NCBI RefSeq assembly: GCF_037392515.1 | Contig: NC_090294.1 | Location: forward strand, 7,329,870 to 7,393,869 | Length of the DNA: 64,000 nucleotides | From: Haliotis asinina | Taxonomy: Eukaryota | Direction of reading: 5' to 3' | Shown here: one piece after another, positions 1-64,000 of the stretch | Numbering within the stretch: position 1 is the first letter of the stretch | How the letters are laid out: the number at the start of each line of letters is the position of its first letter | Position numbers and translations under genes: made by a program | The notes under the pieces: model-generated | What the model was told of the DNA's origin: nothing | Databases searched by the model: none | Seen by the model: the letters and a program-made list of their open reading frames with translations, nothing else

Positions 1-2112
1 AGACATTATGACATATCTGCCTGAGACGAAATTACGAAAGACGGGAAAACTGACACAACGCACGAGCACAGGATCGGCACACAGCAGCAATGTCACTGTT
101 ACAAGGGGTTGCTATATACACATGTATGTGTAATACTGCAGTCTGTCCACGTGATGACCGCCTGCTTAATAGACTGATGAAATCTCCCAATAGCATGACA
201 TTCTCTCCGAATGTTAACATTATCACCACACTTAAACTAAAAACTACAATAACGTCATTTCCCAGAAGGTATATGCATATACTAGTGCCTTTTCACAAAG
301 GGATTGTAACTATCAATTGTCACAGCACGTATTTATCGCTTACAAACTAAGCATGGTTGTCTTCTGAAAACACGATAAGGTTTCCCTCATGAACTACAGC
401 ATGTTCCCTCGTATTTGTAGACTTTCCTTTGCATGTGTTTCTGATTGCTGTAGCAGAGGGTTAGCATACACGTCCCTCCTTCGCCAGCACGTTGTGTCAT
501 CCCTATTTGATAGCAAGTCATGCACACATCCCTAGGATATAACACAACCGTACAGTGGACTCTGCCTGTAGTGCCAATTCCTGACAGTTACACAAAGGAT
601 TGGGTCGCTTTACTTGACAGCTATTTTCTTTCAAGCAACTCTCCATTTCTTAATATCACCTTTCTGAGGAAGCAGAATTCACTTATCATAAAGGCAACAA
701 TAGTACTGAAACATATACTGGTTACTAAGCAAGACACCAGGTGCTAGCCAACAATTTCTAGTTGTAAATATTTGTTAGATGTTTCACGACCTTTCCATTC
801 GGTCTTCCTTGTTCCAAACTGAAGGAATATTGTCTTTGGATAATTGGATAATGTCTCAACAAATGCTACAATGCAGTGTATATTTGCATGGCTACAGCAA
901 GTTTTAATCACTGTTGCAAGTGATTCACTTCAATAAGTTTTGGGCTTCAAGCGAATGTTTGAAAACAAACAGCAGTAGGAAGAAGAAGTAGAAAACTCGA
1001 CTTTATCCTTCACACAAGCCCTTTACATGATGAAAACAGTCTTCAGTGTGTTCACAGATAATGTTACCCTTGCGTTCAAATCAATCAAGAACTTTATTAC
1101 ATGTCTACCATATCCGATCGGAAACACCCAATTACCGTCTGATTTGATAAATATATACGTTTTGATAGAGATAAATACGTCTCCTGTTAATGAGAGCAGC
1201 GGAATACAAACGGTTATTATATATCATGAAATCTGGAAGCAAACTTCCCCAGTAGTGTACAAAATGCTTGATATTTTCATCAAGTGTTATCGACTATTGA
1301 TAGCATGGTAAATACAACTTTAGTAGTATGTAGTAACTTATGATTCTAGGCTTTTCGTTATGTTTATATGATAAATAAACCGACGGAATGTGCTACAGTA
1401 ACTTCTGATTGTAGACCTTTTCACTTGGAACGGGATACTCACTTGCATTCGAATCGCATACTGTGCACAATGGCTACTACTAAAGATTTCATGCACATGA
1501 AGATGCACACATGACTCAACTCCGAGTATTTTCGGATTTCACAATGACATCACCGAAGCCCTTCGTGGCAGCACAAATGATATATTTGCATGAGACATGG
1601 AACCGAATAAGAGATGGCATGTAGGAAATATATGTGAAGCCTTCAATACCCCTATCATATTCAGTCTCATTTCTCCAGGAAATTCGAAGCACATTTTATA
1701 ACTTGCCGCCAGTGCTTGCAGCAAAACTGATTACCAGTTAAATATTTGGATGTAGTGGAACGTTTTGTAAACGTTGAATTTAGTTTTATGATTTTCAAAC
1801 AAAGCACAAATCGTTTGTATTTTAATTTTTATTGAACCAGTTGTATTGTCATGAGTATACAAAATAAGGAGTAATAAGTTCTCTTCACACTGCAGGTGAC
1901 AGTAACTCAGTAATAGCCGATTCCTGAAACAGAAAGGGTAGTTACATGTAAAATAGGGATTTACGGAAAAGTAACATGGAAATGTTGAAACTATCCCAAG
2001 CATTTCAAACAGCTGACGACAGTTTGAAAGATGTTTATCAGCTGAAAATATCGTATTTGCGTAGAATAATAATAAAGACATGTGTACATGATGTTATTCA
2101 ATAAAGTGAAGT

Positions 2113-2442
2113 TTAAAATGGGATAAGGAGTGAAATTATGTATCGCGAAATACCTTTTCCTAATCCGATTCCATATCCTGGCATTCCGTAGAAACCACCG
2201 TAGCCTCCATACAGACTTCCCAGGCCGTATCCGTATTTGCCTCCATACAGACCGCCCATTCCTCCGTACGGGCCATAGCCGTAGCCTCCGTAAAAACCTC
2301 CGTGCATTGCACCTATTCCGTAGCCTAATACGCCAGCTCCTCCAAACAACCCACCCATTCCATGTGCTCCATACAGACCGGTTGGTTCAGCGAAGGCGGT
2401 AACAGCCAAGCAGACAACAAGGACGGCGACAATCTTCATCAT
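2113..2442 (-). CDS. Secreted Gly/Tyr-rich low-complexity protein (GGY/GYG repeat; shematrin/NLP-like class), array copy 1. Protein: MMKIVAVLVVCLAVTAFA|EPTGLYGAHGMGGLFGGAGVLGYGIGAMHGGFYGGYGYGPYGGMGGLYGGKYGYGLGSLYGGYGGFYGMPGYGIGLGKGISRYIISLLIPF
   Basis: ORF 2113..2556(-). The likely true start is ATGATG at 2442-2437 (minus), giving an N-terminal hydrophobic signal peptide with an A-F-A|E cleavage-like site. The mature part is about 40% Gly and about 17% Tyr with no Cys. The stop is TAA at 2115-2113. A possible 5'UTR acceptor ttactgaacag lies 9 nt upstream of the ATG. A possible alternative donor GKG|gtatttcg lies near the 3' end, so the C-terminus is uncertain. Confidence 0.7.
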   Translation of the reverse strand: MMKIVAVLVVCLAVTAFAEPTGLYGAHGMGGLFGGAGVLGYGIGAMHGGFYGGYGYGPYGGMGGLYGGKYGYGLGSLYGGYGGFYGMPGYGIGLGKGISRYIISLLIPF

Positions 2443-5292
2443 TTTGAGTATCTGTTCAGTAACATGAAAATCATCTTCATGACAGGGAAACAACATGTTA
2501 TCATTACTCGTCTGGAGATTTTTCTCCACGGCACACGTGATCAATGATATTATCATGTTTTATTTCACAAGCAACCACATATTTCCACACTGACAAGAAC
2601 GGTAAATAGCACTTACACAGTCACAGTTTACTGAATTGGATCAATGTAAAAGTTGAGAAAGTAGAGGTGTGCAGCAAAAGAATGAAAACGTCAGACTGCA
2701 CATGCTTACCACAGGCAAACCTTGAAATGGTACTTACAATTTGGTCTGAAGACGTAACTGTGTCCTAGCAGTTGATGAAGAAAGAGATGATAGAATATTT
2801 TTCCCCTTACCTTTATATATACAATTTGTGAACTACATGTGATTGATTTACCTTAGGTTGGCCACTTCCAGGTAAGCAACACACCTAAATGTTAATGATG
2901 TGAACTGACCATTCTTTTCGCCTCAAATGACTTGCCTCAGGTTATCACCCTAAGGCTATACATGTGTGCTGGTGTACTTGAACATTCATAAAGGAAGTAG
3001 AGGGTGGTATATAATAGGGTGTAGGTCTCTCTTCGTATATCTTTTTCATCTCTCTTTGGCATGTTTTAACTGCATTTAGAAAACAAATAACTTGCAGGTA
3101 CTCAACTTTGAACCAGTATTAGGCCAATAGTCGTTTAACAGCTGTCTATCCATTACACTTGGGATGGAGCAATGTAGATCAGACATTATGACATATCTGC
3201 CTGAGACGAAATTACGAAAGACGGGAAAACTGACACAACGCACGAGCACAGGATCGGCACACAGCAGCAATGTCACTGTTACAAGGGGTTGCTATATACA
3301 CATGTATGTGTAATACTGCAGTCTGTCCACGTGATGACCGCCTGCTTAATAGACTGATGAAATCTCCCAATAGCATGACATTCTCTCCGAATGTTAACAT
3401 TATCACCACACTTAAACTAAAAACTACAATAACGTCATTTCCCAGAAGGTATATGCATATACTAGTGCCTTTTCACAAAGGGATTGTAACTATCAATTGT
3501 CACAGCACGTATTTATCGCTTACAAACTAAGCATGGTTGTCTTCGGAAAACACGATAAGGTTTCCCTCATGAACTACAGCATGTTCCCTCGTATTTGTAG
3601 ACTTTCCTTTGCATGTGTTTCTGATTGCTGTAGCAGAGGGTTAGCATACACGTCCCTCCTTCGCCAGCACGTTGTGTCATCCCTATTTGATAGCAAGTCA
3701 TGCACACATCCCTAGGATATAACACAACCGTACAGTGGACTCTGCCTGTAGTGCCAATTCCTGACAGTTACACAAAGGATTGGGTCGCTTTACTTGACAG
3801 CTATTTTCTTTCAAGCAACTCTCCATTTCTTAATATCACCTTTCTGAGGAAGCAGAATTCACTTATCATAAAGGCAACAATAGTACTGAAACATATACTG
3901 GTTACTAAGTAAGACACCAGGTGCTAGCCAACAATTTCTAGTTGTAAATATTTGTTAGATGTTTCACGACCTTTCCATTCGGTCTTCCTTGTTCCAAACT
4001 GAAGGAAAATTGTCTTTGGATAATTGGATAATGTCTCAACAAATGCTACAATGCAGTGTATATTTGCATGGCTACAGCAAGTTTTAATCACTGTTGCAAG
4101 TGATTCACTTCAATAAGTTTTGGGCTTCAAGCGAATGTTTGAAAACAAACAGCAGTAGGAAGAAGAAGTAGAAAACTCGACTTTATCCTTCACACAAGCC
4201 CTTTGCATGATGAAAACAGTCTTCAGTGTGTTCACAGATAATGTTACCCTTGCGTTCAAATCAATCAAGAACTTTATTACATGTCTACCATATCCGATCG
4301 GAAACACCCAATTACCGTCTGATTTGATAAATATATACGTTTTGATAGAGATAAATACGTCTCCTGTTAATGAGAGCAGCGGAATACAAACGGTTATTAT
4401 ATATCATGAAATCTGGAAGCAAACTTCCCCAGTAGTGTACAAAATGCTTGATATTTTCATCAAGTGTTATCGACTATTGATAGCATGGTAAATACAACTT
4501 TAGTAGTATGTAGTAACTTATGATTCTAGGCTTTTCGTTATGTTTATATGATAAATAAACCGACGGAATGTGCTACAGTAACTTCTGATTGTAGACCTTT
4601 TCACTTGGAACGGGATACTCACTTGCATTCGAATCGCATACTGTGCACAATGGCTACTACTAAAGATTTCATGCACATGAAGATGCACACATGACTCAAC
4701 TCCGAGTATTTTCGGATTTCACAATGACATCACCGAAGCCCTTCGTGGCAGCACAAATGATATATTTGCATGAGAGATGGAACCGAATAAGAGATGGCAT
4801 GTAGGAAATATATGTGAAGCCTTCAATACCCCTATCATATTCAGTCTCATTTCTCCAGGAAATTCGAAGCACATTTTATAACTTGCCGCCAGTGCTTGCA
4901 GCAAAACTGATTACCAGTTAAATATTTGGATGTAGTGGAACGTTTTGTAAACGTTGAATTTAGTTTTATGATTTTCAAACAAAGCACAAATCGTTTGTAT
5001 TTTAATTTTTATTGAACCAGTTGTATTGTCATGAGTATACAAAATAAGGAGTAATAAGTTCTCTTCACACTGCAGGTGACAGTAACTCAGTAATAGCCGA
5101 TTCCTGAAACAGAAAGGGTAGTTACATGTAAAATAGGGATTTACGGAAAAGTAACATGGAAATGTTGAAACTATCCCAAGCATTTCAAACAGCTGACGAC
5201 AGTTTGAAAGATGTTTATCAGCTGAAAATATCGTATTTGCGTAGAATAATAATAAAGACATGTGTACATGATGTTATTCAATAAAGTGAAGT

Positions 5293-5622
5293 TTAAAATG
5301 GGATAAGGAGTGAAATTATGTATCGCGAAATACCTTTTCCTAATCCGATTCCATATCCTGGCATTCCGTAGAAACCACCGTAGCCTCCATACAGACTTCC
5401 CAGGCCGTATCCGTATTTGCCTCCATACAGACCGCCCATTCCTCCGTACGGGCCATAGCCGTAGCCTCCGTAAAAACCTCCGTGCATTGCACCTATTCCG
5501 TAGCCTAATACGCCAGCTCCTCCAAACAACCCACCCATTCCATGTGCTCCATACAGACCGGTTGGTTCAGCGAAGGCGGTAACAGCCAAGCAGACAACAA
5601 GGACGGCGACAATCTTCATCAT
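5293..5622 (-). CDS. Secreted Gly/Tyr-rich protein, array copy 2 (identical protein)
   Basis: ORF 5293..5736(-) has an identical translation to copy 1. Confidence 0.7.
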   Translation of the reverse strand: MMKIVAVLVVCLAVTAFAEPTGLYGAHGMGGLFGGAGVLGYGIGAMHGGFYGGYGYGPYGGMGGLYGGKYGYGLGSLYGGYGGFYGMPGYGIGLGKGISRYIISLLIPF

Positions 5623-8472
5623 TTTGAGTATCTGTTCAGTAACATGAAAATCATCTTCATGACAGGGAAACAACATGTTATCATTACTCGTCTGGAGATT
5701 TTTCTCCACGGCACACGTGATCAATGATATTATCATGTTTTATTTCACAAGCAACCACATATTTCCACACTGACAAGAACGGTAAATAGCACTTACACAG
5801 TCACAGTTTACTGAATTGGATCAATGTAAAAGTTGAGAAAGTAGAGGTGTGCAGCAAAAGAATGAAAACGTCAGACTGCACATGCTTACCACAGGCAAAC
5901 CTTGAAATGGTACTTACAATTTGGTCTGAAGACGTAACTGTGTCCTAGCAGTTGATGAAGAAAGAGATGATAGAATATTTTTCCCCTTACCTTTATATAT
6001 ACAATTTGTGAACTACATGTGATTGATTTACCTTAGGTTGGCCACTTCCAGGTAAGCAACACACCTAAATGTTAATGATGTGAACTGACCATTCTTTTCG
6101 CCTCAAATGACTTGCCTCAGGTTATCACCCTAAGGCTATACATGTGTGCTGGTGTACTTGAACATTCATAAAGGAAGTAGAGGGTGGTATATAATAGGGT
6201 GTAGGTCTCTCTTCGTATATCTTTTTCATCTCTCTTTGGCATGTTTTAACTGCATTTAGAAAACAAATAACTTGCAGGTACTCAACTTTGAACCAGTATT
6301 AGGCCAATAGTCGTTTAACAGCTGTCTATCCATTACACTTGGGATGGAGCAATGTAGATCAGACATTATGACATATCTGCCTGAGACGAAATTACGAAAG
6401 ACGGGAAAACTGACACAACGCACGAGCACAGGATCGGCACACAGCAGCAATGTCACTGTTACAAGGGGTTGCTATATACACATGTATGTGTAATACTGCA
6501 GTCTGTCCACGTGATGACCGCCTGCTTAATAGACTGATGAAATCTCCCAATAGCATGACATTCTCTCCGAATGTTAACATTATCACCACACTTAAACTAA
6601 AAACTACAATAACGTCATTTCCCAGAAGGTATATGCATATACTAGTGCCTTTTCACAAAGGGATTGTAACTATCAATTGTCACAGCACGTATTTATCGCT
6701 TACAAACTAAGCATGGTTGTCTTCGGAAAACACGATAAGGTTTCCCTCATGAACTACAGCATGTTCCCTCGTATTTGTAGACTTTCCTTTGCATGTGTTT
6801 CTGATTGCTGTAGCAGAGGGTTAGCATACACGTCCCTCCTTCGCCAGCACGTTGTGTCATCCCTATTTGATAGCAAGTCATGCACACATCCCTAGGATAT
6901 AACACAACCGTACAGTGGACTCTGCCTGTAGTGCCAATTCCTGACAGTTACACAAAGGATTGGGTCGCTTTACTTGACAGCTATTTTCTTTCAAGCAACT
7001 CTCCATTTCTTAATATCACCTTTCTGAGGAAGCAGAATTCACTTATCATAAAGGCAACAATAGTACTGAAACATATACTGGTTACTAAGTAAGACACCAG
7101 GTGCTAGCCAACAATTTCTAGTTGTAAATATTTGTTAGATGTTTCACGACCTTTCCATTCGGTCTTCCTTGTTCCAAACTGAAGGAAAATTGTCTTTGGA
7201 TAATTGGATAATGTCTCAACAAATGCTACAATGCAGTGTATATTTGCATGGCTACAGCAAGTTTTAATCACTGTTGCAAGTGATTCACTTCAATAAGTTT
7301 TGGGCTTCAAGCGAATGTTTGAAAACAAACAGCAGTAGGAAGAAGAAGTAGAAAACTCGACTTTATCCTTCACACAAGCCCTTTGCATGATGAAAACAGT
7401 CTTCAGTGTGTTCACAGATAATGTTACCCTTGCGTTCAAATCAATCAAGAACTTTATTACATGTCTACCATATCCGATCGGAAACACCCAATTACCGTCT
7501 GATTTGATAAATATATACGTTTTGATAGAGATAAATACGTCTCCTGTTAATGAGAGCAGCGGAATACAAACGGTTATTATATATCATGAAATCTGGAAGC
7601 AAACTTCCCCAGTAGTGTACAAAATGCTTGATATTTTCATCAAGTGTTATCGACTATTGATAGCATGGTAAATACAACTTTAGTAGTATGTAGTAACTTA
7701 TGATTCTAGGCTTTTCGTTATGTTTATATGATAAATAAACCGACGGAATGTGCTACAGTAACTTCTGATTGTAGACCTTTTCACTTGGAACGGGATACTC
7801 ACTTGCATTCGAATCGCATACTGTGCACAATGGCTACTACTAAAGATTTCATGCACATGAAGATGCACACATGACTCAACTCCGAGTATTTTCGGATTTC
7901 ACAATGACATCACCGAAGCCCTTCGTGGCAGCACAAATGATATATTTGCATGAGACATGGAACCGAATAAGAGATGGCATGTAGGAAATATATGTGAAGC
8001 CTTCAATACCCCTATCATATTCAGTCTCATTTCTCCAGGAAATTCGAAGCACATTTTATAACTTGCCGCCAGTGCTTGCAGCAAAACTGATTACCAGTTA
8101 AATATTTGGATGTAGTGGAACGTTTTGTAAACGTTGAATTTAGTTTTATGATTTTCAAACAAAGCACAAATCGTTTGTATTTTAATTTTTATTGAACCAG
8201 TTGTATTGTCATGAGTATACAAAATAAGGAGTAATAAGTTCTCTTCACACTGCAGGTGACAGTAACTCAGTAATAGCCGATTCCTGAAACAGAAAGGGTA
8301 GTTACATGTAAAATAGGGATTTACGGAAAAGTAACATGGAAATGTTGAAACTATCCCAAGCATTTCAAACAGCTGACGACAGTTTGAAAGATGTTTATCA
8401 GCTGAAAATATCGTATTTGCGTAGAATAATAATAAAGACATGTGTACATGATGTTATTCAATAAAGTGAAGT

Positions 8473-8802
8473 TTAAAATGGGATAAGGAGTGAAATTATG
8501 TATCGCGAAATACCTTTTCCTAATCCGATTCCATATCCTGGCATTCCGTAGAAACCACCGTAGCCTCCATACAGACTTCCCAGGCCGTATCCGTATTTGC
8601 CTCCATACAGACCGCCCATTCCTCCGTACGGGCCATAGCCGTAGCCTCCGTAAAAACCTCCGTGCATTGCACCTATTCCGTAGCCTAATACGCCAGCTCC
8701 TCCAAACAACCCACCCATTCCATGTGCTCCATACAGACCGGTTGGTTCAGCGAAGGCGGTAACAGCCAAGCAGACAACAAGGACGGCGACAATCTTCATC
8801 AT
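8473..8802 (-). CDS. Secreted Gly/Tyr-rich protein, array copy 3 (identical protein)
   Basis: ORF 8473..8916(-) has an identical translation. Confidence 0.7.
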   Translation of the reverse strand: MMKIVAVLVVCLAVTAFAEPTGLYGAHGMGGLFGGAGVLGYGIGAMHGGFYGGYGYGPYGGMGGLYGGKYGYGLGSLYGGYGGFYGMPGYGIGLGKGISRYIISLLIPF

Positions 8803-11652
8803 TTTGAGTATCTGTTCAGTAACATGAAAATCATCTTCATGACAGGGAAACAACATGTTATCATTACTCGTCTGGAGATTTTTCTCCACGGCACACGTGA
8901 TCAATGATATTATCATGTTTTATTTCACAAGCAACCACATATTTCCACACTGACAAGAACGGTAAATAGCACTTACACAGTCACAGTTTACTGAATTGGA
9001 TCAATGTAAAAGTTGAGAAAGTAGAGGTGTGCAGCAAAAGAATGAAAACGTCAGACTGCACATGCTTACCACAGGCAAACCTTGAAATGGTACTTACAAT
9101 TTGGTCTGAAGACGTAACTGTGTCCTAGCAGTTGATGAAGAAAGAGATGATAGAATATTTTTCCCCTTACCTTTATATATACAATTTGTGAACTACATGT
9201 GATTGATTTACCTTAGGTTGGCCACTTCCAGGTAAGCAACACACCTAAATGTTAATGATGTGAACTGACCATTCTTTTCGCCTCAAATGACTTGCCTCAG
9301 GTTATCACCCTAAGGCTATACATGTGTGCTGGTGTACTTGAACATTCATAAAGGAAGTAGAGGGTGGTATATAATAGGGTGTAGGTCTCTCTTCGTATAT
9401 CTTTTTCATCTCTCTTTGGCATGTTTTAACTGCATTTAGAAAACAAATAACTTGCAGGTACTCAACTTTGAACCAGTATTAGGCCAATAGTCGTTTAACA
9501 GCTGTCTATCCATTACACTTGGGATGGAGCAATGTAGATCAGACATTATGACATATCTGCCTGAGACGAAATTACGAAAGACGGGAAAACTGACACAACG
9601 CACGAGCACAGGATCGGCACACAGCAGCAATGTCACTGTTACAAGGGGTTGCTATATACACATGTATGTGTAATACTGCAGTCTGTCCACGTGATGACCG
9701 CCTGCTTAATAGACTGATGAAATCTCCCAATAGCATGACATTCTCTCCGAATGTTAACATTATCACCACACTTAAACTAAAAACTACAATAACGTCATTT
9801 CCCAGAAGGTATATGCATATACTAGTGCCTTTTCACAAAGGGATTGTAACTATCAATTGTCACAGCACGTATTTATCGCTTACAAACTAAGCATGGTTGT
9901 CTTCGGAAAACACGATAAGGTTTCCCTCATGAACTACAGCATGTTCCCTCGTATTTGTAGACTTTCCTTTGCATGTGTTTCTGATTGCTGTAGCAGAGGG
10001 TTAGCATACACGTCCCTCCTTCGCCAGCACGTTGTGTCATCCCTATTTGATAGCAAGTCATGCACACATCCCTAGGATATAACACAACCGTACAGTGGAC
10101 TCTGCCTGTAGTGCCAATTCCTGACAGTTACACAAAGGATTGGGTCGCTTTACTTGACAGCTATTTTCTTTCAAGCAACTCTCCATTTCTTAATATCACC
10201 TTTCTGAGGAAGCAGAATTCACTTATCATAAAGGCAACAATAGTACTGAAACATATACTGGTTACTAAGTAAGACACCAGGTGCTAGCCAACAATTTCTA
10301 GTTGTAAATATTTGTTAGATGTTTCACGACCTTTCCATTCGGTCTTCCTTGTTCCAAACTGAAGGAAAATTGTCTTTGGATAATTGGATAATGTCTCAAC
10401 AAATGCTACAATGCAGTGTATATTTGCATGGCTACAGCAAGTTTTAATCACTGTTGCAAGTGATTCACTTCAATAAGTTTTGGGCTTCAAGCGAATGTTT
10501 GAAAACAAACAGCAGTAGGAAGAAGAAGTAGAAAACTCGACTTTATCCTTCACACAAGCCCTTTGCATGATGAAAACAGTCTTCAGTGTGTTCACAGATA
10601 ATGTTACCCTTGCGTTCAAATCAATCAAGAACTTTATTACATGTCTACCATATCCGATCGGAAACACCCAATTACCGTCTGATTTGATAAATATATACGT
10701 TTTGATAGAGATAAATACGTCTCCTGTTAATGAGAGCAGCGGAATACAAACGGTTATTATATATCATGAAATCTGGAAGCAAACTTCCCCAGTAGTGTAC
10801 AAAATGCTTGATATTTTCATCAAGTGTTATCGACTATTGATAGCATGGTAAATACAACTTTAGTAGTATGTAGTAACTTATGATTCTAGGCTTTTCGTTA
10901 TGTTTATATGATAAATAAACCGACGGAATGTGCTACAGTAACTTCTGATTGTAGACCTTTTCACTTGGAACGGGATACTCACTTGCATTCGAATCGCATA
11001 CTGTGCACAATGGCTACTACTAAAGATTTCATGCACATGAAGATGCACACATGACTCAACTCCGAGTATTTTCGGATTTCACAATGACATCACCGAAGCC
11101 CTTCGTGGCAGCACAAATGATATATTTGCATGAGAGATGGAACCGAATAAGAGATGGCATGTAGGAAATATATGTGAAGCCTTCAATACCCCTATCATAT
11201 TCAGTCTCATTTCTCCAGGAAATTCGAAGCACATTTTATAACTTGCCGCCAGTGCTTGCAGCAAAACTGATTACCAGTTAAATATTTGGATGTAGTGGAA
11301 CGTTTTGTAAACGTTGAATTTAGTTTTATGATTTTCAAACAAAGCACAAATCGTTTGTATTTTAATTTTTATTGAACCAGTTGTATTGTCATGAGTATAC
11401 AAAATAAGGAGTAATAAGTTCTCTTCACACTGCAGGTGACAGTAACTCAGTAATAGCCGATTCCTGAAACAGAAAGGGTAGTTACATGTAAAATAGGGAT
11501 TTACGGAAAAGTAACATGGAAATGTTGAAACTATCCCAAGCATTTCAAACAGCTGACGACAGTTTGAAAGATGTTTATCAGCTGAAAATATCGTATTTGC
11601 GTAGAATAATAATAAAGACATGTGTACATGATGTTATTCAATAAAGTGAAGT

Positions 11653-11982
11653 TTAAAATGGGATAAGGAGTGAAATTATGTATCGCGAAATACCTTTTCC
11701 TAATCCGATTCCATATCCTGGCATTCCGTAGAAACCACCGTAGCCTCCATACAGACTTCCCAGGCCGTATCCGTATTTGCCTCCATACAGACCGCCCATT
11801 CCTCCGTACGGGCCATAGCCGTAGCCTCCGTAAAAACCTCCGTGCATTGCACCTATTCCGTAGCCTAATACGCCAGCTCCTCCAAACAACCCACCCATTC
11901 CATGTGCTCCATACAGACCGGTTGGTTCAGCGAAGGCGGTAACAGCCAAGCAGACAACAAGGACGGCGACAATCTTCATCAT
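11653..11982 (-). CDS. Secreted Gly/Tyr-rich protein, array copy 4 (identical protein)
   Basis: ORF 11653..12096(-) has an identical translation. Confidence 0.7.
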   Translation of the reverse strand: MMKIVAVLVVCLAVTAFAEPTGLYGAHGMGGLFGGAGVLGYGIGAMHGGFYGGYGYGPYGGMGGLYGGKYGYGLGSLYGGYGGFYGMPGYGIGLGKGISRYIISLLIPF

Positions 11983-14832
11983 TTTGAGTATCTGTTCAGT
12001 AACATGAAAATCATCTTCATGACAGGGAAACAACATGTTATCATTACTCGTCTGGAGATTTTTCTCCACGGCACACGTGATCAATGATATTATCATGTTT
12101 TATTTCACAAGCAACCACATATTTCCACACTGACAAGAACGGTAAATAGCACTTACACAGTCACAGTTTACTGAATTGGATCAATGTAAACGTTGAGAAA
12201 GTAGAGGTGTGCAGCAAAAGAATGAAAACGTCAGACTGCACATGCTTACCACAGGCAAACCTTGAAATGGTACTTACAATTTGGTCTGAAGACGTAACTG
12301 TGTCCTAGCAGTTGATGAAGAAAGAGATGATAGAATATTTTTCCCCTTACCTTTATATATACAATTTGTGAACTACATGTGATTGATTTACCTTAGGTTG
12401 GCCACTTCCAGGTAAGCAACACACCTAAATGTTAATGATGTGAACTGACCATTCTTTTCGCCTCAAATGACTTGCCTCAGGTTATCACCCTAAGGCTATA
12501 CATGTGTGCTGGTGTACTTGAACATTCATAAAGGAAGTAGAGGGTGGTATATAATAGGGTGTAGGTCTCTCTTCGTATATCTTTTTCATCTCTCTTTGGC
12601 ATGTTTTAACTGCATTTAGAAAACAAATAACTTGCAGGTACTCAACTTTGAACCAGTATTAGGCCAATAGTCGTTTAACAGCTGTCTATCCATTACACTT
12701 GGGATGGAGCAATGTAGATCAGACATTATGACATATCTGCCTGAGACGAAATTACGAAAGACGGGAAAACTGACACAACGCACGAGCACAGGATCGGCAC
12801 ACAGCAGCAATGTCACTGTTACAAGGGGTTGCTATATACACATGTATGTGTAATACTGCAGTCTGTCCACGTGATGACCGCCTGCTTAATAGACTGATGA
12901 AATCTCCCAATAGCATGACATTCTCTCCGAATGTTAACATTATCACCACACTTAAACTAAAAACTACAATAACGTCATTTCCCAGAAGGTATATGCATAT
13001 ACTAGTGCCTTTTCACAAAGGGATTGTAACTATCAATTGTCACAGCACGTATTTATCGCTTACAAACTAAGCATGGTTGTCTTCGGAAAACACGATAAGG
13101 TTTCCCTCATGAACTACAGCATGTTCCCTCGTATTTGTAGACTTTCCTTTGCATGTGTTTCTGATTGCTGTAGCAGAGGGTTAGCATACACGTCCCTCCT
13201 TCGCCAGCACGTTGTGTCATCCCTATTTGATAGCAAGTCATGCACACATCCCTAGGATATAACACAACCGTACAGTGGACTCTGCCTGTAGTGCCAATTC
13301 CTGACAGTTACACAAAGGATTGGGTCGCTTTACTTGACAGCTATTTTCTTTCAAGCAACTCTCCATTTCTTAATATCACCTTTCTGAGGAAGCAGAATTC
13401 ACTTATCATAAAGGCAACAATAGTACTGAAACATATACTGGTTACTAAGCAAGACACCAGGTGCTAGCCAACAATTTCTAGTTGTAAATATTTGTTAGAT
13501 GTTTCACGACCTTTCCATTCGGTCTTCCTTGTTCCAAACTGAAGGAATATTGTCTTTGGATAATTGGATAATGTCTCAACAAATGCTACAATGCAGTGTA
13601 TATTTGCATGGCTACAGCAAGTTTTAATCACTGTTGCAAGTGATTCACTTCAATAAGTTTTGGGCTTCAAGCGAATGTTTGAAAACAAACAGCAGTAGGA
13701 AGAAGAAGTAGAAAACTCGACTTTATCCTTCACACAAGCCCTTTGCATGATGAAAACAGTCTTCAGTGTGTTCACAGATAATGTTACCCTTGCGTTCAAA
13801 TCAATCAAGAACTTTATTACATGTCTACCATATCCGATCGGAAACACCCAATTACCGTCTGATTTGATAAATATATACGTTTTGATAGAGATAAATACGT
13901 CTCCTGTTAATGAGAGCAGCGGAATACAAACGGTTATTATATATCATGAAATCTGGAAGCAAACTTCCCCAGTAGTGTACAAAATGCTTGATATTTTCAT
14001 CAAGTGTTATCGACTATTGATAGCATGGTAAATACAACTTTAGTAGTATGTAGTAACTTATGATTCTAGGCTTTTCGTTATGTTTATATGATAAATAAAC
14101 CGACGGAATGTGCTACAGTAACTTCTGATTGTAGACCTTTTCACTTGGAACGGGATACTCACTTGCATTCGAATCGCATACTGTGCACAATGGCTACTAC
14201 TAAAGATTTCATGCACATGAAGATGCACACATGACTCAACTCCGAGTATTTTCGGATTTCACAATGACATCACCGAAGCCCTTCGTGGCAGCACAAATGA
14301 TATATTTGCATGAGAGATGGAACCGAATAAGAGATGGCATGTAGGAAATATATGTGAAGCCTTCAATACCCCTATCATATTCAGTCTCATTTCTCCAGGA
14401 AATTCGAAGCACATTTTATAACTTGCCGCCAGTGCTTGCAGCAAAACTGATTACCAGTTAAATATTTGGATGTAGTGGAACGTTTTGTAAACGTTGAATT
14501 TAGTTTTATGATTTTCAAACAAAGCACAAATCGTTTGTATTTTAATTTTTATTGAACCAGTTGTATTGTCATGAGTATACAAAATAAGGAGTAATAAGTT
14601 CTCTTCACACTGCAGGTGACAGTAACTCAGTAATAGCCGATTCCTGAAACAGAAAGGGTAGTTACATGTAAAATAGGGATTTACGGAAAAGTAACATGGA
14701 AATGTTGAAACTATCCCAAGCATTTCAAACAGCTGACGACAGTTTGAAAGATGTTTATCAGCTGAAAATATCGTATTTGCGTAGAATAATAATAAAGACA
14801 TGTGTACATGATGTTATTCAATAAAGTGAAGT

Positions 14833-15162
14833 TTAAAATGGGATAAGGAGTGAAATTATGTATCGCGAAATACCTTTTCCTAATCCGATTCCATATCCTG
14901 GCATTCCGTAGAAACCACCGTAGCCTCCATACAGACTTCCCAGGCCGTATCCGTATTTGCCTCCATACAGACCGCCCATTCCTCCGTACGGGCCATAGCC
15001 GTAGCCTCCGTAAAAACCTCCGTGCATTGCACCTATTCCGTAGCCTAATACGCCAGCTCCTCCAAACAACCCACCCATTCCATGTGCTCCATACAGACCG
15101 GTTGGTTCAGCGAAGGCGGTAACAGCCAAGCAGACAACAAGGACGGCGACAATCTTCATCAT
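14833..15162 (-). CDS. Secreted Gly/Tyr-rich protein, array copy 5 (identical protein)
   Basis: ORF 14833..15276(-) has an identical translation. Confidence 0.7.
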   Translation of the reverse strand: MMKIVAVLVVCLAVTAFAEPTGLYGAHGMGGLFGGAGVLGYGIGAMHGGFYGGYGYGPYGGMGGLYGGKYGYGLGSLYGGYGGFYGMPGYGIGLGKGISRYIISLLIPF

Positions 15163-18012
15163 TTTGAGTATCTGTTCAGTAACATGAAAATCATCTTCAT
15201 GACAGGGAAACAACATGTTATCATTACTCGTCTGGAGATTTTTCTCCACGGCACACGTGATCAATGATATTATCATGTTTTATTTCACAAGCAACCACAT
15301 ATTTCCACACTGACAAGAACGGTAAATAGCACTTACACAGTCACAGTTTACTGAATTGGATCAATGTAAAAGTTGAGAAAGTAGAGGTGTGCAGCAAAAG
15401 AATGAAAACGTCAGACTGCACATGCTTACCACAGGCAAACCTTGAAATGGTACTTACAATTTGGTCTGAAGACGTAACTGTGTCCTAGCAGTTGATGAAG
15501 AAAGAGATGATAGAATATTTTTCCCCTTACCTTTATATATACAATTTGTGAACTACATGTGATTGATTTACCTTAGGTTGGCCACTTCCAGGTAAGCAAC
15601 ACACCTAAATGTTAATGATGTGAACTGACCATTCTTTTCGCCTCAAATGACTTGCCTCAGGTTATCACCCTAAGGCTATACATGTGTGCTGGTGTACTTG
15701 AACATTCATAAAGGAAGTAGAGGGTGGTATATAATAGGGTGTAGGTCTCTCTTCGTATATCTTTTTCATCTCTCTTTGGCATGTTTTAACTGCATTTAGA
15801 AAACAAATAACTTGCAGGTACTCAACTTTGAACCAGTATTAGGCCAATAGTCGTTTAACAGCTGTCTATCCATTACACTTGGGATGGAGCAATGTAGATC
15901 AGACATTATGACATATCTGCCTGAGACGAAATTACGAAAGACGGGAAAACTGACACAACGCACGAGCACAGGATCGGCACACAGCAGCAATGTCACTGTT
16001 ACAAGGGGTTGCTATATACACATGTATGTGTAATACTGCAGTCTGTCCACGTGATGACCGCCTGCTTAATAGACTGATGAAATCTCCCAATAGCATGACA
16101 TTCTCTCCGAATGTTAACATTATCACCACACTTAAACTAAAAACTACAATAACGTCATTTCCCAGAAGGTATATGCATATACTAGTGCCTTTTCACAAAG
16201 GGATTGTAACTATCAATTGTCACAGCACGTATTTATCGCTTACAAACTAAGCATGGTTGTCTTCGGAAAACACGATAAGGTTTCCCTCATGAACTACAGC
16301 ATGTTCCCTCGTATTTGTAGACTTTCCTTTGCATGTGTTTCTGATTGCTGTAGCAGAGGGTTAGCATACACGTCCCTCCTTCGCCAGCACGTTGTGTCAT
16401 CCCTATTTGATAGCAAGGCATGCACACATCCCTAGGATATAACACAACCGTACAGTGGACTCTGCCTGTAGTGCCAATTCCTGACAGTTACACAAAGGAT
16501 TGGGTCGCTTTACTTGACAGCTATTTTCTTTCAAGCAACTCTCCATTTCTTAATATCACCTTTCTGAGGAAGCAGAATTCACTTATCATAAAGGCAACAA
16601 TAGTACTGAAACATATACTGGTTACTAAGCAAGACACCAGGTGCTAGCCAACAATTTCTAGTTGTAAATATTTGTTAGATGTTTCACGACCTTTCCATTC
16701 GGTCTTCCTTGTTCCAAACTGAAGGAATATTGTCTTTGGATAATTGGATAATGTCTCAACAAATGCTACAATGCAGTGTATATTTGCATGGCTACAGCAA
16801 GTTTTAATCACTGTTGCAAGTGATTCACTTCAATAAGTTTTGGGCTTCAAGCGAATGTTTGAAAACAAACAGCAGTAGGAAGAAGAAGTAGAAAACTCGA
16901 CTTTATCCTTCACACAAGCCCTTTGCATGATGAAAACAGTCTTCAGTGTGTTCACAGATAATGTTACCCTTGCGTTCAAATCAATCAAGAACTTTATTAC
17001 ATGTCTACCATATCCGATCGGAAACACCCAATTACCGTCTGATTTGATAAATATATACGTTTTGATAGAGATAAATACGTCTCCTGTTAATGAGAGCAGC
17101 GGAATACAAACGGTTATTATATATCATGAAATCTGGAAGCAAACTTCCCCAGTAGTGTACAAAATGCTTGATATTTTCATCAAGTGTTATCGACTATTGA
17201 TAGCATGGTAAATACAACTTTAGTAGTATGTAGTAACTTATGATTCTAGGCTTTTCGTTATGTTTATATGATAAATAAACCGACGGAATGTGCTACAGTA
17301 ACTTCTGATTGTAGACCTTTTCACTTGGAACGGGATACTCACTTGCATTCGAATCGCATACTGTGCACAATGGCTACTACTAAAGATTTCATGCACATGA
17401 AGATGCACACATGACTCAACTCCGAGTATTTTCGGATTTCACAATGACATCACCGAAGCCCTTCGTGGCAGCACAAATGATATATTTGCATGAGAGATGG
17501 AACCGAATAAGAGATGGCATGTAGGAAATATATGTGAAGCCTTCAATACCCCTATCATATTCAGTCTCATTTCTCCAGGAAATTCGAAGCACATTTTATA
17601 ACTTGCCGCCAGTGCTTGCAGCAAAACTGATTACCAGTTAAATATTTGGATGTAGTGGAACGTTTTGTAAACGTTGAATTTAGTTTTATGATTTTCAAAC
17701 AAAGCACAAATCGTTTGTATTTTAATTTTTATTGAACCAGTTGTATTGTCATGAGTATACAAAATAAGGAGTAATAAGTTCTCTTCACACTGCAGGTGAC
17801 AGTAACTCAGTAATAGCCGATTCCTGAAACAGAAAGGGTAGTTACATGTAAAATAGGGATTTACGGAAAAGTAACATGGAAATGTTGAAACTATCCCAAG
17901 CATTTCAAACAGCTGACGACAGTTTGAAAGATGTTTATCAGCTGAAAATATCGTATTTGCGTAGAATAATAATAAAGACATGTGTACATGATGTTATTCA
18001 ATAAAGTGAAGT

Positions 18013-18342
18013 TTAAAATGGGATAAGGAGTGAAATTATGTATCGCGAAATACCTTTTCCTAATCCGATTCCATATCCTGGCATTCCGTAGAAACCACCG
18101 TAGCCTCCATACAGACTTCCCAGGCCGTATCCGTATTTGCCTCCATACAGACCGCCCATTCCTCCGTACGGGCCATAGCCGTAGCCTCCGTAAAAACCTC
18201 CGTGCATTGCACCTATTCCGTAGCCTAATACGCCAGCTCCTCCAAACAACCCACCCATTCCATGTGCTCCATACAGACCGGTTGGTTCAGCGAAGGCGGT
18301 AACAGCCAAGCAGACAACAAGGACGGCGACAATCTTCATCAT
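18013..18342 (-). CDS. Secreted Gly/Tyr-rich protein, array copy 6 (identical protein)
   Basis: ORF 18013..18456(-) has an identical translation. Confidence 0.7.
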   Translation of the reverse strand: MMKIVAVLVVCLAVTAFAEPTGLYGAHGMGGLFGGAGVLGYGIGAMHGGFYGGYGYGPYGGMGGLYGGKYGYGLGSLYGGYGGFYGMPGYGIGLGKGISRYIISLLIPF

Positions 18343-19080
18343 TTTGAGTATCTGTTCAGTAACATGAAAATCATCTTCATGACAGGGAAACAACATGTTA
18401 TCATTACTCGTCTGGAGATTTTTCTCCACGGCACACGTGATCAATGATATTATCATGTTTTATTTCACAAGCAACCACATATTTCCACACTGACAAGAAC
18501 GGTAAATAGCACTTACACAGTCACAGTTTACTGAATTGGATCAATGTAAAAGTTGAGAAAGTAGAGGTGTGCAGCAAAAGAATGAAAACGTCAGACTGCA
18601 CATGCTTACCACAGGCAAACCTTGAAATGGTACTTACAATTTGGTCTGAAGACGTAACTGTGTCCTAGCAGTTGATGAAGAAAGAGATGATAGAATATTT
18701 TTCCCCTTACCTTTATATATACAATTTGTGAACTACATGTGATTGATTTACCTTAGGTTGGCCACTTCCAGGTAAGCAACACACCTAAATGTTAATGATG
18801 TGAACTGACCATTCTTTTCGCCTCAAATGACTTGCCTCAGGTTATCACCCTAAGGCTATACATGTGTGCTGGTGTACTTGAACATTCATAAAGGAAGTAG
18901 AGGGTGGTATATAATAGGGTGTAGGTCTCTCTTCGTATATCTTTTTCATCTCTCTTTGGCATGTTTTAACTGCATTTAGAAAACAAATAACTTGCAGGTA
19001 CTCAACTTTGAACCAGTATTAGGCCAATAGTCGTTTAACAGCTGTCTATCCATTACACTTGGGATGGAGCAATGTAGATC

Positions 19081-20115
19081 AGACATTATGACATATCTGC
19101 CTGAGACGAAATTACGAAAGACGGGAAAACTGACACAACGCACGAGCACAGGATCGGCACACAGCAGCAATGTCACTGTTACAAGGGGTTGCTATATACA
19201 CATGTATGTGTAATACTGCAGTCTGTCCACGTGATGACCGCCTGCTTAATAGACTGATGAAATCTCCCAATAGCATGACATTCTCTCCGAATGTTAACAT
19301 TATCACCACACTTAAACTAAAAACTACAATAACGTCATTTCCCAGAAGGTATATGCATATACTAGTGACTTTTCACAAAGGGATTGTAACTATCAATTGT
19401 CACAGCACGTATTTATCGCTTACAAACTAAGCATGGTTTCCCTCATGAACTACAGCATGTTCCTCGTATTTGTAGACTTTCCTTTGCATGTGTTTCTGAT
19501 TGCTGTAGCAGAGGGTTAGCATACACGTCCCTCCTTCGCCAGCTTGATATTTTCATCAGGTGTTATCGACTAATGATAGCATGGTAGATACAACTTTAGT
19601 AGTATGTAGTAACTTATGATTCTAGGCTCTTCGTTTTGTTTGTATGATAAATAAACCGACGGAATGTGCTACAGTAACTTCTGATTGTAGACCTTTTCAC
19701 TTGGAACGGGATACTCACTTGCATTCGAATCGCATACTGTGCACAATGGCTACTACTAAAGATTTCATGCACATGAAGATGCACACATGACTCAACTCCG
19801 AGTATTTTCGGATTTCACAATGACATCACCGAAGCCCTTCGTGGCAGCACAAATGATATATTTGCATGAGAGATGGAACCGAATAAGAGATGGCATGTAG
19901 GAAATATATGTGAAGCCTTCAATACCCCTATCATATTCAGTCTCATTTCTCCAGGAAATTCGAAGCACATTTTATAGGTTGACAGCAGTCGCCACACTTA
20001 CAGCAGTGTCACTGTTATAACGGGTTACTTTGTACACATCTATGTGTAATACTGCTGCCTGTCCATGCGATGACCGCCTTTTGAAATATCCCAATAGCTT
20101 GATATTCTCCCTGAA
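19081..20115. repeat. Degenerate 7th array unit / array boundary: unit positions 1-357 intact, then a 24-bp deletion flanked by ggtt microhomology (at about 19438), a ~780-bp deletion (junction cagc|ttga at about 19548), unit about 1268-1712, then an about 80%-identical fragment of unit 65-235
   Basis: Direct alignment by eye against the unit. Unit sequence ends at cacattttata and re-enters a diverged copy of the unit start (ggttgacagcagtcgccacacttacagcagtgtcactgttataacggg...). This copy lacks the Gly/Tyr ORF. Confidence 0.85.
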
Positions 20116-20400
20116 TGTTAAAGATCACACATACTCTAGTTCAAATATAAAGTACAAGTACAAATATAAAGTACAAATAGTACAAATATAAAGTCACTTG
20201 CTGACATCGCTATAAATGAAACCGAACCATTAAAACTACTCATTTCGACCTTAAATTAACTTATATCGACCTTTTTGTCAGCAGTGCACAATTCCCAGCC
20301 GCGAACGAAATTTCAACCAATCAGAGCAGCGCGTCTCCGTGAGGTAATTGTAGGTATGTAGAAATGAGGGTCTGTGCAGTATTCATCTACATTTCAGGGG

Positions 20401-21569
20401 TTAAAGGTCACATGCAACGTAAAACACAACTTTGCAGATTCTGATACCTTTAGGTGTGCACTTACCGAAACAAATCATGAAAAGTGCCAATTCAGTTTAT
20501 AAGGTTGAAAAAAACGCAGTGAAAAAAAACCCGCGAAATCAAACGATTCACTAAATTCCCCCCAGCGCTGGGGGGAAAACTGGTTTCAACAGCTGTGCTG
20601 CGCTACGTCCATAACGCATGCGCAGTGAATAGGTTCGCGGAGCTTGAAACAGTATGCATGCCCAGCGTCTGAGGTCGTGAACAGTAGTCTAATCTTGGTT
20701 GTGTACACAAACAAGTAAATAATCTACTCGTTAAGTAAAAAAAACTTGTTGATTGTGGTAAGCAGTCTCTGTCACAGAGAAAGCTCAGTGTCTGGTTTAT
20801 TCACACCTATATGTCTGTCTGCCTGTCTGCTAAAGACAACATGCAATACACAGCTTCAATCATTGACAACGTGCAATATAAGGCTATACGCCATAAACAA
20901 AACTGATTTATGACTCGTGAACCCGAGTCCAGTCTCTGCCACATTATGTATTTAGGCAGGTGTGATACTTGTTCACATGACAAGTTTTTATGTCTGTGGG
21001 TTGCAAACAAACTACATCCATTTTTTCGGATGACTGGATTTGACGGAAACTGGTGCAAACTCTTTCAAGTCCTGCTTTGTACTTGGACGAATGACACTTT
21101 CCAGTCACGCAGTAGTTCACCATATCTACCGAGATGATTTTTGATTTGATCGAAATCAAATTCAGAGAACGTGTATTTACAAAACCCAACATCTCTATAT
21201 ACATTCTCTAGGGATAACAACTTATTCTAGTGTAAATGATTTTGTTTGACGACAACGGTATATGAATCCATACTGAAACGATGCATCAAGTACAATAAAA
21301 GAAGTTGTTATCAGCAAATGAACCAGCCAATCGGAAGCCGTCGTTACACTTGAGTGCATATCCACCCGCTATGACTGGGTTCGGTCTCCTGAGGGCTTCG
21401 TTTCGAGGGAAGTTAGGCCAAGTACAAAATATTGCACTTTTGAATCGCGATTGTACGCTTATAATTTTGTTTATTTGTTTTTTAACAAGCAGCAATGTAT
21501 ATTAGATGTCATGAATAAGTGATAATTGTGTTTTAATTGTTTGATTTTTTGGTTGCATGTGACCTTTAA
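20401..21569 (+). mobile_element. Non-autonomous TIR DNA transposon (MITE-like, about 1.17 kb), copy 1; termini TTAAAGGTCACATGCAACG ... GGTTGCATGTGACCTTTAA
   Basis: An 18-19-bp perfect terminal inverted repeat can be read directly. There is no transposase-length ORF. Three further copies in the window share about 80-90% identity along the whole length. Confidence 0.8.
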
Positions 21570-22539
21570 ACTATTTCATTTACAGGTTTGTACAAACCTG
21601 AAATGGCGAAAACTGTTAAGAAAATTAAAGCTATATGTTCTCACAATCTACTATCATTTAGTGTTGTCTCCTGCTTTGCCTATTTTTCAAGTTACAACCC
21701 TTGTTTTCATAGACGATTCTGTCAAAATCACTTGGTGTCGCTAGGTTGTAATCCGTGTTAGGTGGTATAAACCTACACGTTATTTGTCATCATTCGATTG
21801 ATGCTCAGTTAATGAATTTACAACAGGTATAATTAGTGGTAACACCACTTAGATAACCCGACAAAGGTCGCCATTTTGGCATTTCTTGTGTCTGGATCGA
21901 TCAAAGGATTAACCGATAACAAGCTGATTGATTAATTACTTTTATGCGGATTTAAATGGGGATTTGTCAAAAGGCAGTGTTTATGTATGTACATTTACTA
22001 ATCTATACTGAGTACACTCTGTCGTGTCTGTGTCCACGTAAAAACAACATCCTTCTTTCAAACAATTAACCGCCAATACATTGATTGATTGATTGATTGA
22101 TCATTATTGGCTAACTAAATAACTTTTTGAAAAGAATGACGCACATTATGCAATTAGTTGCCAGGTGTGCTATCTTGGGTAACCAATGAAACTATACAGC
22201 AATGTGAAAAACCTGAAACGATACATCACGTTTTCATCACGCTTTTTTAACCATTGCTTTCGTCGTTAAGTGTAATGATGCAGACGACATACACTAGGGC
22301 GTGCGTGCGAACTATGATGCATCTAGGAAAACTATGAAATGTCTACATATTACATTCCTGTTATACATTCGCAGATCGCTTCTTTTTATTAAGTTTCAAA
22401 ATAATCAAGTATGATTATAAAGTAACTGGAATTATGAGACCCAGTATAAAGGCGTATATAGACAAATGTCTACATACCGGTGACTGAACGTTACAAACCA
22501 AGTAAATTTAGCAACTGAAGAAATTTATCGCGCAGTATA

Positions 22540-23380
22540 TTCACTTCGACCCCGACCTCGCTGAGGTTATGTTACAGGTTGTGTCATGCAAACTCCTTTT
22601 GGTAATGATTCAAAATACATATTTATATAGTTATGTATATGTATATGTATTTATATAGTTGTGTATATGATTTTCTAACTTGATGAAAACAAACCATAAT
22701 CTCATCCCTATCTTGGGATGAATGCTATTTAAGTGTGTTTTCACCGACTTAGAAAAGCAAAATTACTTTCTACTGGTAGTAAAATATGTATTTTGTTGAT
22801 GGACAGTAGGATTTTGCATGACATTGCTTATAACGTAACAATTTCATTCTTGGAAGAGGTGGAGGTCAGTATAATATTGCTTGCAACATAAATGTCACTT
22901 CGACCCCCACCTTGCTTCCTTGGAAGAAGTCCTTATCTTAAAAGTTGTGTGATGCAAAATCCTTTTGGCCATGATTCAAATGCATATTTAACTACAAGTA
23001 TAAGTAGTTTTGATTTTCTAACTTGATGAAAACAAATCATAATCTCAATAATTCTAACGGACTTTAGCCCGTGACTTCACGATTTTCAAAAATGGCGGCG
23101 CCCTGTCTTGGGATGAATGCTATTTAAGTTTGTTTTCACCGACTTACGAAATCAAAATTACTTTTCAATGGTAGTAATATATGTATTTTATTGATGGACA
23201 TTAGGATTTTACATGACATTGCTTATTACATAACAATTTCACTCTTGGAAGCGGTCAATATAAGGGGTCAATATAATATTACTTACGATAATACATGTAT
23301 TGTCACTTCGACCACAACCTCGTTTCCGAGGAAGAAAGCGTTATATCCATGTAAAATCCTTTTGGTCAGCAATGTGTAGT
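22540..23380. repeat. About 350-410-bp tandem repeat, about 2.2 copies (unit begins tcacttcgacccc...; copies at about 22543, 22896, 23303)
   Basis: Recurring blocks read directly: atgaatgctatttaagtgtgttttcaccgacttagaaaagcaaaattactttc, gattttgcatgacattgcttataacgtaacaatttcattcttggaag, gattttctaacttgatgaaaacaaa. Confidence 0.7.
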
Positions 23381-23689
23381 AATCAGTCTTGATTGAAACT
23401 CGATTGAACTCGATGAAACTTGAACTTGACGAACTTCCTATACATTTTCTATACATTTAACTGAAAATCGTTCCCTCTATGACGTCACTGAACGGCAGAG
23501 GTACGTAACCTGTCTGCGGTTTCGTTTGCGGGCGTGAGAGAAGCAGACGGCTTTTTAGCAACTTTTGAGCGCTTGGTATTAATAAACCACAAGTTTTTTT
23601 CTGAAATAATGGTGTTCCGTTTATGACTAACCAGAAGTCTTTCATATGCAGTGATGAAAAGAGTACCAAAAATTGAGTTTAGTTGTTCT

Positions 23690-24864
23690 TTAAAAGGTCG
23701 CATGCAAGTAAAGCTCAACTGAGCAGATTCTAATACCTTTCGGTTTGCACAACAAATTATCAAAAAAAAAACAACAATTGAGCCTATAAAGTTGAAAAAC
23801 ACGTGATGAAAAAGCCCGCGAAGTCAGAGTTCAAACGATTCAATAAATTTCCCCAAGGGGAAAAGGTGTTTTCAGCACCTGTGGTTCGCTTTACTCATAA
23901 TACAGGGGCAGTGAATAGGTTCGCTGAGCCTGCCCGGAGTACGAGGTCGTGAGCAGTAGTCTAATCTTGGTTGTGTTACTCGTTACATAAAAAACATGTT
24001 GTAAACAGCCTCTGTCACACAGAAAGGCCAATGTCTGGTTTATTGACACCCATATGTCCGCCCTCCGGTCTGTATTAGACAATATGAAACACAGCTTCAA
24101 TCATTGACCACACGCAGTTTGAACTTAACACCTATCAGTCTATTCGCCATAAACAAAATAAACTGATTTATCACTCGTGCACCCGAATCCTGTCTCTACC
24201 ACAAATTGAAATTAGGCAGGTATGATACTTGGAACACATGACATGTTTTTATGTCTGTGGGTGTCAAAAATACATCCATTTTTCTCGGATGAATGGGTCT
24301 GACGAAAACTGGTGCAAACTCTTGTCAGTTTCGAGTCCTGCTTTTTCCTTGGGCGAATGACAGTTTCCAGTCACGCAGTAGTTCACCATCTCTGCTGAGA
24401 CGATTTTTTATTGGATCGAACGCAAATTCAGAGAACATGTATTTACAAAACCCAACGGCTCTAAATAATTCTTTATGGATAAAAACTTCTTCTAGTATAT
24501 ATGATTTTATTTGACAACGGTATATGAATCCATAATGAAACGACGCATCAAGTACACAAAAGAAGTTGTTATCCATAAAGAATATTACTTTCTTGTGACT
24601 CGCCATACTTCTAAAATGCCCATCAAACAGATCATCTTTCTGTACACACAATGACCCCACAGCGTATCAGCAAATGAACCAGCCAATCGGAAGCCGTCGT
24701 TACACATGAGAGCACTCCCACCAACTATGAATCGCGACTGTACGCTTATAAGTTGTTTATTTGTTTTGGTTTTTTTTACAAGCAGCAATGTATATTCTAT
24801 GTCATGAATAAGTGACAATTGTGTTTTAATTATATTTGATATTTTGGTTGCATGTGACCTTTAA
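23690..24864 (+). mobile_element. Same TIR element family, copy 2 (more diverged; 5' TIR ttaaaaggtcgcatgcaag, 3' TIR ggttgcatgtgacctttaa)
   Basis: Collinear similarity to copy 1 throughout, e.g. gcagtgaataggttcg, gtcgtgagcagtagtctaatcttggttgtg, ccagccaatcggaagccgtcgttacac. Confidence 0.75.
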
Positions 24865-25215
24865 GCTCTGTAAGGAATTTTATTCCCAAGACTTCAAACA
24901 CACCATTTTGCCATTCTATCTGAATGTTTTTACATAACATGTCCATGCTATTTCTCTTTGATCCAGTCCGTTTTGGTTTTGTCTTATCAATATTTATTTT
25001 ACATCCTGACATTATATAAAATATGTTAATTAGCCCCTATGCTTTGTTGATTTCCGTGTAGAAATAGTTCCGTATCGTCTGCATATTGGTTTAATATATA
25101 TTCATTATTGTCAATAACAATACCTTTTATGTTCTCATTATTTCTAATCATACAACCAAGTATTTCAGCAAGGCCTTTTAGCGCCTCTTGCGTTGGATGT
25201 ATAGGGAGCAATTAG
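24830..25215 (-). pseudogene. Non-LTR retrotransposon (LINE, CR1/L2/RTE-like) reverse-transcriptase fragment
   Basis: Minus-strand ORFs 25026..25211 (...IKGIVIDNNEYILNQYADDTELFLHGNQQSI..., with the RT YADD motif) and 24830..25012 (MSGCKINIDKTKPKRTGSK..., matching the LINE SGLKIN.DKTK motif). It is truncated on both sides. Confidence 0.6.
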
Positions 25216-25254
25216 TTAGCCATCAGTTCTAGCTGTTTGAAGTTCTCCACATTG

Positions 25255-25385
25255 ATCACTATCTACACGTCTACGTGTAATACTGCAGCCTGTCCACACG
25301 ACATACACTAGTGCCTTTTCACAAAGGCACTGCATTTGTCAATTGTCACAGCACGCACTTGTCTACTAAAGATTATACCATACTG
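25255..25385 (+). repeat. Dispersed diverged fragment of the 3.18-kb array unit (matches unit about 120-150 and about 285-350, with about 140 bp deleted)
   Basis: gtgtaatactgcagcctgtccac...actagtgccttttcacaaaggcactgcatttgtcaattgtcacagcacg matches unit gtgtaatactgcagtctgtccac...actagtgccttttcacaaagggattgtaactatcaattgtcacagcacg. Confidence 0.6.
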
Positions 25386-27486
25386 GTTGGAAGTTTTTGG
25401 CCGTGTTTGTCATTATTTGACTTTCTTAGAACTGTTCTCGTTTTACAAACGTGTTATTGACTGAGTGGGTATTTTTTCATCTGTTCATGATTTCAAATAC
25501 ACTCCAATCACCCTTTATCTCAGACATTAGTTACATGTCGATCAAACTGTGTGCATTCATGTATACTAACATCGTCCATAGTATAATCCATTAGCAATCC
25601 GTTAGCATGTAAGAGAAAGGGGAAGGAAGGTAGGCAGGACTCCTTGAAGCTAAGGTGTCATAATGTTTAATAAAATTCCAATCACCAACGACCTGTGCAA
25701 ACACCGCTCGGTTCAGCTAAGGCCACTAAAGTGTAAGTGTTCCTGGCAATTGGAACAACGGGTTCTTGTTCTTTAAGAACATTTGTCACGTGGTATCAAA
25801 TTGTATTTGATTCGTTGTTATCAGCTTTGGAAGAGACTGAATCCAAATGAAATCAAGTAACTTCTACTTATAAATCTATACACGGCCCTCCTGTTCGGGA
25901 GGAAACGGGAGGAATCTTCTATGCAGATGAAAGTATCTGTTTATTTTAGTTCAACGTCGTGGTCAACAATTTTGCAACCATGAGACCGCGATCTCTAAAT
26001 ACTCGAATCTGAACCTGGGAATATGCGGACCTCGGACCGACATCATGGGTATCTATCTACGTACTGGTAATACAATGTCAAGCAACCAAGTCGGCGACCC
26101 TGTGGCCATCCAATCTCACCGTCAAAGCATGTGTTGAGGACGACCAAATCACACCCAGGCTAGTGAGTCTACCTGTCTACCTGTACGTCGCTTTCAGCAC
26201 TATTCCAGCTGATTATTATATCTGTAAATTATACAGTTCTGAACTCAGGACCCGAACCCCCACGGGTTACCACTTATGCAGATACAGGCATCTTCAACGA
26301 AGGTGACAGTGACATCTACGTAGGCAAGATGTGTGCGACATGGTCGCGGTTGATAGCGCAAAGTTCACGCTTTCTAACTTGGCGTGAAGTGGGCAGGCAG
26401 GACATTGTCCCGACTTGTTCACGTGGTCATAACTGCACGACTTCCGGCATAGTTTGCGTACGGCTGGAATAGTTTGCGCATGTCATCAACTTGATGCGCA
26501 TTGGGTACGCCTTCTTCGCGCATTGTTTGCGCACAAATCAGCGATGCACATAAAGGAGAGACCATCACCAGTCCCCACATTCTTCAGCTCGACAGCGATC
26601 AGTCAAGAAGATGCCTGCGAAGAAGACGACCCGAAGGAGAGCAAGACCAACAGTGGATAGAAAAGATCGTACAAGAACCAGAGACACAGAGAAGGCTGGA
26701 CACCGAGGTTGCCGAGAGGGAGAAGGATGATTCTCCCGATTCAGAGGACAGTAGCATCTGGCTGTCACCGTCTTCCAAGGATGTGGACACTCCTCTCATG
26801 ATGTATCCACTGTATTCCGTACTCCCTGAAACAAGTTTCACGAAACTGAACTCGTAGGTAAATGACTAGATAACCCCTGATCTAAGGCAGTTCCCTATGT
26901 TGCTGCCGTTGCTCATGGAAAGCTAAGAGGGACAGACATTTATTGCACAAGTGTTGAGACAACGGCCAGAGAGGAAAACTAATGTGAATAGTTAAGCATA
27001 GTCGTGACGGCATGAGCATTACGGTAAATACCTGTCTATAGTCAATATGTGATCCCCTCCCTTGCTGAGTGTCAGATCACCCTCTTATACAATGATGTCA
27101 AATAAAACAAACACGAAAATAGCGTGCAAGTAATTGAACCTTCATACTTGAAGTTGAGTGGCACACATACTTTAAGTTGGCTCTAACCTAACCTCTACAT
27201 CAAAATATCCCGCTGAGCTTCTGTATCATTCACATTGTTGACTGAACAGTTTTCTTGATCAGTGACCACTTGGCATTGGATTAATAGTTGAATAAGTGAG
27301 TGAGTGAAATCTCAGCTCTTGTGTAATCTCTATTCAAATATTAGTTAACTTGTTGTTGGCATTGCTTGATTTAACAACTTTCATCTAACAAACTGCTGAA
27401 GGTAGATATTCGTTACAAATATCACAGACTTAGTGACACATACCTGAACAAAGGAATTATCAGTTGAAAAACCATTATCTTTCTAA

Positions 27487-27530
27487 ATTGTTTGACTCCC
27501 CCCCCCCCCCCCACACACACACACACATAT
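27487..27530. repeat. Homopolymer C(15) followed by (CA)n microsatellite
   Basis: cccccccccccccccacacacacacacacat read directly. Confidence 0.9.
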
Positions 27531-27599
27531 TTGAAAGGACAAATCATCTGACAGTTACTTAATGTTTTTGTGACTAAGTTTGAGTTATTTCCGTGGAAA

Positions 27600-28650
27600 T
27601 CATTAATAATATAAATGCCATATACCTGTAAACAGCAAAGGGCACCTCATGATCTTTTCTCATATATCTGCCAAAATCTGTTGAAAGATATCAAATGGTT
27701 TTCGAGTTGTGCTCCGGAAACGAGGTCCGAATTGTTTCCATGGACACCCAGAAAATGACGAATCACAAAAACCTGTAAATAGTGAAAGGCACCACTTTGG
27801 GGTCTGCCATACATATCTGCCAAGTTTTGCTGATAGATATTCAGAATGTTTTTAGTTATGCTCCGGAAACGAAGCCCATTCCTTCATTTTCAGACAAAGT
27901 CCGAATTGTTTCAATGGAACCCGAGAAAATGATAAATCACAAAAACCTGTACATAGCAAAAGGCACCACTTTGGGGTCTGCAACACACATCTGCCAAGTT
28001 TTACTAACAGATATTAAGAAGTTTTTGAGTTCTGCTCCAGAAACGAAACACACCTCTCACTTTTCAGTCTAGGTCAGAAACATTTCCATGGAAACCGAGA
28101 AAATAATACATCACAAGATCCTGTACATAGCAAAAGGCATCACTTCAGCTTCTGACTGATATATTTACCAAGTTCTGCAGAAACATATTGAAAGGCTTTT
28201 GAGTTCTGCTCCAGAAACAAAGCCCACCCCACCATAAGACCAACACCAAAATGTTCCATGGAAAAACAAAAAAAAAATATAAATGCCAAAAATCTGTAAA
28301 TAGCAAAAGGCACAAGCATAGGCTGAGATTACTATATCTATCAAGTTTGGTCTGAAAACATTTAACGGTTTATGAGTTACGCTCCGGAAACAATATGATT
28401 ACGGACGGACAGACGAGGCGTCGACTACATCCCCCCGCATTACATGCCGGGGGGATAAAAACGCCAAAAATCTGTAAATAGCAAAAGGAACAACCATAGG
28501 TTAAGATTACTATATCAAGTTTCGTCTAAAGATACTGGAGGTTTCTGAGTTATGCTCCAGAAACAAAATGATTACAGACGCAAGGATGGATGGGTGGAAG
28601 ACGAGGCCTGGACTATATCCTCCCGCATTACATGCTGGGGGGGGGGGGAT
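27600..28650. repeat. Diverged about 165-175-bp satellite-like tandem repeat, 6 units (conserved core cctgtaaatagcaaaaggcac ... gttatgctccggaaacga ... ccatggaaa)
   Basis: Units begin near 27600, 27771, 27946, 28111, 28285, 28461, at about 70-85% identity. The last two units each end in a C6/G6-stem hairpin (atccccccgcattacatgccggggggat at 28429-28456; a weaker copy at 28617-28650). Confidence 0.75.
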
Positions 28651-29753
28651 AAAAAAAACAGAGTCAGACTGACCCCAAATATAAATGTGCAGGGAGATAC
28701 ACTGAGAAGGACAAAGCCATGATTGCAACTTGGAACAATTTATTTACATCATGATATTTCAGAAGGACAGGTCAAGTTCAAAAGTAGTATTCTAAAGCAC
28801 TGGAGATGGTTTATTGAGACAACCAATGAAATGAGAAGATGTTTTTAAAATGTTTAACAGATAATGAACCAAGATGGCAACATGGATACTGTTGACGATA
28901 AACATGTATCAAACTGGCCTAAACTGTGCAAACAGTATCTGAGTTCTCTCCCTTGATCCACAGCAGCCTCAGTCCCGCAGCATGTTCTAAACAGGTCAAA
29001 GTGACTGTAAGATGTTTAACACATGAAAGCAAAGAAATTACAGGAACAAGCACTAAAACTGCATTGTGTCACACAAACATAATGCATAAGGAAACCTCTT
29101 CAGACACCATTTAAAACTAATAAGTACAATACTGATGTTAGATATGAGACAAATTAATCCCTTGTCTGCCTTTTTCTTCAGGGCTCAACTGACATGTTTC
29201 CTGAGTTAAACTGAATATTGTTAATGAATTAACAAATATGGAACAAAAAATATAACAAAACATTATCTGTCAATTTCACTTAAATAAACGTTCAAATGCA
29301 AAGCATACCTGTATTTTCAGCCCCCACACAACCACTCAAAGCTTTTTTCTGATACATGAATAGTAAATACTTATGAACATCCCCTAGATATATCCAATGT
29401 GTGTTTCGTTTACCAGATCAACAAATACAATGTATATGCACAAATAAAACATTGCCTACCCACTCTAACCATCCAAGAAACATTCAGTAAATCTTACATT
29501 TTTCCACTGAGATCTGCTGTCACCATTTCTTGCACACTTTGACTTATCTTTAGCACTATAATGTTAGCAAACCCTGAAACAACATCGACACCAAATCTAC
29601 AGAGAATTCCCAAGTACAAGACACAGTCAAGGGACTGGAAAGTCAATCAGACTGACATTACCACAATGTCTGATCATGTCAGTAATATCTGCTTTTGTTT
29701 TATAATGTCTAGTGACAACATCTGGTGTTTCTGTTTTGTGATAATGTTGGCAA

Positions 29754-30522
29754 TCACTGGCGCCGGATCCTGCGTCTCTGTCCACCACTGTAAGGCTGGT
29801 ACCGACAACGGTTGAAATCCACATGCCAAGTCATCTGTTCAAAGTTACTATGGGTGTAGGGTTGCCACTGGAAGCTGCTGTCATCCATGATTCTGCCATA
29901 CCCACAATCATTTCTCAGCTTCCTGTTAGTCTCCATTGTCTGTCTATTTAGAGTGCCGCGGTTGATGTTCATGGGGTTTATGTCCTTCAACATTCTGTTC
30001 ACATCAAGATTCAGAGGACGACGCAGGGGCCGAAGAGGCTGTTCCTGTCTGTTCAAAGCCTGAGTTAAGGTTCGGGAAGGAATGGGGTTACATCCAAAAC
30101 GGAATATCTCAGGGTTCTTTTCCTGTTTTTTCTGGACATTGCCAGGGAGACGGAAGCCCCAGGCATCTGAGATGTGAGTCAGCAGCAGGTTGGTAATGCG
30201 ACGATGAGCCGTCATGTCCCAGTGTATGCCATCATCAGCACGACGGTGAAGTTGATACCGCAGGAAGTAATGCAGGTCAAGAACATCAAAGCCATTTTCA
30301 ACCACAACCTTAGCTGCATAATAGTTGGCTTCCAGGATGTCTAAACGCAGAGTGGAGTTCATGAATTCAATCTCAGGGATTATGAAACCACCTCGAGCAT
30401 TCTTTGAAATGGGAAGTGTAGTGTTCCAGATCACCAGACAGTCTGCAGGAAGCACCTCCTTGAACCGCCTGAACAATGTCTTCAGGTTCTCTTTGTACTC
30501 ATCAATAGCTTTAACACCGTAC
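29754..30522 (-). CDS. PCED1: PCED1 homolog, terminal coding exon: (R)YGVKAIDEYKENLKTLFRRFKEVLPADCLVIWNTTLPISKNARGGFIIPEIEF...DGIHWDMTAHRRITNLLLTHISDAWGFRLPG...RRQ*
   Basis: Acceptor tttctgtgttgcag|GTACGG at 30522. AG from exon 3 plus G gives Arg, so the junction reads WDISRYG as in PCED1A/B. Stop TGA is at 29756-29754. The tail resembles HWN..AHR.LSQLLLAHVADAWG. ORF 29754..30572(-), 272 aa, is the longest ORF in the window. Confidence 0.85.
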
Positions 30523-31507
30523 CTGCAACACAGAAACATATGATCTAACAAACCATGTACATTTGCTAACAATTACTTTAAAACTCACTAGTTGTGGAAG
30601 CTCTTAGTCTATACTGGTCCCAAGCAACAAAAGATGGACATAATTTAACAGATCAGGTTGTCAGGCAGGATGACCAAATTGTACCAGATTCTAAATGCCA
30701 TAAGTCTATATCAACACGTGTGGTATTAATTACACTCCTCACAAAAAGTTAAGAAACACAAAATTTTAGTCTAATTACATTTTCATATCATGGAATGATG
30801 CAATAGAAACGTCAAACAAATGTACACACGATTAACAAAATGAAATGAAATGGTATTGAGCAATAACAGACTTACAGATCATCAAAAGCATGTCCCATAA
30901 AACAGTTGTGCAAAATGTGTTGCACTGAAATAATGGAGCAAACTGATACGATCTTTGACAATGAAGCAGTGTTCAGAAACGTGTATGACCACCATTCACA
31001 CACGAATACAAGCTTTTACACATCTTTGCATTGACCAAAAAAGCCTTGTAAGTTGTTGCTGTGGAATGTTCAGCAATTCTCTGGAATGCCTGCTCAAGGT
31101 CATCAAGGGTCTGTGGGTAAACATGGAGACCATGAACACCAAGCTCAAGCATGTTCAGTGAGCTTACGATCAGGCCGAGATTTCTCGAAACAAACTTAAA
31201 TCTGAGTTTTGACTTAACTTCAAGTTTTTGCTCAAATCTGAGAAAGCGCAGGGACACGCATTTTACAGAATGAACGGAAATCGGTATCAAACTCAAACTT
31301 AGTAGACAATCTGAGTTTGGTGGGCAGATTTCTTTAGCTATTTGGACTTTTTCATTTAAAAACATGCAGCTGAGTTAAAAATTCAGGTGTTTCAAATTGT
31401 CAAACTCAGTTTCAGATTTCAGTGAAAACTTAAGTTTGTTTCGAGACCCCTGCAGATCATTCCATATGTGTGATGGTGTTGATCTAAACATCATTAACAA
31501 CTCTTTC

Positions 31508-32007
31508 TCAGGCATTATCCTCCATGGACAGGTTCTATCCTCCATGGACAGGTTCTATCCTCCATGGACAGGTTCTATCCTCCATGGACAGGTTCTATCC
31601 TCCATGGACAGGTTCTATCCTCCATGGACAGGTTCTATCCTCCATGGACAGGTTCTATCCTCCATGGACAGGTTCTATCATCCATGGACAGGTTCTATCC
31701 TCCATGGACAGGTTCTATCATCCATGGACAGGTTCTATCATCCATGGACAGGTTCTATCATCCATGGACAGGTTCTATCCTCCATGGACAGGTTCTATCA
31801 TCCATGGACAGGTTCTATCATCCATGGACAGGTTCTATCATCCATGGACAGGTTCTATCATCCATGGACAGGTTCTATCCTCCATGGACAGGTTCTATCC
31901 TCCATGGACAGGTTCTATCATCCATGGACAGGTTCTATCCTCCATGGACAGGTTCTATCATCCATGGACAGGTTCTATCATCCATGGACAGGTTCTATCA
32001 CCCATGA
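31508..32007. repeat. 20-bp minisatellite (tccatggacaggttctatcc / ...tatca variants), about 25 units, in the PCED1 intron
   Basis: Perfect 20-bp periodicity read directly. It produces the artefactual ORFs 31397..32059, 31524..32165, 31564..32007 (all (+) strand). Confidence 0.95.
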
Positions 32008-32527
32008 AAATGAAGTTAGGACCTGCTTGTTGTACCAGAGAGATATCATTAAAGCTTGATTTAAACCAATCAGGGTGCATGTGTAAAGAGTGGAGCGCAT
32101 CTATGCCACACATTTTGCATGTTTCAGTGGGTGTTTGTGTTCGGGTGATGTTGTCAATGTTATAAGATAAATTAATTTTACAATCACTAAAGCGTAAAAT
32201 GGTTAAGTATTCTTTGCGCATTTAAATTTCAATTAACATGTAGGCGAAAAAGGCCATCGAGATTAATAAAGATACTGCACTAAATTCTTGCTGCATAATT
32301 TTTTGTGAGGAGTATAGATCACAAACACACAAAAGAACAGTCCATCATTATCTATGAAGGACGGGTTGATTGAACACTTATTATTAACCAATGATGTTTC
32401 AGGATTAAAGAATTCATGTTAGGATAACAATCATTTCTAGAAATGATCAGGGTCTTTATATATCAGTGAATTATTTACATAGTCAGACACCACAAAGAGC
32501 CTCACTGGGTCACAGCTATTTAGTTTG

Positions 32528-32768
32528 GTGTGGGAGGGAAGCAAGCTAAAGTCAGTGAGTGAGTGAGTGAGTGAGAGTGAGTGAGCGAGTGGATGAATAA
32601 GTATGATTTTATACCGCTTTTAGTAATATTCCAGCAATATCACATTGGGTGACAGAGAAATGGGATTTACACATTTTACTCATGTCAGGAATCAGACCCA
32701 CGTCTTCAGCAGGACAAGCAAACACCTTAACCACCAGGCTACCCCAGTGCCCTGACCGACTATCAAAA
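32528..32768 (-). mobile_element. tRNA-derived SINE with (TCAC)n tail, inserted in the PCED1 intron 10 bp downstream of the exon-3 donor
   Basis: The reverse complement reads ggggtagcctggtggttaaggtg (A-box-like) ... gggtctgattcctg (B-box-like) ... ccatttctctgtcacccaatgtgatattgctggaatattactaaaagcggtataaaatcatact ... (cactc)n. It accounts for the ORF 32609..33088 extension past DISR ([30 protein letters not shown]...). Confidence 0.7.
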
Positions 32769-32774
32769 GCATAC

Positions 32775-33007
32775 CTGCTGATATCCCACAGACAGGAGTT
32801 GAGGATCACAACATCAGGCCTTGGTTCATCACTCAGGTCAGCCAGAATACTCTCCATGTAAGCATTGTAGCAACGGCACACAAAGTAGAATCGGACAAGG
32901 TGGTAGTCCGACAGGTACTGTCGCACCTCACGGTAGTTGATGCCATTGCTCATCTTGCCCTTCTTCCCTCCCTCAATCAGCTCATCCCTCTCAAAGGTCA
33001 TCTCACC
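32775..33007 (-). CDS. PCED1: PCED1 homolog, coding exon 3: [77 protein letters not shown](R)
   Basis: Acceptor ctctcaccttgatgcag|GGTGAG at 33007 and donor CAGCAG|GTATGC at 32775. It enters in phase 0 from exon 2 and is 233 nt (77 codons + 2). Coordinates were calibrated against ORF 32609..33088. Confidence 0.8.
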
Positions 33008-33084
33008 CTGCATCAAGGTGAGAGGTGAAAGTTCATAAGTAGAGAACACAAAAACTGTAAAGGTATGAACAGGTAATGAGGCAT

Positions 33085-33600
33085 ACAAGTAGTAGCATAG
33101 GGAATGGGGGTTTTAAATCGCACAGCCAAATCGGAAACTACTCAAGTTGACGAGTCAGTAATGAGGTATACAAGTTGACGAGTCAGTAATGAGGCATACA
33201 AGTTGGTGAGTCAGTAATGAGGCATACAAGTAGTAGCATAGGGAATGGGGGTTTTAAATCGCACAGCCAAATCGGAAACTACTCAAATTGACGAGTCAGT
33301 AATGAGGCATACAAGTTGACGAGTCAGTAATGAGGCATACAAGTTGGTGAGTCAGTAATGATTCATACCAGTTGGTGAGTCAGTAATGAGGCATACAAAT
33401 TGGTGAGTCAGTAATGAGGCATACAAGTAGTAGCATAGGGAATGGGGGTTCTAAATCGCACAGCCAAATCGGAAACTACTCAAGTTGACAAGTCAGTAAT
33501 GAGGCACACAAGTTGGTGAGTCAGTAATGAGGCATACAAGTTGGTGAGTCAGTAATGATTCATACAAGTTGGTGAGTCAGTAATGGCTCATACAAACTCT
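33085..33600. repeat. Higher-order tandem repeat (about 27-bp subunit gttgacgagtcagtaatgaggcatacaa nested in an about 175-bp unit containing agtagtagcatagggaatgggggttttaaatcgcacagccaaatcggaaactactcaag), in the PCED1 intron
   Basis: Subunit and unit recurrences read directly (33090, 33230, 33415). Confidence 0.8.
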
Positions 33601-35758
33601 ATGGATGACAACTACTTCTTTACGTCATAGAGTGAGGTAGATTCTTACACCACTATCAAGCTAAAGGCTACACCAAAACATCTGTCTATGTAATAAACAA
33701 GAAATAACCAAGAATGCCTTATAACATAGTCACCAACATAAAATGCTGGTCAAACATTAAGGAAAAAACAGATATCAGTGTCTTAATGGCAGCTAATATT
33801 TTCAACCTCTTGTTGACGAGTGGGTATTGTGTTTGCTTGTTCTCGTTTTCTGAGAAATTATCAGTTTCATCACAAAATCCAATGATTCTCTGGGCTACAT
33901 GTGTTAATTTTTGTGGAATTTTCAAACACTTGTTTTTGATGGTTGCATTAGTTTTGGGGTAATTCTTGGGTTGATCACAATGATCCATTTACAATATGTC
34001 AGGTCCAGAACACGGAAATGATACTGTTGTATGGCCAGACAAAAAAATATTCTGGTCCAATGACACCTCTTTACAATTTAGGAGAGATAAGTATGATTTT
34101 TTAAAAATACTTTTTAGAAGTAAAGTTCATACTAAAACCACATATATATCTGTGTGTAATTGTCAATTCAATCAAGCTTGCAGTCATCAAATCAACCATC
34201 TCTTTCAGAATGACCTAAGTTGGTGACAGGGAAAAACAATGGTATATGAGAGCTTATTTTATTCATAACACTTAAAAAATTAACTTAGCACAAGAATTTA
34301 GTTGTCGGATGAATAATCAGAAGTACAACATTTATTGTTTTAGGCCTAATGTTAGGATATAATGGGCCTGTTTCTCTTTAGTCTATGATGACATTTTAAG
34401 TTATATTGTAGCTATGTAAGAACCTCATCTGTTTCCTTACATCTCAATATTTCTACGGTACATTCCTGATTAAAAACAAACATGAAAATGATAAATCCAT
34501 TATTCTTCACTGTTCATGACTATGTTTGGGATACAGAGATTGCATGAACAACATGTACTGAGTCAGAACAATATCAAAAGCATTTTTACGTAATTAACAC
34601 GTGTACATCCAAAGGATTGTTCTGTCAGCCTTAGGCTCCATTCATAATTCATGTCTGATTATGGGTGATGATTTTTATGGAGCATGTACTATGTGTATGA
34701 CAACACAATACCCAAAACACCTCCTTCTAACATTATATGAAATTTCTGACACCTTTTCCCCTCCCCAACCCTGTACATGTTTACAAAAGTGATGACTCCC
34801 CAACCCTCTAACAAAACGGGTGACCCACCACCCAGTCATCTCATCATCATCAAACCGTTCCCCCAATCCCACTCCCCCTCCTCCCCCATCCACCCAAAAA
34901 TCATACATTATGAACAGTTCCTTCTGACATGTAACACATTTCTTATTCCTGAAGTTAGCAGTATTGTCTTTATCAACCATTTTTTAACATGAGGGAGTGA
35001 GATCTTAATTATATATAAAAATGTCTTGTTGGATGATGCACTCAAAAATACTGGTATGTATGTACAAAGTATGTTACTACACTTTGTGGGTCCAGAGATC
35101 ATAGGCTTAGGTTAGGATATGTTAGGATTAGGTTAGAGTTAAGGGTTAGTGTTAGCGTTTCGTTTAACTGCTGAGGGTAGGGACCCACAAGTGCACATCT
35201 CCCCATAAATAGGCCTATAAATATATGAGTCTTGACCAGACAATCCAGTGGTCCAATACAGTGAGTAACAATCCACAAAATTGTGGTATGATGGCGATCA
35301 GCCCTGGAATATTTACAGTAGTGTTGGAAATTGGTTGAAATATCACAATTGATGATTGCTTCATTACTACCAAGGAATTATTCTCATTTTTCAGATTTTC
35401 CTATCCAGGTTGTTATTGCAGATAGTATAACATGATGCAACTTCCTACTTGAAAACTGATGACCAGTATATCGTGAACATAAAGTCTTCAAGAAATATTC
35501 AGTTAGTGAAGTGAGTTTTCTAATAATAAACAAATTTTCAGACCCTGACAACTTCAAGCATATTTTCCATGGCCAAGTGTTTCAAAGACTAAAACAGTAG
35601 CTCCCGGAGCATTTGTGTTTGATTATGAGAAAATGTGAGCGATTGTCTGGTTAATGAGACCAATATTTGATTATTTCAGTTAATGGAACACCACTTTGCA
35701 ACACAGAAGCCAGCATCTCCTATGGGCATGTCACGCATGCAACACATGCAATGGTTAC

Positions 35759-35838
35759 CTTGTTGCGGAGGTTGCTATCAGACAGGTATCTGTTCTTCTG
35801 GAGCAGGAGCACCAGATCCTTATACACAGCTCGCTGTA
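35759..35838 (-). CDS. PCED1: PCED1 homolog, coding exon 2: (I)QRAVYKDLVLLLQKNRYLSDSNLRNK
   Basis: Acceptor ttcttgcag|TACAGCG at 35838 and donor AAG|GTAACC at 35759. The 80-nt exon is phase-compatible with exon 1 (A+TA gives Ile). The family-defining motif IQRAVYKDLVLLLQ is present. Confidence 0.75.
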
Positions 35839-36721
35839 CTGCAAGAACCAATACCATGGATATTTGTATCATCTAAACCACTTACAACTTTTCAGCATCT
35901 CATCTGCTTCCCACTTAATGTTGAAAAAACCCACCTTATTATGCCACATACAGTCATAGACAAGGGGTGGCCTTGAGATACTCAGATGGTAACTGTGGAC
36001 AACTCTAAGATCCTGGGCCTCCTTTCACCAAAAACTATGGTAATCGTAAGTCACTAAGGTAACCATAGAGCAATGTCAAAGAATGGAAGTTAAGGTTAAC
36101 TTGCTTTGCTTTGTGAAAGGAGCCCTAGATCAGGAAAGCATGATTAAATCCTTAAACAAAATACACTTTCTTTCTGTGACAGTCTTTTCTGGCTTTGGTG
36201 AGAGCATGTACAATGATTTTCTTTCGGGAAAATTATCAGTTTGAAAATTACATAACAGTAAAATTAGAACTGAAGAGTCACACTTAAGCAGGGTTTGAGT
36301 TTTGTTCTTTTCCACTGAGTCTCTCTACAGCAGTATTTCAGATTTGTCTACCAAGTCTCTCAATATAATGAATCATTTCAGATTTGTTCTTTCACACAGT
36401 GTCTCTAGAGCATTATTTTGGATTTGTTCTTTTCAGCATTACTCCATTGCTGGGTTTCAGATTTGTTCTTTTACATGAACTCATTCTGTTGCAAGATTTC
36501 ATAATTGTTCTTTATGAAAAGAGTCAATCTACAAGCGTCTGAGGTCTACCATGGGAGTTTCAATCACCTTAGTGCTAGAAATCTATTCACACAACTGCAC
36601 TCTGTGTTACCCTCCAGTTCATGGACACCAAAAATGTTCTGAACTGTTTCTGTAAGTGTAATGACAAGGACTCCCTGGCTTTCATGGTGTCTTTTGCTCA
36701 TTGGTTACTGTATACACTTAC

Positions 36722-36797
36722 TTGAGTCCCCAATGATGACCACAAACTTGTTGTATAAGAGTTTCTCTGCATCCTGACGAAAGAATATGTCCCCCAT
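36722..36797 (-). CDS. PCED1: PC-esterase domain-containing protein 1 (PCED1/FAM113) homolog, coding exon 1: MGDIFFRQDAEKLLYNKFVVIIGDS(+1 nt)
   Basis: Minus-strand ATG at 36797-36795, preceded by an acceptor-like tttcag. The exon ends at donor CAA|GTAAGTG. The N-terminal motif LLYNKFVVIIGDS matches the PCED1 family (LLHNKFVVVLGDS). No ORF-track calibration was available here, so allow +/-1 nt. Confidence 0.65.
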
Positions 36798-39544
36798 GAC
36801 AACCTGAAACATATATTACAAAATATCAGATCCTATAGTTTGCAGGTTTCACTTTAATTTCGAAACCTGGGAACTGGTGGGCAGGTTCAGATGTCCCTAC
36901 AATAGGATGAAGATGGTGAACCACAAGAAAATACATAATTCCTGAATATTAGATCTAGGGTTGGTAACCTGGCAACTAAATATAATTTTAATACAAAATC
37001 ATTTAAAAAAATCAAAACTCACAGGCGGATCCACGGAGCGGATGGGAGGTAGGGGGGGGGGGGAGGTACAGGGGTGAAATTTTGTTATATGACCAGTGAA
37101 ACTCGGGTGAAAATGAAGTGTGCGCCCACTTCTTATCAGTAGTGTGTGCATCACACTCACCCTTCCCCATTCCCCGTCCCCTTCTCAACACGCTGTACCC
37201 GCCCCTGAAACTAACTCATTACTTGAAAGTAAACAAGAACGAAGTAGTTTGCACATTATGTAAAGTAAGTACCAATCTGACGCTGCTACTCCCGACTATT
37301 CACAGCACCAATTGTTGTATTCAACTTACCCGACAGATCAAATCGGACAAGTTATCCGGGGATACCCGTTCAATGGATCGCCTGTTGCCTGTGTGAGACA
37401 GTGTGGCTTAAAATCACTAATCTTTGGGAGAAAACACAATAGACATTTTGTTCTTAGTTAATGATAACAACTATAACAACTACCACTAATTCCAGTGAAT
37501 TTGTAGGGCCAAAATCATCAGCCAGAAAGACGAGACAGGCTTTCTGATGACAGACGACTGGGTGGAAACCCACAGTAAACGCCAAAAAAGCAACTGCTAA
37601 AACAATCGTATAGGCGAAGAAACTTTGACAAGACCTCTTCGAACGTCTGCAAAGAGGATACGTAACGGGCCAAATCGCAACCGATGTTTCAAATTTTCCA
37701 AAACACAAAATGTGTCTTGTCAGAATGACAAGCCTTGGGTAGCCAGTGGTCACATGGCGAGTAACATCGCTTCGTTGATGTTTGCTTGGATCTCACAAAC
37801 CTGGCACTAACAACAAATACAACAACGCGCATATTTCATTAGGTAGAAGGACACACACATACACAGACTTACTTACCTGTTTTATGTGATGTCACTCGCC
37901 TCCTTGTGATTTACGAACGTCGAAAGAAGTTCGGATGATATAACTTTGGAAGAGTTCATTTGGACAGCAGGGAGTGAGGGGTAGTGAGTGTCACCTGTCA
38001 TTCATCTTGGACCGCTGTTCCATTGCAAACACTGACAGATAAACTGTACGTCACAACTTACTCAGGAACATACTCAAGTTTGGTTTACCAAACTTAGGTG
38101 ACCTGTCTTGTGTTTTTCAGAAAAAGCATAATATGGAAGAATTCATTTTTGAATAGGAATAGCACGGTGGACGCAAGGTTCATATACTATTAGAGGAGCC
38201 TGTGGATCTCTCTATCATGTATACACGTTTTTTGCATCTCAGTGAAGAACAATAATTATCACAAATGAATCAGTACAATATGGATATATGCGGAAAAATT
38301 AAACACGCTAAATACTAGGGCGTATTTGATGATGTTACCCAGTTTCTTAAAGGTGTGTCAGAATACTTAAAATTGGCGTCTTTTTTTCTGAGGCTTCTTA
38401 AAAACTCGATCTTTTATAAAAAATTGAATTGTTTTTTTATATATACTGATATGAGATACTAACATGAAATATCGAAATCGGATAGAAAGACGAGTTCTGT
38501 GTCACCCAACTGTGGGAATGTAATAAAAAAGCAACAACAAAAAATATTAACTGTAAAAAAAAACAGTAGCTAATTGTTGTTGATATTTGAAAGAAAGCTA
38601 TGCATACACTGACCTTTCACTTCAGAGTCAATTTTCATACCTTTCCCTCTTGTAATAATAATTTATCTTCAGTAACCCATGCTTGGCGGCGACTAACGAG
38701 ATCGGGTGGTCACGCTCTATGACTTGGTTGCCACATGTCATCGGTTCCCAGTTGCGTTGATACTGATCACTGAAATGTCTGCTGTCTGTTATGAAATTGT
38801 GTATATTTTACAGATTTACAAGGTGTATTCTGGGCCTATTGAGGCGCTGCATAATCCTTTTTTATCTTTGTATATTTGCTATGTGTGCATACCTTGTTGT
38901 TTTACACGAAACTCTTTAACATCGTAAAAATGACTATGCAGTGAGAAACGTTAGGTTAAGGAACTGTTAGACTCATATCGCTGCGGCTGGGACCCAACAG
39001 AAAAGCAATTTTTACATATTTGACATCAGCATCACTAAAACTGAGTCCAGGGATCTATGTTTATTTGTAGTCATGAGCGTAGACTTAATACTGTTTCTTC
39101 ACTGGACCAAACCAAAGGTGTAGCTGCCATTATTTTTTTAAAAAATAGATAAATAAAAAACAAAACTGGCTTAATGATATACGTCGTATGACCTTTGCTA
39201 AAAAGGGCTGAGCAAGCTCCCAGTACTGTCTAAATATAAAACTTTACAACCAATCGCGCATTCACAAAATAGTGGCTTCCTTATAATTACTATGCGGCGG
39301 CTAACAACCACATATAGCTTGAGAGTGATATATTGAATGTGCGCTGGGGTTTGGAGATTTTACGTGCGCATTCTGCTATGGTGCTTATATCACGCACAGG
39401 CACGCCAGGTCATCCAGTGTTTGATTGATTGTTCTGTCCAGTTATATCACTAATTCTTTGAACGGCATTCCAAACGTTTGTGAGTTAAAAATGAAACACA
39501 CAAATTCATGGATGGAAACTTCTAATTATTGCTTACAGGGAGAC

Positions 39545-39615
39545 GTTTCGCTATCGATGTTACCGTTACCAAGCGATGTTACCGTTACCAAGCGATGTTA
39601 CCGTTACCAAGCGAT
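39545..39615. repeat. 21-bp tandem repeat x3 (cgatgttaccgttaccaag)
   Basis: Read directly. Confidence 0.85.
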
Positions 39616-40678
39616 GTAACAGTCTACATCGAAAGGTCACTGTATGCAATAAAGAAGAAGTTGTCGTCCATTAAGTTGAAAATGTAGCACCTAGTTATAT
39701 TGATATGAGGCATACAATTTGACAGTTTCACACAAAAAATAACAAATATGAAATAAAAAATGAAATTAAAAACTGCAAACAAAACAGCATGAACAGTTAG
39801 TTGTCTAACTACTGAGTCTACAAGGCGGACATGTTTTCTTTACTCAGTCCCTTTTCCACGCACTCTCATAACCCCTGTGCCCAATACCGACCACCTCGCG
39901 CGCCCCCCTCAACACACGCCCCAACCATTTACCCCATTCCCCACCTCTCCGGTCGTTTTGTAACGCAAGGTGTGACGTTTTGATGACAACGTTGACCACA
40001 TCCAAGATTCCCGCTGTCAAGCAACCCGCTGCTTCTCACAACCGAGAGGAGATGGGACCAGATATGTGCCAGCTAAACCCCATAAATTACGAGATTGGAC
40101 ACATAACTGGACACACTGGAGCAAATGTCATAAACAGACAGTCAAAAGCAATTTGACTATATAAACATATTGTAGATGCCATTCAAATTGGATTAACGGG
40201 AGTTAGGATGAAGGATCTCCCGTTGTCCGTCTCTTACAGGTTTACAAGCAAGACATTAAACAAGCACATCCCAGCTTTCAACATACACCCACAAGGGAGA
40301 AGAGGGGGTGGGGGATGTCTATGGTGTCAAGATTTCATCTCGGTTAAATACAAAACTGAGCTGTGGGGTTTGTTCCCACTGTCAGGGATATAATCTGCGT
40401 CTTCTGTATTATAGGTCTGCCGACATGCCAACCGGCGAAGGCGACCTCAAAAGCACCAAACTGAACGAACGATTACCTGTTCAGCATCCAGGATTTTGAA
40501 TGAGGGGGTGCTGAAGAAGGTGTGTGTGTGTCTCTGTCTCTGTGTGTGTCTCTTTCAGCTGATTTTATCATATGTTAGCTTTTCAACATAATGATCATTT
40601 GTTTGCAAATACACTATAACCCAGAGTGTGCTCGGGAGTAGGCCAGAGTGAGTGCTCGGGGTAGGGGATCTGGGCGAT

Positions 40679-41956
40679 CCAGAAATTATTGAGAATCATG
40701 TTGCGTCATGTAACTCATTACGTTTATTAACTTCTGGCGTTTTACTTACATAAACATGTTAAAACATCATCCTTTTACAGTCTCAGTCTTGTTTGAGTAC
40801 TTTGTTAGACCTCCTCGCTCAGCAATGCATGCCTGAATACGCCTAGGCACACTACCCATCAAAGTTTGTAGGTAATCGTGTGACAGGGTATCCCAATATT
40901 GGACCACCTCGGCCTTCATATCTTCAATATTTCTCAGTCCCTTTTGGTTTATTCTGTCGTTCATGACTCACCACACATTCTCAACTGGGTTTAGGTCTGG
41001 GCTGTAACTGTCTAAAACTTGAACATTTTCGCCCGACAAAATACTGTTTTGTGTAGCGCGCAGTGTGTTTTGGGTCATTATCATGCCGGAAAATCCAATC
41101 ATCTTCATACAATGTTTGTGCTGTCGGAAGAAGGTGACCATTTAGAATGTCAACGTATCTTTCTTTTGTCAAGTTTCCCGTGAAAACACACAATGGCGTC
41201 ACTCCGCGAGCCGATATATGCCACCCCACATGTGAAACTTCGGGCTATGTTTGGGTCGCTGGTAGATAGGTTTGACAGTATCTTTGGTCCAAATTTTCAC
41301 ACAATTAGGGAAAAGCCAAACAGAACTTTCATCCGATAAGAAAACAATATCCCAATCTTGATTTTCATGAGCCCGACACCAGTTTAAACGTTTTTCCTTT
41401 TGTGCATCTTTCATCAACGGCGAGGGAATTCCACGTTTTTTCACCCAATTAAGTCTCTGTAATTCCTGCCTAACTGTTTCATTGCATCCCCGAGGACTTC
41501 CTCTGCTGATCATTTCATTTCTGATGTTCTCAACACTTGTCAATTTGCCCCTACTCACAATCTGCCCAAGTCTTCGGCGATCCACAACACTGAATTTCCT
41601 AGGCCGACCTGCCCCTGCTTTGTGCTCTATCCCGGTTCCTGTTTGAAAATTCTTCAAAGTTCTGTATACTGTAGACAGAGGAATACCATGTCTACAAGCT
41701 AACACTTTAGCATCAGCCTCACCCCTTTCAAAATCATCTAGAATGAGCTTTCTTTTCTCTCTTGTTGTAGATTCTGCCATGTCAACACAGGAAGCCGTCT
41801 GCTCAGACAAGGGGGATAACTCTTGACGTAATGAGCTGCCTTCTAAGCCTTCAAGAGTTGTCTCCCTTATTTAGTATGCTTAGTGCATAGTGAAAGCCCT
41901 TTTTCCAATCTTAGCATCATTAGAAAAAAAACAAAGCTTTTCTCAATAATTTCTGG
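40679..41956 (-). mobile_element. Tc1/mariner-superfamily (Tc1-like) DNA transposon, near full length, with inverted 17-bp subterminal repeats CCAGAAATTATTGAGAA (40679-40695 and 41940-41956); the true termini probably lie a few tens of bp further out
   Basis: The inverted-repeat pair flanks a transposase split over three frames. The high-coordinate end reads TACAGTGTTCCCAGAAATTATTGAGAA in reverse complement, resembling Tc1 CAGTG termini. Confidence 0.7.
40767..41810 (-). pseudogene. Tc1-like transposase with 2 frameshifts (ORFs 41199..41810, 40981..41229, 40767..40964, all minus); HTH N-terminus and DDE triad present
   Basis: N-terminal part: ...GRPRKFSVVDRRRLGQIVSRGKLTS...KEKRLNWCRAHENQDWDIVFLSDESSVWLF (DDE D1). 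Middle: ...VDILNGHLLPTAQTL...WIFRHDNDPKHTARYTKQYF (D2, matching FQQDN.P.H). C-terminal: ...MNDRINQKG...LQTLMGSVPRRIQACIAERGGLTKY (matching SMPRR...GG.T.Y). Confidence 0.8.
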
Positions 41957-43384
41957 GAACACTGTATATCTGAGTGATGACGGTGAGGGTAGCGTGCCGC
42001 GGGCACAGTTGTAGCGATGGGACGCAAGGGAGTGAGGGGATACTACATGAGAGAATGAATGACTACCATCACGGCTGACTTCAATAGCTCCTACAGGGCG
42101 AGTCCTTTACTTCGCGTGTTTCACCTCTGTTTTAACCGGTTGTCGTCTTTTGTAAAAACGACCACAAGTGTGTTCAGACATATACAATACACTCTAAAAC
42201 CTAAATGATGAAAAGACAAGCCATTTAATCTGCTCAGTTTGTTTCCATGATACCCCACTTACCTGTTCTTAGCCTGTCAAACAGTCGTTAAATGTAATAT
42301 TCTTACTGGCCCAAAATATTATACAGCGATCTCAAAATTCCAAATATCCGTGAATATAATTCACTTGTTAAAACCGGCCATTGGAATATATCGTAACGAA
42401 GGAACGCCTGTGTGAACTATGTAATTCTTATTCAGTTGCACGTGAACTTTCTTTTTAATTCATTTTTGGCACAAAACCATCATCTTTACCAAATAGTCCC
42501 CCCAAATTTATAATCTAATCTTTATACAATGAAAAGGAATAATGACGTCACACATGTGGAACAGCGAGGTATTAGATAAACAACGAGAGCGGTGAGAGAA
42601 ATCTGTAAAACCATATCGAGATATGGCTGAGACATATTTATTTCATGAAAAAGCAACGACTGAATTTTCATGAAATGAATTGGCCAACAACCTCAAGAGA
42701 ACTTATATGAAGACTGCTCCTATGTACATATATATGTGAAACAGTATCATAACAAGAAAAGATGATAGCTAATGAAAATTAATGTTATACCATGTAGTCA
42801 GACAGTTAAATTCATGATGGTTTTATACATTTATGTCGTTAATTGCAGTGGGGATTAATGTATTTTTCAGCTAAGGCGCCTAGTTACAATACAAAATAGA
42901 TGGACTGATTTTAAGATATTTGATTGAGTTTGTGACTTCAAGGAGGACGTTCCCTATAAGATTGTTTCTATTGAAAAGCCAATATATAATAAAATTTATT
43001 TACCCTTCTAGCATCAAATCTGGGACATACCAAGGAATAATGACGTGCATCTTCAGTGGGATGGCCACACTGACAATCTGCTCTCTCTGATATGTGTCTG
43101 TTATTTGTCGGCATTGCGATCGCTACACCCTAACCATAAGCGACAGTGGAGGTTTTGGTAAACTCTTGTGCCTATACCTATATCGAGATATATTACTGAA
43201 TTATCTACAAAAAAAGGATCAGATAATACTACAGACATACAGACACACAATAACACATCCCGCATACCAAGCTGTCATCGTGTCGACATATGTGTGCACT
43301 TGTTTGTGTCAACGACAACGAGGAGGCTGGTCTGTAATTATATAGTTACATTTGGAATTTCACTTTCTTGGTAAAGTACAGATT

Positions 43385-43480
43385 CCAGCACCTTTTGTTG
43401 GGATTTGAACCCACGCTGTCAGAGTCAGGCACCTATTCACCAATACTCAAAGTTAGCCTCCTTACCCATTCAGCCACTCG
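43385..43480 (-). mobile_element. tRNA-like / tRNA-derived SINE head (not a clean canonical tRNA)
   Basis: The reverse complement contains gagtggctgaatgggtaagg (A-box-like) and gcgtgggttcaaatcccaac (T-arm / B-box GGTTCAAATCC). The A-to-B spacing of about 75 nt is too long for a standard tRNA. Confidence 0.4.
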
Positions 43481-44249
43481 TACTTTGCTAAGAATTAAAG
43501 TATAATCCCAAGTATAGCATATGTTACATCTGATCACTTTCTTGAGGGCACAGGGTGTTATGGTCTGTCGTATACTGTATGCACGTTCCCTAAACCGTAC
43601 TACTTTCCCCAGTCTTGTACTGAATGCTGAGCGCATGGATGCAAAATAATTCTGTCCTTCGAAGATTCAAGTCGGGAAAACCGGAGAGTACACCAGTCTG
43701 CTATTTGTATTATTAGAAATTATCATTTAAACGCGAAGGTTGTACCTTAGAGACTTGTGCAAGTCGCTGTCTTGTTTTCCTGCCACACAACCCTTACCGC
43801 AATGCTAAAACGCCATATGAACCAAGGCTAGATTTCCCCATAAACTGAACCTCTTATCTCACCAAGGCTCCATTTTTATCTGTAAAAGGTATTTTTAGTT
43901 TCTATCAGACTCATGTATATTCAGGGATGAAGCGTTATGTTATGTAGTATCCAGGATGCCGCCCGTCGAAAGTCCGTCACGCACTAGTGGCCAGTACCAT
44001 CAGATATCCACGTGCAAGTTTACGGACATATGGTGCTCCCGGCGCCATAAAACCTCCGTTATATAATTCCGGGTCGTCTTAATTGCCGGACCTGTCACAA
44101 AGAACCAGTTGATATCGGACTGCATATTTGAGTTTTGTTTATGTGTCTGAGAGCGAATAAACTCGACTCTTACAATGTGTTTTGTCCTTAATATGCAAAC
44201 AGTGTGGGTTCTGTGAGCGCGCGTGGGGCTAAATGACTAACCAATCGTT

Positions 44250-44412
44250 TGTCGTTGTCGCCTCGTGGTTAAAACGTTCACTCGTCATGCCGAAGATACC
44301 GGTCGATTCTTCACATTGATACAATGAGTGAAGACCGTGTCTGGTCCCCCCCACCCGCCGTTATTTTAGCGTAATATTGCTAAAAGAGGCGTAAAACTAT
44401 AGTCACTAAGTC
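44250..44412 (+). mobile_element. tRNA-derived SINE copy (A-box tcgcctcgtggttaaaacg, B-box ggtcgattcttc, tail ttgctaaaagaggcgtaaaactatagtcactaag)
   Basis: It shares the ...ttgctaaaag(c/a)ggcgtaaaac... tail with copies at 59283-59402, 56235-56450 and 32528-32768 (minus strand). Confidence 0.55.
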
Positions 44413-44439
44413 TTTGTTTCATCGGAGACACATTTAGAC

Positions 44440-44692
44440 CCGTGAAGGTCCGGGGTAGAATAGGCCTTGCCATAAAAGGTGACTGTACTTGTCGTAAGAG
44501 GCGACTAAAGGGATCGGGTGGTCAGGCTCGCTGACTTGGTTGGCGCATGTCATCGGTTTCCAACTGCGCAGATCGATGCTCATGCTGTTGATCACTGGAT
44601 TGTCTGGTCCAGACTCGATTATTTACAGACAGCCGCCTTATAGCTGGAATATTACTGAATGCGGCGTAAAACTAAAATCACTCACTCACTAA
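44440..44692 (+). mobile_element. SINE, second subfamily (ggccttgccataaaagg...cgtaagaggcgactaaagggatcgggtggtcaggctcgctgac...gatcactggattgtctggtccagactcgattatttacagacagccgccttatagctggaatattactgaatgcggcgtaaaactaaaatcactcactcactaag)
   Basis: Near-identical copy at 45490-45729 (with an internal deletion and a longer (CACT)n tail). A diverged copy lies at 54660-54852 and a fragment at 38690-38790. Confidence 0.65.
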
Positions 44693-45489
44693 GACACATT
44701 TAATTCACATAAGACACATTTTCTTTGTACAAACACCCATTTTGAAACTTGGACAAAACAAAGTATTGAGCATATTCTCTGCGAGGCATCTAGAAGATGG
44801 ACCAGCCTGGTAGGAAAACAAGACGTGTGACTTTTCAGCTTAGGTTCCATCACGAAGGTAGGACAAAAACCCTTCTGAACAAAATCCCAACCTGACAAAA
44901 TCTCTTAGCCAAGAATGTCTGCACACTGCGGACAAATACCCAACACTGAAAAATAAAATACAATTTATTTTGAAATATATATATTTTTATCTTAATTCAC
45001 GTATAAATCATGGACGTTTAATTGCTTGAAACTGGAATTCAAAACTGTAATGGAGTGAAAGAAGGATTATTCGTTGATTGTTCAGAGACATGAGGTTTGA
45101 AGACTTGGGGAGCACGTTGCAATCGGATGGACTATTGTTGTATTTCAGCAGGGTTGATACGTCGCTGGATTCTCAATTTCATGACTTGTGCATGTGACAC
45201 CTCTGCTTGGTGACAATGAGATATAAAAAAAATCCAGGTTCACCGTTATCAACAATGTCTTCATGGATCCACGATTTTCTAATGCAATTTTCCTTAAACA
45301 TCTTCACCGAATACTACTCTTGTTTGTAATTATATTTTAACTCATTCCTTGTTGCTCTTCAGTACTTCCACTCTGGAACACTGATAAAAATCATCATCAT
45401 CACAGGCACATTTATACAGTGTATCAATGCTGCCACTGGTCTCTGTTACGAAAACATACTAATCAACTTATTTCACTCACTGGCTTCCG

Positions 45490-45729
45490 TCATGAAAATG
45501 GCCCGTGAAGGTCCAGGCCTTCAAATTCCCATGCTTGCCATAAAAGGCGACTATGATTGTCGTAAGAGGCGCTGACGGGATCGGGTGCGCAGATCGATGC
45601 TCGTGCTGTTGATCACTGGATTGTCTGGTCCAGACTCGATTATTTACAGACCACCGCCTTATAGCTGGAATATTGCTGAGTGTGAAGTAAAACTAAGCTC
45701 ACTCACTCACTCACTCACTCACTCACTCA
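45490..45729 (+). mobile_element. SINE, second subfamily, copy with about 60-bp internal deletion and (CACT)9 tail
   Basis: Collinear with 44440-44692 (ccttcaaattcccatgcttgccataaaaggcgactatgattgtcgtaagaggcgctgacgggatcgggtg|cgcagatcgatgctcgtgctgttgatcactggattgtctggtccagactcgattatttacagaccaccgccttatagctggaatattgctgagtg...). Confidence 0.65.
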
Positions 45730-46151
45730 TGAAAGCACGATAATTAACTCACCGGGTTCTTGGTTAAAAAGGTTATCAATAACATATAGAAAAGTATTTT
45801 GTCCTATGTTGGTCACTTTGGTGAGGTATTTTGTCCAAAGAAAGTTTGTGAGGGTGGGATTTTGTCCGTCCCCTGTAAGGAGTCTCACTATACCACTATA
45901 ATAAGGAACAGAGGGGTCGTCTCAAACGGTGTTTCAGGACGGGTGTCACAGACGGTGGTTGGGGCGGGCTGGGAGACACTGCTATCAGCTGAGATAAGAT
46001 AATCCGTTAGGGGGCATTAAACTGAGAAGAAAACGGCATGTCATAACAATTTACCCATAATATCTAGACTGCCGATCATTGGTGTCGACCGCCTATATAT
46101 TTTGAGACATTTAATACGATGACTGATTTAAGCTTTTCTATGGGTATGATA

Positions 46152-47394
46152 CACATGCAACGTAAAACACAACTTTGCAGATTCTGGTACCTTTCGGTAT
46201 GCACTTACCGAAACAAATCATAAAAAATGCCAATTCAACCTATAAAGTTGAAAAAACGCAATGAAAAAAAGCCTGCGCTGGGGAGAAAACTGGTTTCAAC
46301 AGCTGTGCTGCGCTGCGTCCATAACGCATGCGCAGTGAATAGGTTCGCGGAGCTTGAAACAGTATGCATGCCCAGCGTCTGAGGTCGTGAGCAGTAGTCT
46401 AATCTTGGTTGTGTACACAAACAAGTAAATAATCTACTCGTTACGTAAAAAAACTTGTTGATGGTTGTAAGCAGTCTCTGTCACAGAGAAAGCTCAGTGT
46501 CTGGTTTATTCACACCTATATGTCTGCCGGTCTGCTAAAGACAACATGCAATACACAGCTGCAATCATTGACCACGTGCAATTTGAACTTAACACCTATC
46601 AGACTATACGACACAAAGAAAATATGTTGATTTATGACTCGTGCACCCGAGTCCCGTCTCTGCCACATTATGTAATTAGGCACGTGTGATACACATGACA
46701 TGTTTTTTTATGTCTGTGGGTTGCAAACAAACTACATTCATTTTTTTTTCGGATGAGTGGATCTGACGGAAACTGGTGCAAACTCTTGTCAGTTTCAAGT
46801 CCTACTTTGTACTTGGACGAATGATAGATTCCAGCCACGCAATAGTTTACCATCTCTACTGAGATGATTTTTGACTGGATGGAGCGCAAATTGAGAGAAC
46901 ATGTATTTTCCAAATCCAACATCTCTATATACATTCTTCATGGATAACGACTTCTTTCAGTGTGTATGATTTTGTATGACAACAGTATATGAATCCATAC
47001 TGAAACAACGCATCAAGTACACAAAGAGAAGTTGTTATCCATAAAGAATATTACTTTCTTGTGACTGGCTATACTTCAAAAATGCCCACCAAACAGATCA
47101 TCTTTCTGTACACACAATGAACCCTCAGCATATCAGCAAATGAACCAGCCAATCGGAAGCCATTGTTACACTTGAGTGCGTATCCATGCGCTATGACTGG
47201 GTTCGGTCTCCCGAGGGCTTCGTTTCGGGGGAAGTAAGCCCAAATACAAAATATTGCACTTTTGAATCGCGATTGTACGCTTGTAATTTTATTTATTTGT
47301 TTTTTTTTAAAGCAGCAATGTATATTATATGTCATGAATAAGTGATAAAAGTGTTTTAATTATGCTTGATTTTTTGGTTGCATGTGACCTTTAA
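46152..47394 (+). mobile_element. Same TIR element family, copy 3 (5' TIR truncated by about 10 bp; intact 3' TIR ggttgcatgtgacctttaa)
   Basis: Collinear with copy 1 (about 90% identity), including aactggtttcaacagctgtgctgcgct and catgcgcagtgaataggttcgcggagcttgaaacagtatgcatgcccagcgtctgaggtcgtga. Confidence 0.8.
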
Positions 47395-47731
47395 CATAAA
47401 CTTTATGAAAAGAAAGACACGTAAGATGTTAATCAATAGAGGAGACATATTCAGTTCACATGAGAAAGCATAAAATATCTTTGAGATGGCCCCTTGTACC
47501 CGTGGGCACCACATGCATTTCATGCCAGGTGAGTCGACCTAATTGTCATCTATAGTCTGATCTATTGTTTTCAGCAGCTGTTTTTGAGATAAACATGCTC
47601 TTCTGGACATCCTATTATATGCCCCACTTAACGCCCAGCACAGTTAAGGCGATGTGGTTTAATTCGACATATACTATTGGAAGTTGTGTGCATTTAGGGA
47701 TACAGAGCGACAGCCTTTTTTTCTATTTCCA

Positions 47732-47842
47732 GTGAGGTGAGGTGAGGTGAGGTGAGGTGAGGTGAGGTGAGGTGAGGTGAGGTGAGGTGAGGTGAGGTGA
47801 GGTGAGGTGAGGTGAGGTGAGGTGAGGTGAGGTGAGGTGAGT

Positions 47843-47890
<48 letters not shown>

Positions 47891-47895
47891 GAGAG
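47732..47895. repeat. Compound microsatellite: (GGTGA)n about 22 units, then (GA)n/(GAGAGACA)n
   Basis: Read directly. It produces the artefactual ORF 47723..47953(-), (HLTSP)n. Confidence 0.95.
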
Positions 47896-48934
47896 AGTAT
47901 TTTATTGTTGTGTCACGCAGATGTTTACATAGTATATAAATCCTCTGTACCACCTAGAGGTAACATACCTGCCCGGCCGTTACAGGCCTACGTGACACAT
48001 GAAATCCATGGAACACTGCACAAAAATATATCACCAAACACACATATTCACACGCAGAGATAAGGTTGTGGTGTGGTATCATACGCCATGATAGTTTTCT
48101 TCTTTAAACATAACATGTACTAGGTTGTCACACTCCATAATAACAATGGCCGAGTCGACAGGAATCATCAAGCTAAACACAGGGTTAAGAGAGCGTGCCT
48201 CCTGCTATAAAACTGACGTTATATCGGAATATACATTTACATGTTGATAGGAAATGGACCCCGTCTTCAACTACACTATTCTTACAATATTTACTTAGCC
48301 GTTGTTCAAGGGGGCTTTGAGGCCGTTAGAAACGATCAAGCTCAATTTCCAGAGGTAAAGTTCCACATCGTAGTTTGGCCAGGGTACATCGATCGTTGCG
48401 ACCTACTGAATGTAGTGCGGACGTGTGTTGATACTGATAAAGAGGTCTTAAACAGTCGGAACGTTATATCGCCGTTGCATAAATGAAATCACACTCGGTC
48501 GCTCCATATATTACTGTTTAGACACATATGTCATTAATACCCTCGGTCCAGGACATGGGCCAGGACGTTGCCTCAGATAGGAAGCGCAACATGCGGGGGC
48601 GGAATGGTTGACGGGTGGTCGCATTGTCCAAGGTCATATAGCCAGGCACTCCCCCTCCTGCACGTAGTCACCACCATCCTGTGTATGACTGGAATGCAGA
48701 TGCTCGCTGATAGTGTGCATGTTCAATTTAGATAAAAACTGTCCCCCGTTTCTACACGTTGTCATGGTATTAGTATAGGCTCTAACAACCCTGACCTCAC
48801 AGACACAATGAGGTCAGAAGTCGGCATACCAGGAGTCTGAGATCCCGATTCTTCTGCTCCAACACGTCCAGCTAGAGCGGTGCTATGACACATTCCACGA
48901 TTCAAAGATTACCTTTGCCCTGAAAATGACAGAG

Positions 48935-49105
48935 CAACACATACATATGGTAGACTAATGCTTAGTCTCTGAATATATAACTCTGATAGTAACACATACA
49001 TATGGCAGACTAATGCTTAGTCTCTGAATATATAACTCTGATAGTAACACATACATATGGCAGACTAATGCTTAGTCTCTGAATATATAACTCTGATAGT
49101 AATAA
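48935..49105. repeat. 52-bp tandem repeat x3 (acacatacatatggcagactaatgcttagtctctgaatatataactctgatagtaac), part of a dispersed repeat also seen at about 57060-57240
   Basis: Three direct copies. Downstream aatttaaactgaaaaggagcccattttccagaagcagttgaatccagccttgcctataatttagggctttagcactgaagggagggcta is paralleled at 57100-57210. Confidence 0.7.
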
Positions 49106-49663
49106 CACATAAACCAATTTAAACTGAAAAGGAGCCCATTTTCCAGAAGCAGTTGAATCCAGCCTTGCCTATAATTTAGGGCTTTAGCACTGAAGGGAGG
49201 GCTACTGTATAGGCAAAATACTATGGGTTAGGGACTGTGAGATAGACTAATATATACTGAACTACAAAAGAAACGTCGCACATGAAAAAAAATGTAACTT
49301 TCACACACGAAGATTATGTCGATTTAAACACGTGGCTAGGTAATATGACACCAACCAAAGAAATTGCAGTCTTATATCACCACACAAGGATTTTTTAAAG
49401 GGTTCAAACGTTTTCACTATCCATGAACATGGTGACGCCCGCGAACGCTTTGTCACGAAAATCACGATACACTTGCAGAACGTTGATTCACTGTATGAAA
49501 GACACCCACATTTACTAGCCTGTCATTCGTTTCCTGAACGCAGAGAGTATGCCACGACTGACACGAATCCAGAGAAAACAAGCCATCGGACGTCTCTACG
49601 CTGGTCACCGTGAAAGGATCATTGCTAATGGACTGATGTGCTGCATTCGGACCACTGACCGAT

Positions 49664-50433
49664 TAAAGGTCACATGCAACGTAAAATACAACTATGCAGA
49701 TTCTGATACCTTTCGATATGCACTTACCGAAACAAATCTTCAAAAATGCCAATTCATTCTATGAAGGTGAACAAAACGCGATCAAAAAAGCCCGCGAAAT
49801 CAGAGTTCATACGAAACACTAAAATTTCCCCAGCGCTGTGCTGCGCTGCGCCCATAACGCATGCGCAGTGAATAGCTTCGCGGAGCTTGAAACGGAGTAT
49901 GAGGTCGTGAGCAGTAGTGTAATCTTGGTTGTGTTACACAAACAAGTAAATAATCCACTCGTTATATAAAAAAAACTTATTGATTGTGGTCTCTCACACA
50001 GAGAAAGTTCAATGTCTGGTTTATTGACACCTATATATGTCTGCCTGCCTGTCTGCTAAAGACAACATGCAATACACAGCTTCAGACATTGACCACATCC
50101 AGTTTGAACTCAACACCTATCAGGCTATACGCCATAAACAAAATAAACTTTATATGATTTTGTATGACAACGGTATATGAATCCATACGGAAACGGACGC
50201 GTCAAGTACAATAAAAGAAGTTGTTACCCAGAAAGAATATTACTTTCTTCTGACTCGCCATACTTCTAAAATGCCCATCAAACAGATCATCTTTCTGCAC
50301 ACACAATGAGCCTCCAGCGTATCAGCAAATCAACCAGCCAGTCGGAAGCCTTCGTTACACTTGAGTGCACACTTACCCGCTATGACTGGGTTCGGTCTCC
50401 CGAGGGCTTCGTTTCGGGGAAAGTAAGCCCAAC
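49664..50433 (+). mobile_element. Same TIR element family, copy 4 (intact 5' TIR ttaaaggtcacatgcaacg; internal about 350-bp deletion; 3' end truncated where it abuts a Tc1 transposase remnant)
   Basis: Collinear with copies 1-3 up to gggaaagtaagcccaac. Tc1-like coding sequence follows directly. Confidence 0.7.
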
Positions 50434-50439
50434 ATCTTC

Positions 50440-51140
50440 CGACTACACTGGCAGGACCTGTTCCCCGGGCAACCGAATCAGTTCGGCAGACAATCGGCAC
50501 TAACCATAGACCCATCTGTGCACAGACTGTTCGCCGCCGGCTGTGACGTTACAACCTGCCTTGGCGACGTTCCCATTCTCAAAGATCGACATCGACATCC
50601 ACTTCAATACGTCTCCAGTTGGCTCAACAACATCAGAGCTGGCGTCATTAGCTGTGTAGGACAGTAGTGTTTCTGTGGCCGACGGTGATGATTGGACTGG
50701 GGAAAGAGTTGATTGGGGAGGTTAAAATATCATGGTTTGGGGTGGGATTGCATTCAGTCGGAACATGGCACCCGTTGTCTTTCAGAACATTGACTCAGGT
50801 CGAGGGAATGGAGTAAACACTGCTCGAAACATTGATCAAGTGTTGTGCTACCACGCAGTGCCACATTTTGCCCGTCACCGGAATCACGTATTCCAACAGG
50901 ATAACGCCCGTGCCTACACTGCCAGGTTAACAACAAACTTCCTCCAACAGCACAAGGTCCGTACACTGTCATGAGCCCTCAGTCCGGACTTAAAGCCTAT
51001 AGACCAATTGCAAGACGAAATCCAGAGAAGGCTTAACGACAATGAACCAAGACCGACAACTGATGCACAACCCACTGCAAATTTTCACAGAGTATGGATG
51101 ACACCTCCATAACATTCATCAACCGCTTGGTACATTCCAT
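50440..51140 (+). pseudogene. Second Tc1-like transposase remnant (C-terminal two-thirds; in-frame stops and frameshifts)
   Basis: Translations read ...QTVRRRL.RYNL..RR......LTSTSIRLQLAQQHQSW..., then MVWGGIAFSRNMAPVVFQNIDSGRGNGVN...VFQQDNARAYTARLTTNFLQQHKVRTLS*ALSPDLKPIDQLQDEIQRRLNDNEPRPTT...RVWMTPP*HSSTAWYIPCTGG. These match the Tc1 motifs MVWG.I, FQQDNA..H.A, WP..SPDLNPIE, EEW..IP and SMPRR...GG.T.Y. Confidence 0.75.
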
Positions 51141-51529
51141 GTACAGGAGGTTAGTGTCAGATATCAACACAAATGGAGGGCATACGAGATGCTGAGTTGC
51201 ACTCTCTAGATCAAGGACATGCCATCATCACGTGACGCCATCACTAACCAAACGTGTTCAGTGAATGACTCTTTATCATCAAAAGAAAAAAAACTGTTCC
51301 GTAAATACGTACCATAGCTCTCCGTACATAAATCAGTTTCCATACACTATGTGTGCACGTTTCTTTTTCAGGTTCAGAGGCGCCTTAAATATATTGCATA
51401 CATCCAGACAGAGAACTTTTTTAAGCACCCACAGTATTTTTCAGTTTTTCAACACGCACCGGAGACGTCTCGTGATGACCACGACAGAGAGAAAAAACAA
51501 ACATTTCTGACCCATATGATCTTTTGTCC

Positions 51530-51815
51530 ACTACAAATGTGACCCACACACAGGTAGTAAGTGTACAGTCTGACCCACACAACGGTAGCAGGTTACAGTC
51601 TGACCCACACAGCGGTAGTAGGTGTGTAAACTGACCCACGCAGCGGTAGTAGGTGTACAGTCTGACCCACACACAGGCAGTAGGTGTACAGTCTGACCCA
51701 CACACAGGTAGTAGGTGTGAAGTCTGACCCACACAGAGCGGTAGTAGGTGTGCAGTCTGACCCAGACAGCGGTAGTAGGTGTACAGTCCGACCCAGACAA
51801 CGGTGGTGGGTGGTA
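51530..51815. repeat. About 31-bp minisatellite, about 9 units (tgacccacacacaggtagtaggtgtacagtc), immediately 3' of the Tc1 remnant
   Basis: Read directly. It produces overlapping artefactual ORFs 51421..51891, 51531..51818, 51593..51826 (all minus) and 51684..51881 (+). Confidence 0.9.
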
Positions 51816-54659
51816 CAATCAGCCATTTTGTTCTCAGGAGGTCCTCAAATTTGTACACGTGGACGAGAGTGGGGCAATTAATTTTGTACATAGAAATATT
51901 GATAAAATTACTCGTCTATAATGAATGAGTATGGTCTTTCGCCGCTTTTAGAAATATTCCAGGAATATCACAGCGGGGGATATGGGTTTGTACCCTTGTG
52001 GGCAAACGAACCCCAAATTGGTCCAGAGACTTTCTACATTTTCAACTGCTGTGGCAATCTGAACTGCCACATAGTTAAGATTTGCATGACCTGCGTTAGG
52101 TATAATTGTTTTCAGGGACTGGATGACAGACGAGTACAACACCTGTTATCACTAGCATTGTTGTGGACATAGTTTAATTGTCCGTAATTGATATCACGCT
52201 CACGTGACTGCAATAGGTACGTATCACATCAGTCGAATGACAAGGGAGTGATAGAAGATATTTAGTTCAACGGAATATTCGACTGTCTCGTTGAGGAAAG
52301 TTGGACCATGTTGCTCGTATGGGTCGCAACGGTGAGCGCCTGTGCGTGTGTCCAGTCTGTGGTCTCACAACCTGTGTCTGGCTGTCCATCTTACGGTTGC
52401 ACACCCACAGGGTCCTTCTCCCTTTTGACGCCATCGGGAATTCCAAGGTCAGGGGTCAAGGTCGTCTGGACAACACCGCTGTCAAATTCATCCGGGAGCG
52501 GAAGTCGGCTGCTCGGCTGCGTCAGTAACGACAGACATGTCGTCTGCCCGTCACAATAGTGGGTAACAAAAACTGTTTTCACTCCTTTTTGATGCATGCA
52601 AACCCATATTTGTGTGATGTATAAGAGAAAGCACGCCTCCGAGGTTTTGGTAGACGATGTAAAACTGGAGGGGGAGGGAAATCCCGAGGGGCAGAATCTG
52701 AGACTTGCGATTCTAATCTTGCTTGGGAAAACCTTTGTAATTTGAGCTTAAACCTGAACGATATTTTCAACTCATTTCAAACACTCATGAACCATTTGAA
52801 TATTGATGTTCATATAACCTTAGGAAAAGTAAAACCAGGGAAGCGGTCTTACTAACGAAAAATAAAACCTGGGAACAGGTCTTTCTGGCGAAAAAAGTAA
52901 AACTTGTCCCTCCAAAACAAAAACCTCAGATGCGGTTATTCAAGTAAAAACAAGAGATGACCTAGTATATAGTGAGAAGCACACATCAGGTTTGTATGTG
53001 TAATTCGTAACTTGTGTGCGTAGATCCGTACTAGCCACCCCGTTAATCCAACGTGAGATCTTTGAGCACAGGTCTGTCTGTTACAAGACAAGAGACCCTG
53101 CTGCCAATTCTGCTATATCACTAACACACTCGACCCCGTAAAGACCGGATTACAACTGGTCGTTAGCAACCCACGTTAGGCAACTAACGGGTCCTGATAG
53201 TCACTACACACTCGTAGTGCTCAGTATAGTGATACCATGGCAATACCTCCAGAATCTTTCCTTTACTGGCTGCTGACCAGCGTTGACGGGACAGCGAAGT
53301 ATATATTGTGATGTGGGATATTATAAGTTATCACAGCGTGTCGTGGGAAATACGGGGTTTTATCAGTCCCGAGTAAGGTTGTATCCCCCGAACCGGAGTA
53401 ACTTACAACGATAAACTGCAGTTGACTATGAAGCGAACTCTTATCTGACTATTAACTGATAGTTTGTATGTTATAATAACGTAACATTGATACTGATATC
53501 AATTACAATTATGAGTGAGATTTACCTCACAGTCCCCGAACAACATTATTTTCCCCACAGTCAAAGTCTCCCTGCAATGCTAAAGTCTTAATGGAAGCAA
53601 GTGTAGATTTTCCCAGGTTCAGGAATCTCTGCTGTCCCCAGAGCTCCTTTTCAATTCATAATAGGTTTGTTTGTTACTGTCAAAATTATATCCATTCTAC
53701 ATTGTGGGTGAAGCGATTGCTGGCAACGCATGAGGCTCCAATCCCCATATTGAGATGTGAAAAGTACCGCATTGCTAGTGTCTTCCATATTTCTGAGTAC
53801 AGTTAAATGTGCCGTTAAACCATTTTCACTAAATGGTGTTCTCAATTACAGTTGTTATGGTTTAACACAGCATGCAATGAATGTTGTTTTTTTCAATGGT
53901 GCCTTATTACAAGCAAATATGTAGACAGTTACCAAAGTGGTCTTATTTAGAGACATATATTTCACCACCAGTCGGATCTGTTCCTACGAGAGGTCACAGG
54001 TCAACTTGAAAACCCGACCCGTGCAGAGTGATCAAACATGGCGGTGTTTTGGAAACTGCTCACACAAAGCAGAAGGCTGACTAAAATCTAATCATCAGCG
54101 TAACCTCTGGATGATTTGATCAAGCTATCCCCGTATATCCAACTTTCGTGTTGGTCTCGTCTGTACTGTGTGATTTGTCTCCATTCCGTATTGCTGGGCT
54201 TTTTTCGCTATCGCTGCATATTGTTTTAGCATTAGCAAACGAGAGGGTCCGGGTCCCGATCTTAAAAACGTTCGTAACGCTACAGCATTCGTAGCCTGTG
54301 GTAAACAATGGCGTAACGACAGGTCGTAACGCTTGTGGATCGGGATCTTAATCCATAAGCGATCGTTGAGCTTTGTCATTCGTTAGTATACGATACACTA
54401 CAGAGTTACGATAGCTCTTGTTGCGAGAGTGAGTTTTACGTCACAGCTCGTTGTGATCGGGACCCAGTCATATTTAACAGAGATAAGACTGCACTTACAT
54501 TCTCTTTGCTGTGGTGCATTGTCTCTAACACCATTTAGAACACCTGGTGGCAAAATGGCTCTGCTCTGTAGTTGATTGGGCTTACCGTATAGAGGTCCCC
54601 GGCAGCTTATACAAGTCATGAAAAGTGAGGTTCCAGGTTTAGACTTTATCTTAAGCAAC

Positions 54660-54852
54660 CCGGCCATGCTTGTTGTAAGAGGCGACTTACAATATTGGAT
54701 AATCAGACTCACTAATTCGGCTGACAGATGTCATCGTTACTCAACTGCGTAGATCAATGCTTATACTGTTGATCACTGGTCTAGACTCGATTTTTTACAG
54801 ACTGCCGCCAAATAGCTGGAACATTGTAGTGCGGCATAAAACGACAAACTAA
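54660..54852 (+). mobile_element. SINE, second subfamily, diverged copy
   Basis: Reads catgcttgttgtaagaggcgact...tcaactgcgtagatcaatgcttatactgttgatcactggtctagactcgattttttacagactgccgccaaatagctggaacattgtagtgcggcataaaacgacaaactaac. Confidence 0.55.
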
Positions 54853-55212
54853 CAACCGGAAGAGGCAGCATAATTGTCCACGATGACTAAGTTGATTGTA
54901 TTATTGTACACTACACCTTTAGATGGTTGCTCGCATTATCAGCCACTGGGTGTTCTGAGGATCCTTTTATAAAGCACTACGGTGATCGTATGTCACTAAG
55001 GTATCTTTAATTCAATGTTAAAGAATGGGAGTTGCGCTTAACGTTAGTAAAGACTGCTTCTTGAAAGGGGCCCCTGGTCCAGTGTTTAACAGAAAACCAT
55101 TCTATAGCTGGAATATCCTGAACATATATATTAAACAAGTAGGAACTTCTTGGGTTGTTTGTTTCGTCATTAAAGGCCGAGCGTATTTCTATTTCCATTA
55201 ATGTCGTTTTAG

Positions 55213-55410
55213 TGGGTACGTGGGGATTGACGCAGACAACGGGAGGGTGTTGTGGAGGGACTCCACCTTGATCAACCCCTCGCTTCCTGTCATGGACATA
55301 AGTGGTGACATCATCGGCAGCGACGGCAGATACCTGACGAAGGTGGACGGTAACGGCACGGTGGAGAAGCCCGTTATTCCACTGGACCCTAGCATGACAC
55401 CAGTCTACAG
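55213..55410 (+). CDS. Candidate internal coding exon (…GYVGIDADNGRVLWRDSTLINPSLPVMDISGDIIGSDGRYLTKVDGNGTVEKPVIPLDPSMTPVY…) with PQQ/beta-propeller-like motifs
   Basis: Acceptor gtcgttttag|TGGGTAC and donor CTACAG|GTATTG bound ORF 55220..55459(+). It ends with 2 spare nt, phase-compatible with the next candidate exon at 56542. Confidence 0.35.
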
Positions 55411-56234
55411 GTATTGTAGTGACCGTGGTCGCTTCTATAGCCGAGACAAGATATGTTGAACACTTTCAGGTTAGGTGTCGATATTCGGTCCCAGTCAATC
55501 TGCATATCTCGATATATAATCTCCATAATATATTGAACACCAAAAGAAACACAACTTTGCTGGCTTTTTGTCACGTTTTATAAACTGAAGACATGAATAT
55601 GAACGCTTACTTATATGAGATTTCCTTTTTCGAAACTTGCGTTTGTTTTGCTGGTCAGTATGCCATAGACGCCCAGCCACGTGTAACGGCATGGGTCACA
55701 CCCACAATCAGACAGACCAAGAGCTGCCCTACGGCTTACAGAATTCTGGGCTATGTTCCCCGAAACCACAGACCACCAACTACTTAGTGATCTTCAGAAT
55801 TCCTAATTTTCTAGTATATTATTTGTATGCTGTCCCAAGATACGTACCAAAATAATTCGCAGACAACTGGCTGATAGTGCATTTACAGTAATTAACAGTG
55901 TAATGATTACAACGCTAAAGTTCATGACATTAGTTCTTCATGCAGTTTTCTCATGATATGTTTTTGTCTAACCGGGTGGTGTGGCTCAGCTGGAGTCAAT
56001 GTCACGCATAGTAAGTCCTGTAAATTACGTAGGGTGGTAATTTCCGTTAACCGACACGAAGAACTGACGCAGTTTTCTTTACTGCCATCGTCGCACCTTT
56101 TTGTAAACGGTTGTCTCCCTTACGCCTACCAGGCTCAGTGAATCGGGATAAAGCTTGGGTTGTTGTTTCTGATGGTGATCTCGCCTGTGAAAAATCTAGA
56201 CCTGCTGATGTAGAATTACATAATGGTTGACCAT

Positions 56235-56450
56235 GGAAAGGAATGCGAAACAGACAGACTAGGGTTTCACTCTGTCCACTTAATCCTTTCGGGCTCATCT
56301 CTGTTCCACGCACCGTCGTTATGCCGAAGACCGGGGTTCGAATCCCCATGATATGTACAATGTGTGAAGCCCATTTCTTGTGTCCCTGCTGTGTTGTTAC
56401 TTTAATATTGCTAAAAGCGGCGTAGAAACACAATCACTGATCCCTCCTCT
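56235..56450 (+). mobile_element. tRNA-derived SINE copy with canonical B-box ggggttcgaatcccc and tail ttgctaaaagcggcgtagaaacacaatcactga
   Basis: Reads ...ccgaagaccggggttcgaatccccatgatatgtacaatgtgtgaagcccatttcttgtgtccctgctgtgttgttactttaatattgctaaaagcggcgtag. Confidence 0.6.
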
Positions 56451-56541
56451 TCGCTGCCTTATTCAGGCGTGATATAAATGAAACACTATTCAACACAGCG
56501 CTGAACCCAATCCACTTACCATCCCCGATGCTCTGTTCCAG

Positions 56542-56612
56542 CATTGTGTTCGGAGAAGGGAACATCTTATTCATTGTGTCTCAGACGGGGGAACTGGTCG
56601 CCTACCTATCAA
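56542..56612 (+). CDS. Candidate internal coding exon ((S)IVFGEGNILFIVSQTGELVAYLS)
   Basis: Acceptor ctctgttccag|C and donor TATCAA|GTAAGT. Its frame equals that of ORF 56528..56752. Phases are compatible on both sides with 55213-55410 and 57760-57944. Confidence 0.35.
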
Positions 56613-57759
56613 GTAAGTTTACCTGGTCTGTCTGCGAGATACAGTTTTACACTATGTTATATATTTGTTTATGTACTTTATACAATATTGTCACTGTTTC
56701 TACATGGGATATTTGCGCAATCAATGTCTTACGTCTTGTATGTGCTATTTAACAATTACAGATGGAAAATTACTTGTTCTTGACAAAACCTTTGCTTCAT
56801 GATTTATGAAACAAATGGTAAAATTACTGCTTATCTTATGAAGAGTGATGTTAAAAAACGTATTCACAAAGGTATGTATTAAATCACATAAATTCAGGTA
56901 GGTGTACATTCTTTAACCATCGACATCGCGTTTACGGAACATGTAGCTACATAAATACACTTATACACCTTACATACAGGTGAGTGTGTATTATCCCCCT
57001 CAGTGGATATTATGCGGTTATCCCATCTGAATCCCTGAGATACATTCATGGAATGAAACAGTAAGACTAACGCTTAGGCTCCGAATATATATAATTTTGA
57101 TAGTAACAAATAATCACATTTAAATGAAAATGGAAAATCTGTGAGATTCGGTAACCTGAAGCAATCTAGACTTGCTTCATTTAGGGTTTTAGCATTGCAG
57201 GGAGGGCTAGGCAGTAGGGGAAATAATGTGGTTCGGGGACAGGGAGACAGACTCTCTGAGATATATCACACGTTCGCTGGTCACGTAGAAGACCCAGATC
57301 CAATTCCAGTTCAAGAGTACCATTTGTTAATCTAATTTAGGATTTCCTAAACGTGATATGTAATGTGATACATGTGGTTTCACCTTAGGCAAGTAAATCT
57401 GTACACAATCGTCTCCTTTCCCCCGGCCAAAAATGGGTACCCGATTGGATAAAGACTCTAATTACCTAGTGCCTCGCCTCTATTTAGGGTATTATACTGA
57501 CGAGCAAAGGAAAGTACACAGGCTGTGTATCTTCCAGTAACAAGAACTTTTGATGAAATGGAAAATGCATGTTGCAGCACGCCGCAATACACGTGCATTA
57601 TCACCAAAATGACATTGTAACAATAAAGAGCGATGTAATCTTTGCTTAATCTATATCTTTGTACCTTTATGTTTATATTTGTCGTTTATGGAATATTACC
57701 ACTGTTTCTTCATGGAATGCTATGCAATAATACATCTTATCTTATCTTACCTTATGTAG

Positions 57760-57944
57760 TTATGACCACTGCAGGTCCCTACGACACTGGAAGGTCAATG
57801 CCGTTGAATGCAGCGGTCGGTGGGCCCATATACGGAAGTCGTCATGTCACTTTGAATCGGCTCACGCGAAGTACCAATGATGTGGCCGCTGATGACGTCA
57901 CCGTCAACATCCGTTTGCGTAGCATTCCTCTTGGGGTGTTGTGA
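57760..57944 (+). CDS. Candidate terminal coding exon ((I)MTTAGPYDTGRSMPLNAAVGGPIYGSRHVTLNRLTRSTNDVAADDVTVNIRLRSIPLGVL*)
   Basis: A polypyrimidine acceptor tatcttatcttaccttatgtag|TT enters with 2 nt that complete the spare A from the previous exon. Its frame equals that of ORF 57642..57944, with stop TGA at 57942-57944. Confidence 0.3.
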
Positions 57945-58335
57945 CTCTGGGACGCCAAATTCTGCGTCGAGTATATGTCTTGCCTGTCATATTGAAACGG
58001 TTTAACATCCGAGATATGTCCTTGCAATATGGCTGTTGGAAGCACCCATTTGTGACATTCCTGTGGCCCGTTCTCGTTGCGCCGACGTCAGTCTTGGCAG
58101 TTTTTCTCGTGAGAGTTTTGTCAAGTGATTGTTCAGTCTTCACGACAAACAAGTTTGATACCCCTGTGCATAGGACAATAATCACAACTTTGAAAACATT
58201 AGTACAAAACACAAATGTTTTCGTTGCATTTTGACAAATGAAACATGATGGTTGCGTTCTATACAATCAGTGTTCTTCAATAATTTTAGAAGATAAAACG
58301 CAAATTTGGAATTACAACAACAATTACATCTGTGT

Positions 58336-58356
58336 ACTTTATTTCGCTCGTCGCTC

Positions 58357-58395
<39 letters not shown>
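58336..58395. repeat. (ATCT)n microsatellite, about 14 units
   Basis: Read directly as catctatctatctatct... Confidence 0.95.
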
Positions 58396-58400
<5 letters not shown>

Positions 58401-58639
58401 GTAATATACAGAGGTTCTGTTAACTCCTCATCGCTGGAACAGTGGTGCTAATTAGTTGTCATCTCAGTATTTTCTGACCCACATTAATTATCTGATATGG
58501 GTTATATTGTTATTATACTGGAAACCCAGTGACGTCATTATATCTCAGAAACTGAAAGTGGACGTTCGTGAACTTTTGTGACAATCATGAACACGCCAAA
58601 CTGTGTTCTGAATGTTGAACGAATGAGACAGTTTGAAAC

Positions 58640-58680
58640 CGCGCGCGCGCGCGTGCGTGCGTGCGTGTGTGTGTGTGTCT
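58640..58680. repeat. Compound (GC)n-(GCGT)n-(GT)n microsatellite; a similar (GT)n/(GC)n tract lies at 59465-59565
   Basis: Reads cgcgcgcgcgcgtgcgtgcgtgcgtgtgtgtgtgtgt. Confidence 0.9.
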
Positions 58681-59282
58681 GCAGTGTGTCCATCACGCCG
58701 TGTTGTTCTCATGTTCGTCAGATCCCCCGTCACCATGGGGTGACAAGTCAGTGAGTGGTGTTGTAAATCCACCTCCCTACACAGGAACATCGCCACATCT
58801 CGGAATCTAAATGACTGATTATCAAGATAAACATCGCCATTCCTGGGTCTGACACTTACGACCATTTCCAGGCCTCAACGAACCCCCCTCTACTCCGGCC
58901 TCCCCTCTCCCCTCCCGAACTTCCACAAACAACCCATGCAGATTATATCTTACGTGTAGAGAAGCAGCCTGTCCCTTCCACCCTTGCCGTATCTCTCCTC
59001 CCTTGTGAAAACAGTCAACACCAAAAGTAATGTGAACTGCCTAGAGTATGTTACTTTAGATCTTCATTAGAGTTTTGCCTTGTCACATCGTCCATCAAGC
59101 CGACAAACTGAACAAAACAGGATAATCTGTCTGCAATTAGATGTTTATGCCTATAGAATACGCCTCCAACGTTTGGGAGGAGGATGTACTTTTAAAGAAC
59201 ACTAGTCTCCTAGTTCCTCAACCACTTTGTTGTCTCATATGCACAGCTCGAGCTCTTAATGAAGCAAGTCTAGGTCACTCAG

Positions 59283-59402
59283 CCGAAATCCAGACTTTGT
59301 GTTACTGACATCCTCATAATGTGTGAAGACCATTTCTGGTGTCCTCCGCTGTGATATTGTTGCAATGTTGCTAAAAGCGGCGTAAAACCATACTCACTCT
59401 GG
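59283..59402 (+). mobile_element. 5'-truncated SINE copy (tgtgaagaccatttctggtgtcctccgctgtgatattgttgcaatgttgctaaaagcggcgtaaaaccatactcactc)
   Basis: Tail identity to the 32528-32768 and 56235-56450 copies. Confidence 0.55.
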
Positions 59403-60889
59403 TATGAAATCAACCGCGTTTTGAAAATGAAGAACAAGAGCATATATTGGTAATGGGGCTGGTGGCCGTTTTGTACACACACACGTTCGTTTGTGTGTGT
59501 GTGTATCTATATATGTGTGTGGATGTATGTACGCGCGCGCGCACACACACACGGAATCAAACACTGGCGCGTCGAACTTCTATCTTACAACTGACTCGAT
59601 ATTATGCCCTGTCCTTCTTCGATCGCAGTTATGCGGTTGTGCCGAGTTTTTGATAACTCGAATTATTTACGAAGGTCCCCCGATTTGGACACACCTATGT
59701 TTAACTGTACACAGCTGAGATAAAGAAAATCGTAAAATCTGCATAAAAACATCAGGTTCTTTTTGTAGTTTCTTTGTTGTTGCATGTCCTCGCAGCTTTT
59801 GTAAGTGCTGAAAGGTTCGTAACATATACACAATTGTAATATATATTTTTGTTTTCGAATTTTCCCAGACGGGATCCCCTTGGCGTCCCTGGTGCTTCGC
59901 GGAAACGTGGAGAGGTATAACGGGACATTCCACCCTATCGCCCAGCCCATCATGAAGGGAAGCCGCGCTTACATCCTCACTCAATTCCAGCCCGACCCTC
60001 AAGACGCCGCCATACCGCAAGAAAAGGTAGGGAGACCCAGTGGGTCACACTGGAGCTGCTCCAATGCTGTTCTTAAAAATGCGTCAGTGTATGAGGAGTA
60101 ATTTTATCTCTATAGCAGCAAACGACCAGGCAATGATGTACGAGGAATTGTCAAGAGGTTGTTAGCCTAACTATGTTCTCGATGTCCAAGGTTTGTAAAG
60201 TTACCACCTTATTGTGAAGGGATCATTAGCAAAGCTATATTCAAAGTTTCACATATGGGGTATGTGGTTAACGAGATATGAGTCATCACAACACATCGGT
60301 GTATAATATTTGTAAAATGATTGCAAAAAATGAAAACGATGTCATTTGATTATTCTTGGAAAATGGTATGTCTCCAGAGGATATCATATAGAATATGTTC
60401 AGAATCAGAATCGTATTGAATGTAATTCTGTCATAATCAACAGACAAAGATTGCTTCAATCAGATTTACACACTGGCTGTGTCTTAAGGACAACTCCACT
60501 ACTGTTCACAATATATCGGGAGGTTGTACTTGTGTGACCATTCAGTATTTGGCTTAATCCATTGGCATCACGTGTGAATAGTGAAAACATTAGAATAGGT
60601 TATGCTCTTAGGATAAAGTCATCTTGAAGTGGGTGGGAGTCTCCATAACAAGCCCTTTCACTATAATATATAAGTTTGAATTTAGCGGACTTCTGCCTTC
60701 CAAGACAAGAAGTCAAACAAAATGGGGATCTTGAGGCTGGTACATAGCAAACCAATTTGCTTGAAGTTGACAGATATTACGTAGAGAAATTAAACATAAA
60801 AACATAAAAGATCAGCTGCATTTACATCATTGTCATGGTGAGGGTCTCTACTTTTTGACATCCGTATAGGAGCTTATACTCATCCCCTT

Positions 60890-61170
60890 ATAAAAAATAA
60901 CAGCTTATACTCATCCCTTTATGGAATGCAACAGTTTTATACTCATTCCATTACCAGTACAACTGCGAATACTCATCCCCTTCTCACTACAACAGCTTAT
61001 ACTCATTCCGTTATCAATACAACAGCTTATAGTCACCCGATTGTCAATACAACTTTTACTCATTTCCTTCTCAATTCAACAATTTACATTCATTCCGTTA
61101 TCAATACAACAGGTTGTGTTCATTCCCTTATCAATACAACAGCTTATATTCATTCCCTGATTTCGACTAC
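60890..61170. repeat. About 33-36-bp minisatellite, about 8 diverged units (acagcttatactcattccgttatcaatacaac)
   Basis: Read directly. It produces ORFs 60921..61160 and 60926..61201 (both +). Confidence 0.85.
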
Positions 61171-61267
61171 TCCAGTCCTCTGCCCGCTTTGTATCACTTG
61201 ATGAAAATATGCTATCTCTCAAGACTTTGCTTCAGCCGCTTCCTATGTCCGTTTTCAGATTGTGAGA

Positions 61268-61984
61268 ATGCTGCGCTTATATTCTGTCGACATCCGGGTC
61301 AGTGAGTTAGAGCGCATGCGCGTGGCATGGAGCCTGAAAATTGAAACAGGGATGACTACTTTCGCTTCCGAAAACGATTCTACTGGTGGCTCTGAAAATG
61401 TGTTGCTGTATTACCTCAGCACCATCTACATCAGTTTGTCGGGGGTTGATGGTGACGCTGTGTCGACGGTGCTAGCCGTTAGAGAAGACGGCTCGAAGGG
61501 AACCGTGGTGTATACAGCTAGTTATCCCCCGTCTTATTTCGCAATCTACGATGACGTCATGTTTTGTTATGACGATGCTGTTCAGATGCCGGTCGTCTGG
61601 GTTGCTCAGCAACGGGGCTCTGTTATTTCAGCACTTGACCCAAAAACTAAGACAATGTCCATGAACGTTACTTTAAGTACCTTACTGAATGTGAAGCGCG
61701 CCAGGCTATCCTCAAAACTAATGGTACATAAAGATACAGGTGATAGGTTTGTGCTCATGTTCGCACTGAGCACTGCAAACACAACAGCCGAGAGGTACTC
61801 CCAACACCTCGTGACACTGCAAGGAGTTCTGTCTTCACGGACAGCGCCTACCGTAATGTGGAGTACTCCCTTGCCCGATTCGTTTCAGATTGAAGGCCAA
61901 ATCAGTTTTGCTAGCGGATCATATGAGACATTCGTCGCAACTGCTAGGAATACGACCGGGGTGTATGCTTTTGGCTTCCATTAA
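61268..61984 (+). CDS. Hypothetical protein-coding ORF (239 aa from first ATG; S/T/V-rich, beta-strand-like, no low-complexity repeat)
   Basis: ORF 61262..61984(+) is 240 aa, the second-longest non-repeat ORF in a window where stop-rich AT-biased DNA makes >200-codon ORFs improbable by chance. No domain was recognised by eye. It may be a single-exon gene or a 3' exon. Confidence 0.4.
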   Translation: MLRLYSVDIRVSELERMRVAWSLKIETGMTTFASENDSTGGSENVLLYYLSTIYISLSGVDGDAVSTVLAVREDGSKGTVVYTASYPPSYFAIYDDVMFCYDDAVQMPVVWVAQQRGSVISALDPKTKTMSMNVTLSTLLNVKRARLSSKLMVHKDTGDRFVLMFALSTANTTAERYSQHLVTLQGVLSSRTAPTVMWSTPLPDSFQIEGQISFASGSYETFVATARNTTGVYAFGFH

Positions 61985-63221
61985 ATATCAAAGATGTCGA
62001 CTAAATAAAATTCAAAATGAATAGGTTTGCCATGTTACAAGTCATTCATTAGCCTTTTTCCCCAAATATAACATGCTTTCAACGTATGCTTTCTGTGTAC
62101 GTTTATCTCATTTCCTTGCTTTGTACTGCAGCCTAAGTAAACTTATTCTCAGTACTTTTCGTTACACTCCACTACTGAGTATAACAAAACCTTATGGGAG
62201 GTCGCGTCAGGTAACCTTTGAGACTGACCAATCAGAACACAGTTTACCAAATCGCGAAAGTGCACATTCGCACATACCTTTTGAACTTCGTACCCGAACG
62301 ATTCCGAATGCTATTTAGCGTACGCTCGCTTAAGGGTGATGCTCACGGCGTACGTACAACCATGACAACGGTGAGTAAACAGTCGCTGAAAATAGTGTTT
62401 TTGGCAATATTCAAGGATGTTATCTGGCGGAAATATTAGCTAATGGTAACAATGTCCACAGAATCCCTAACGCGTATATAAATGCAAGTAAAATAACTGT
62501 ATTCTGTGCGGATTTTTGTTTGCGGAGAGATCCATGTCAGTGACGTGAATATTTTGGAAGTCCCTCCGATCCCTCAATAGTAGCCGTTGTGTGATTGGTT
62601 AAATCTATTTAACCGTCCCGCGTTTGACTGGACGGCCATTTGTCGCTCAAAGGTTACCTGACGCGACCTTCTACTAGGTTTTGTTAAACTCAGTGGTGGA
62701 GTGTAACGAAATACACAGATACTAAGTTTACTTAGACTGCTTTGTACTGTGACTACCATTTAGCAACATCTCAGCTATCCCTTCTCACAGCATTCAATGA
62801 ACATACACGTCAGCTTGTCCTGCTGTACCTCCATTCCCCACCCCGCCCGGCACTGACATCTCAAGTGCCCATTCGACTGCCACCGTCTCTGTCCTGTGAC
62901 ACGTGCACCTGCTGTCATTGAAACATGTTTGAGCAATCCTCGAGAAGCGTTTGCTGACAGATTTTGTACTGCAGAGTATTGAAGGACAAAGACCTAACTG
63001 CAGGAGACCGGGTATGGGCTGACTCGAACTTTCATCCAAATTCTAGTGGCACAACATTACCCCTACTCTGTAACAGAGCATTTCCTTCCGGACTGTTTGA
63101 GAAAAATAGCCTGTTGGCTATCCTTACATCATAAATCCAAGATACCGCAATAACTTTTGATGGATGGCATATTGGTATTTTGTGTCGCTGATTTTATCAT
63201 GTTCTTCCACATTTTCCACAG

Positions 63222-64000
63222 CTGGGCATTCTAGCTCTGCAACGTGTGTACGCCATTGACATCCAGGATCGCATGGTGAAGCCTATCGACATCGTCTGGT
63301 ACATCAACCTGGAACTAGAGGTCAAGGTTAACTTCCGGGAATCAGTGAAATCCAAGAAATCGCCCCAGTATGAACCTGAGCAAACCAGTACGGACATAGA
63401 TTCTAGTAAACAGAATCCAATAACCAGGTTCTCGCGTGACGAAGCAGTAAAACCGAGGATCACTGACAAAATGAATCAGTCTCGTTTCTCCAGAAACACT
63501 CATGACTCTCTGGAGCACGACAAGAGGTTAATGTATAAGACAGCTGATCGGACAGAACGTGAATTATTTCTGCTGGGCATGCTCACACGATCTAAAGCAA
63601 AAGGTGGCAAAAGATTTAGGGAACCTATCAACAGTTTTCGAAATCCAGTACATCGACATGACAAGTCTTCTAATGTAGTTGAAATGGTTCAGCAAGGGTC
63701 TGTACAATTTGTCGCTACAAACAAGTCTCAAAAGTCTGATACTCTCGGTACAAGAAACCCAAATTCTGGTACTTCCGGTACAGGAAACCCAAATTCTGGT
63801 TCTTCCGGTACAGGAAACCCAAACTTTGATAATTCCGGTGCGGGTCATCCCCAACAGGGCCGCCACTGGAACAGCAACATCCGACACCAGTCGTCCCAGC
63901 AGGCAAATGAACAGTCGAGTTTGAGCTTCTTCTTTGGAACAGTGATGGCCAGCGTGGCTCCCCCTATCGGGATCTGTGACATGCTAACATTGGTGGAACA
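63222..64000 (+). CDS. Open-ended coding segment (>=259 codons with no stop, running off the window 3' edge); encodes ...VKPIDIVWYINLELEVKVNFRESVKSKKSPQYEPEQTSTDIDSSKQNPITRFSRDEAVKPRITDKMNQSRFSRNTHDSLEHDKRLMYKTADRTERELFLLGMLTRSKAKGGKRFREPINSFRNPVHRHDKSSNVVEMVQQGSVQFVATNKSQKSDTLGTRNPNSGTSGTGNPNSGSSGTGNPNFDNSGAGHPQQGRHWNSNIRHQSSQQANEQSSLSFFFGTVMASVAPPIGICDMLTLVE
   Basis: The frame opens after TGA at 63189-63191. A strong acceptor ttcttccacattttccacag|CTGGGC lies at 63222, and the first in-frame ATG is at about 63272. It is absent from the ORF track only because it has no stop inside the window. It contains a 33-bp x3 coding repeat (GT(S/G)GTGNPNS). Confidence 0.45.
   Translation, partial: MGILALQRVYAIDIQDRMVKPIDIVWYINLELEVKVNFRESVKSKKSPQYEPEQTSTDIDSSKQNPITRFSRDEAVKPRITDKMNQSRFSRNTHDSLEHDKRLMYKTADRTERELFLLGMLTRSKAKGGKRFREPINSFRNPVHRHDKSSNVVEMVQQGSVQFVATNKSQKSDTLGTRNPNSGTSGTGNPNSGSSGTGNPNFDNSGAGHPQQGRHWNSNIRHQSSQQANEQSSLSFFFGTVMASVAPPIGICDMLTLVE

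What the first reader, a model, noticed from the sequence alone, without database searches (positions are those of the whole stretch)
1..19080. Near-identical 6x (or more) tandem amplification of a 3.18-kb unit, each encoding a secreted Gly/Tyr-rich mini-protein
Six complete head-to-tail copies (>99.8% identity) each carry the same ~109-aa ORF: a signal peptide followed by GLYGG / GYGG / GFYGG repeats, about 40% Gly, about 17% Tyr, no Cys. Arrays this young, large-unit and gene-bearing are unusual. They imply either strong dosage selection (structural, biomineralisation or adhesive proteins, or GY-rich antimicrobial peptides, are typical beneficiaries) or very recent unequal crossing-over. The array runs off the 5' edge of the window, so the true copy number is unknown.
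Basis: seen in the sequence. Interest (0 to 1): 0.8.

Follow-up and report, generated by a model that had tools for sequence, protein, structure and literature searches.

The report
Abalone glycine/tyrosine-rich secreted-protein gene array
The window holds six almost identical 3.18-kb tandem copies of a small abalone (Haliotis asinina) gene for a secreted, glycine/tyrosine-rich 8-kDa protein; the array is real and part of a much larger abalone-specific gene cluster, a known kind of gene amplification in molluscs, and what the protein does has not been tested.

Summary
Positions 1-19080 are six head-to-tail units of exactly 3180 bp. They have no indels and 1-6 mismatches per pair (99.81-99.97% identity).

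A decayed, gene-less seventh partial unit continues to about 19989, and the array runs off the 5' edge.

The window is Haliotis asinina chromosome 15. Each unit carries one minus-strand gene. The spliced product is 101 aa (signal peptide, 83-aa Gly/Tyr-rich mature part, C-terminus GKGIGYY). It is identical to RefSeq models named 'glycine-rich protein-like'.

At least 28 copies of two subtypes are annotated on this chromosome. H. cracherodii has its own 4.17-kb tandem array, and H. rubra has two copies. The exon-intron structure is conserved between H. asinina and H. cracherodii. No relatives were found outside Haliotis.

Near-identical interior units, decayed edge units, mosaic variants and synonymous-only coding changes point to homogenisation by unequal crossing-over or gene conversion, under purifying selection.

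The function is inferred, not shown. Most likely it is a bulk secreted structural or matrix protein that can be cross-linked through tyrosine, in the manner of shematrin or Has-tsfgr1. The rival is a glycine-rich defence peptide. I rate it a new member of a known kind, of moderate interest.

The parts
1..19080 (-). Six complete 3180-bp tandem units. The phase is set by the window edge, and the array continues beyond position 1.
   Evidence: Lag-3180 identity about 1.0. 8 variable columns, no indels. Pairwise differences 1-6.
19081..19989 (-). Degenerate seventh partial unit at the array edge. It covers unit 1-488 and 1266-1713, with a 777-bp deletion, a small indel near 19440 and 94.7-97.5% identity. 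It has no gene.
   Evidence: blastn of the unit against the flank; lag comparison.
1907..2442 (-). Gene copy 1, coding part. Exon 2442->2154 (289 nt: M1..K96 plus 1 nt), phase-1 intron 2153->1924 (GT..AG, 230 nt), terminal coding piece 1923->1907 (G-IGYY-stop). The product is 101 aa and equals P0120.
   Evidence: Sequence read. Splice model. 100% identical to RefSeq P0120, accessions XP_067657839-842 listed.
5087..5622 (-). Gene copy 2, same structure (+3180).
   Evidence: tblastn; no coding variants.
8267..8802 (-). Gene copy 3.
   Evidence: tblastn.
11447..11982 (-). Gene copy 4.
   Evidence: tblastn.
14627..15162 (-). Gene copy 5.
   Evidence: tblastn.
17807..18342 (-). Gene copy 6.
   Evidence: tblastn.
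2811..2819 (-). TATA-like box TATATAAAG upstream of copy 1, repeated every 3180 bp. A putative non-coding first exon runs about 2790->2738 with donor TT|GTAAGT, and an acceptor cag|ATACTCAAAATG lies at 2452/2451. All of this is inferred.
   Evidence: Read directly from the sequence. The acceptor agrees with the junction ...ETQ|ILKMMK in RefSeq model P0121.
1828..1833 (-). AATAAA polyadenylation signal 74 nt downstream of the stop codon of copy 1, repeated every 3180 bp.
   Evidence: Sequence.
19982..20157 (.). Diverged copy (74%) of a short dispersed element that also occurs once per unit (unit 68-337) and again at 25259-25363. It abuts the right edge of the array.

Best explanation
This is the right-hand end of a large tandem gene array on Haliotis asinina chromosome 15.

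Each 3.18-kb unit holds one small gene on the minus strand. The gene has a putative non-coding first exon, a 289-nt coding exon and a 17-nt terminal coding piece. It encodes a 101-aa precursor made of an 18-residue signal peptide and an 83-residue mature protein. The mature protein is about 8.1 kDa with pI about 8.2, contains 45% Gly, 18% Tyr and no Cys, is probably disordered, and ends in GKGIGYY.

The units stay nearly identical because unequal crossing-over and gene conversion homogenise them, while purifying selection preserves the protein. Copies at the edge of the array escape this process and decay.

The family is restricted to abalones as far as the searches can see, and it is amplified separately in different species.

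Inferred mechanism: many identical copies allow very high output of one small secreted protein from a secretory epithelium. That protein acts as bulk extracellular structural or matrix material. The most likely destination is the periostracum or outer shell framework made at the mantle edge, or another secreted material. Its many tyrosines would allow oxidative cross-linking by tyrosinase or peroxidase, and its Gly/aromatic repeats would favour self-association.

Shown: the array, the gene structure, the identity to RefSeq models, the orthologues, and the signs of homogenisation and constraint. Inferred: secretion, disorder, tissue and material function.
For: Array. The period is exactly 3180 bp, with 6 units, 8 variable columns and no indels.

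Organism. A flanking ORF is 100% identical to the H. asinina PCED1A-like protein on a 52,850,021-bp contig, which is Chr_15 of the HiFi/hifiasm assembly.

Gene model. My spliced 101-aa product is identical to RefSeq P0120. The donor AAAG|GT falls at the same coding position in H. asinina and H. cracherodii, the intron is 229-230 nt in both, and the terminal exon encodes GIGYY-stop in both, even though the two units share no detectable nucleotide similarity. A TATA-like box and an AATAAA signal are present.

Family. phmmer against 1.84 billion representative proteins, plus a profile search, found only Haliotis proteins. Precursor length is 101-103 aa in three species.

Copy number. RefSeq lists at least 10 type-1 accessions. 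One fused model joins 17 type-2 coding exons. H. cracherodii has 7 units in 28.9 kb at 98.9-99.8% identity, and more beyond.

Homogenisation. Interior units are 99.9% identical, while the edge unit is 94-97% identical and carries deletions. Columns 730/828 against column 1596 show all four allele combinations among units.

Constraint. No coding differences occur among the 6 H. asinina units. In H. cracherodii all 3 coding variants are synonymous third positions (P about 0.017).

Secretion and disorder. The N-terminus is hydrophobic (mean Kyte-Doolittle 3.1) with A-F-A before the predicted cleavage site. AlphaFold2 gives mean pLDDT 48.8, with only the signal helix above 60.

Functional analogy.
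- Has-tsfgr1 of the same species is 114 aa, with a signal peptide, Gly/Leu/Tyr repeats and a C-terminal Tyr. It is expressed in the larval shell field and at the juvenile mantle edge (PMC2034539).
- Gly-rich shematrin genes lie in tandem in Pinctada, and extra copies are proposed to raise transcript output (PMC4759782).
- Low-complexity shell proteins are easily missed by standard proteomics because they lack the usual protease cleavage sites (PMC4897951). This mature protein has no Arg and only 2 Lys.
Against: No expression, localisation or proteomic evidence exists for this protein. Its peptide strings appear in no searchable paper. The shell proteome papers for H. asinina and H. laevigata do not report a Gly/Tyr-rich protein like this one. 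The Iso-Seq tissues used for the genome paper did not include mantle.

Precursor length is held at 101-103 aa across species. That is unusual for slippage-prone structural repeat proteins and would suit a peptide of defined size.

Copy number within a 99.9%-identical array cannot be verified without reads.

The H. cracherodii array lies on a different scaffold from the orthologue of the flanking PCED1A gene, so positional orthology between the two arrays is not established.
Confidence: 0.5

Rival explanations
1. The product is a glycine-rich host-defence or mucus peptide. In this reading it is an 8-kDa secreted antimicrobial or antifungal peptide, in the manner of ctenidins, acanthoscurrins, holotricin-3 or the C. 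elegans NLP/CNC Gly/Tyr peptides, and the gene is amplified for a rapid, high-dose epithelial response.
For: The precursor is small, carries a signal peptide and has a conserved length of 101-103 aa in three species. The mature part is mildly basic, with pI 8.2-8.9. RefSeq's automatic names include 'neuropeptide-like protein 31' and 'ctenidin-1-like'. Gly/Leu-rich peptides with reported antibacterial activity occur in gastropod mucus (PMC11206429). From my own knowledge, the C. elegans nlp and cnc genes are also tandem clusters.
Against: Net charge is only about +1. There is no Arg and no mono- or dibasic processing site flanking repeated peptides. Gly is 45-52%, not above 70%. No sequence homology to any such family was detected; the automatic names differ between copies of the same family and so reflect composition. 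Nothing here shows induction or antimicrobial activity.
Confidence: 0.2
2. The array is a selectively neutral, very recent copy-number expansion: a segmental amplification that happens to contain a gene. Dosage selection plays no part, and the near-identity simply reflects young age.
For: Mean divergence between units is 0.096% with no indels among the six units. No coding differences exist that could test selection within H. asinina.
Against: Three Haliotis species carry more than one copy. H. cracherodii has its own tandem array with a different unit, and H. rubra has two convergent copies, while H. asinina has two subtypes each in many copies. The edge copy is much older (94-97% identity) than the interior copies. 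Mosaic variants imply repeated exchange between units. Coding variants in H. cracherodii are all synonymous.
Confidence: 0.15
3. Part of the array is an assembly artefact: the assembler over-expanded or mis-ordered a shorter repeat, so six copies and their order are not real.
For: Units are 99.9% identical, and the whole cluster is much longer than the mean HiFi read, which is about 13.8 kb (36.2 Gb in 2.62 M reads). Read depth could not be checked here.
Against: The assembly is HiFi at about 32x with hifiasm, and its reported QV is 65.5. A mean read spans about 4 units. All six units differ from one another, by 1-6 single-base variants per pair. An independent assembly of another species shows the same kind of array. 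Assemblers more often collapse such arrays than expand them (general knowledge).
Confidence: 0.07

Closest known systems
[quoted passage not shown] 2007, PMC2034539)
   Same: It is from the same species and has the same design: a precursor of about 100-115 aa, a 17-18-residue signal peptide, short Gly/Leu/Tyr repeats and a C-terminus ending in Tyr preceded by a Lys.
   Different: As described in the paper, it is a different sequence: 114 aa, 'GGYGLGL' repeats, C-terminus GYKGY and more than 52% Gly. The protein here is 101 aa with GLYGG, GYGG and GFYGG motifs and the C-terminus GKGIGYY. I could not obtain its sequence, so homology was not tested. No tandem array has been described for it.
Shematrin and KRMP families of pearl oysters (Pinctada)
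   Same: They are lineage-restricted, secreted shell-framework proteins rich in Gly and Tyr. They are encoded by tandemly arranged, rapidly evolving genes with lineage-specific expansions, and gene dosage is proposed to raise transcript output (PMC4759782; PMC4897951).
   Different: No detectable sequence homology. Shematrins are several times longer and end in a basic cluster followed by Tyr (RKKKY-type, from my own knowledge), whereas this protein ends in GKGIGYY. The Pinctada clusters hold a few diverged paralogues (five shematrin genes on two scaffolds), not tens of units at 99.9% identity. Shell localisation is shown for shematrins and not for this protein.
C. elegans NLP-29/31 and CNC (caenacin) Gly/Tyr-rich antimicrobial peptide clusters; spider ctenidins and acanthoscurrins
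   Same: They are small secreted Gly/Tyr-rich products encoded in tandem clusters (own knowledge). RefSeq's automatic names for some copies of this family point to them.
   Different: This protein has no Arg, no basic processing sites, low net charge and lower Gly content. No homology was detected.
Tandem multigene families kept uniform by concerted evolution (silkmoth chorion genes, mammalian high-Gly/Tyr keratin-associated protein clusters)
   Same: Many small genes for abundant structural proteins sit side by side and are kept similar by gene conversion or unequal exchange. Gene conversion among chorion genes is cited in PMC4944945. The keratin-associated protein comparison is from my own knowledge.
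   Different: These belong to different phyla and different protein families. Keratin-associated proteins are intracellular and contain Cys.

Membership tests
Tandem gene array under concerted evolution (a kind, not a protein family) | Head-to-tail units of constant length, each with an intact gene | tested here: met
   Six units of exactly 3180 bp, with identical coding sequences.
Tandem gene array under concerted evolution (a kind, not a protein family) | Units within a species far more alike than units between species | tested here: met
   99.9% identity within H. asinina and 98.9-99.8% within H. cracherodii. No blastn match between the two (E<1e-8) and about 60% protein identity by tblastn (69% in the three-sequence protein alignment).
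Tandem gene array under concerted evolution (a kind, not a protein family) | Edge units diverged or decayed relative to interior units; mosaic variants between units | tested here: met
   The seventh unit is 94-97% identical, carries deletions and has no gene. Columns 730/828 against 1596 show all four allele combinations.
Shematrin family (Pinctada) | Detectable sequence homology to shematrins | tested here: not met
   phmmer against 1.84 billion representatives and a profile search returned only Haliotis proteins, plus one spurious bacterial repeat protein. Pfam gave no family.
Shematrin family (Pinctada) | Signal peptide plus Gly-rich repeats bounded by hydrophobic or aromatic residues | tested here: met
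   Sequence and composition. This is a resemblance in composition only.
Shematrin family (Pinctada) | C-terminal basic motif ending in Tyr (RKKKY, RRKKY, RRRKY; motif recalled from the literature. [quoted passage not shown] | tested here: not met
   The C-terminus is GLGKGIGYY: a terminal Tyr and a single Lys, with no basic cluster.
Shematrin family (Pinctada) | Expression at the mantle edge and presence in the prismatic shell layer | not testable with these tools
   No expression data were available. The published abalone shell proteome papers do not report it.
Has-tsfgr1 | 114-aa product with 'GGYGLGL' repeats and C-terminus GYKGY | tested here: not met
   The product is 101 aa. 'GGYGLGL' is absent and the C-terminus is GIGYY. 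It is a different gene, and paralogy is possible but was not tested.
NLP-29/31-type Gly/Tyr antimicrobial peptide precursors (C. elegans) | Several Arg-containing YGG-type peptides separated by basic cleavage sites (own knowledge) | tested here: not met
   The mature part has no Arg, 2 isolated Lys and no dibasic site.
Ctenidin / acanthoscurrin Gly-rich antimicrobial peptides | Gly above 70%, clearly cationic, demonstrated antimicrobial activity (own knowledge) | tested here: inconclusive
   Gly is 45-52%, pI 8.2-8.9 and net charge about +1. Activity cannot be tested here.

The most novel reading that the evidence does not exclude
This abalone-specific 8-kDa Gly/Tyr protein could be something other than a shell-matrix component. 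It might be a previously unrecognised class of secreted effector, either an epithelial or mucus defence peptide or a coacervate-forming 'glue' protein. Its length is held at 101-103 aa across species while its repeats turn over, and each lineage has independently amplified it to tens of near-identical copies. That would make it one of the most highly amplified and homogenised protein-coding arrays described in a mollusc.
Probability: 0.15. Interest if true: 0.55.

Novelty: new member of a known kind. Interest (0 to 1): 0.35.

Why it matters
Molluscan secretomes are known to evolve through lineage-restricted, low-complexity secreted proteins and through gene duplication. This locus is an extreme and clean example: tens of copies at 99.9% identity, with a parallel array in a second abalone species. 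It could serve as a natural system for studying concerted evolution and dosage amplification in a mollusc.

It also flags a probably abundant abalone protein that standard trypsin-based shell proteomics would be likely to miss.

A practical point follows for annotation. Automatic pipelines fuse neighbouring units into false giant proteins (1967 aa and 979 aa) and give copies of one family five or six unrelated names. Anyone using these annotations should know this.

The finding does not reveal a new principle.

Tried and rejected
1. Extending the H. asinina array beyond the window. The look-up of encoding contigs holds no record for any H. asinina copy. The total copy number therefore rests on RefSeq accession lists and on fused gene models.

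2. Pfam on the Gly/Tyr protein and on 12 other ORFs of the unit: no family. The unit carries no other recognisable gene.

3. Rfam and tRNA scans of the whole window: nothing.

4. PDB sequence search: nothing. AlphaFold2 on the single sequence gave low confidence.

5. Literature. Peptide strings from the protein appear in no paper. Searches for Gly/Tyr-rich abalone shell proteins, 'shematrin-like' with abalone, 'ctenidin' with Haliotis, and the H. asinina mantle secretome found nothing describing this family. One search with 'neuropeptide-like protein 31' was too loosely set and gave nothing useful.

6. Origin of the array by recombination between copies of the short dispersed element (unit 68-337, and flank 19982-20157). 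I considered this and rejected it as a simple model. Exchange between those two copies would duplicate only the gene-less part of the unit, and no such element lies at the 1713|1714 junction.

7. Synteny. The H. cracherodii PCED1A locus (L002) matches window 27.7-57 kb but has no Gly/Tyr gene within 10 kb, and the H. cracherodii array sits on another scaffold. Whether the arrays are positional orthologues stays open.
Full report
**1. The observation**

Comparing the window with itself at a lag of 3180 bp gives identity of about 1.00 from position 1 to about 19438. Lags of 3178, 3179, 3181 and 3182 give random values near 0.25. Tandem Repeats Finder shows an internal 20-bp motif recurring every 3180 bp at 1143, 4323 and so on to 17043.

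Cutting 1-19080 into six units leaves only 8 variable columns out of 3180 and no indels. Pairwise differences are 1-6, with a mean of 3.07, which is 99.90% identity. The claim of six complete copies at more than 99.8% identity is therefore correct.

The array does not end at 19080. A seventh copy continues to about 19989, but it is decayed. Unit 1-488 aligns at 94.7% with a small indel near 19440. Unit 489-1265 is deleted. Unit 1266-1713 aligns at 97.5%. The copy stops before the gene. Because the periodic identity starts at position 1, the array runs off the 5' edge.

**2. The organism**

A flanking ORF at 29754-30572 (minus strand) is 100% identical to 'PC-esterase domain-containing protein 1A-like [Haliotis asinina]' on a contig of 52,850,021 bp. 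That length is Chr_15 (CM074540.1) of the published assembly. The assembly was built from PacBio HiFi reads (36.2 Gb for a 1.14-Gb genome, about 32x), hifiasm and Omni-C, and its reported QV is 65.5 (PMC11393055).

**3. The gene**

The ORF lies on the minus strand (2442->2113 in unit 1).

The sequence shows the following:
- a phase-1 donor, GGAAAAG|GTATTT, with the exon ending at 2154;
- a 230-nt intron;
- an acceptor, ctgtttcag|GAATCGGCTATTACTGA, with the exon starting at 1923. This adds G-I-G-Y-Y and a stop codon at 1909-1907.

The spliced 101-aa product is identical to RefSeq protein P0120 (XP_067657839-842 are the accessions listed; 'glycine-rich protein-like').

A TATA-like box lies at 2819-2811. 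Donor and acceptor sites for a putative 5' UTR intron are at 2738|2737 and 2452|2451, and the acceptor agrees with the junction in RefSeq model P0121. An AATAAA signal at 1833-1828 completes a compact transcription unit of about 1 kb. These last elements are inferred from sequence only.

All six coding sequences are identical. The only variant inside a gene is unit column 2651, in the putative 5' UTR intron. No other ORF of the unit matches Pfam, and there is no Rfam family or tRNA.

**4. The protein**

The N-terminus MMKIVAVLVVCLAVTAFA|EP has a strongly hydrophobic core (mean Kyte-Doolittle 3.1) and small residues at -3 and -1. That fits a cleaved signal peptide, but no dedicated predictor was available.

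The 83-aa mature part is 8.1 kDa with pI 8.2. It contains 45% Gly, 18% Tyr, 8% Leu, no Cys, no Arg and two Lys.

AlphaFold2 on the single sequence gives mean pLDDT 48.8, and only the signal helix scores above 60. This is compatible with disorder but is weak evidence. The protein matches no PDB sequence.

**5. The wider locus and family**

RefSeq holds at least ten type-1 proteins on the same chromosome:
- P0120, at least 4 accessions;
- P0001, with F50I, at least 4 accessions;
- P0119, with G64S, named 'neuropeptide-like protein 31';
- P0121, which carries an N-terminal extension not encoded in this window.

RefSeq also holds a second subtype that is 88% identical at the protein level. It appears in a 1967-aa model that is really 17 coding exons of neighbouring units spliced together, and in P0002. 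At least 28 copies are therefore annotated.

phmmer against 1.84 billion representative proteins found, besides the H. asinina clusters, one H. cracherodii cluster and one spurious bacterial repeat protein. A profile search added H. rubra 'ctenidin-1-like' and an unnamed 81-aa fragment.

Across the family the automatic names are 'glycine-rich protein-like', 'neuropeptide-like protein 31', 'shematrin-like protein 2', 'spidroin-1-like', 'ctenidin-1-like' and 'PE_PGRS54-like'. Names this inconsistent reflect amino-acid composition, not homology.

**6. Comparison between species**

In H. cracherodii, locus L001 holds seven tandem copies in 28.9 kb. The period is 4052-4192 bp and identity is 98.9-99.8%, with indels. 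More units lie beyond, because a 979-aa fused model spans seven.

L001 and the window show no blastn match at E<1e-8, even in the coding exon. Despite this, the gene architecture is the same. The donor falls at the same coding position, the intron is 229-230 nt, and the terminal exon encodes GIGYY-stop. The signal peptide, the EP start of the mature part and the GKGIGYY end are all conserved.

H. rubra (L003) has two convergent copies about 8 kb apart. That assembly may have collapsed any array.

Precursor length is 101-103 aa in all three species, although the internal repeats differ. H. cracherodii has a 27-bp repeat present 7.5 times, encoding GLYGGYGMG.

Among six H. cracherodii units, the three coding variants are all synonymous third-position changes. 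The probability of this under neutrality is about 0.017.

The H. cracherodii orthologue of the flanking PCED1A gene lies on a different scaffold from the H. cracherodii array, and it has no Gly/Tyr gene within 10 kb. Positional orthology of the arrays is therefore unresolved.

**7. How the array is maintained**

Four observations point the same way:
- Interior units are 99.9% identical, while the edge unit is 94-97% identical and carries deletions.
- Unit columns 730/828 group units 1, 5 and 6 against units 2-4, while column 1596 groups units 1 and 3. All four allele combinations are present, which requires exchange between units or recurrent mutation.
- Two subtypes within H. asinina are each found in many copies.
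- The units are species-specific.

This is the standard signature of homogenisation by unequal crossing-over and gene conversion, with purifying selection on the product. A single very recent burst explains the interior identity, but not the decayed edge copy or the presence of arrays in other species.

An assembly artefact cannot be excluded without reads, but several things argue against it. A mean HiFi read (about 13.8 kb) spans about four units. All six units differ from one another by 1-6 single-base variants. An independent assembly of another species shows the same kind of array.

**8. Function (inferred)**

No paper in the searchable library contains the peptide strings. The shell proteome papers for H. 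asinina and H. laevigata do not report such a protein. [quoted passage not shown]

The closest characterised analogue is Has-tsfgr1 of the same species. It is 114 aa, with a signal peptide, Gly/Leu/Tyr repeats and a C-terminal Tyr. It is expressed in the trochophore shell field and at the anterior edge of the juvenile outer mantle fold (PMC2034539). By its published description it is a different gene.

In Pinctada, Gly-rich shematrin genes are tandemly arranged, and increased copy number has been proposed to raise transcript output (PMC4759782). KRMP and shematrin families show lineage-specific expansions and very high mantle expression. Low-complexity matrix proteins are under-detected by proteomics because they lack the standard cleavage sites (PMC4897951).

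On this basis I favour a bulk secreted structural or matrix protein that can be cross-linked through tyrosine. My confidence is about 0.5 for the whole statement and about 0.9 for the genomic part.

The main rival is a Gly-rich defence or mucus peptide. The conserved small size, the mild basicity and the reports of Gly/Leu-rich antibacterial peptides in snail mucus (PMC11206429) speak for it. The near-neutral charge, the absence of Arg and of processing sites, and the lack of any detected homology speak against it.

**9. Verdict**

It is a new, uncharacterised member of a known kind, namely a lineage-restricted, tandemly amplified gene for a secreted low-complexity Gly/Tyr-rich protein in a mollusc. 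Its copy number and homogeneity are unusual.

The gene models already exist in RefSeq under misleading automatic names, and some neighbouring units are fused into false giant proteins. Interest is moderate.

Noticed in passing
RefSeq models P0122 (H. asinina, 1967 aa), P0125, P0123 and P0126 (H. cracherodii; L001 10001-18891 and 22525 onward): Automatic gene models splice the coding exons of neighbouring array units into false giant proteins, of 17 units and 7 units for the two largest. Copies of one family carry at least six unrelated names.
   Followed up: partly
window 31516-31999: A 20-bp minisatellite (TATCCTCCATGGACAGGTTC) occurs 24 times at 98% identity, between exon-like ORFs of the PCED1A-like gene (29754-30572 and 32609-33088, minus strand). 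It creates long spurious ORFs in three frames.
   Followed up: no
window 41199-41810 (-): A 203-aa ORF matches a Tc1/mariner-type transposase DNA-binding domain (HTH_Tnp_Tc3_2, E 1.6e-6, below Pfam's cut-off). It is probably a transposon remnant.
   Followed up: no
window unit 68-337 (each unit), 19982-20157, 25259-25363: A short dispersed element occurs once per array unit and twice more in the right flank, at 74-87% identity. One copy directly abuts the array edge, but a simple recombination model between these copies does not produce the observed unit.
   Followed up: partly
window 27735-28218; L002 about 13000-13430: A 174-bp repeat (2.8 copies) in the array-to-PCED1A spacer is similar (66-68%) to sequence inside the PCED1A gene span of H. 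cracherodii. It is probably a dispersed satellite or transposon.
   Followed up: no
L001 (H. cracherodii JAJLRC010000001.1) versus L002 (JAJLRC010000009.1): The H. cracherodii Gly/Tyr array and the orthologue of the gene flanking the H. asinina array lie on different chromosome-scale scaffolds. Either the array has moved or the species carry arrays at different sites.
   Followed up: partly
window 61262-61984 (+): A 240-aa ORF with no Pfam match. It may be an exon of an unidentified gene.
   Followed up: no
L003 13571-16089 (H. rubra) versus window 30734-32316: The spacer between the two convergent H. rubra copies shares 74-84% similarity with the PCED1A-region sequence that flanks the 20-bp minisatellite in the window. 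This suggests a mobile element that carries the minisatellite.
   Followed up: no

Follow-up and report, generated by a model that had tools for sequence, protein, structure and literature searches.

A tandem array of small secreted-protein genes

The window analysed here, 64,000 nucleotides of Haliotis asinina chromosome 15 (Chr_15, CM074540.1), opens within a tandem array with a period of exactly 3,180 bp. Six complete units (c1 at 1-3180 through c6 at 15901-19080) are followed by a partial seventh copy, c7; the left end of the window cuts the array, which runs on past it. Self-comparison at a shift of 3180 gave 13 mismatches over the first 16.2 kb and zero indels. Each of the six units is a complete gene, arranged head-to-tail, with an intact spliced CDS for the same 101-aa protein, and, going by the RefSeq accession numbering (XP_067657837-49, a range in which ten models are listed by name), the chromosome would carry about 13 such genes. 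Scans of the window with Rfam at gathering thresholds and for tRNA genes gave no match. The features of the array are as follows:

1..19080, genes on the (-) strand: six complete 3,180-bp units, c1-c6 (self-comparison)
5918..5998, (-) strand: putative promoter and non-coding exon 1 of c2 (read from the sequence)
5334..5622, (-) strand: main coding exon of c2, from Met1 to the first base of Gly97 (spliced CDS translation)
2154-2442, 8514-8802, 11694-11982, 14874-15162 and 18054-18342, (-) strand: main-exon equivalents in the other copies
5087..5103, (-) strand: terminal coding micro-exon of c2, ..G-IGYY-stop, acceptor tttcag (pattern search, translation)
1907-1923, 8267-8283, 11447-11463, 14627-14643 and 17807-17823, (-) strand: micro-exon equivalents in the other copies
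19081..19976, no strand assigned: c7, a gene-less decayed partial copy (blastn of the unit against 19081-20200)

The gene in each unit has three exons, and its product is named "glycine-rich protein-like" in RefSeq. The putative promoter of c2 has TATATAAA at 5998-5991; exon 1 would end at a GTAAGT donor (5917-5912) and be joined to an acceptor (aacag) just before 5631, the use of which agrees with RefSeq model P0005, where ...KETQ/ILKMMK is read across the junction. The main exon encodes a predicted signal peptide, MMKIVAVLVVCLAVTAFA, called by eye with cleavage before EP, and then a Gly/Tyr-rich domain, up to the donor AAAG/GTAT. An AATAAA signal lies 74 nt 3' of the stop codon (unit position 1833). 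The spliced CDS of every full copy translates exactly to the 101-aa RefSeq protein P0004 (listed under XP_067657839-42), of which the mature part (83 aa) has a content of 44.6% Gly and 18.1% Tyr and GKGIGYY as its last residues. RefSeq models in the arrays are partly run-on: those of 979 aa and 1,967 aa, which carry the names 'spidroin-like' and 'PE_PGRS-like', correspond to 7 and 17 fused gene copies.

No Pfam family was found for the Gly-rich protein. In an exhaustive phmmer search, 1.84 billion representatives yielded Haliotis proteins only, apart from one bacterial VCBS repeat protein (P0008) that was rejected as spurious; word-based searches likewise found no homologue beyond Haliotis, and a literature search with peptide sequences of the protein gave no match. 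Another candidate (P0011, 48 bits) was also rejected, as it sits amid Chitin_bind_4 cuticle genes on a Logan contig, which makes it an arthropod protein with a compositional likeness only. The gene family is undescribed and Haliotis-restricted.

Judged from its sequence, the protein belongs to a shematrin-like, silk-like class with a putative structural function. Like the shematrins, glycine-rich framework proteins of the Pinctada shell, and like Has-tsfgr1 of H. asinina (PMC2034539), it is small and predicted to be secreted, its signal peptide being about 17-18 residues long; short repeats rich in Gly, Tyr and Leu are present, and the C-terminal residue is Tyr (that of GKGIGYY here, of GYKGY in Has-tsfgr1). 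Has-tsfgr1 is nevertheless set apart from the 101-aa protein by its description, as a protein of 114 aa with a GGYGLGL motif and the GYKGY end (PMC2034539). The homologue in H. cracherodii is named 'shematrin-like protein 2' by NCBI, and no homology to shematrins was detectable in the exhaustive HMMER search. One variant of the protein (P0003) bears the NCBI name 'neuropeptide-like protein 31'. In C. elegans, the closely similar genes nlp-27 to nlp-31 are clustered in tandem and encode small secreted Gly/Tyr-rich antimicrobial peptides; the likeness of the abalone family to them is compositional only, no homology having been detected.

Variation among copies and decay at the array edge

The copies c1-c6 are all pairwise distinct, with 1-6 differences per pair (pi = 0.00096, about 99.9% DNA identity) and no indels among them. 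The variant matrix, which covers c1-c6 and the partial c7 within the window as a portion of the full H. asinina array, holds eight substitution sites, all non-coding and five of them singletons. With bases given in the order c1 to c6, these are:

Unit 288: CCCCCC, with A in c7; singleton of c7 (window 19368A)
Unit 365: TGGGGG; singleton of c1 (365T)
Unit 518: TTTTTG; singleton of c6 (window 16418G)
Unit 730: CTTTCC; informative, intergenic spacer (window 730, 3910, 7090, 10270, 13450, 16630)
Unit 828: TAAATT; informative, intergenic spacer (window 828, 4008, 7188, 10368, 13548, 16728)
Unit 1025: AGGGGG; singleton of c1 (1025A)
Unit 1596: CGCGGG, with G in c7; C at 1596 (c1) and 7956 (c3), G at 4776, 11136, 14316, 17496 and 19872
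Unit 2651: AAACAA; singleton of c4 (window 12191C), intron 1

All of the sharing patterns described in a first-pass annotation of this DNA are present in the rebuilt matrix, with positions corrected by 1-5 nt (363 to 365, 729 to 730, 827 to 828, 1027 to 1025, 1601 to 1596), as are the singletons that it assigned to copies 4, 6 and 7, each displaced by 1 nt (12190 to 12191, 16417 to 16418, 19367 to 19368). The assembly QV of 65.5 (PMC11393055) predicts approximately 0.005 base errors over 19.4 kb, and therefore the SNPs are not random consensus noise. Seven of the eight variants fall in the spacer, which makes up 57% of the unit length, as against gene plus promoter, a bias that is not significant (p of about 0.08, hand calculation); six are transversions, an excess that is marginal at most (p 0.05-0.47, depending on the assumed spectrum).

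Copy c7 was listed in the first-pass annotation with no mention of its state; its 288A singleton is indeed there, in what is a gene-less, decayed remnant. It retains unit 1-488, with the singleton and deletions of 24 bp (unit 355-378) and 1 bp, and unit 1266-1700, the 777 bp between (unit 489-1265) being deleted; six clustered mismatches lie at unit 1283-1366, and the array ends at window 19976, which is unit position 1700 of c7. Because c7 has G at unit 1596 (window 19872), the C common to c1 and c3 at this site is probably the derived allele. Site 1596 is intergenic, about 215 nt past the inferred poly(A) site, and its context (gagaGatgg) is neither CpG nor repeat.

Two relics of unit sequence lie outside the array:

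19989..20156, (+) strand: relic of unit 74-248, about 79% identity, just past the array end (blastn, nhmmer)
25259-25375: second relic, of unit 112-150 and 275-349, 84-87% identity (blastn, nhmmer)

These relics of unit 74-349 probably belong to a dispersed repeat, a copy of which sits within the unit itself; an origin as remnants of an older array would be a less simple explanation. A 272-aa ORF at 29754-30572 looks PC-esterase-like, but it gave no family in a Pfam search, and this identification is accordingly not claimed.

Sharing of variants within and beyond the window

The three informative sites display two patterns, {2,3,4} against {1,5,6} and {1,3}. The former was taken in the first-pass annotation as part of a reticulate pattern, but it is a contiguous block, fully compatible with local duplication of one mutated unit and not reticulate by itself. 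The conflict arises at site 1596 alone, and the fourth gamete is found only in c1, the copy at the cut window edge. At 730/828/1596, the four unit haplotypes read C-T-C, T-A-G, T-A-C and C-T-G. The four-gamete test that had been proposed as a check fails with the unit boundary placed outside 829-1595 and passes with the boundary inside 829-1595, so that 24% of the phases in which the unit can be cut show no failure; for tandem repeats, the outcome of a four-gamete test hinges on an arbitrary choice of phase. A phase-independent backward search, which allowed whole-number-unit duplications with any breakpoint and let each site mutate once (infinite sites), still required at least one extra event, for which a 2-unit unequal crossover with deletion, conversion and parallel mutation are candidates. 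The assertion that no single order of duplications can give such sharing thus holds under infinite sites; one parallel C/G change would also serve as the extra event. Furthermore, serial duplication is not a true alternative to unequal exchange, because tandem duplication itself works by unequal exchange. A Mantel test of similarity against distance along the array was not significant for the six copies (p = 0.16). Within the window, long-term concerted evolution and a very recent burst with one out-of-register exchange look alike.

Exchange between copies is the likely cause of the SNP sharing, on account of mosaicism in H. cracherodii, the uniformity of a second H. asinina array and the decay of edge copies, and its main support thus comes from outside the window. 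The conclusion of sequence exchange among the copies, as drawn in the first-pass annotation, is probably right, although the argument made for it within the window was overstated, there being one conflicting site. The homologous array of H. cracherodii has 13.8 copies (about 14) with a period of 4.04-4.19 kb and a divergence of 0.1-1.3%, and it is flanked on one side by a Sulfotransfer_2 gene. It has 55 informative sites, with incompatibility in 28% of site pairs and a Hudson-Kaplan Rm of 16; when the columns are limited to clean ones, Rm stays at 10-13 whatever the unit phase. The variants form contiguous blocks with short discordant patches, such as columns 731-750 of copy h12, which lie between the concordant columns 608 and 795. 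Its edge copies are more diverged (terminal partial copy 97.6%, inverted partial copy 95.5%) than the interior (98.7-99.5%), and decayed edge copies suggest a greater age for the loci than the interior copies would indicate. In H. asinina, the second array, known via a run-on model (P0006), has 17 copies and is internally almost invariant.

Copies within an array are closer to each other than to those of other arrays or species: DNA identity within the array of the window is 99.9%, whereas the window type has approximately 87% protein identity to the second H. asinina array and approximately 70% protein identity (67% exon DNA identity) to H. cracherodii. No array junction shared between H. asinina and H. 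cracherodii was found, blastn aligning the coding exon only (67%) with no spacer match, and the unit lengths differ (3,180 bp versus about 4,175 bp). With no alignment between the spacers of H. asinina and H. cracherodii, no ancestral array is demonstrable, and the two arrays may be paralogous or independently expanded. With mu = 8.6e-9, the copies coalesce at approximately 5.6e4 generations in H. asinina and 4.7e5 generations in H. cracherodii. The abalone split dated at 36.4 Myr, the only one in its source, is that of Western versus Eastern Pacific species and may not cover H. asinina.

Probable homogenisation of the array, its alternatives and its significance

The explanation that we favour as probable is that the tandem copies are homogenised by out-of-register exchange, that is, by concerted evolution. 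The array would grow, shrink and homogenise through unequal crossover between units, of sister chromatids or of homologues, with some short-tract gene conversion. Local spread of one mutated unit would have produced the contiguous {c2,c3,c4} block, and at least one later exchange would have put the derived 1596-C into the non-adjacent c1 and c3, whether by a crossover at a 2-unit offset and the later loss of a unit, by unequal crossover of two arrays that differed in composition, or by a conversion patch with its left bound at site 1025. Being at the edge and unable to pair in register on both sides, c7 would escape homogenisation and decay.

These properties resemble those of known concerted tandem arrays (silkmoth chorion genes with localized gene conversion, histone genes, rDNA, trypanosome arrays; one example is PMC1855330), which have the same head-to-tail whole-gene units. 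Near-identity through non-coding spacer, block-shared variants and decayed edges are common to both, as is a much closer relationship of paralogues within an array than between arrays or species; mosaic and incompatible sites are clear in the homologous H. cracherodii array. Unlike those systems, the gene here is an uncharacterised Haliotis-restricted orphan, and the signal of exchange in the window is one site.

The chief competitor is a recent amplification burst in a birth-and-death process, some 1e4-1e5 generations ago, with the out-of-register exchange behind the {c1,c3} pattern as part of it and the copies now diverging independently. Very low diversity with zero indels in c1-c6, the preponderance of singletons (5/8 variants) and the confinement of the family to Haliotis in exhaustive searches all agree with such a burst, as do the unalignable spacers and different unit lengths (3,180 versus about 4,175 bp) of the two species, which give no sign of an old array. 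It is nonetheless unlikely: a separate recent burst would have to be assumed for each of the three arrays (two in H. asinina, one in H. cracherodii), the older array, that of H. cracherodii, displays continuing exchange (Rm of at least 10, short patches) rather than clean nested divergence, and c7 and the inverted and terminal H. cracherodii copies, far more diverged than the interior, imply older loci.

Much less probable is an assembly artefact, in which hifiasm gave the wrong copy order, number or haplotype through a haplotype switch or partial collapse, so that the mosaic would be a mixture of two allelic arrays. Copy number and order are taken solely from a primary hifiasm assembly of an array that is 99.9% identical, made with about 32x HiFi coverage from one SMRT cell, with a mean read of about 13.8 kb (4.3 units) and with neighbouring copies that differ by only 1-5 SNPs. 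On the other hand, the QV is high (65.5; PMC11393055) and all copies are distinguishable. The markers that define the four gametes are 866 bp apart, within single HiFi reads, and would not arise from a wrong arrangement of the copies; the four unit haplotypes stand even if the order is wrong, and a haplotype switch would alter the arguments from adjacency, not the four-gamete result. The independent H. cracherodii assembly has the same kind of array and mosaic. The earlier statement that the copies are physically real is upheld by the six distinct copies, the RefSeq models (XP_067657837-49) and the homologous array in another species. We regard as least probable of all a history free of exchange, with nested duplications and a G-to-C change that occurred twice at site 1596. 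There is a single conflicting site to be explained, and with 6/8 transversions the local mutation spectrum may be unusual. However, with about 9 mutations on 3,180 sites an identical double mutation has p of 0.4% at uniform rates and 1-2% with gamma of 0.5-0.2, rising as high as 2-4% with strong rate heterogeneity; the context of site 1596 marks it as neither CpG nor repeat, and exchange is common in the homologous H. cracherodii array.

Beyond homogenisation of the array in the window, a more tentative possibility is that this genus-restricted orphan family exists as several long arrays (in H. asinina one of about 13 genes, as implied by the accession numbering, and one of 17 fused copies; in H. 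cracherodii one of 14), with rapid divergence between arrays and between species. Unequal exchange and short-tract conversion would homogenise each array over approximately 1e5-1e6 generations. That tandem gene arrays evolve in concert is textbook knowledge, and nothing conceptual is changed by this instance of it. Its value is practical, in documenting an abalone-specific, multi-array family of silk-like or shematrin-like secreted proteins, which could be a clean long-read model for lineage-specific expansion and homogenisation of biomaterial genes. If the proteins are matrix components of the shell or periostracum, the turnover of these arrays in copy number and sequence would offer a concrete mechanism, open to testing, by which the 'rapidly evolving secretome' of mollusc shells could arise.

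Structure and gene content of the array

When the window is compared with a copy of itself offset by exactly 3,180 bp, a near-perfect match extends from 1 to ~19,438, and no indels separate the six full units (c1-c6). The array is already under way at the window start, so the label 'copy 1' and the phase of the unit are arbitrary. All six units are mutually distinct, with a mean pairwise difference of 3.07 sites (pi = 0.00096). The seventh copy (c7) is not an ordinary one: it has deletions of unit positions (coordinates within the 3,180-bp unit, counted from the window start) 355-378, one more base, and 489-1265, as well as six mismatches clustered at 1283-1366, and ends at unit position 1700 (window 19976), short of the gene. 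Diverged same-strand copies (79-87%) of unit positions ~74-349 were noted at 19989-20156, adjoining the array, and at 25259-25375, 5.3 kb beyond it; they are either remnants of far older array copies or a dispersed repeat that occurs inside the unit as well.

Each unit contains one minus-strand gene, listed here for c2, with AATAAA 74 nt past the stop codon.

Features of the c2 gene
5998-5991, minus strand, upstream element TATATAAA
5917, minus strand, GTAAGT donor of a putative non-coding exon
just before 5631, minus strand, acceptor
5622, minus strand, ATG of the main coding exon, which extends to the donor at 5334/5333
5103-5087, minus strand, terminal micro-exon coding (G)IGYY-stop

Translation of the spliced coding sequence gives one 101-aa protein in 6/6 full copies, identical to a database protein (P0004) that RefSeq carries as 'glycine-rich protein-like [Haliotis asinina]' (XP_067657839-42) and the gene for which is located on Chr_15 (CM074540.1) of the published assembly. 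Annotated variants on the same chromosome are F50I (XP_067657846-49), G64S (XP_067657838) and an N-terminally extended model (XP_067657837). Counted by accession numbering, there are ~13 genes of the window type, and thus the window holds only part of the family; no further paralogue was found at 20-64 kb. Gly makes up 44.6% and Tyr 18.1% of the mature part (83 aa), and no Pfam domain was found in the protein. It is similar to Has-tsfgr1 (PMC2034539) and by analogy may function as shematrins and other silk-like structural proteins do (PMC2034539; PMC4944945). Membership of the shematrin family was rejected, and the protein is not to be classed as a shematrin, because HMMER detects no homology. 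The NCBI label 'neuropeptide-like protein 31' on one variant reflects similarity of composition only.

Other features of the window
27735-28218, array of 174-bp period
29754-30572, minus strand, ORF of 272 aa
31516-31999, 20-bp minisatellite TATCCTCCATGGACAGGTTC, 24.2 copies, 98% matches
32609-33088, minus strand, ORF of 159 aa
33073-33596, array of 28/141/197-bp periods
41199-41810, minus strand, ORF of 203 aa, Tc1/mariner-type transposase HTH (PF01498, E = 1.6e-6, below the Pfam cut-off)
47732-47897, (GTGAG)23 then (GA)29
48936-49102, array of 55-bp period
51540-51799, array of 31-bp period
60871-61158, array of 30-bp period

The 203-aa ORF is probably a decayed DNA transposon. The ORFs of 272 and 159 aa, which have no Pfam match at E <= 0.01, may resemble PC-esterase-domain proteins and look like exons of a single host gene. 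The 20-bp minisatellite creates long spurious ORFs in three frames; the other mini- and microsatellites are typical of repeat-rich mollusc intergenic DNA.

Variant sharing among copies in the window

Eight substitution sites make up the variant matrix, all of them non-coding (seven in the spacer 3' of the gene, one in intron 1).

Variant sites by unit position (bases in the order c1-c6; c7 where listed)
288, CCCCCC; c7 A
365, TGGGGG
518, TTTTTG
730, CTTTCC
828, TAAATT
1025, AGGGGG
1596, CGCGGG; c7 G
2651, AAACAA

The sharing patterns reported in the first-pass annotation were all reproduced, with its coordinates shifted by 1-5 nt each. Six of the eight substitutions, which span window positions 288-19368, are transversions (Ts:Tv = 2:6), which is unusual for animal germline variation; the excess is not significant at n = 8 (p 0.05-0.47, varying with the assumed spectrum).

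The primary assembly was built with hifiasm 0.19.7 from 36.2 Gb of HiFi data (2.62 M reads, mean length ~13.8 kb, or 4.3 units) and has a Merqury QV of 65.5 (PMC11393055). An assembly artefact is a minor alternative: random base errors, considered from the outset as a possible source of the variants, cannot account for the eight, since ~0.005 errors are expected over 19.4 kb. Copy order and number come from a primary assembly of a 99.9%-identical array, in which a haplotype switch is possible, but the four unit haplotypes hold whatever the order, because single reads cover the 866 bp between the informative markers.

Only three sites are informative, in two patterns. Sites 730 and 828 set {2,3,4} against {1,5,6}, a contiguous block that is not reticulate alone, because local duplication of one mutated unit accounts for it; the sole source of conflict is site 1596 ({1,3}). 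The proposed four-gamete test (730-828/1596) fails in the window phase, where T-A/G, T-A/C, C-T/G and, in c1 alone, C-T/C are all seen, but passes with three gametes if the unit boundary is moved to 829-1595. Because the boundary of a tandem unit is arbitrary and the result shifts with it, a phase-independent backward search was run, in which a tandem duplication could span any integer number of units and break anywhere, and each site could mutate once. Getting from the ordered marker string back to a single unit took at least one extra event; unseen copies beyond the left end of the window leave the conflict standing, since the string C-Y-G-Y-C-Y-G-X contains it by itself. The earlier argument that no single duplication order could produce such sharing is thus formally right under infinite sites, with one site behind it.

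The extra event may have been an unequal crossover at a two-unit offset with one unit lost afterwards, one unequal crossover involving two arrays that differ in composition, a conversion patch over 1596 starting after 1025, or a parallel G-to-C mutation at 1596, 1596-C being probably derived because c7 carries G. The last of these has p ~0.4% under uniform rates and 1-2% under strong rate heterogeneity. Copies c1-c6 do not become significantly less similar the farther apart they lie (Mantel p = 0.16).

Related arrays in Haliotis

An exhaustive HMMER scan covering 1.84 billion representatives gave homologues in Haliotis only. The H. cracherodii homologue, annotated as 'shematrin-like protein 2', was compared over a locus of 74.6 kb (JAJLRC010000001.1:76,392,502-76,467,095, merged without conflicts) with 13.8 head-to-tail copies, a period of 4,042-4,192 bp and pairwise divergence of 0.1-1.3%. 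Only the coding exon aligns with that of H. asinina (67% DNA identity), and the spacers of the two species do not align. Adjacent H. cracherodii copies are clearly more similar than remote ones. Its 13 full units (h1-h13) have 100 variable sites, 55 of them informative, with 28% of site pairs incompatible and a Hudson-Kaplan Rm of 16; restricting the matrix to SNP columns with clean flanks gives an Rm of 10-13 whatever the unit phase, far above the 1-2 double hits expected from recurrent mutation. The contiguous blocks {h2-h4}, {h5-h7} and {h8-h13} of the ordered matrix fit local unequal exchange. Other patches are short and discordant, as would fit conversion of short tracts between copies that are not neighbours: at columns 731-750 the alleles of h12 are those of h2-h8, with concordant columns 608 and 795 on either side, and alleles are common to {h8,h9,h12}, {h8,h9,h11} and {h2,h3,h8,h9,h11}. 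On either side of an internal block that stands apart, h1 and h9-h13 have alleles in common, an arrangement that matches {1,5,6} against {2,3,4} in the window.

An inverted partial unit including the signal-peptide exon lies at 4883-6536 of the merged locus, ~2.6 kb upstream of the direct array (start near 9112). The terminal partial copy is 97.6% and the inverted partial 95.5% identical, versus 98.7-99.5% for interior copies; the 95.5% value is consistent with escape of the inverted copy from homogenisation.

A second H. asinina array (type B) is on the same chromosome as the window array, and XP_067657820 (P0006, 1,967 aa) is a read-through of 17 of its copies. At the protein level type B copies hardly vary, yet their identity with the window type is ~87%; copies 10, 11 and 13 carry an I-to-T variant that 12 lacks, a skip-one pattern like that of {c1,c3}. 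Several H. cracherodii gene models are likewise run-ons, each joining tandem copies (2, 3 or 7). RefSeq models that skip the terminal micro-exon continue into further tandem copies (H. asinina P0006; H. cracherodii P0009/P0007/P0010; loci L001-L003), giving artefactual proteins of 1,967, 979, 346 and 200 aa (17, 7, 3 and 2 fused copies of the ~101-aa gene) named 'PE_PGRS54-like', 'spidroin-1-like' and 'shematrin-like'.

Probable concerted evolution and alternative histories

Ordinary concerted evolution is the best-supported reading: out-of-register recombination would make arrays grow, shrink and homogenise, short conversions would add mosaicism, and edge or inverted copies would escape homogenisation and then decay. 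The first-pass annotation had reached this conclusion, probably rightly, from in-window evidence of one site and by phase-dependent logic. With mu = 8.6e-9 per site per generation, copies coalesce ~5.6e4 generations ago in H. asinina and ~4.7e5 in H. cracherodii; the sole abalone split dated in the same source, between Western and Eastern Pacific species at 36.4 Myr, may not include H. asinina among its taxa (10.1101/2024.09.16.613283).

The main rival, in which each array was amplified in a very recent burst, is compatible with the window data, but it needs three independent events and leaves both the decayed edges and the continuing mosaicism in H. cracherodii unexplained. Pure homoplasy is a minor rival, which in the window would amount to the parallel mutation at 1596.

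No published account of the protein sequence or of the array was found in the literature searched. Mechanistically, the H. asinina array probably belongs with other homogenised tandem gene arrays.

Follow-up and report, generated by a model that had tools for sequence, protein, structure and literature searches.

The window, a 64,000-nt stretch of Haliotis asinina DNA, holds four copies of a dispersed non-autonomous transposon family that probably belongs to the Kolobok superfamily, as an internal-deletion derivative of a THAP-bearing element. The assignment follows from three features taken together: TTAA flanks, RR/YY termini and the remnant of a THAP-coding gene on the minus strand. The copies themselves are old, decayed and inert relics.

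Four copies of a dispersed repeat family

BLAST, repeat finding, MAFFT alignment and an nhmmer profile recover four homologous copies, collinear and all in the plus orientation. The copies and the terminal features of copy 1 are listed below, with the gene-sense strand given for each copy.

20401-21569, minus strand (gene-sense strand): copy 1, 1169 bp including TTAA at each end; the sole copy with both ends intact
20401-20404, no strand: TTAA left of copy 1, a putative target-site duplication with its counterpart TTAA at 21566-21569
20405-20418, plus strand: left terminal inverted repeat of copy 1, AGGTCACATGCAAC, with a 5'-AG terminus
20556-20577, no strand: internal 22-nt palindrome of copy 1, TTCCCCCCAGCGCTGGGGGGAA
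21552-21565, minus strand: right terminal inverted repeat of copy 1, GTTGCATGTGACCT on the plus strand, with a CT-3' terminus
23690-24864, minus strand: copy 2, with a damaged left end (TTAA-A-AGGTCGCATGCAAG) and a perfect right end with TTAA
46144-47394, minus strand: copy 3, in which the first 8 nt of the left terminal inverted repeat and the TTAA are replaced; right end perfect with TTAA
49663-50435, minus strand: copy 4, with a perfect left end with TTAA; the right ~190 bp, including the terminal inverted repeat, are missing

The element has the layout TTAA-AGGTCACATGCAAC...GTTGCATGTGACCT-TTAA, with 14-nt terminal inverted repeats and a weaker second inverted motif, TAAAACACAA, just interior to each end. 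Terminal repeat and TTAA together form the 18-mer TTAAAGGTCACATGCAAC, which occurs five times in the window (at 20401 and 49663 on the plus strand and at 21552, 24847 and 47377 on the minus strand), against 0.01 occurrences expected by chance in shuffled sequence. Unit lengths range from 1169 to 1251 bp, and the majority consensus of the four copies is 1296 bp long.

The original prediction described four copies with perfect 18-bp terminal repeats, each starting and ending in TTAA. The four homologous copies stand, but both ends are perfect in copy 1 only, and TTAA is present at six of the eight ends, the left end of copy 3 and the right end of copy 4 being the exceptions. The left end of copy 2 reads TTAAAAGGTCGCATGCAAG, with an additional A and two substituted bases. 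That of copy 3 reads GTATGATACACATGCAAC, with homology from 46152 on and no TTAA. Copy 4, which had been placed at 49664, starts at 49663, and its right side stops near 50435 with neither a terminal repeat nor TTAA. Internal damage is just as varied. Copy 1 has a ~97-bp internal deletion and a 7-nt deletion within the THAP open reading frame, and a deletion of ~340 bp in copy 4 takes out the THAP region. Copies 2, 3 and 4, as well as a copy outside the window (L010, described below), have deletions or breakpoints at the centre of the palindrome TTCCCCCCAGCGCTGGGGGGAA. Such private deletions, the damaged ends and the divergence from the majority consensus (3.6% for copy 1, 5.2% for copy 3, 7.9% for copy 4 and 10.4% for copy 2) mark the copies as relics.

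The four copies are separate insertions, because homology between them breaks off exactly at the inverted-repeat termini and their flanks are unrelated; comparison of the window with itself revealed no flank-flank or spacer-spacer similarity. The copies lie 8-16% apart pairwise (K2P 0.09-0.19), and the nearest relative of copy 1 is copy 3 (K2P 0.09) rather than the adjoining copy 2 (0.17). Scanned across metagenome contigs, the 18-mer matched 12 loci, of which four, on separate contigs of the WGS project PEAW01 (L001, L003, L010 and L012), carry genuine family ends. These ends are 84-92% identical over 100-170 bp, the flanks differ from contig to contig, and L010 has two left ends with 365 bp between them. 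The remaining eight loci are chance 18-mers without a partner end, and scans of prokaryotic genomes and viral contigs for more family copies found nothing.

A local segmental or tandem duplication would also explain four copies within 30 kb, in one orientation and at similar distances within the two pairs (about 3.2 and 3.5 kb). A single orientation for four copies, however, has a chance probability of 1/8, and the unrelated flanks and intervening sequence, the coincidence of homology limits with inverted-repeat termini and the family copies on four unrelated PEAW01 contigs rule duplication out for practical purposes. The view originally taken, of a non-autonomous transposon family with terminal inverted repeats rather than a local duplication, is thus borne out by the unrelated flanks, the distances between copies and the PEAW01 relatives.

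The window as a whole contains microsatellites and minisatellites and has a CpG observed/expected ratio of 0.71. An open reading frame at 29754-30572 on the minus strand matches [quoted passage not shown] at 100% identity, and the window is nuclear DNA of this abalone. Scans of the window for tRNAs and Rfam families gave no matches.

A gene remnant on the minus strand

The minus strand of the element preserves the beginning of a gene: a CCAAT-like block, a leader and an open reading frame in which an N-terminal THAP zinc finger survives for its first ~40 codons. This remnant was absent from the original prediction. Its traces in the window are as follows.

21320-21390, minus strand: CCAAT-like block of copy 1, ...GGCTTCCGATTGGCTGG..., with an inverted CCAAT-box-like motif
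21023-21123, minus strand: THAP remnant of copy 1, MVNYCVTGKCHSSKYKAGLE and, past a 7-nt deletion, KSLHQFPSNPVIRK in the next frame
24267-24389, minus strand: THAP remnant of copy 2, MVNYCVTGNCHSPKEKAGLETDKSLHQFSSDPFIREKWMYF*, which alone scores 16.4 bits against Pfam THAP (E=0.016), short of the cut-off
46743-46853, minus strand: THAP remnant of copy 3, MVNYCVAGIYHSSKYKVGLETDKSLHQFPSDPLIRKK, with the second Cys lost

The consensus reading frame is MVNYCVTGNCHS..SLHQFPSDP.IRKKW, beginning MVNYCVTGNCHS...SLHQFPSDPVIRKKW. It matches positions 1-47 of the 87 in the Pfam THAP profile (PF05485), that is, the N-terminal half of the domain. The score is 26.6 bits on a reconstructed consensus in which two stop codons were swapped for arbitrary residues, or 24.7 bits when the frame is shifted instead (E between 1e-5 and 4e-5), and it is solely on the reconstructed consensus that the cut-off of 23.9 bits is passed. 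The best sequence matches of the remnant in the PDB are THAP2 and a Caenorhabditis elegans THAP domain, both weak (E of 0.08 and 0.3).

The THAP ATG lies about 200-290 bp downstream of the CCAAT-like block, which may be part of the promoter or 5' region of the former transposase gene. The block is the same stretch that had been singled out as a conserved internal block. That description does not hold, as its pairwise identity (0.81-0.92) is no higher than that of the whole element (0.74-0.99). A peptide from a spurious open reading frame does recur among the copies as reported, a simple consequence of repeated DNA. Between the block and the THAP reading frame lies a 24-38-nt internal inverted repeat.

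Downstream of the N-terminal half of THAP the sequence is non-coding in all copies, with the same truncation throughout, and copies 1 and 3 have in common a TAG stop after KKWM. The truncation is therefore older than the amplification, and the family multiplied in non-autonomous form. None of the copies has an open reading frame of transposase length in any frame, in agreement with the original prediction, and no other Pfam domain was found in any remaining reading frame of the consensus. The earlier label "MITE-like" is a loose one for a unit of 1.2-1.3 kb that retains the putative promoter region and the first coding part of a transposase gene, for which internal-deletion derivative is the better term.

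Several searches were directed at an autonomous partner. Word-indexed protein homology searches with the 52-aa consensus THAP start and with a 90-aa consensus reading frame upstream of it yielded no candidate. A profile built from the THAP remnants in the window, run exhaustively with hmmsearch against 1.84 billion representatives, gave nine matches and no transposase among them, the nine being low-complexity repeats or generic multi-THAP proteins. Exact look-ups of the window's reading frames and of the H. asinina protein returned no record. The catalytic mark of Kolobok, in the element or in a relative with the same ends, would be a DDD/E transposase with a C/DxxH signature in a Kolobok-type RNase H fold. 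The Kolobok catalytic domain is without a Pfam model (PMC5751038), so Pfam is unable to recognise such a domain.

Target sites, termini and superfamily

TTAA adjoins all six recognisable ends in the window, which were located with the TTAA-free 14-mer. It also adjoins the second end on L010, located by a fuzzy match; for the other four of the five PEAW01 ends the search pattern itself contained TTAA, so these four are not independent evidence for the flank. The flanks of copy 1, ..GGGGTTAA and TTAAACTA.., leave no room for a direct repeat beyond 4 nt (GTTAA versus TTAAA). Sola3, with a 4-bp target-site duplication, is a conceivable rival to Kolobok. The TTAA of the abalone family is best read as a target-site duplication rather than part of the repeat, although a TA duplication within T-TA-A may have produced the same sequence. 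Variable flanks with a constant TTAA are compatible with both a duplicated target and a TTAA within the terminal repeat, and an empty site alone discriminates between them. The orthologous locus of Haliotis cracherodii (L013) contains no family copy and aligns in exons and a few patches only, not across the insertion points. Queries made of joined flanks found no paralogous empty site in the window.

The termini read AG...CT (AGGTCAC...GTGACCT) and are therefore of the RR/YY type. [quoted passage not shown] Kolobok transposases usually contain DDE, THAP and H2CH motifs (Hikosaka et al. 2018, PMC6004289). Full-length Kolobok elements of Xenopus have ends of the form TTAA-AGG..., for example TTAA-AGGACATGTCAACCCC in XKol A3 (PMC6004289). 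The abalone element, TTAA-AGGTCACATGCAAC, resembles XKol and the Xenopus T2-MITE/Xmix elements in having TTAA at both ends and AG(G) termini, in its association with a transposase gene with an N-terminal THAP domain, and in being non-autonomous and presumably mobilised in trans. It differs in that sequence similarity to the Xenopus elements ends after the first three terminal bases. T2-MITEs are short, whereas the abalone element is 1.2-1.3 kb long and keeps the 5' end of a gene, and its host is a vetigastropod mollusc rather than Xenopus.

Several points weigh against the Kolobok assignment. No Kolobok DDE domain could be linked to the family ends, and the THAP evidence consists of half a domain on a reconstructed consensus. 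Nor is THAP specific to Kolobok, being present in P and ISL2EU transposases and in numerous host genes. At the termini, agreement with Kolobok is confined to the superfamily-level RR, since AGGTC departs from the T2-MITE-type motif AGGRR. With neither an autonomous partner nor an empty site recovered, the superfamily assignment rests on the ends plus THAP.

The TTAA at every intact end and the wide distribution of piggyBac in molluscs (PMC10294476) would suit a piggyBac-derived non-autonomous element, mobilised by a TTAA-integrating piggyBac transposase, and an affinity of this kind had been proposed. TTAA flanks, short terminal repeats and a non-autonomous structure are indeed what the abalone family has in common with piggyBac-derived MITEs, but its ends are AGG...CCT and theirs CCC...GGG. 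Terminal repeats of piggyBac start with CCC (CCCTT, CCCTC, CCCAT) or CACTA beside TTAA, and the transposases consist of NTD, DDBD1, DDD, DDBD2 and CRD domains with no THAP (PMC10813416). Both the AGG terminus and the THAP start thus argue against this origin, as do the RR/YY termini, which Kojima and Bao themselves use to separate Kolobok from piggyBac (PMC9587614), and they make it improbable. A PIF-like affinity, also proposed, fails on the duplication. PIF/Harbinger elements have a 3-bp TWA duplication (PMC4482050), and no 3-bp direct repeat is readable at the element ends.

Another THAP-bearing superfamily is also a very unlikely source. P element transposase carries a THAP domain, and a 2-bp TA duplication in T-TA-A would mimic a TTAA duplication. 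However, P elements make 7-8 bp duplications, and the flanks of copy 1 (...CAGGGGTTAA and TTAAACTATT...) contain no repeat longer than 4 nt. ISL2EU (PHIS) transposases likewise contain THAP (PMC4482050), and their AT-rich palindromic 4-nt target is a further likeness to the abalone family. ISL2EU elements duplicate AT within A-AT-T and have terminal repeats that start with GG (PMC4482050), as against the TTAA flank and AG terminus found here, or AA if the duplication is read as 2 bp.

KolobokP, a lineage of Kolobok abundant in bivalves and present in abalones, Haliotis included, deserves separate consideration, as the copies might be its solo LTDRs or two LTDR-INT-LTDR composites, with copies 1 and 2 and copies 3 and 4 each bracketing an internal region. 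In KolobokP two LTDRs enclose an internal region that is specific to the family and codes for a transposase and a His-Me nuclease; the LTDRs have their own 11-18 bp terminal repeats and RR/YY termini, are restricted in length to about 450 or about 660 bp and are common as solo LTDRs, which show 3-5 bp target-site duplications that are not strictly TTAA (PMC9587614). The Haliotis host, the repeated unit with RR/YY termini and terminal repeats of up to 18 bp, the frequency of solo LTDRs and the clustering of units in one orientation, often seen in KolobokP, all speak for this reading. So do the spans of the two same-orientation pairs, 4464 bp and about 4290 bp, which fall inside the 4.0-4.7 kb of autonomous KolobokP elements (PMC9587614). 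Yet the abalone unit is 1.17-1.3 kb long and not ~450 or ~660 bp. Blastn and tblastx detect no similarity between the would-be internal regions, 21570-23689 and 47395-49662, and neither region has an open reading frame of transposase size. Adjoining units are not closest relatives, copies 1 and 3 being nearer to each other than copies 1 and 2. Of the 228 KolobokP consensus sequences in print, not one has the family terminal repeat or three conserved internal 14-15-mers, and THAP motif words are absent from the supplementary files of PMC9587614. The THAP remnant, and the lack of a conserved internal region between units, thus set the abalone element apart from KolobokP. Unit length, unrelated interiors, pair distances, the 0/228 sequence matches and the absence of THAP words led to rejection of the composite, and either form of the KolobokP reading is very unlikely.

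For a Kolobok derivative outside KolobokP, the following course of events would account for the copies. The DDE-coding part and all else downstream of the THAP start would have been lost before the family amplified. An autonomous relative would then have supplied a Kolobok DDD/E transposase in trans, which would have bound the ends and excised the element. Integration of the excised element at TTAA tetranucleotides, with duplication of TTAA, would have completed each cycle.

Probable place among gastropod Kolobok elements

This is an ordinary annotation finding and raises no new mechanistic question. Its practical value is that the family can be labelled Kolobok-like, in place of piggyBac or PIF, and masked in the genome of Haliotis asinina with a consensus of 1.3 kb. 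More generally, TTAA flanks are not by themselves a sign of piggyBac; the first terminal bases and any coding remnant decide.

In one survey, the Kolobok elements of molluscs were nearly confined to bivalves (PMC10294476), and KolobokP is the sole gastropod lineage in the literature covered. The abalone family adds a small data point on gastropod Kolobok diversity. It is conceivable, if rather doubtful, that it represents an undescribed THAP-bearing, non-KolobokP lineage of Kolobok in vetigastropods, with an autonomous partner perhaps still active in Haliotis. If so, the 5' part that the element has kept, with its putative promoter, leader and THAP start, could be needed in cis for mobilisation, or it could give rise to short transcripts by which the transposase is titrated or regulated.

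Palindrome and inverted repeat inside the element

Two symmetrical sequences lie within the TTAA-flanked, Kolobok-like element, and one of them may have influenced how its copies decayed. A perfect palindrome of 22 nt (TTCCCCCCAGCGCTGGGGGGAA) occupies 20556-20577 in copy 1, and its site can be aligned in copies 2-4. Four independent rearrangements coincide with it. Copy 2 is missing the six central nucleotides, the palindrome centre is the end point of a deletion in copy 3 and the start point of a deletion in copy 4, and in a copy on a contig of the PEAW01 project (L010, PEAW01038362.1) homology to the family breaks off at the palindrome, at about 1190-1195. This coincidence suggests that the palindrome is a deletion hotspot, prone to hairpin formation or to microhomology-mediated loss. 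On this short contig the left end of the family occurs twice (1023-1195 and 1388-1410), at a distance of 365 bp and without a change of orientation, which echoes the same-orientation clustering of copies in the window.

The stretch from the CCAAT-like block to the ATG of the THAP zinc-finger remnant holds the second sequence, an inverted repeat with arms of 24-38 nt (ATTCTTTATGGATAACAACTTCTT / AAGAAGTTGTTATCCATAAAGAAT) and a spacer of 41-68 nt, which is kept in copies 1-3.

Arms of the internal inverted repeat
21213-21240 / 21285-21312, copy 1
24468-24491 / 24560-24583, copy 2
46933-46970 / 47012-47049, copy 3

Genes and tandem repeats in the window

The window opens with a tandem array of six 3180-bp units (99.2-99.8% identity), each with a minus-strand ORF of 147 aa. 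The start of this ORF resembles a signal peptide (MKIVAVLVVCLAVTAFA), its body is rich in Gly and Tyr (..GGLYGGKYGYGLGSLYGGYGG..), and a Pfam search with it gave no match. The array looks like a secreted structural protein gene, perhaps shell-matrix-like, that was recently amplified or homogenised, or else like an assembly collapse or expansion. A PC-esterase domain-containing protein 1A-like gene is represented by exons that match the protein of H. asinina at 100% identity and that of H. cracherodii at 85%, which marks H. asinina as the host. A 203-aa ORF with Tc1/mariner-type HTH domains (HTH_Tnp_Tc3_2 at 28.7 bits, slightly under the cut-off) reaches the beginning of the DDE region at its C-terminal end; the ORF is what remains of a truncated Tc1/mariner transposase and has no relation to the Kolobok-like family.

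Other features of the window
1-19543, tandem array; partial, diverged unit pieces to ~20121
22541-23344, ~395-bp duplication, flanked by copies 1 and 2
27566-28640, ~174-bp tandem repeat
29754-33088, minus, PC-esterase domain-containing protein 1A-like exons
31389-32108, minisatellite, 20-nt register/60-nt, three frames open
33002-33596, 28/113-bp repeat
41199-41810, minus, 203-aa ORF
47712-47866, (GTGAG)n/(GA)n microsatellite, flanked by copies 3 and 4
51514-51812, 31-bp tandem repeat

An interspersed repeat in two Haliotis species

A short interspersed repeat (~130-180 bp) has three copies in the window and at least five in the orthologous 29-kb locus of H. cracherodii (L013), at 68-87% identity.

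Positions of the interspersed repeat
Window: 44488-44690, 45586-45711, 54669-54842
L013: 16866-17328, 22895-23070, 25847-25982, 28103-28251

The repeat probably represents a SINE or MITE common to Haliotis species.
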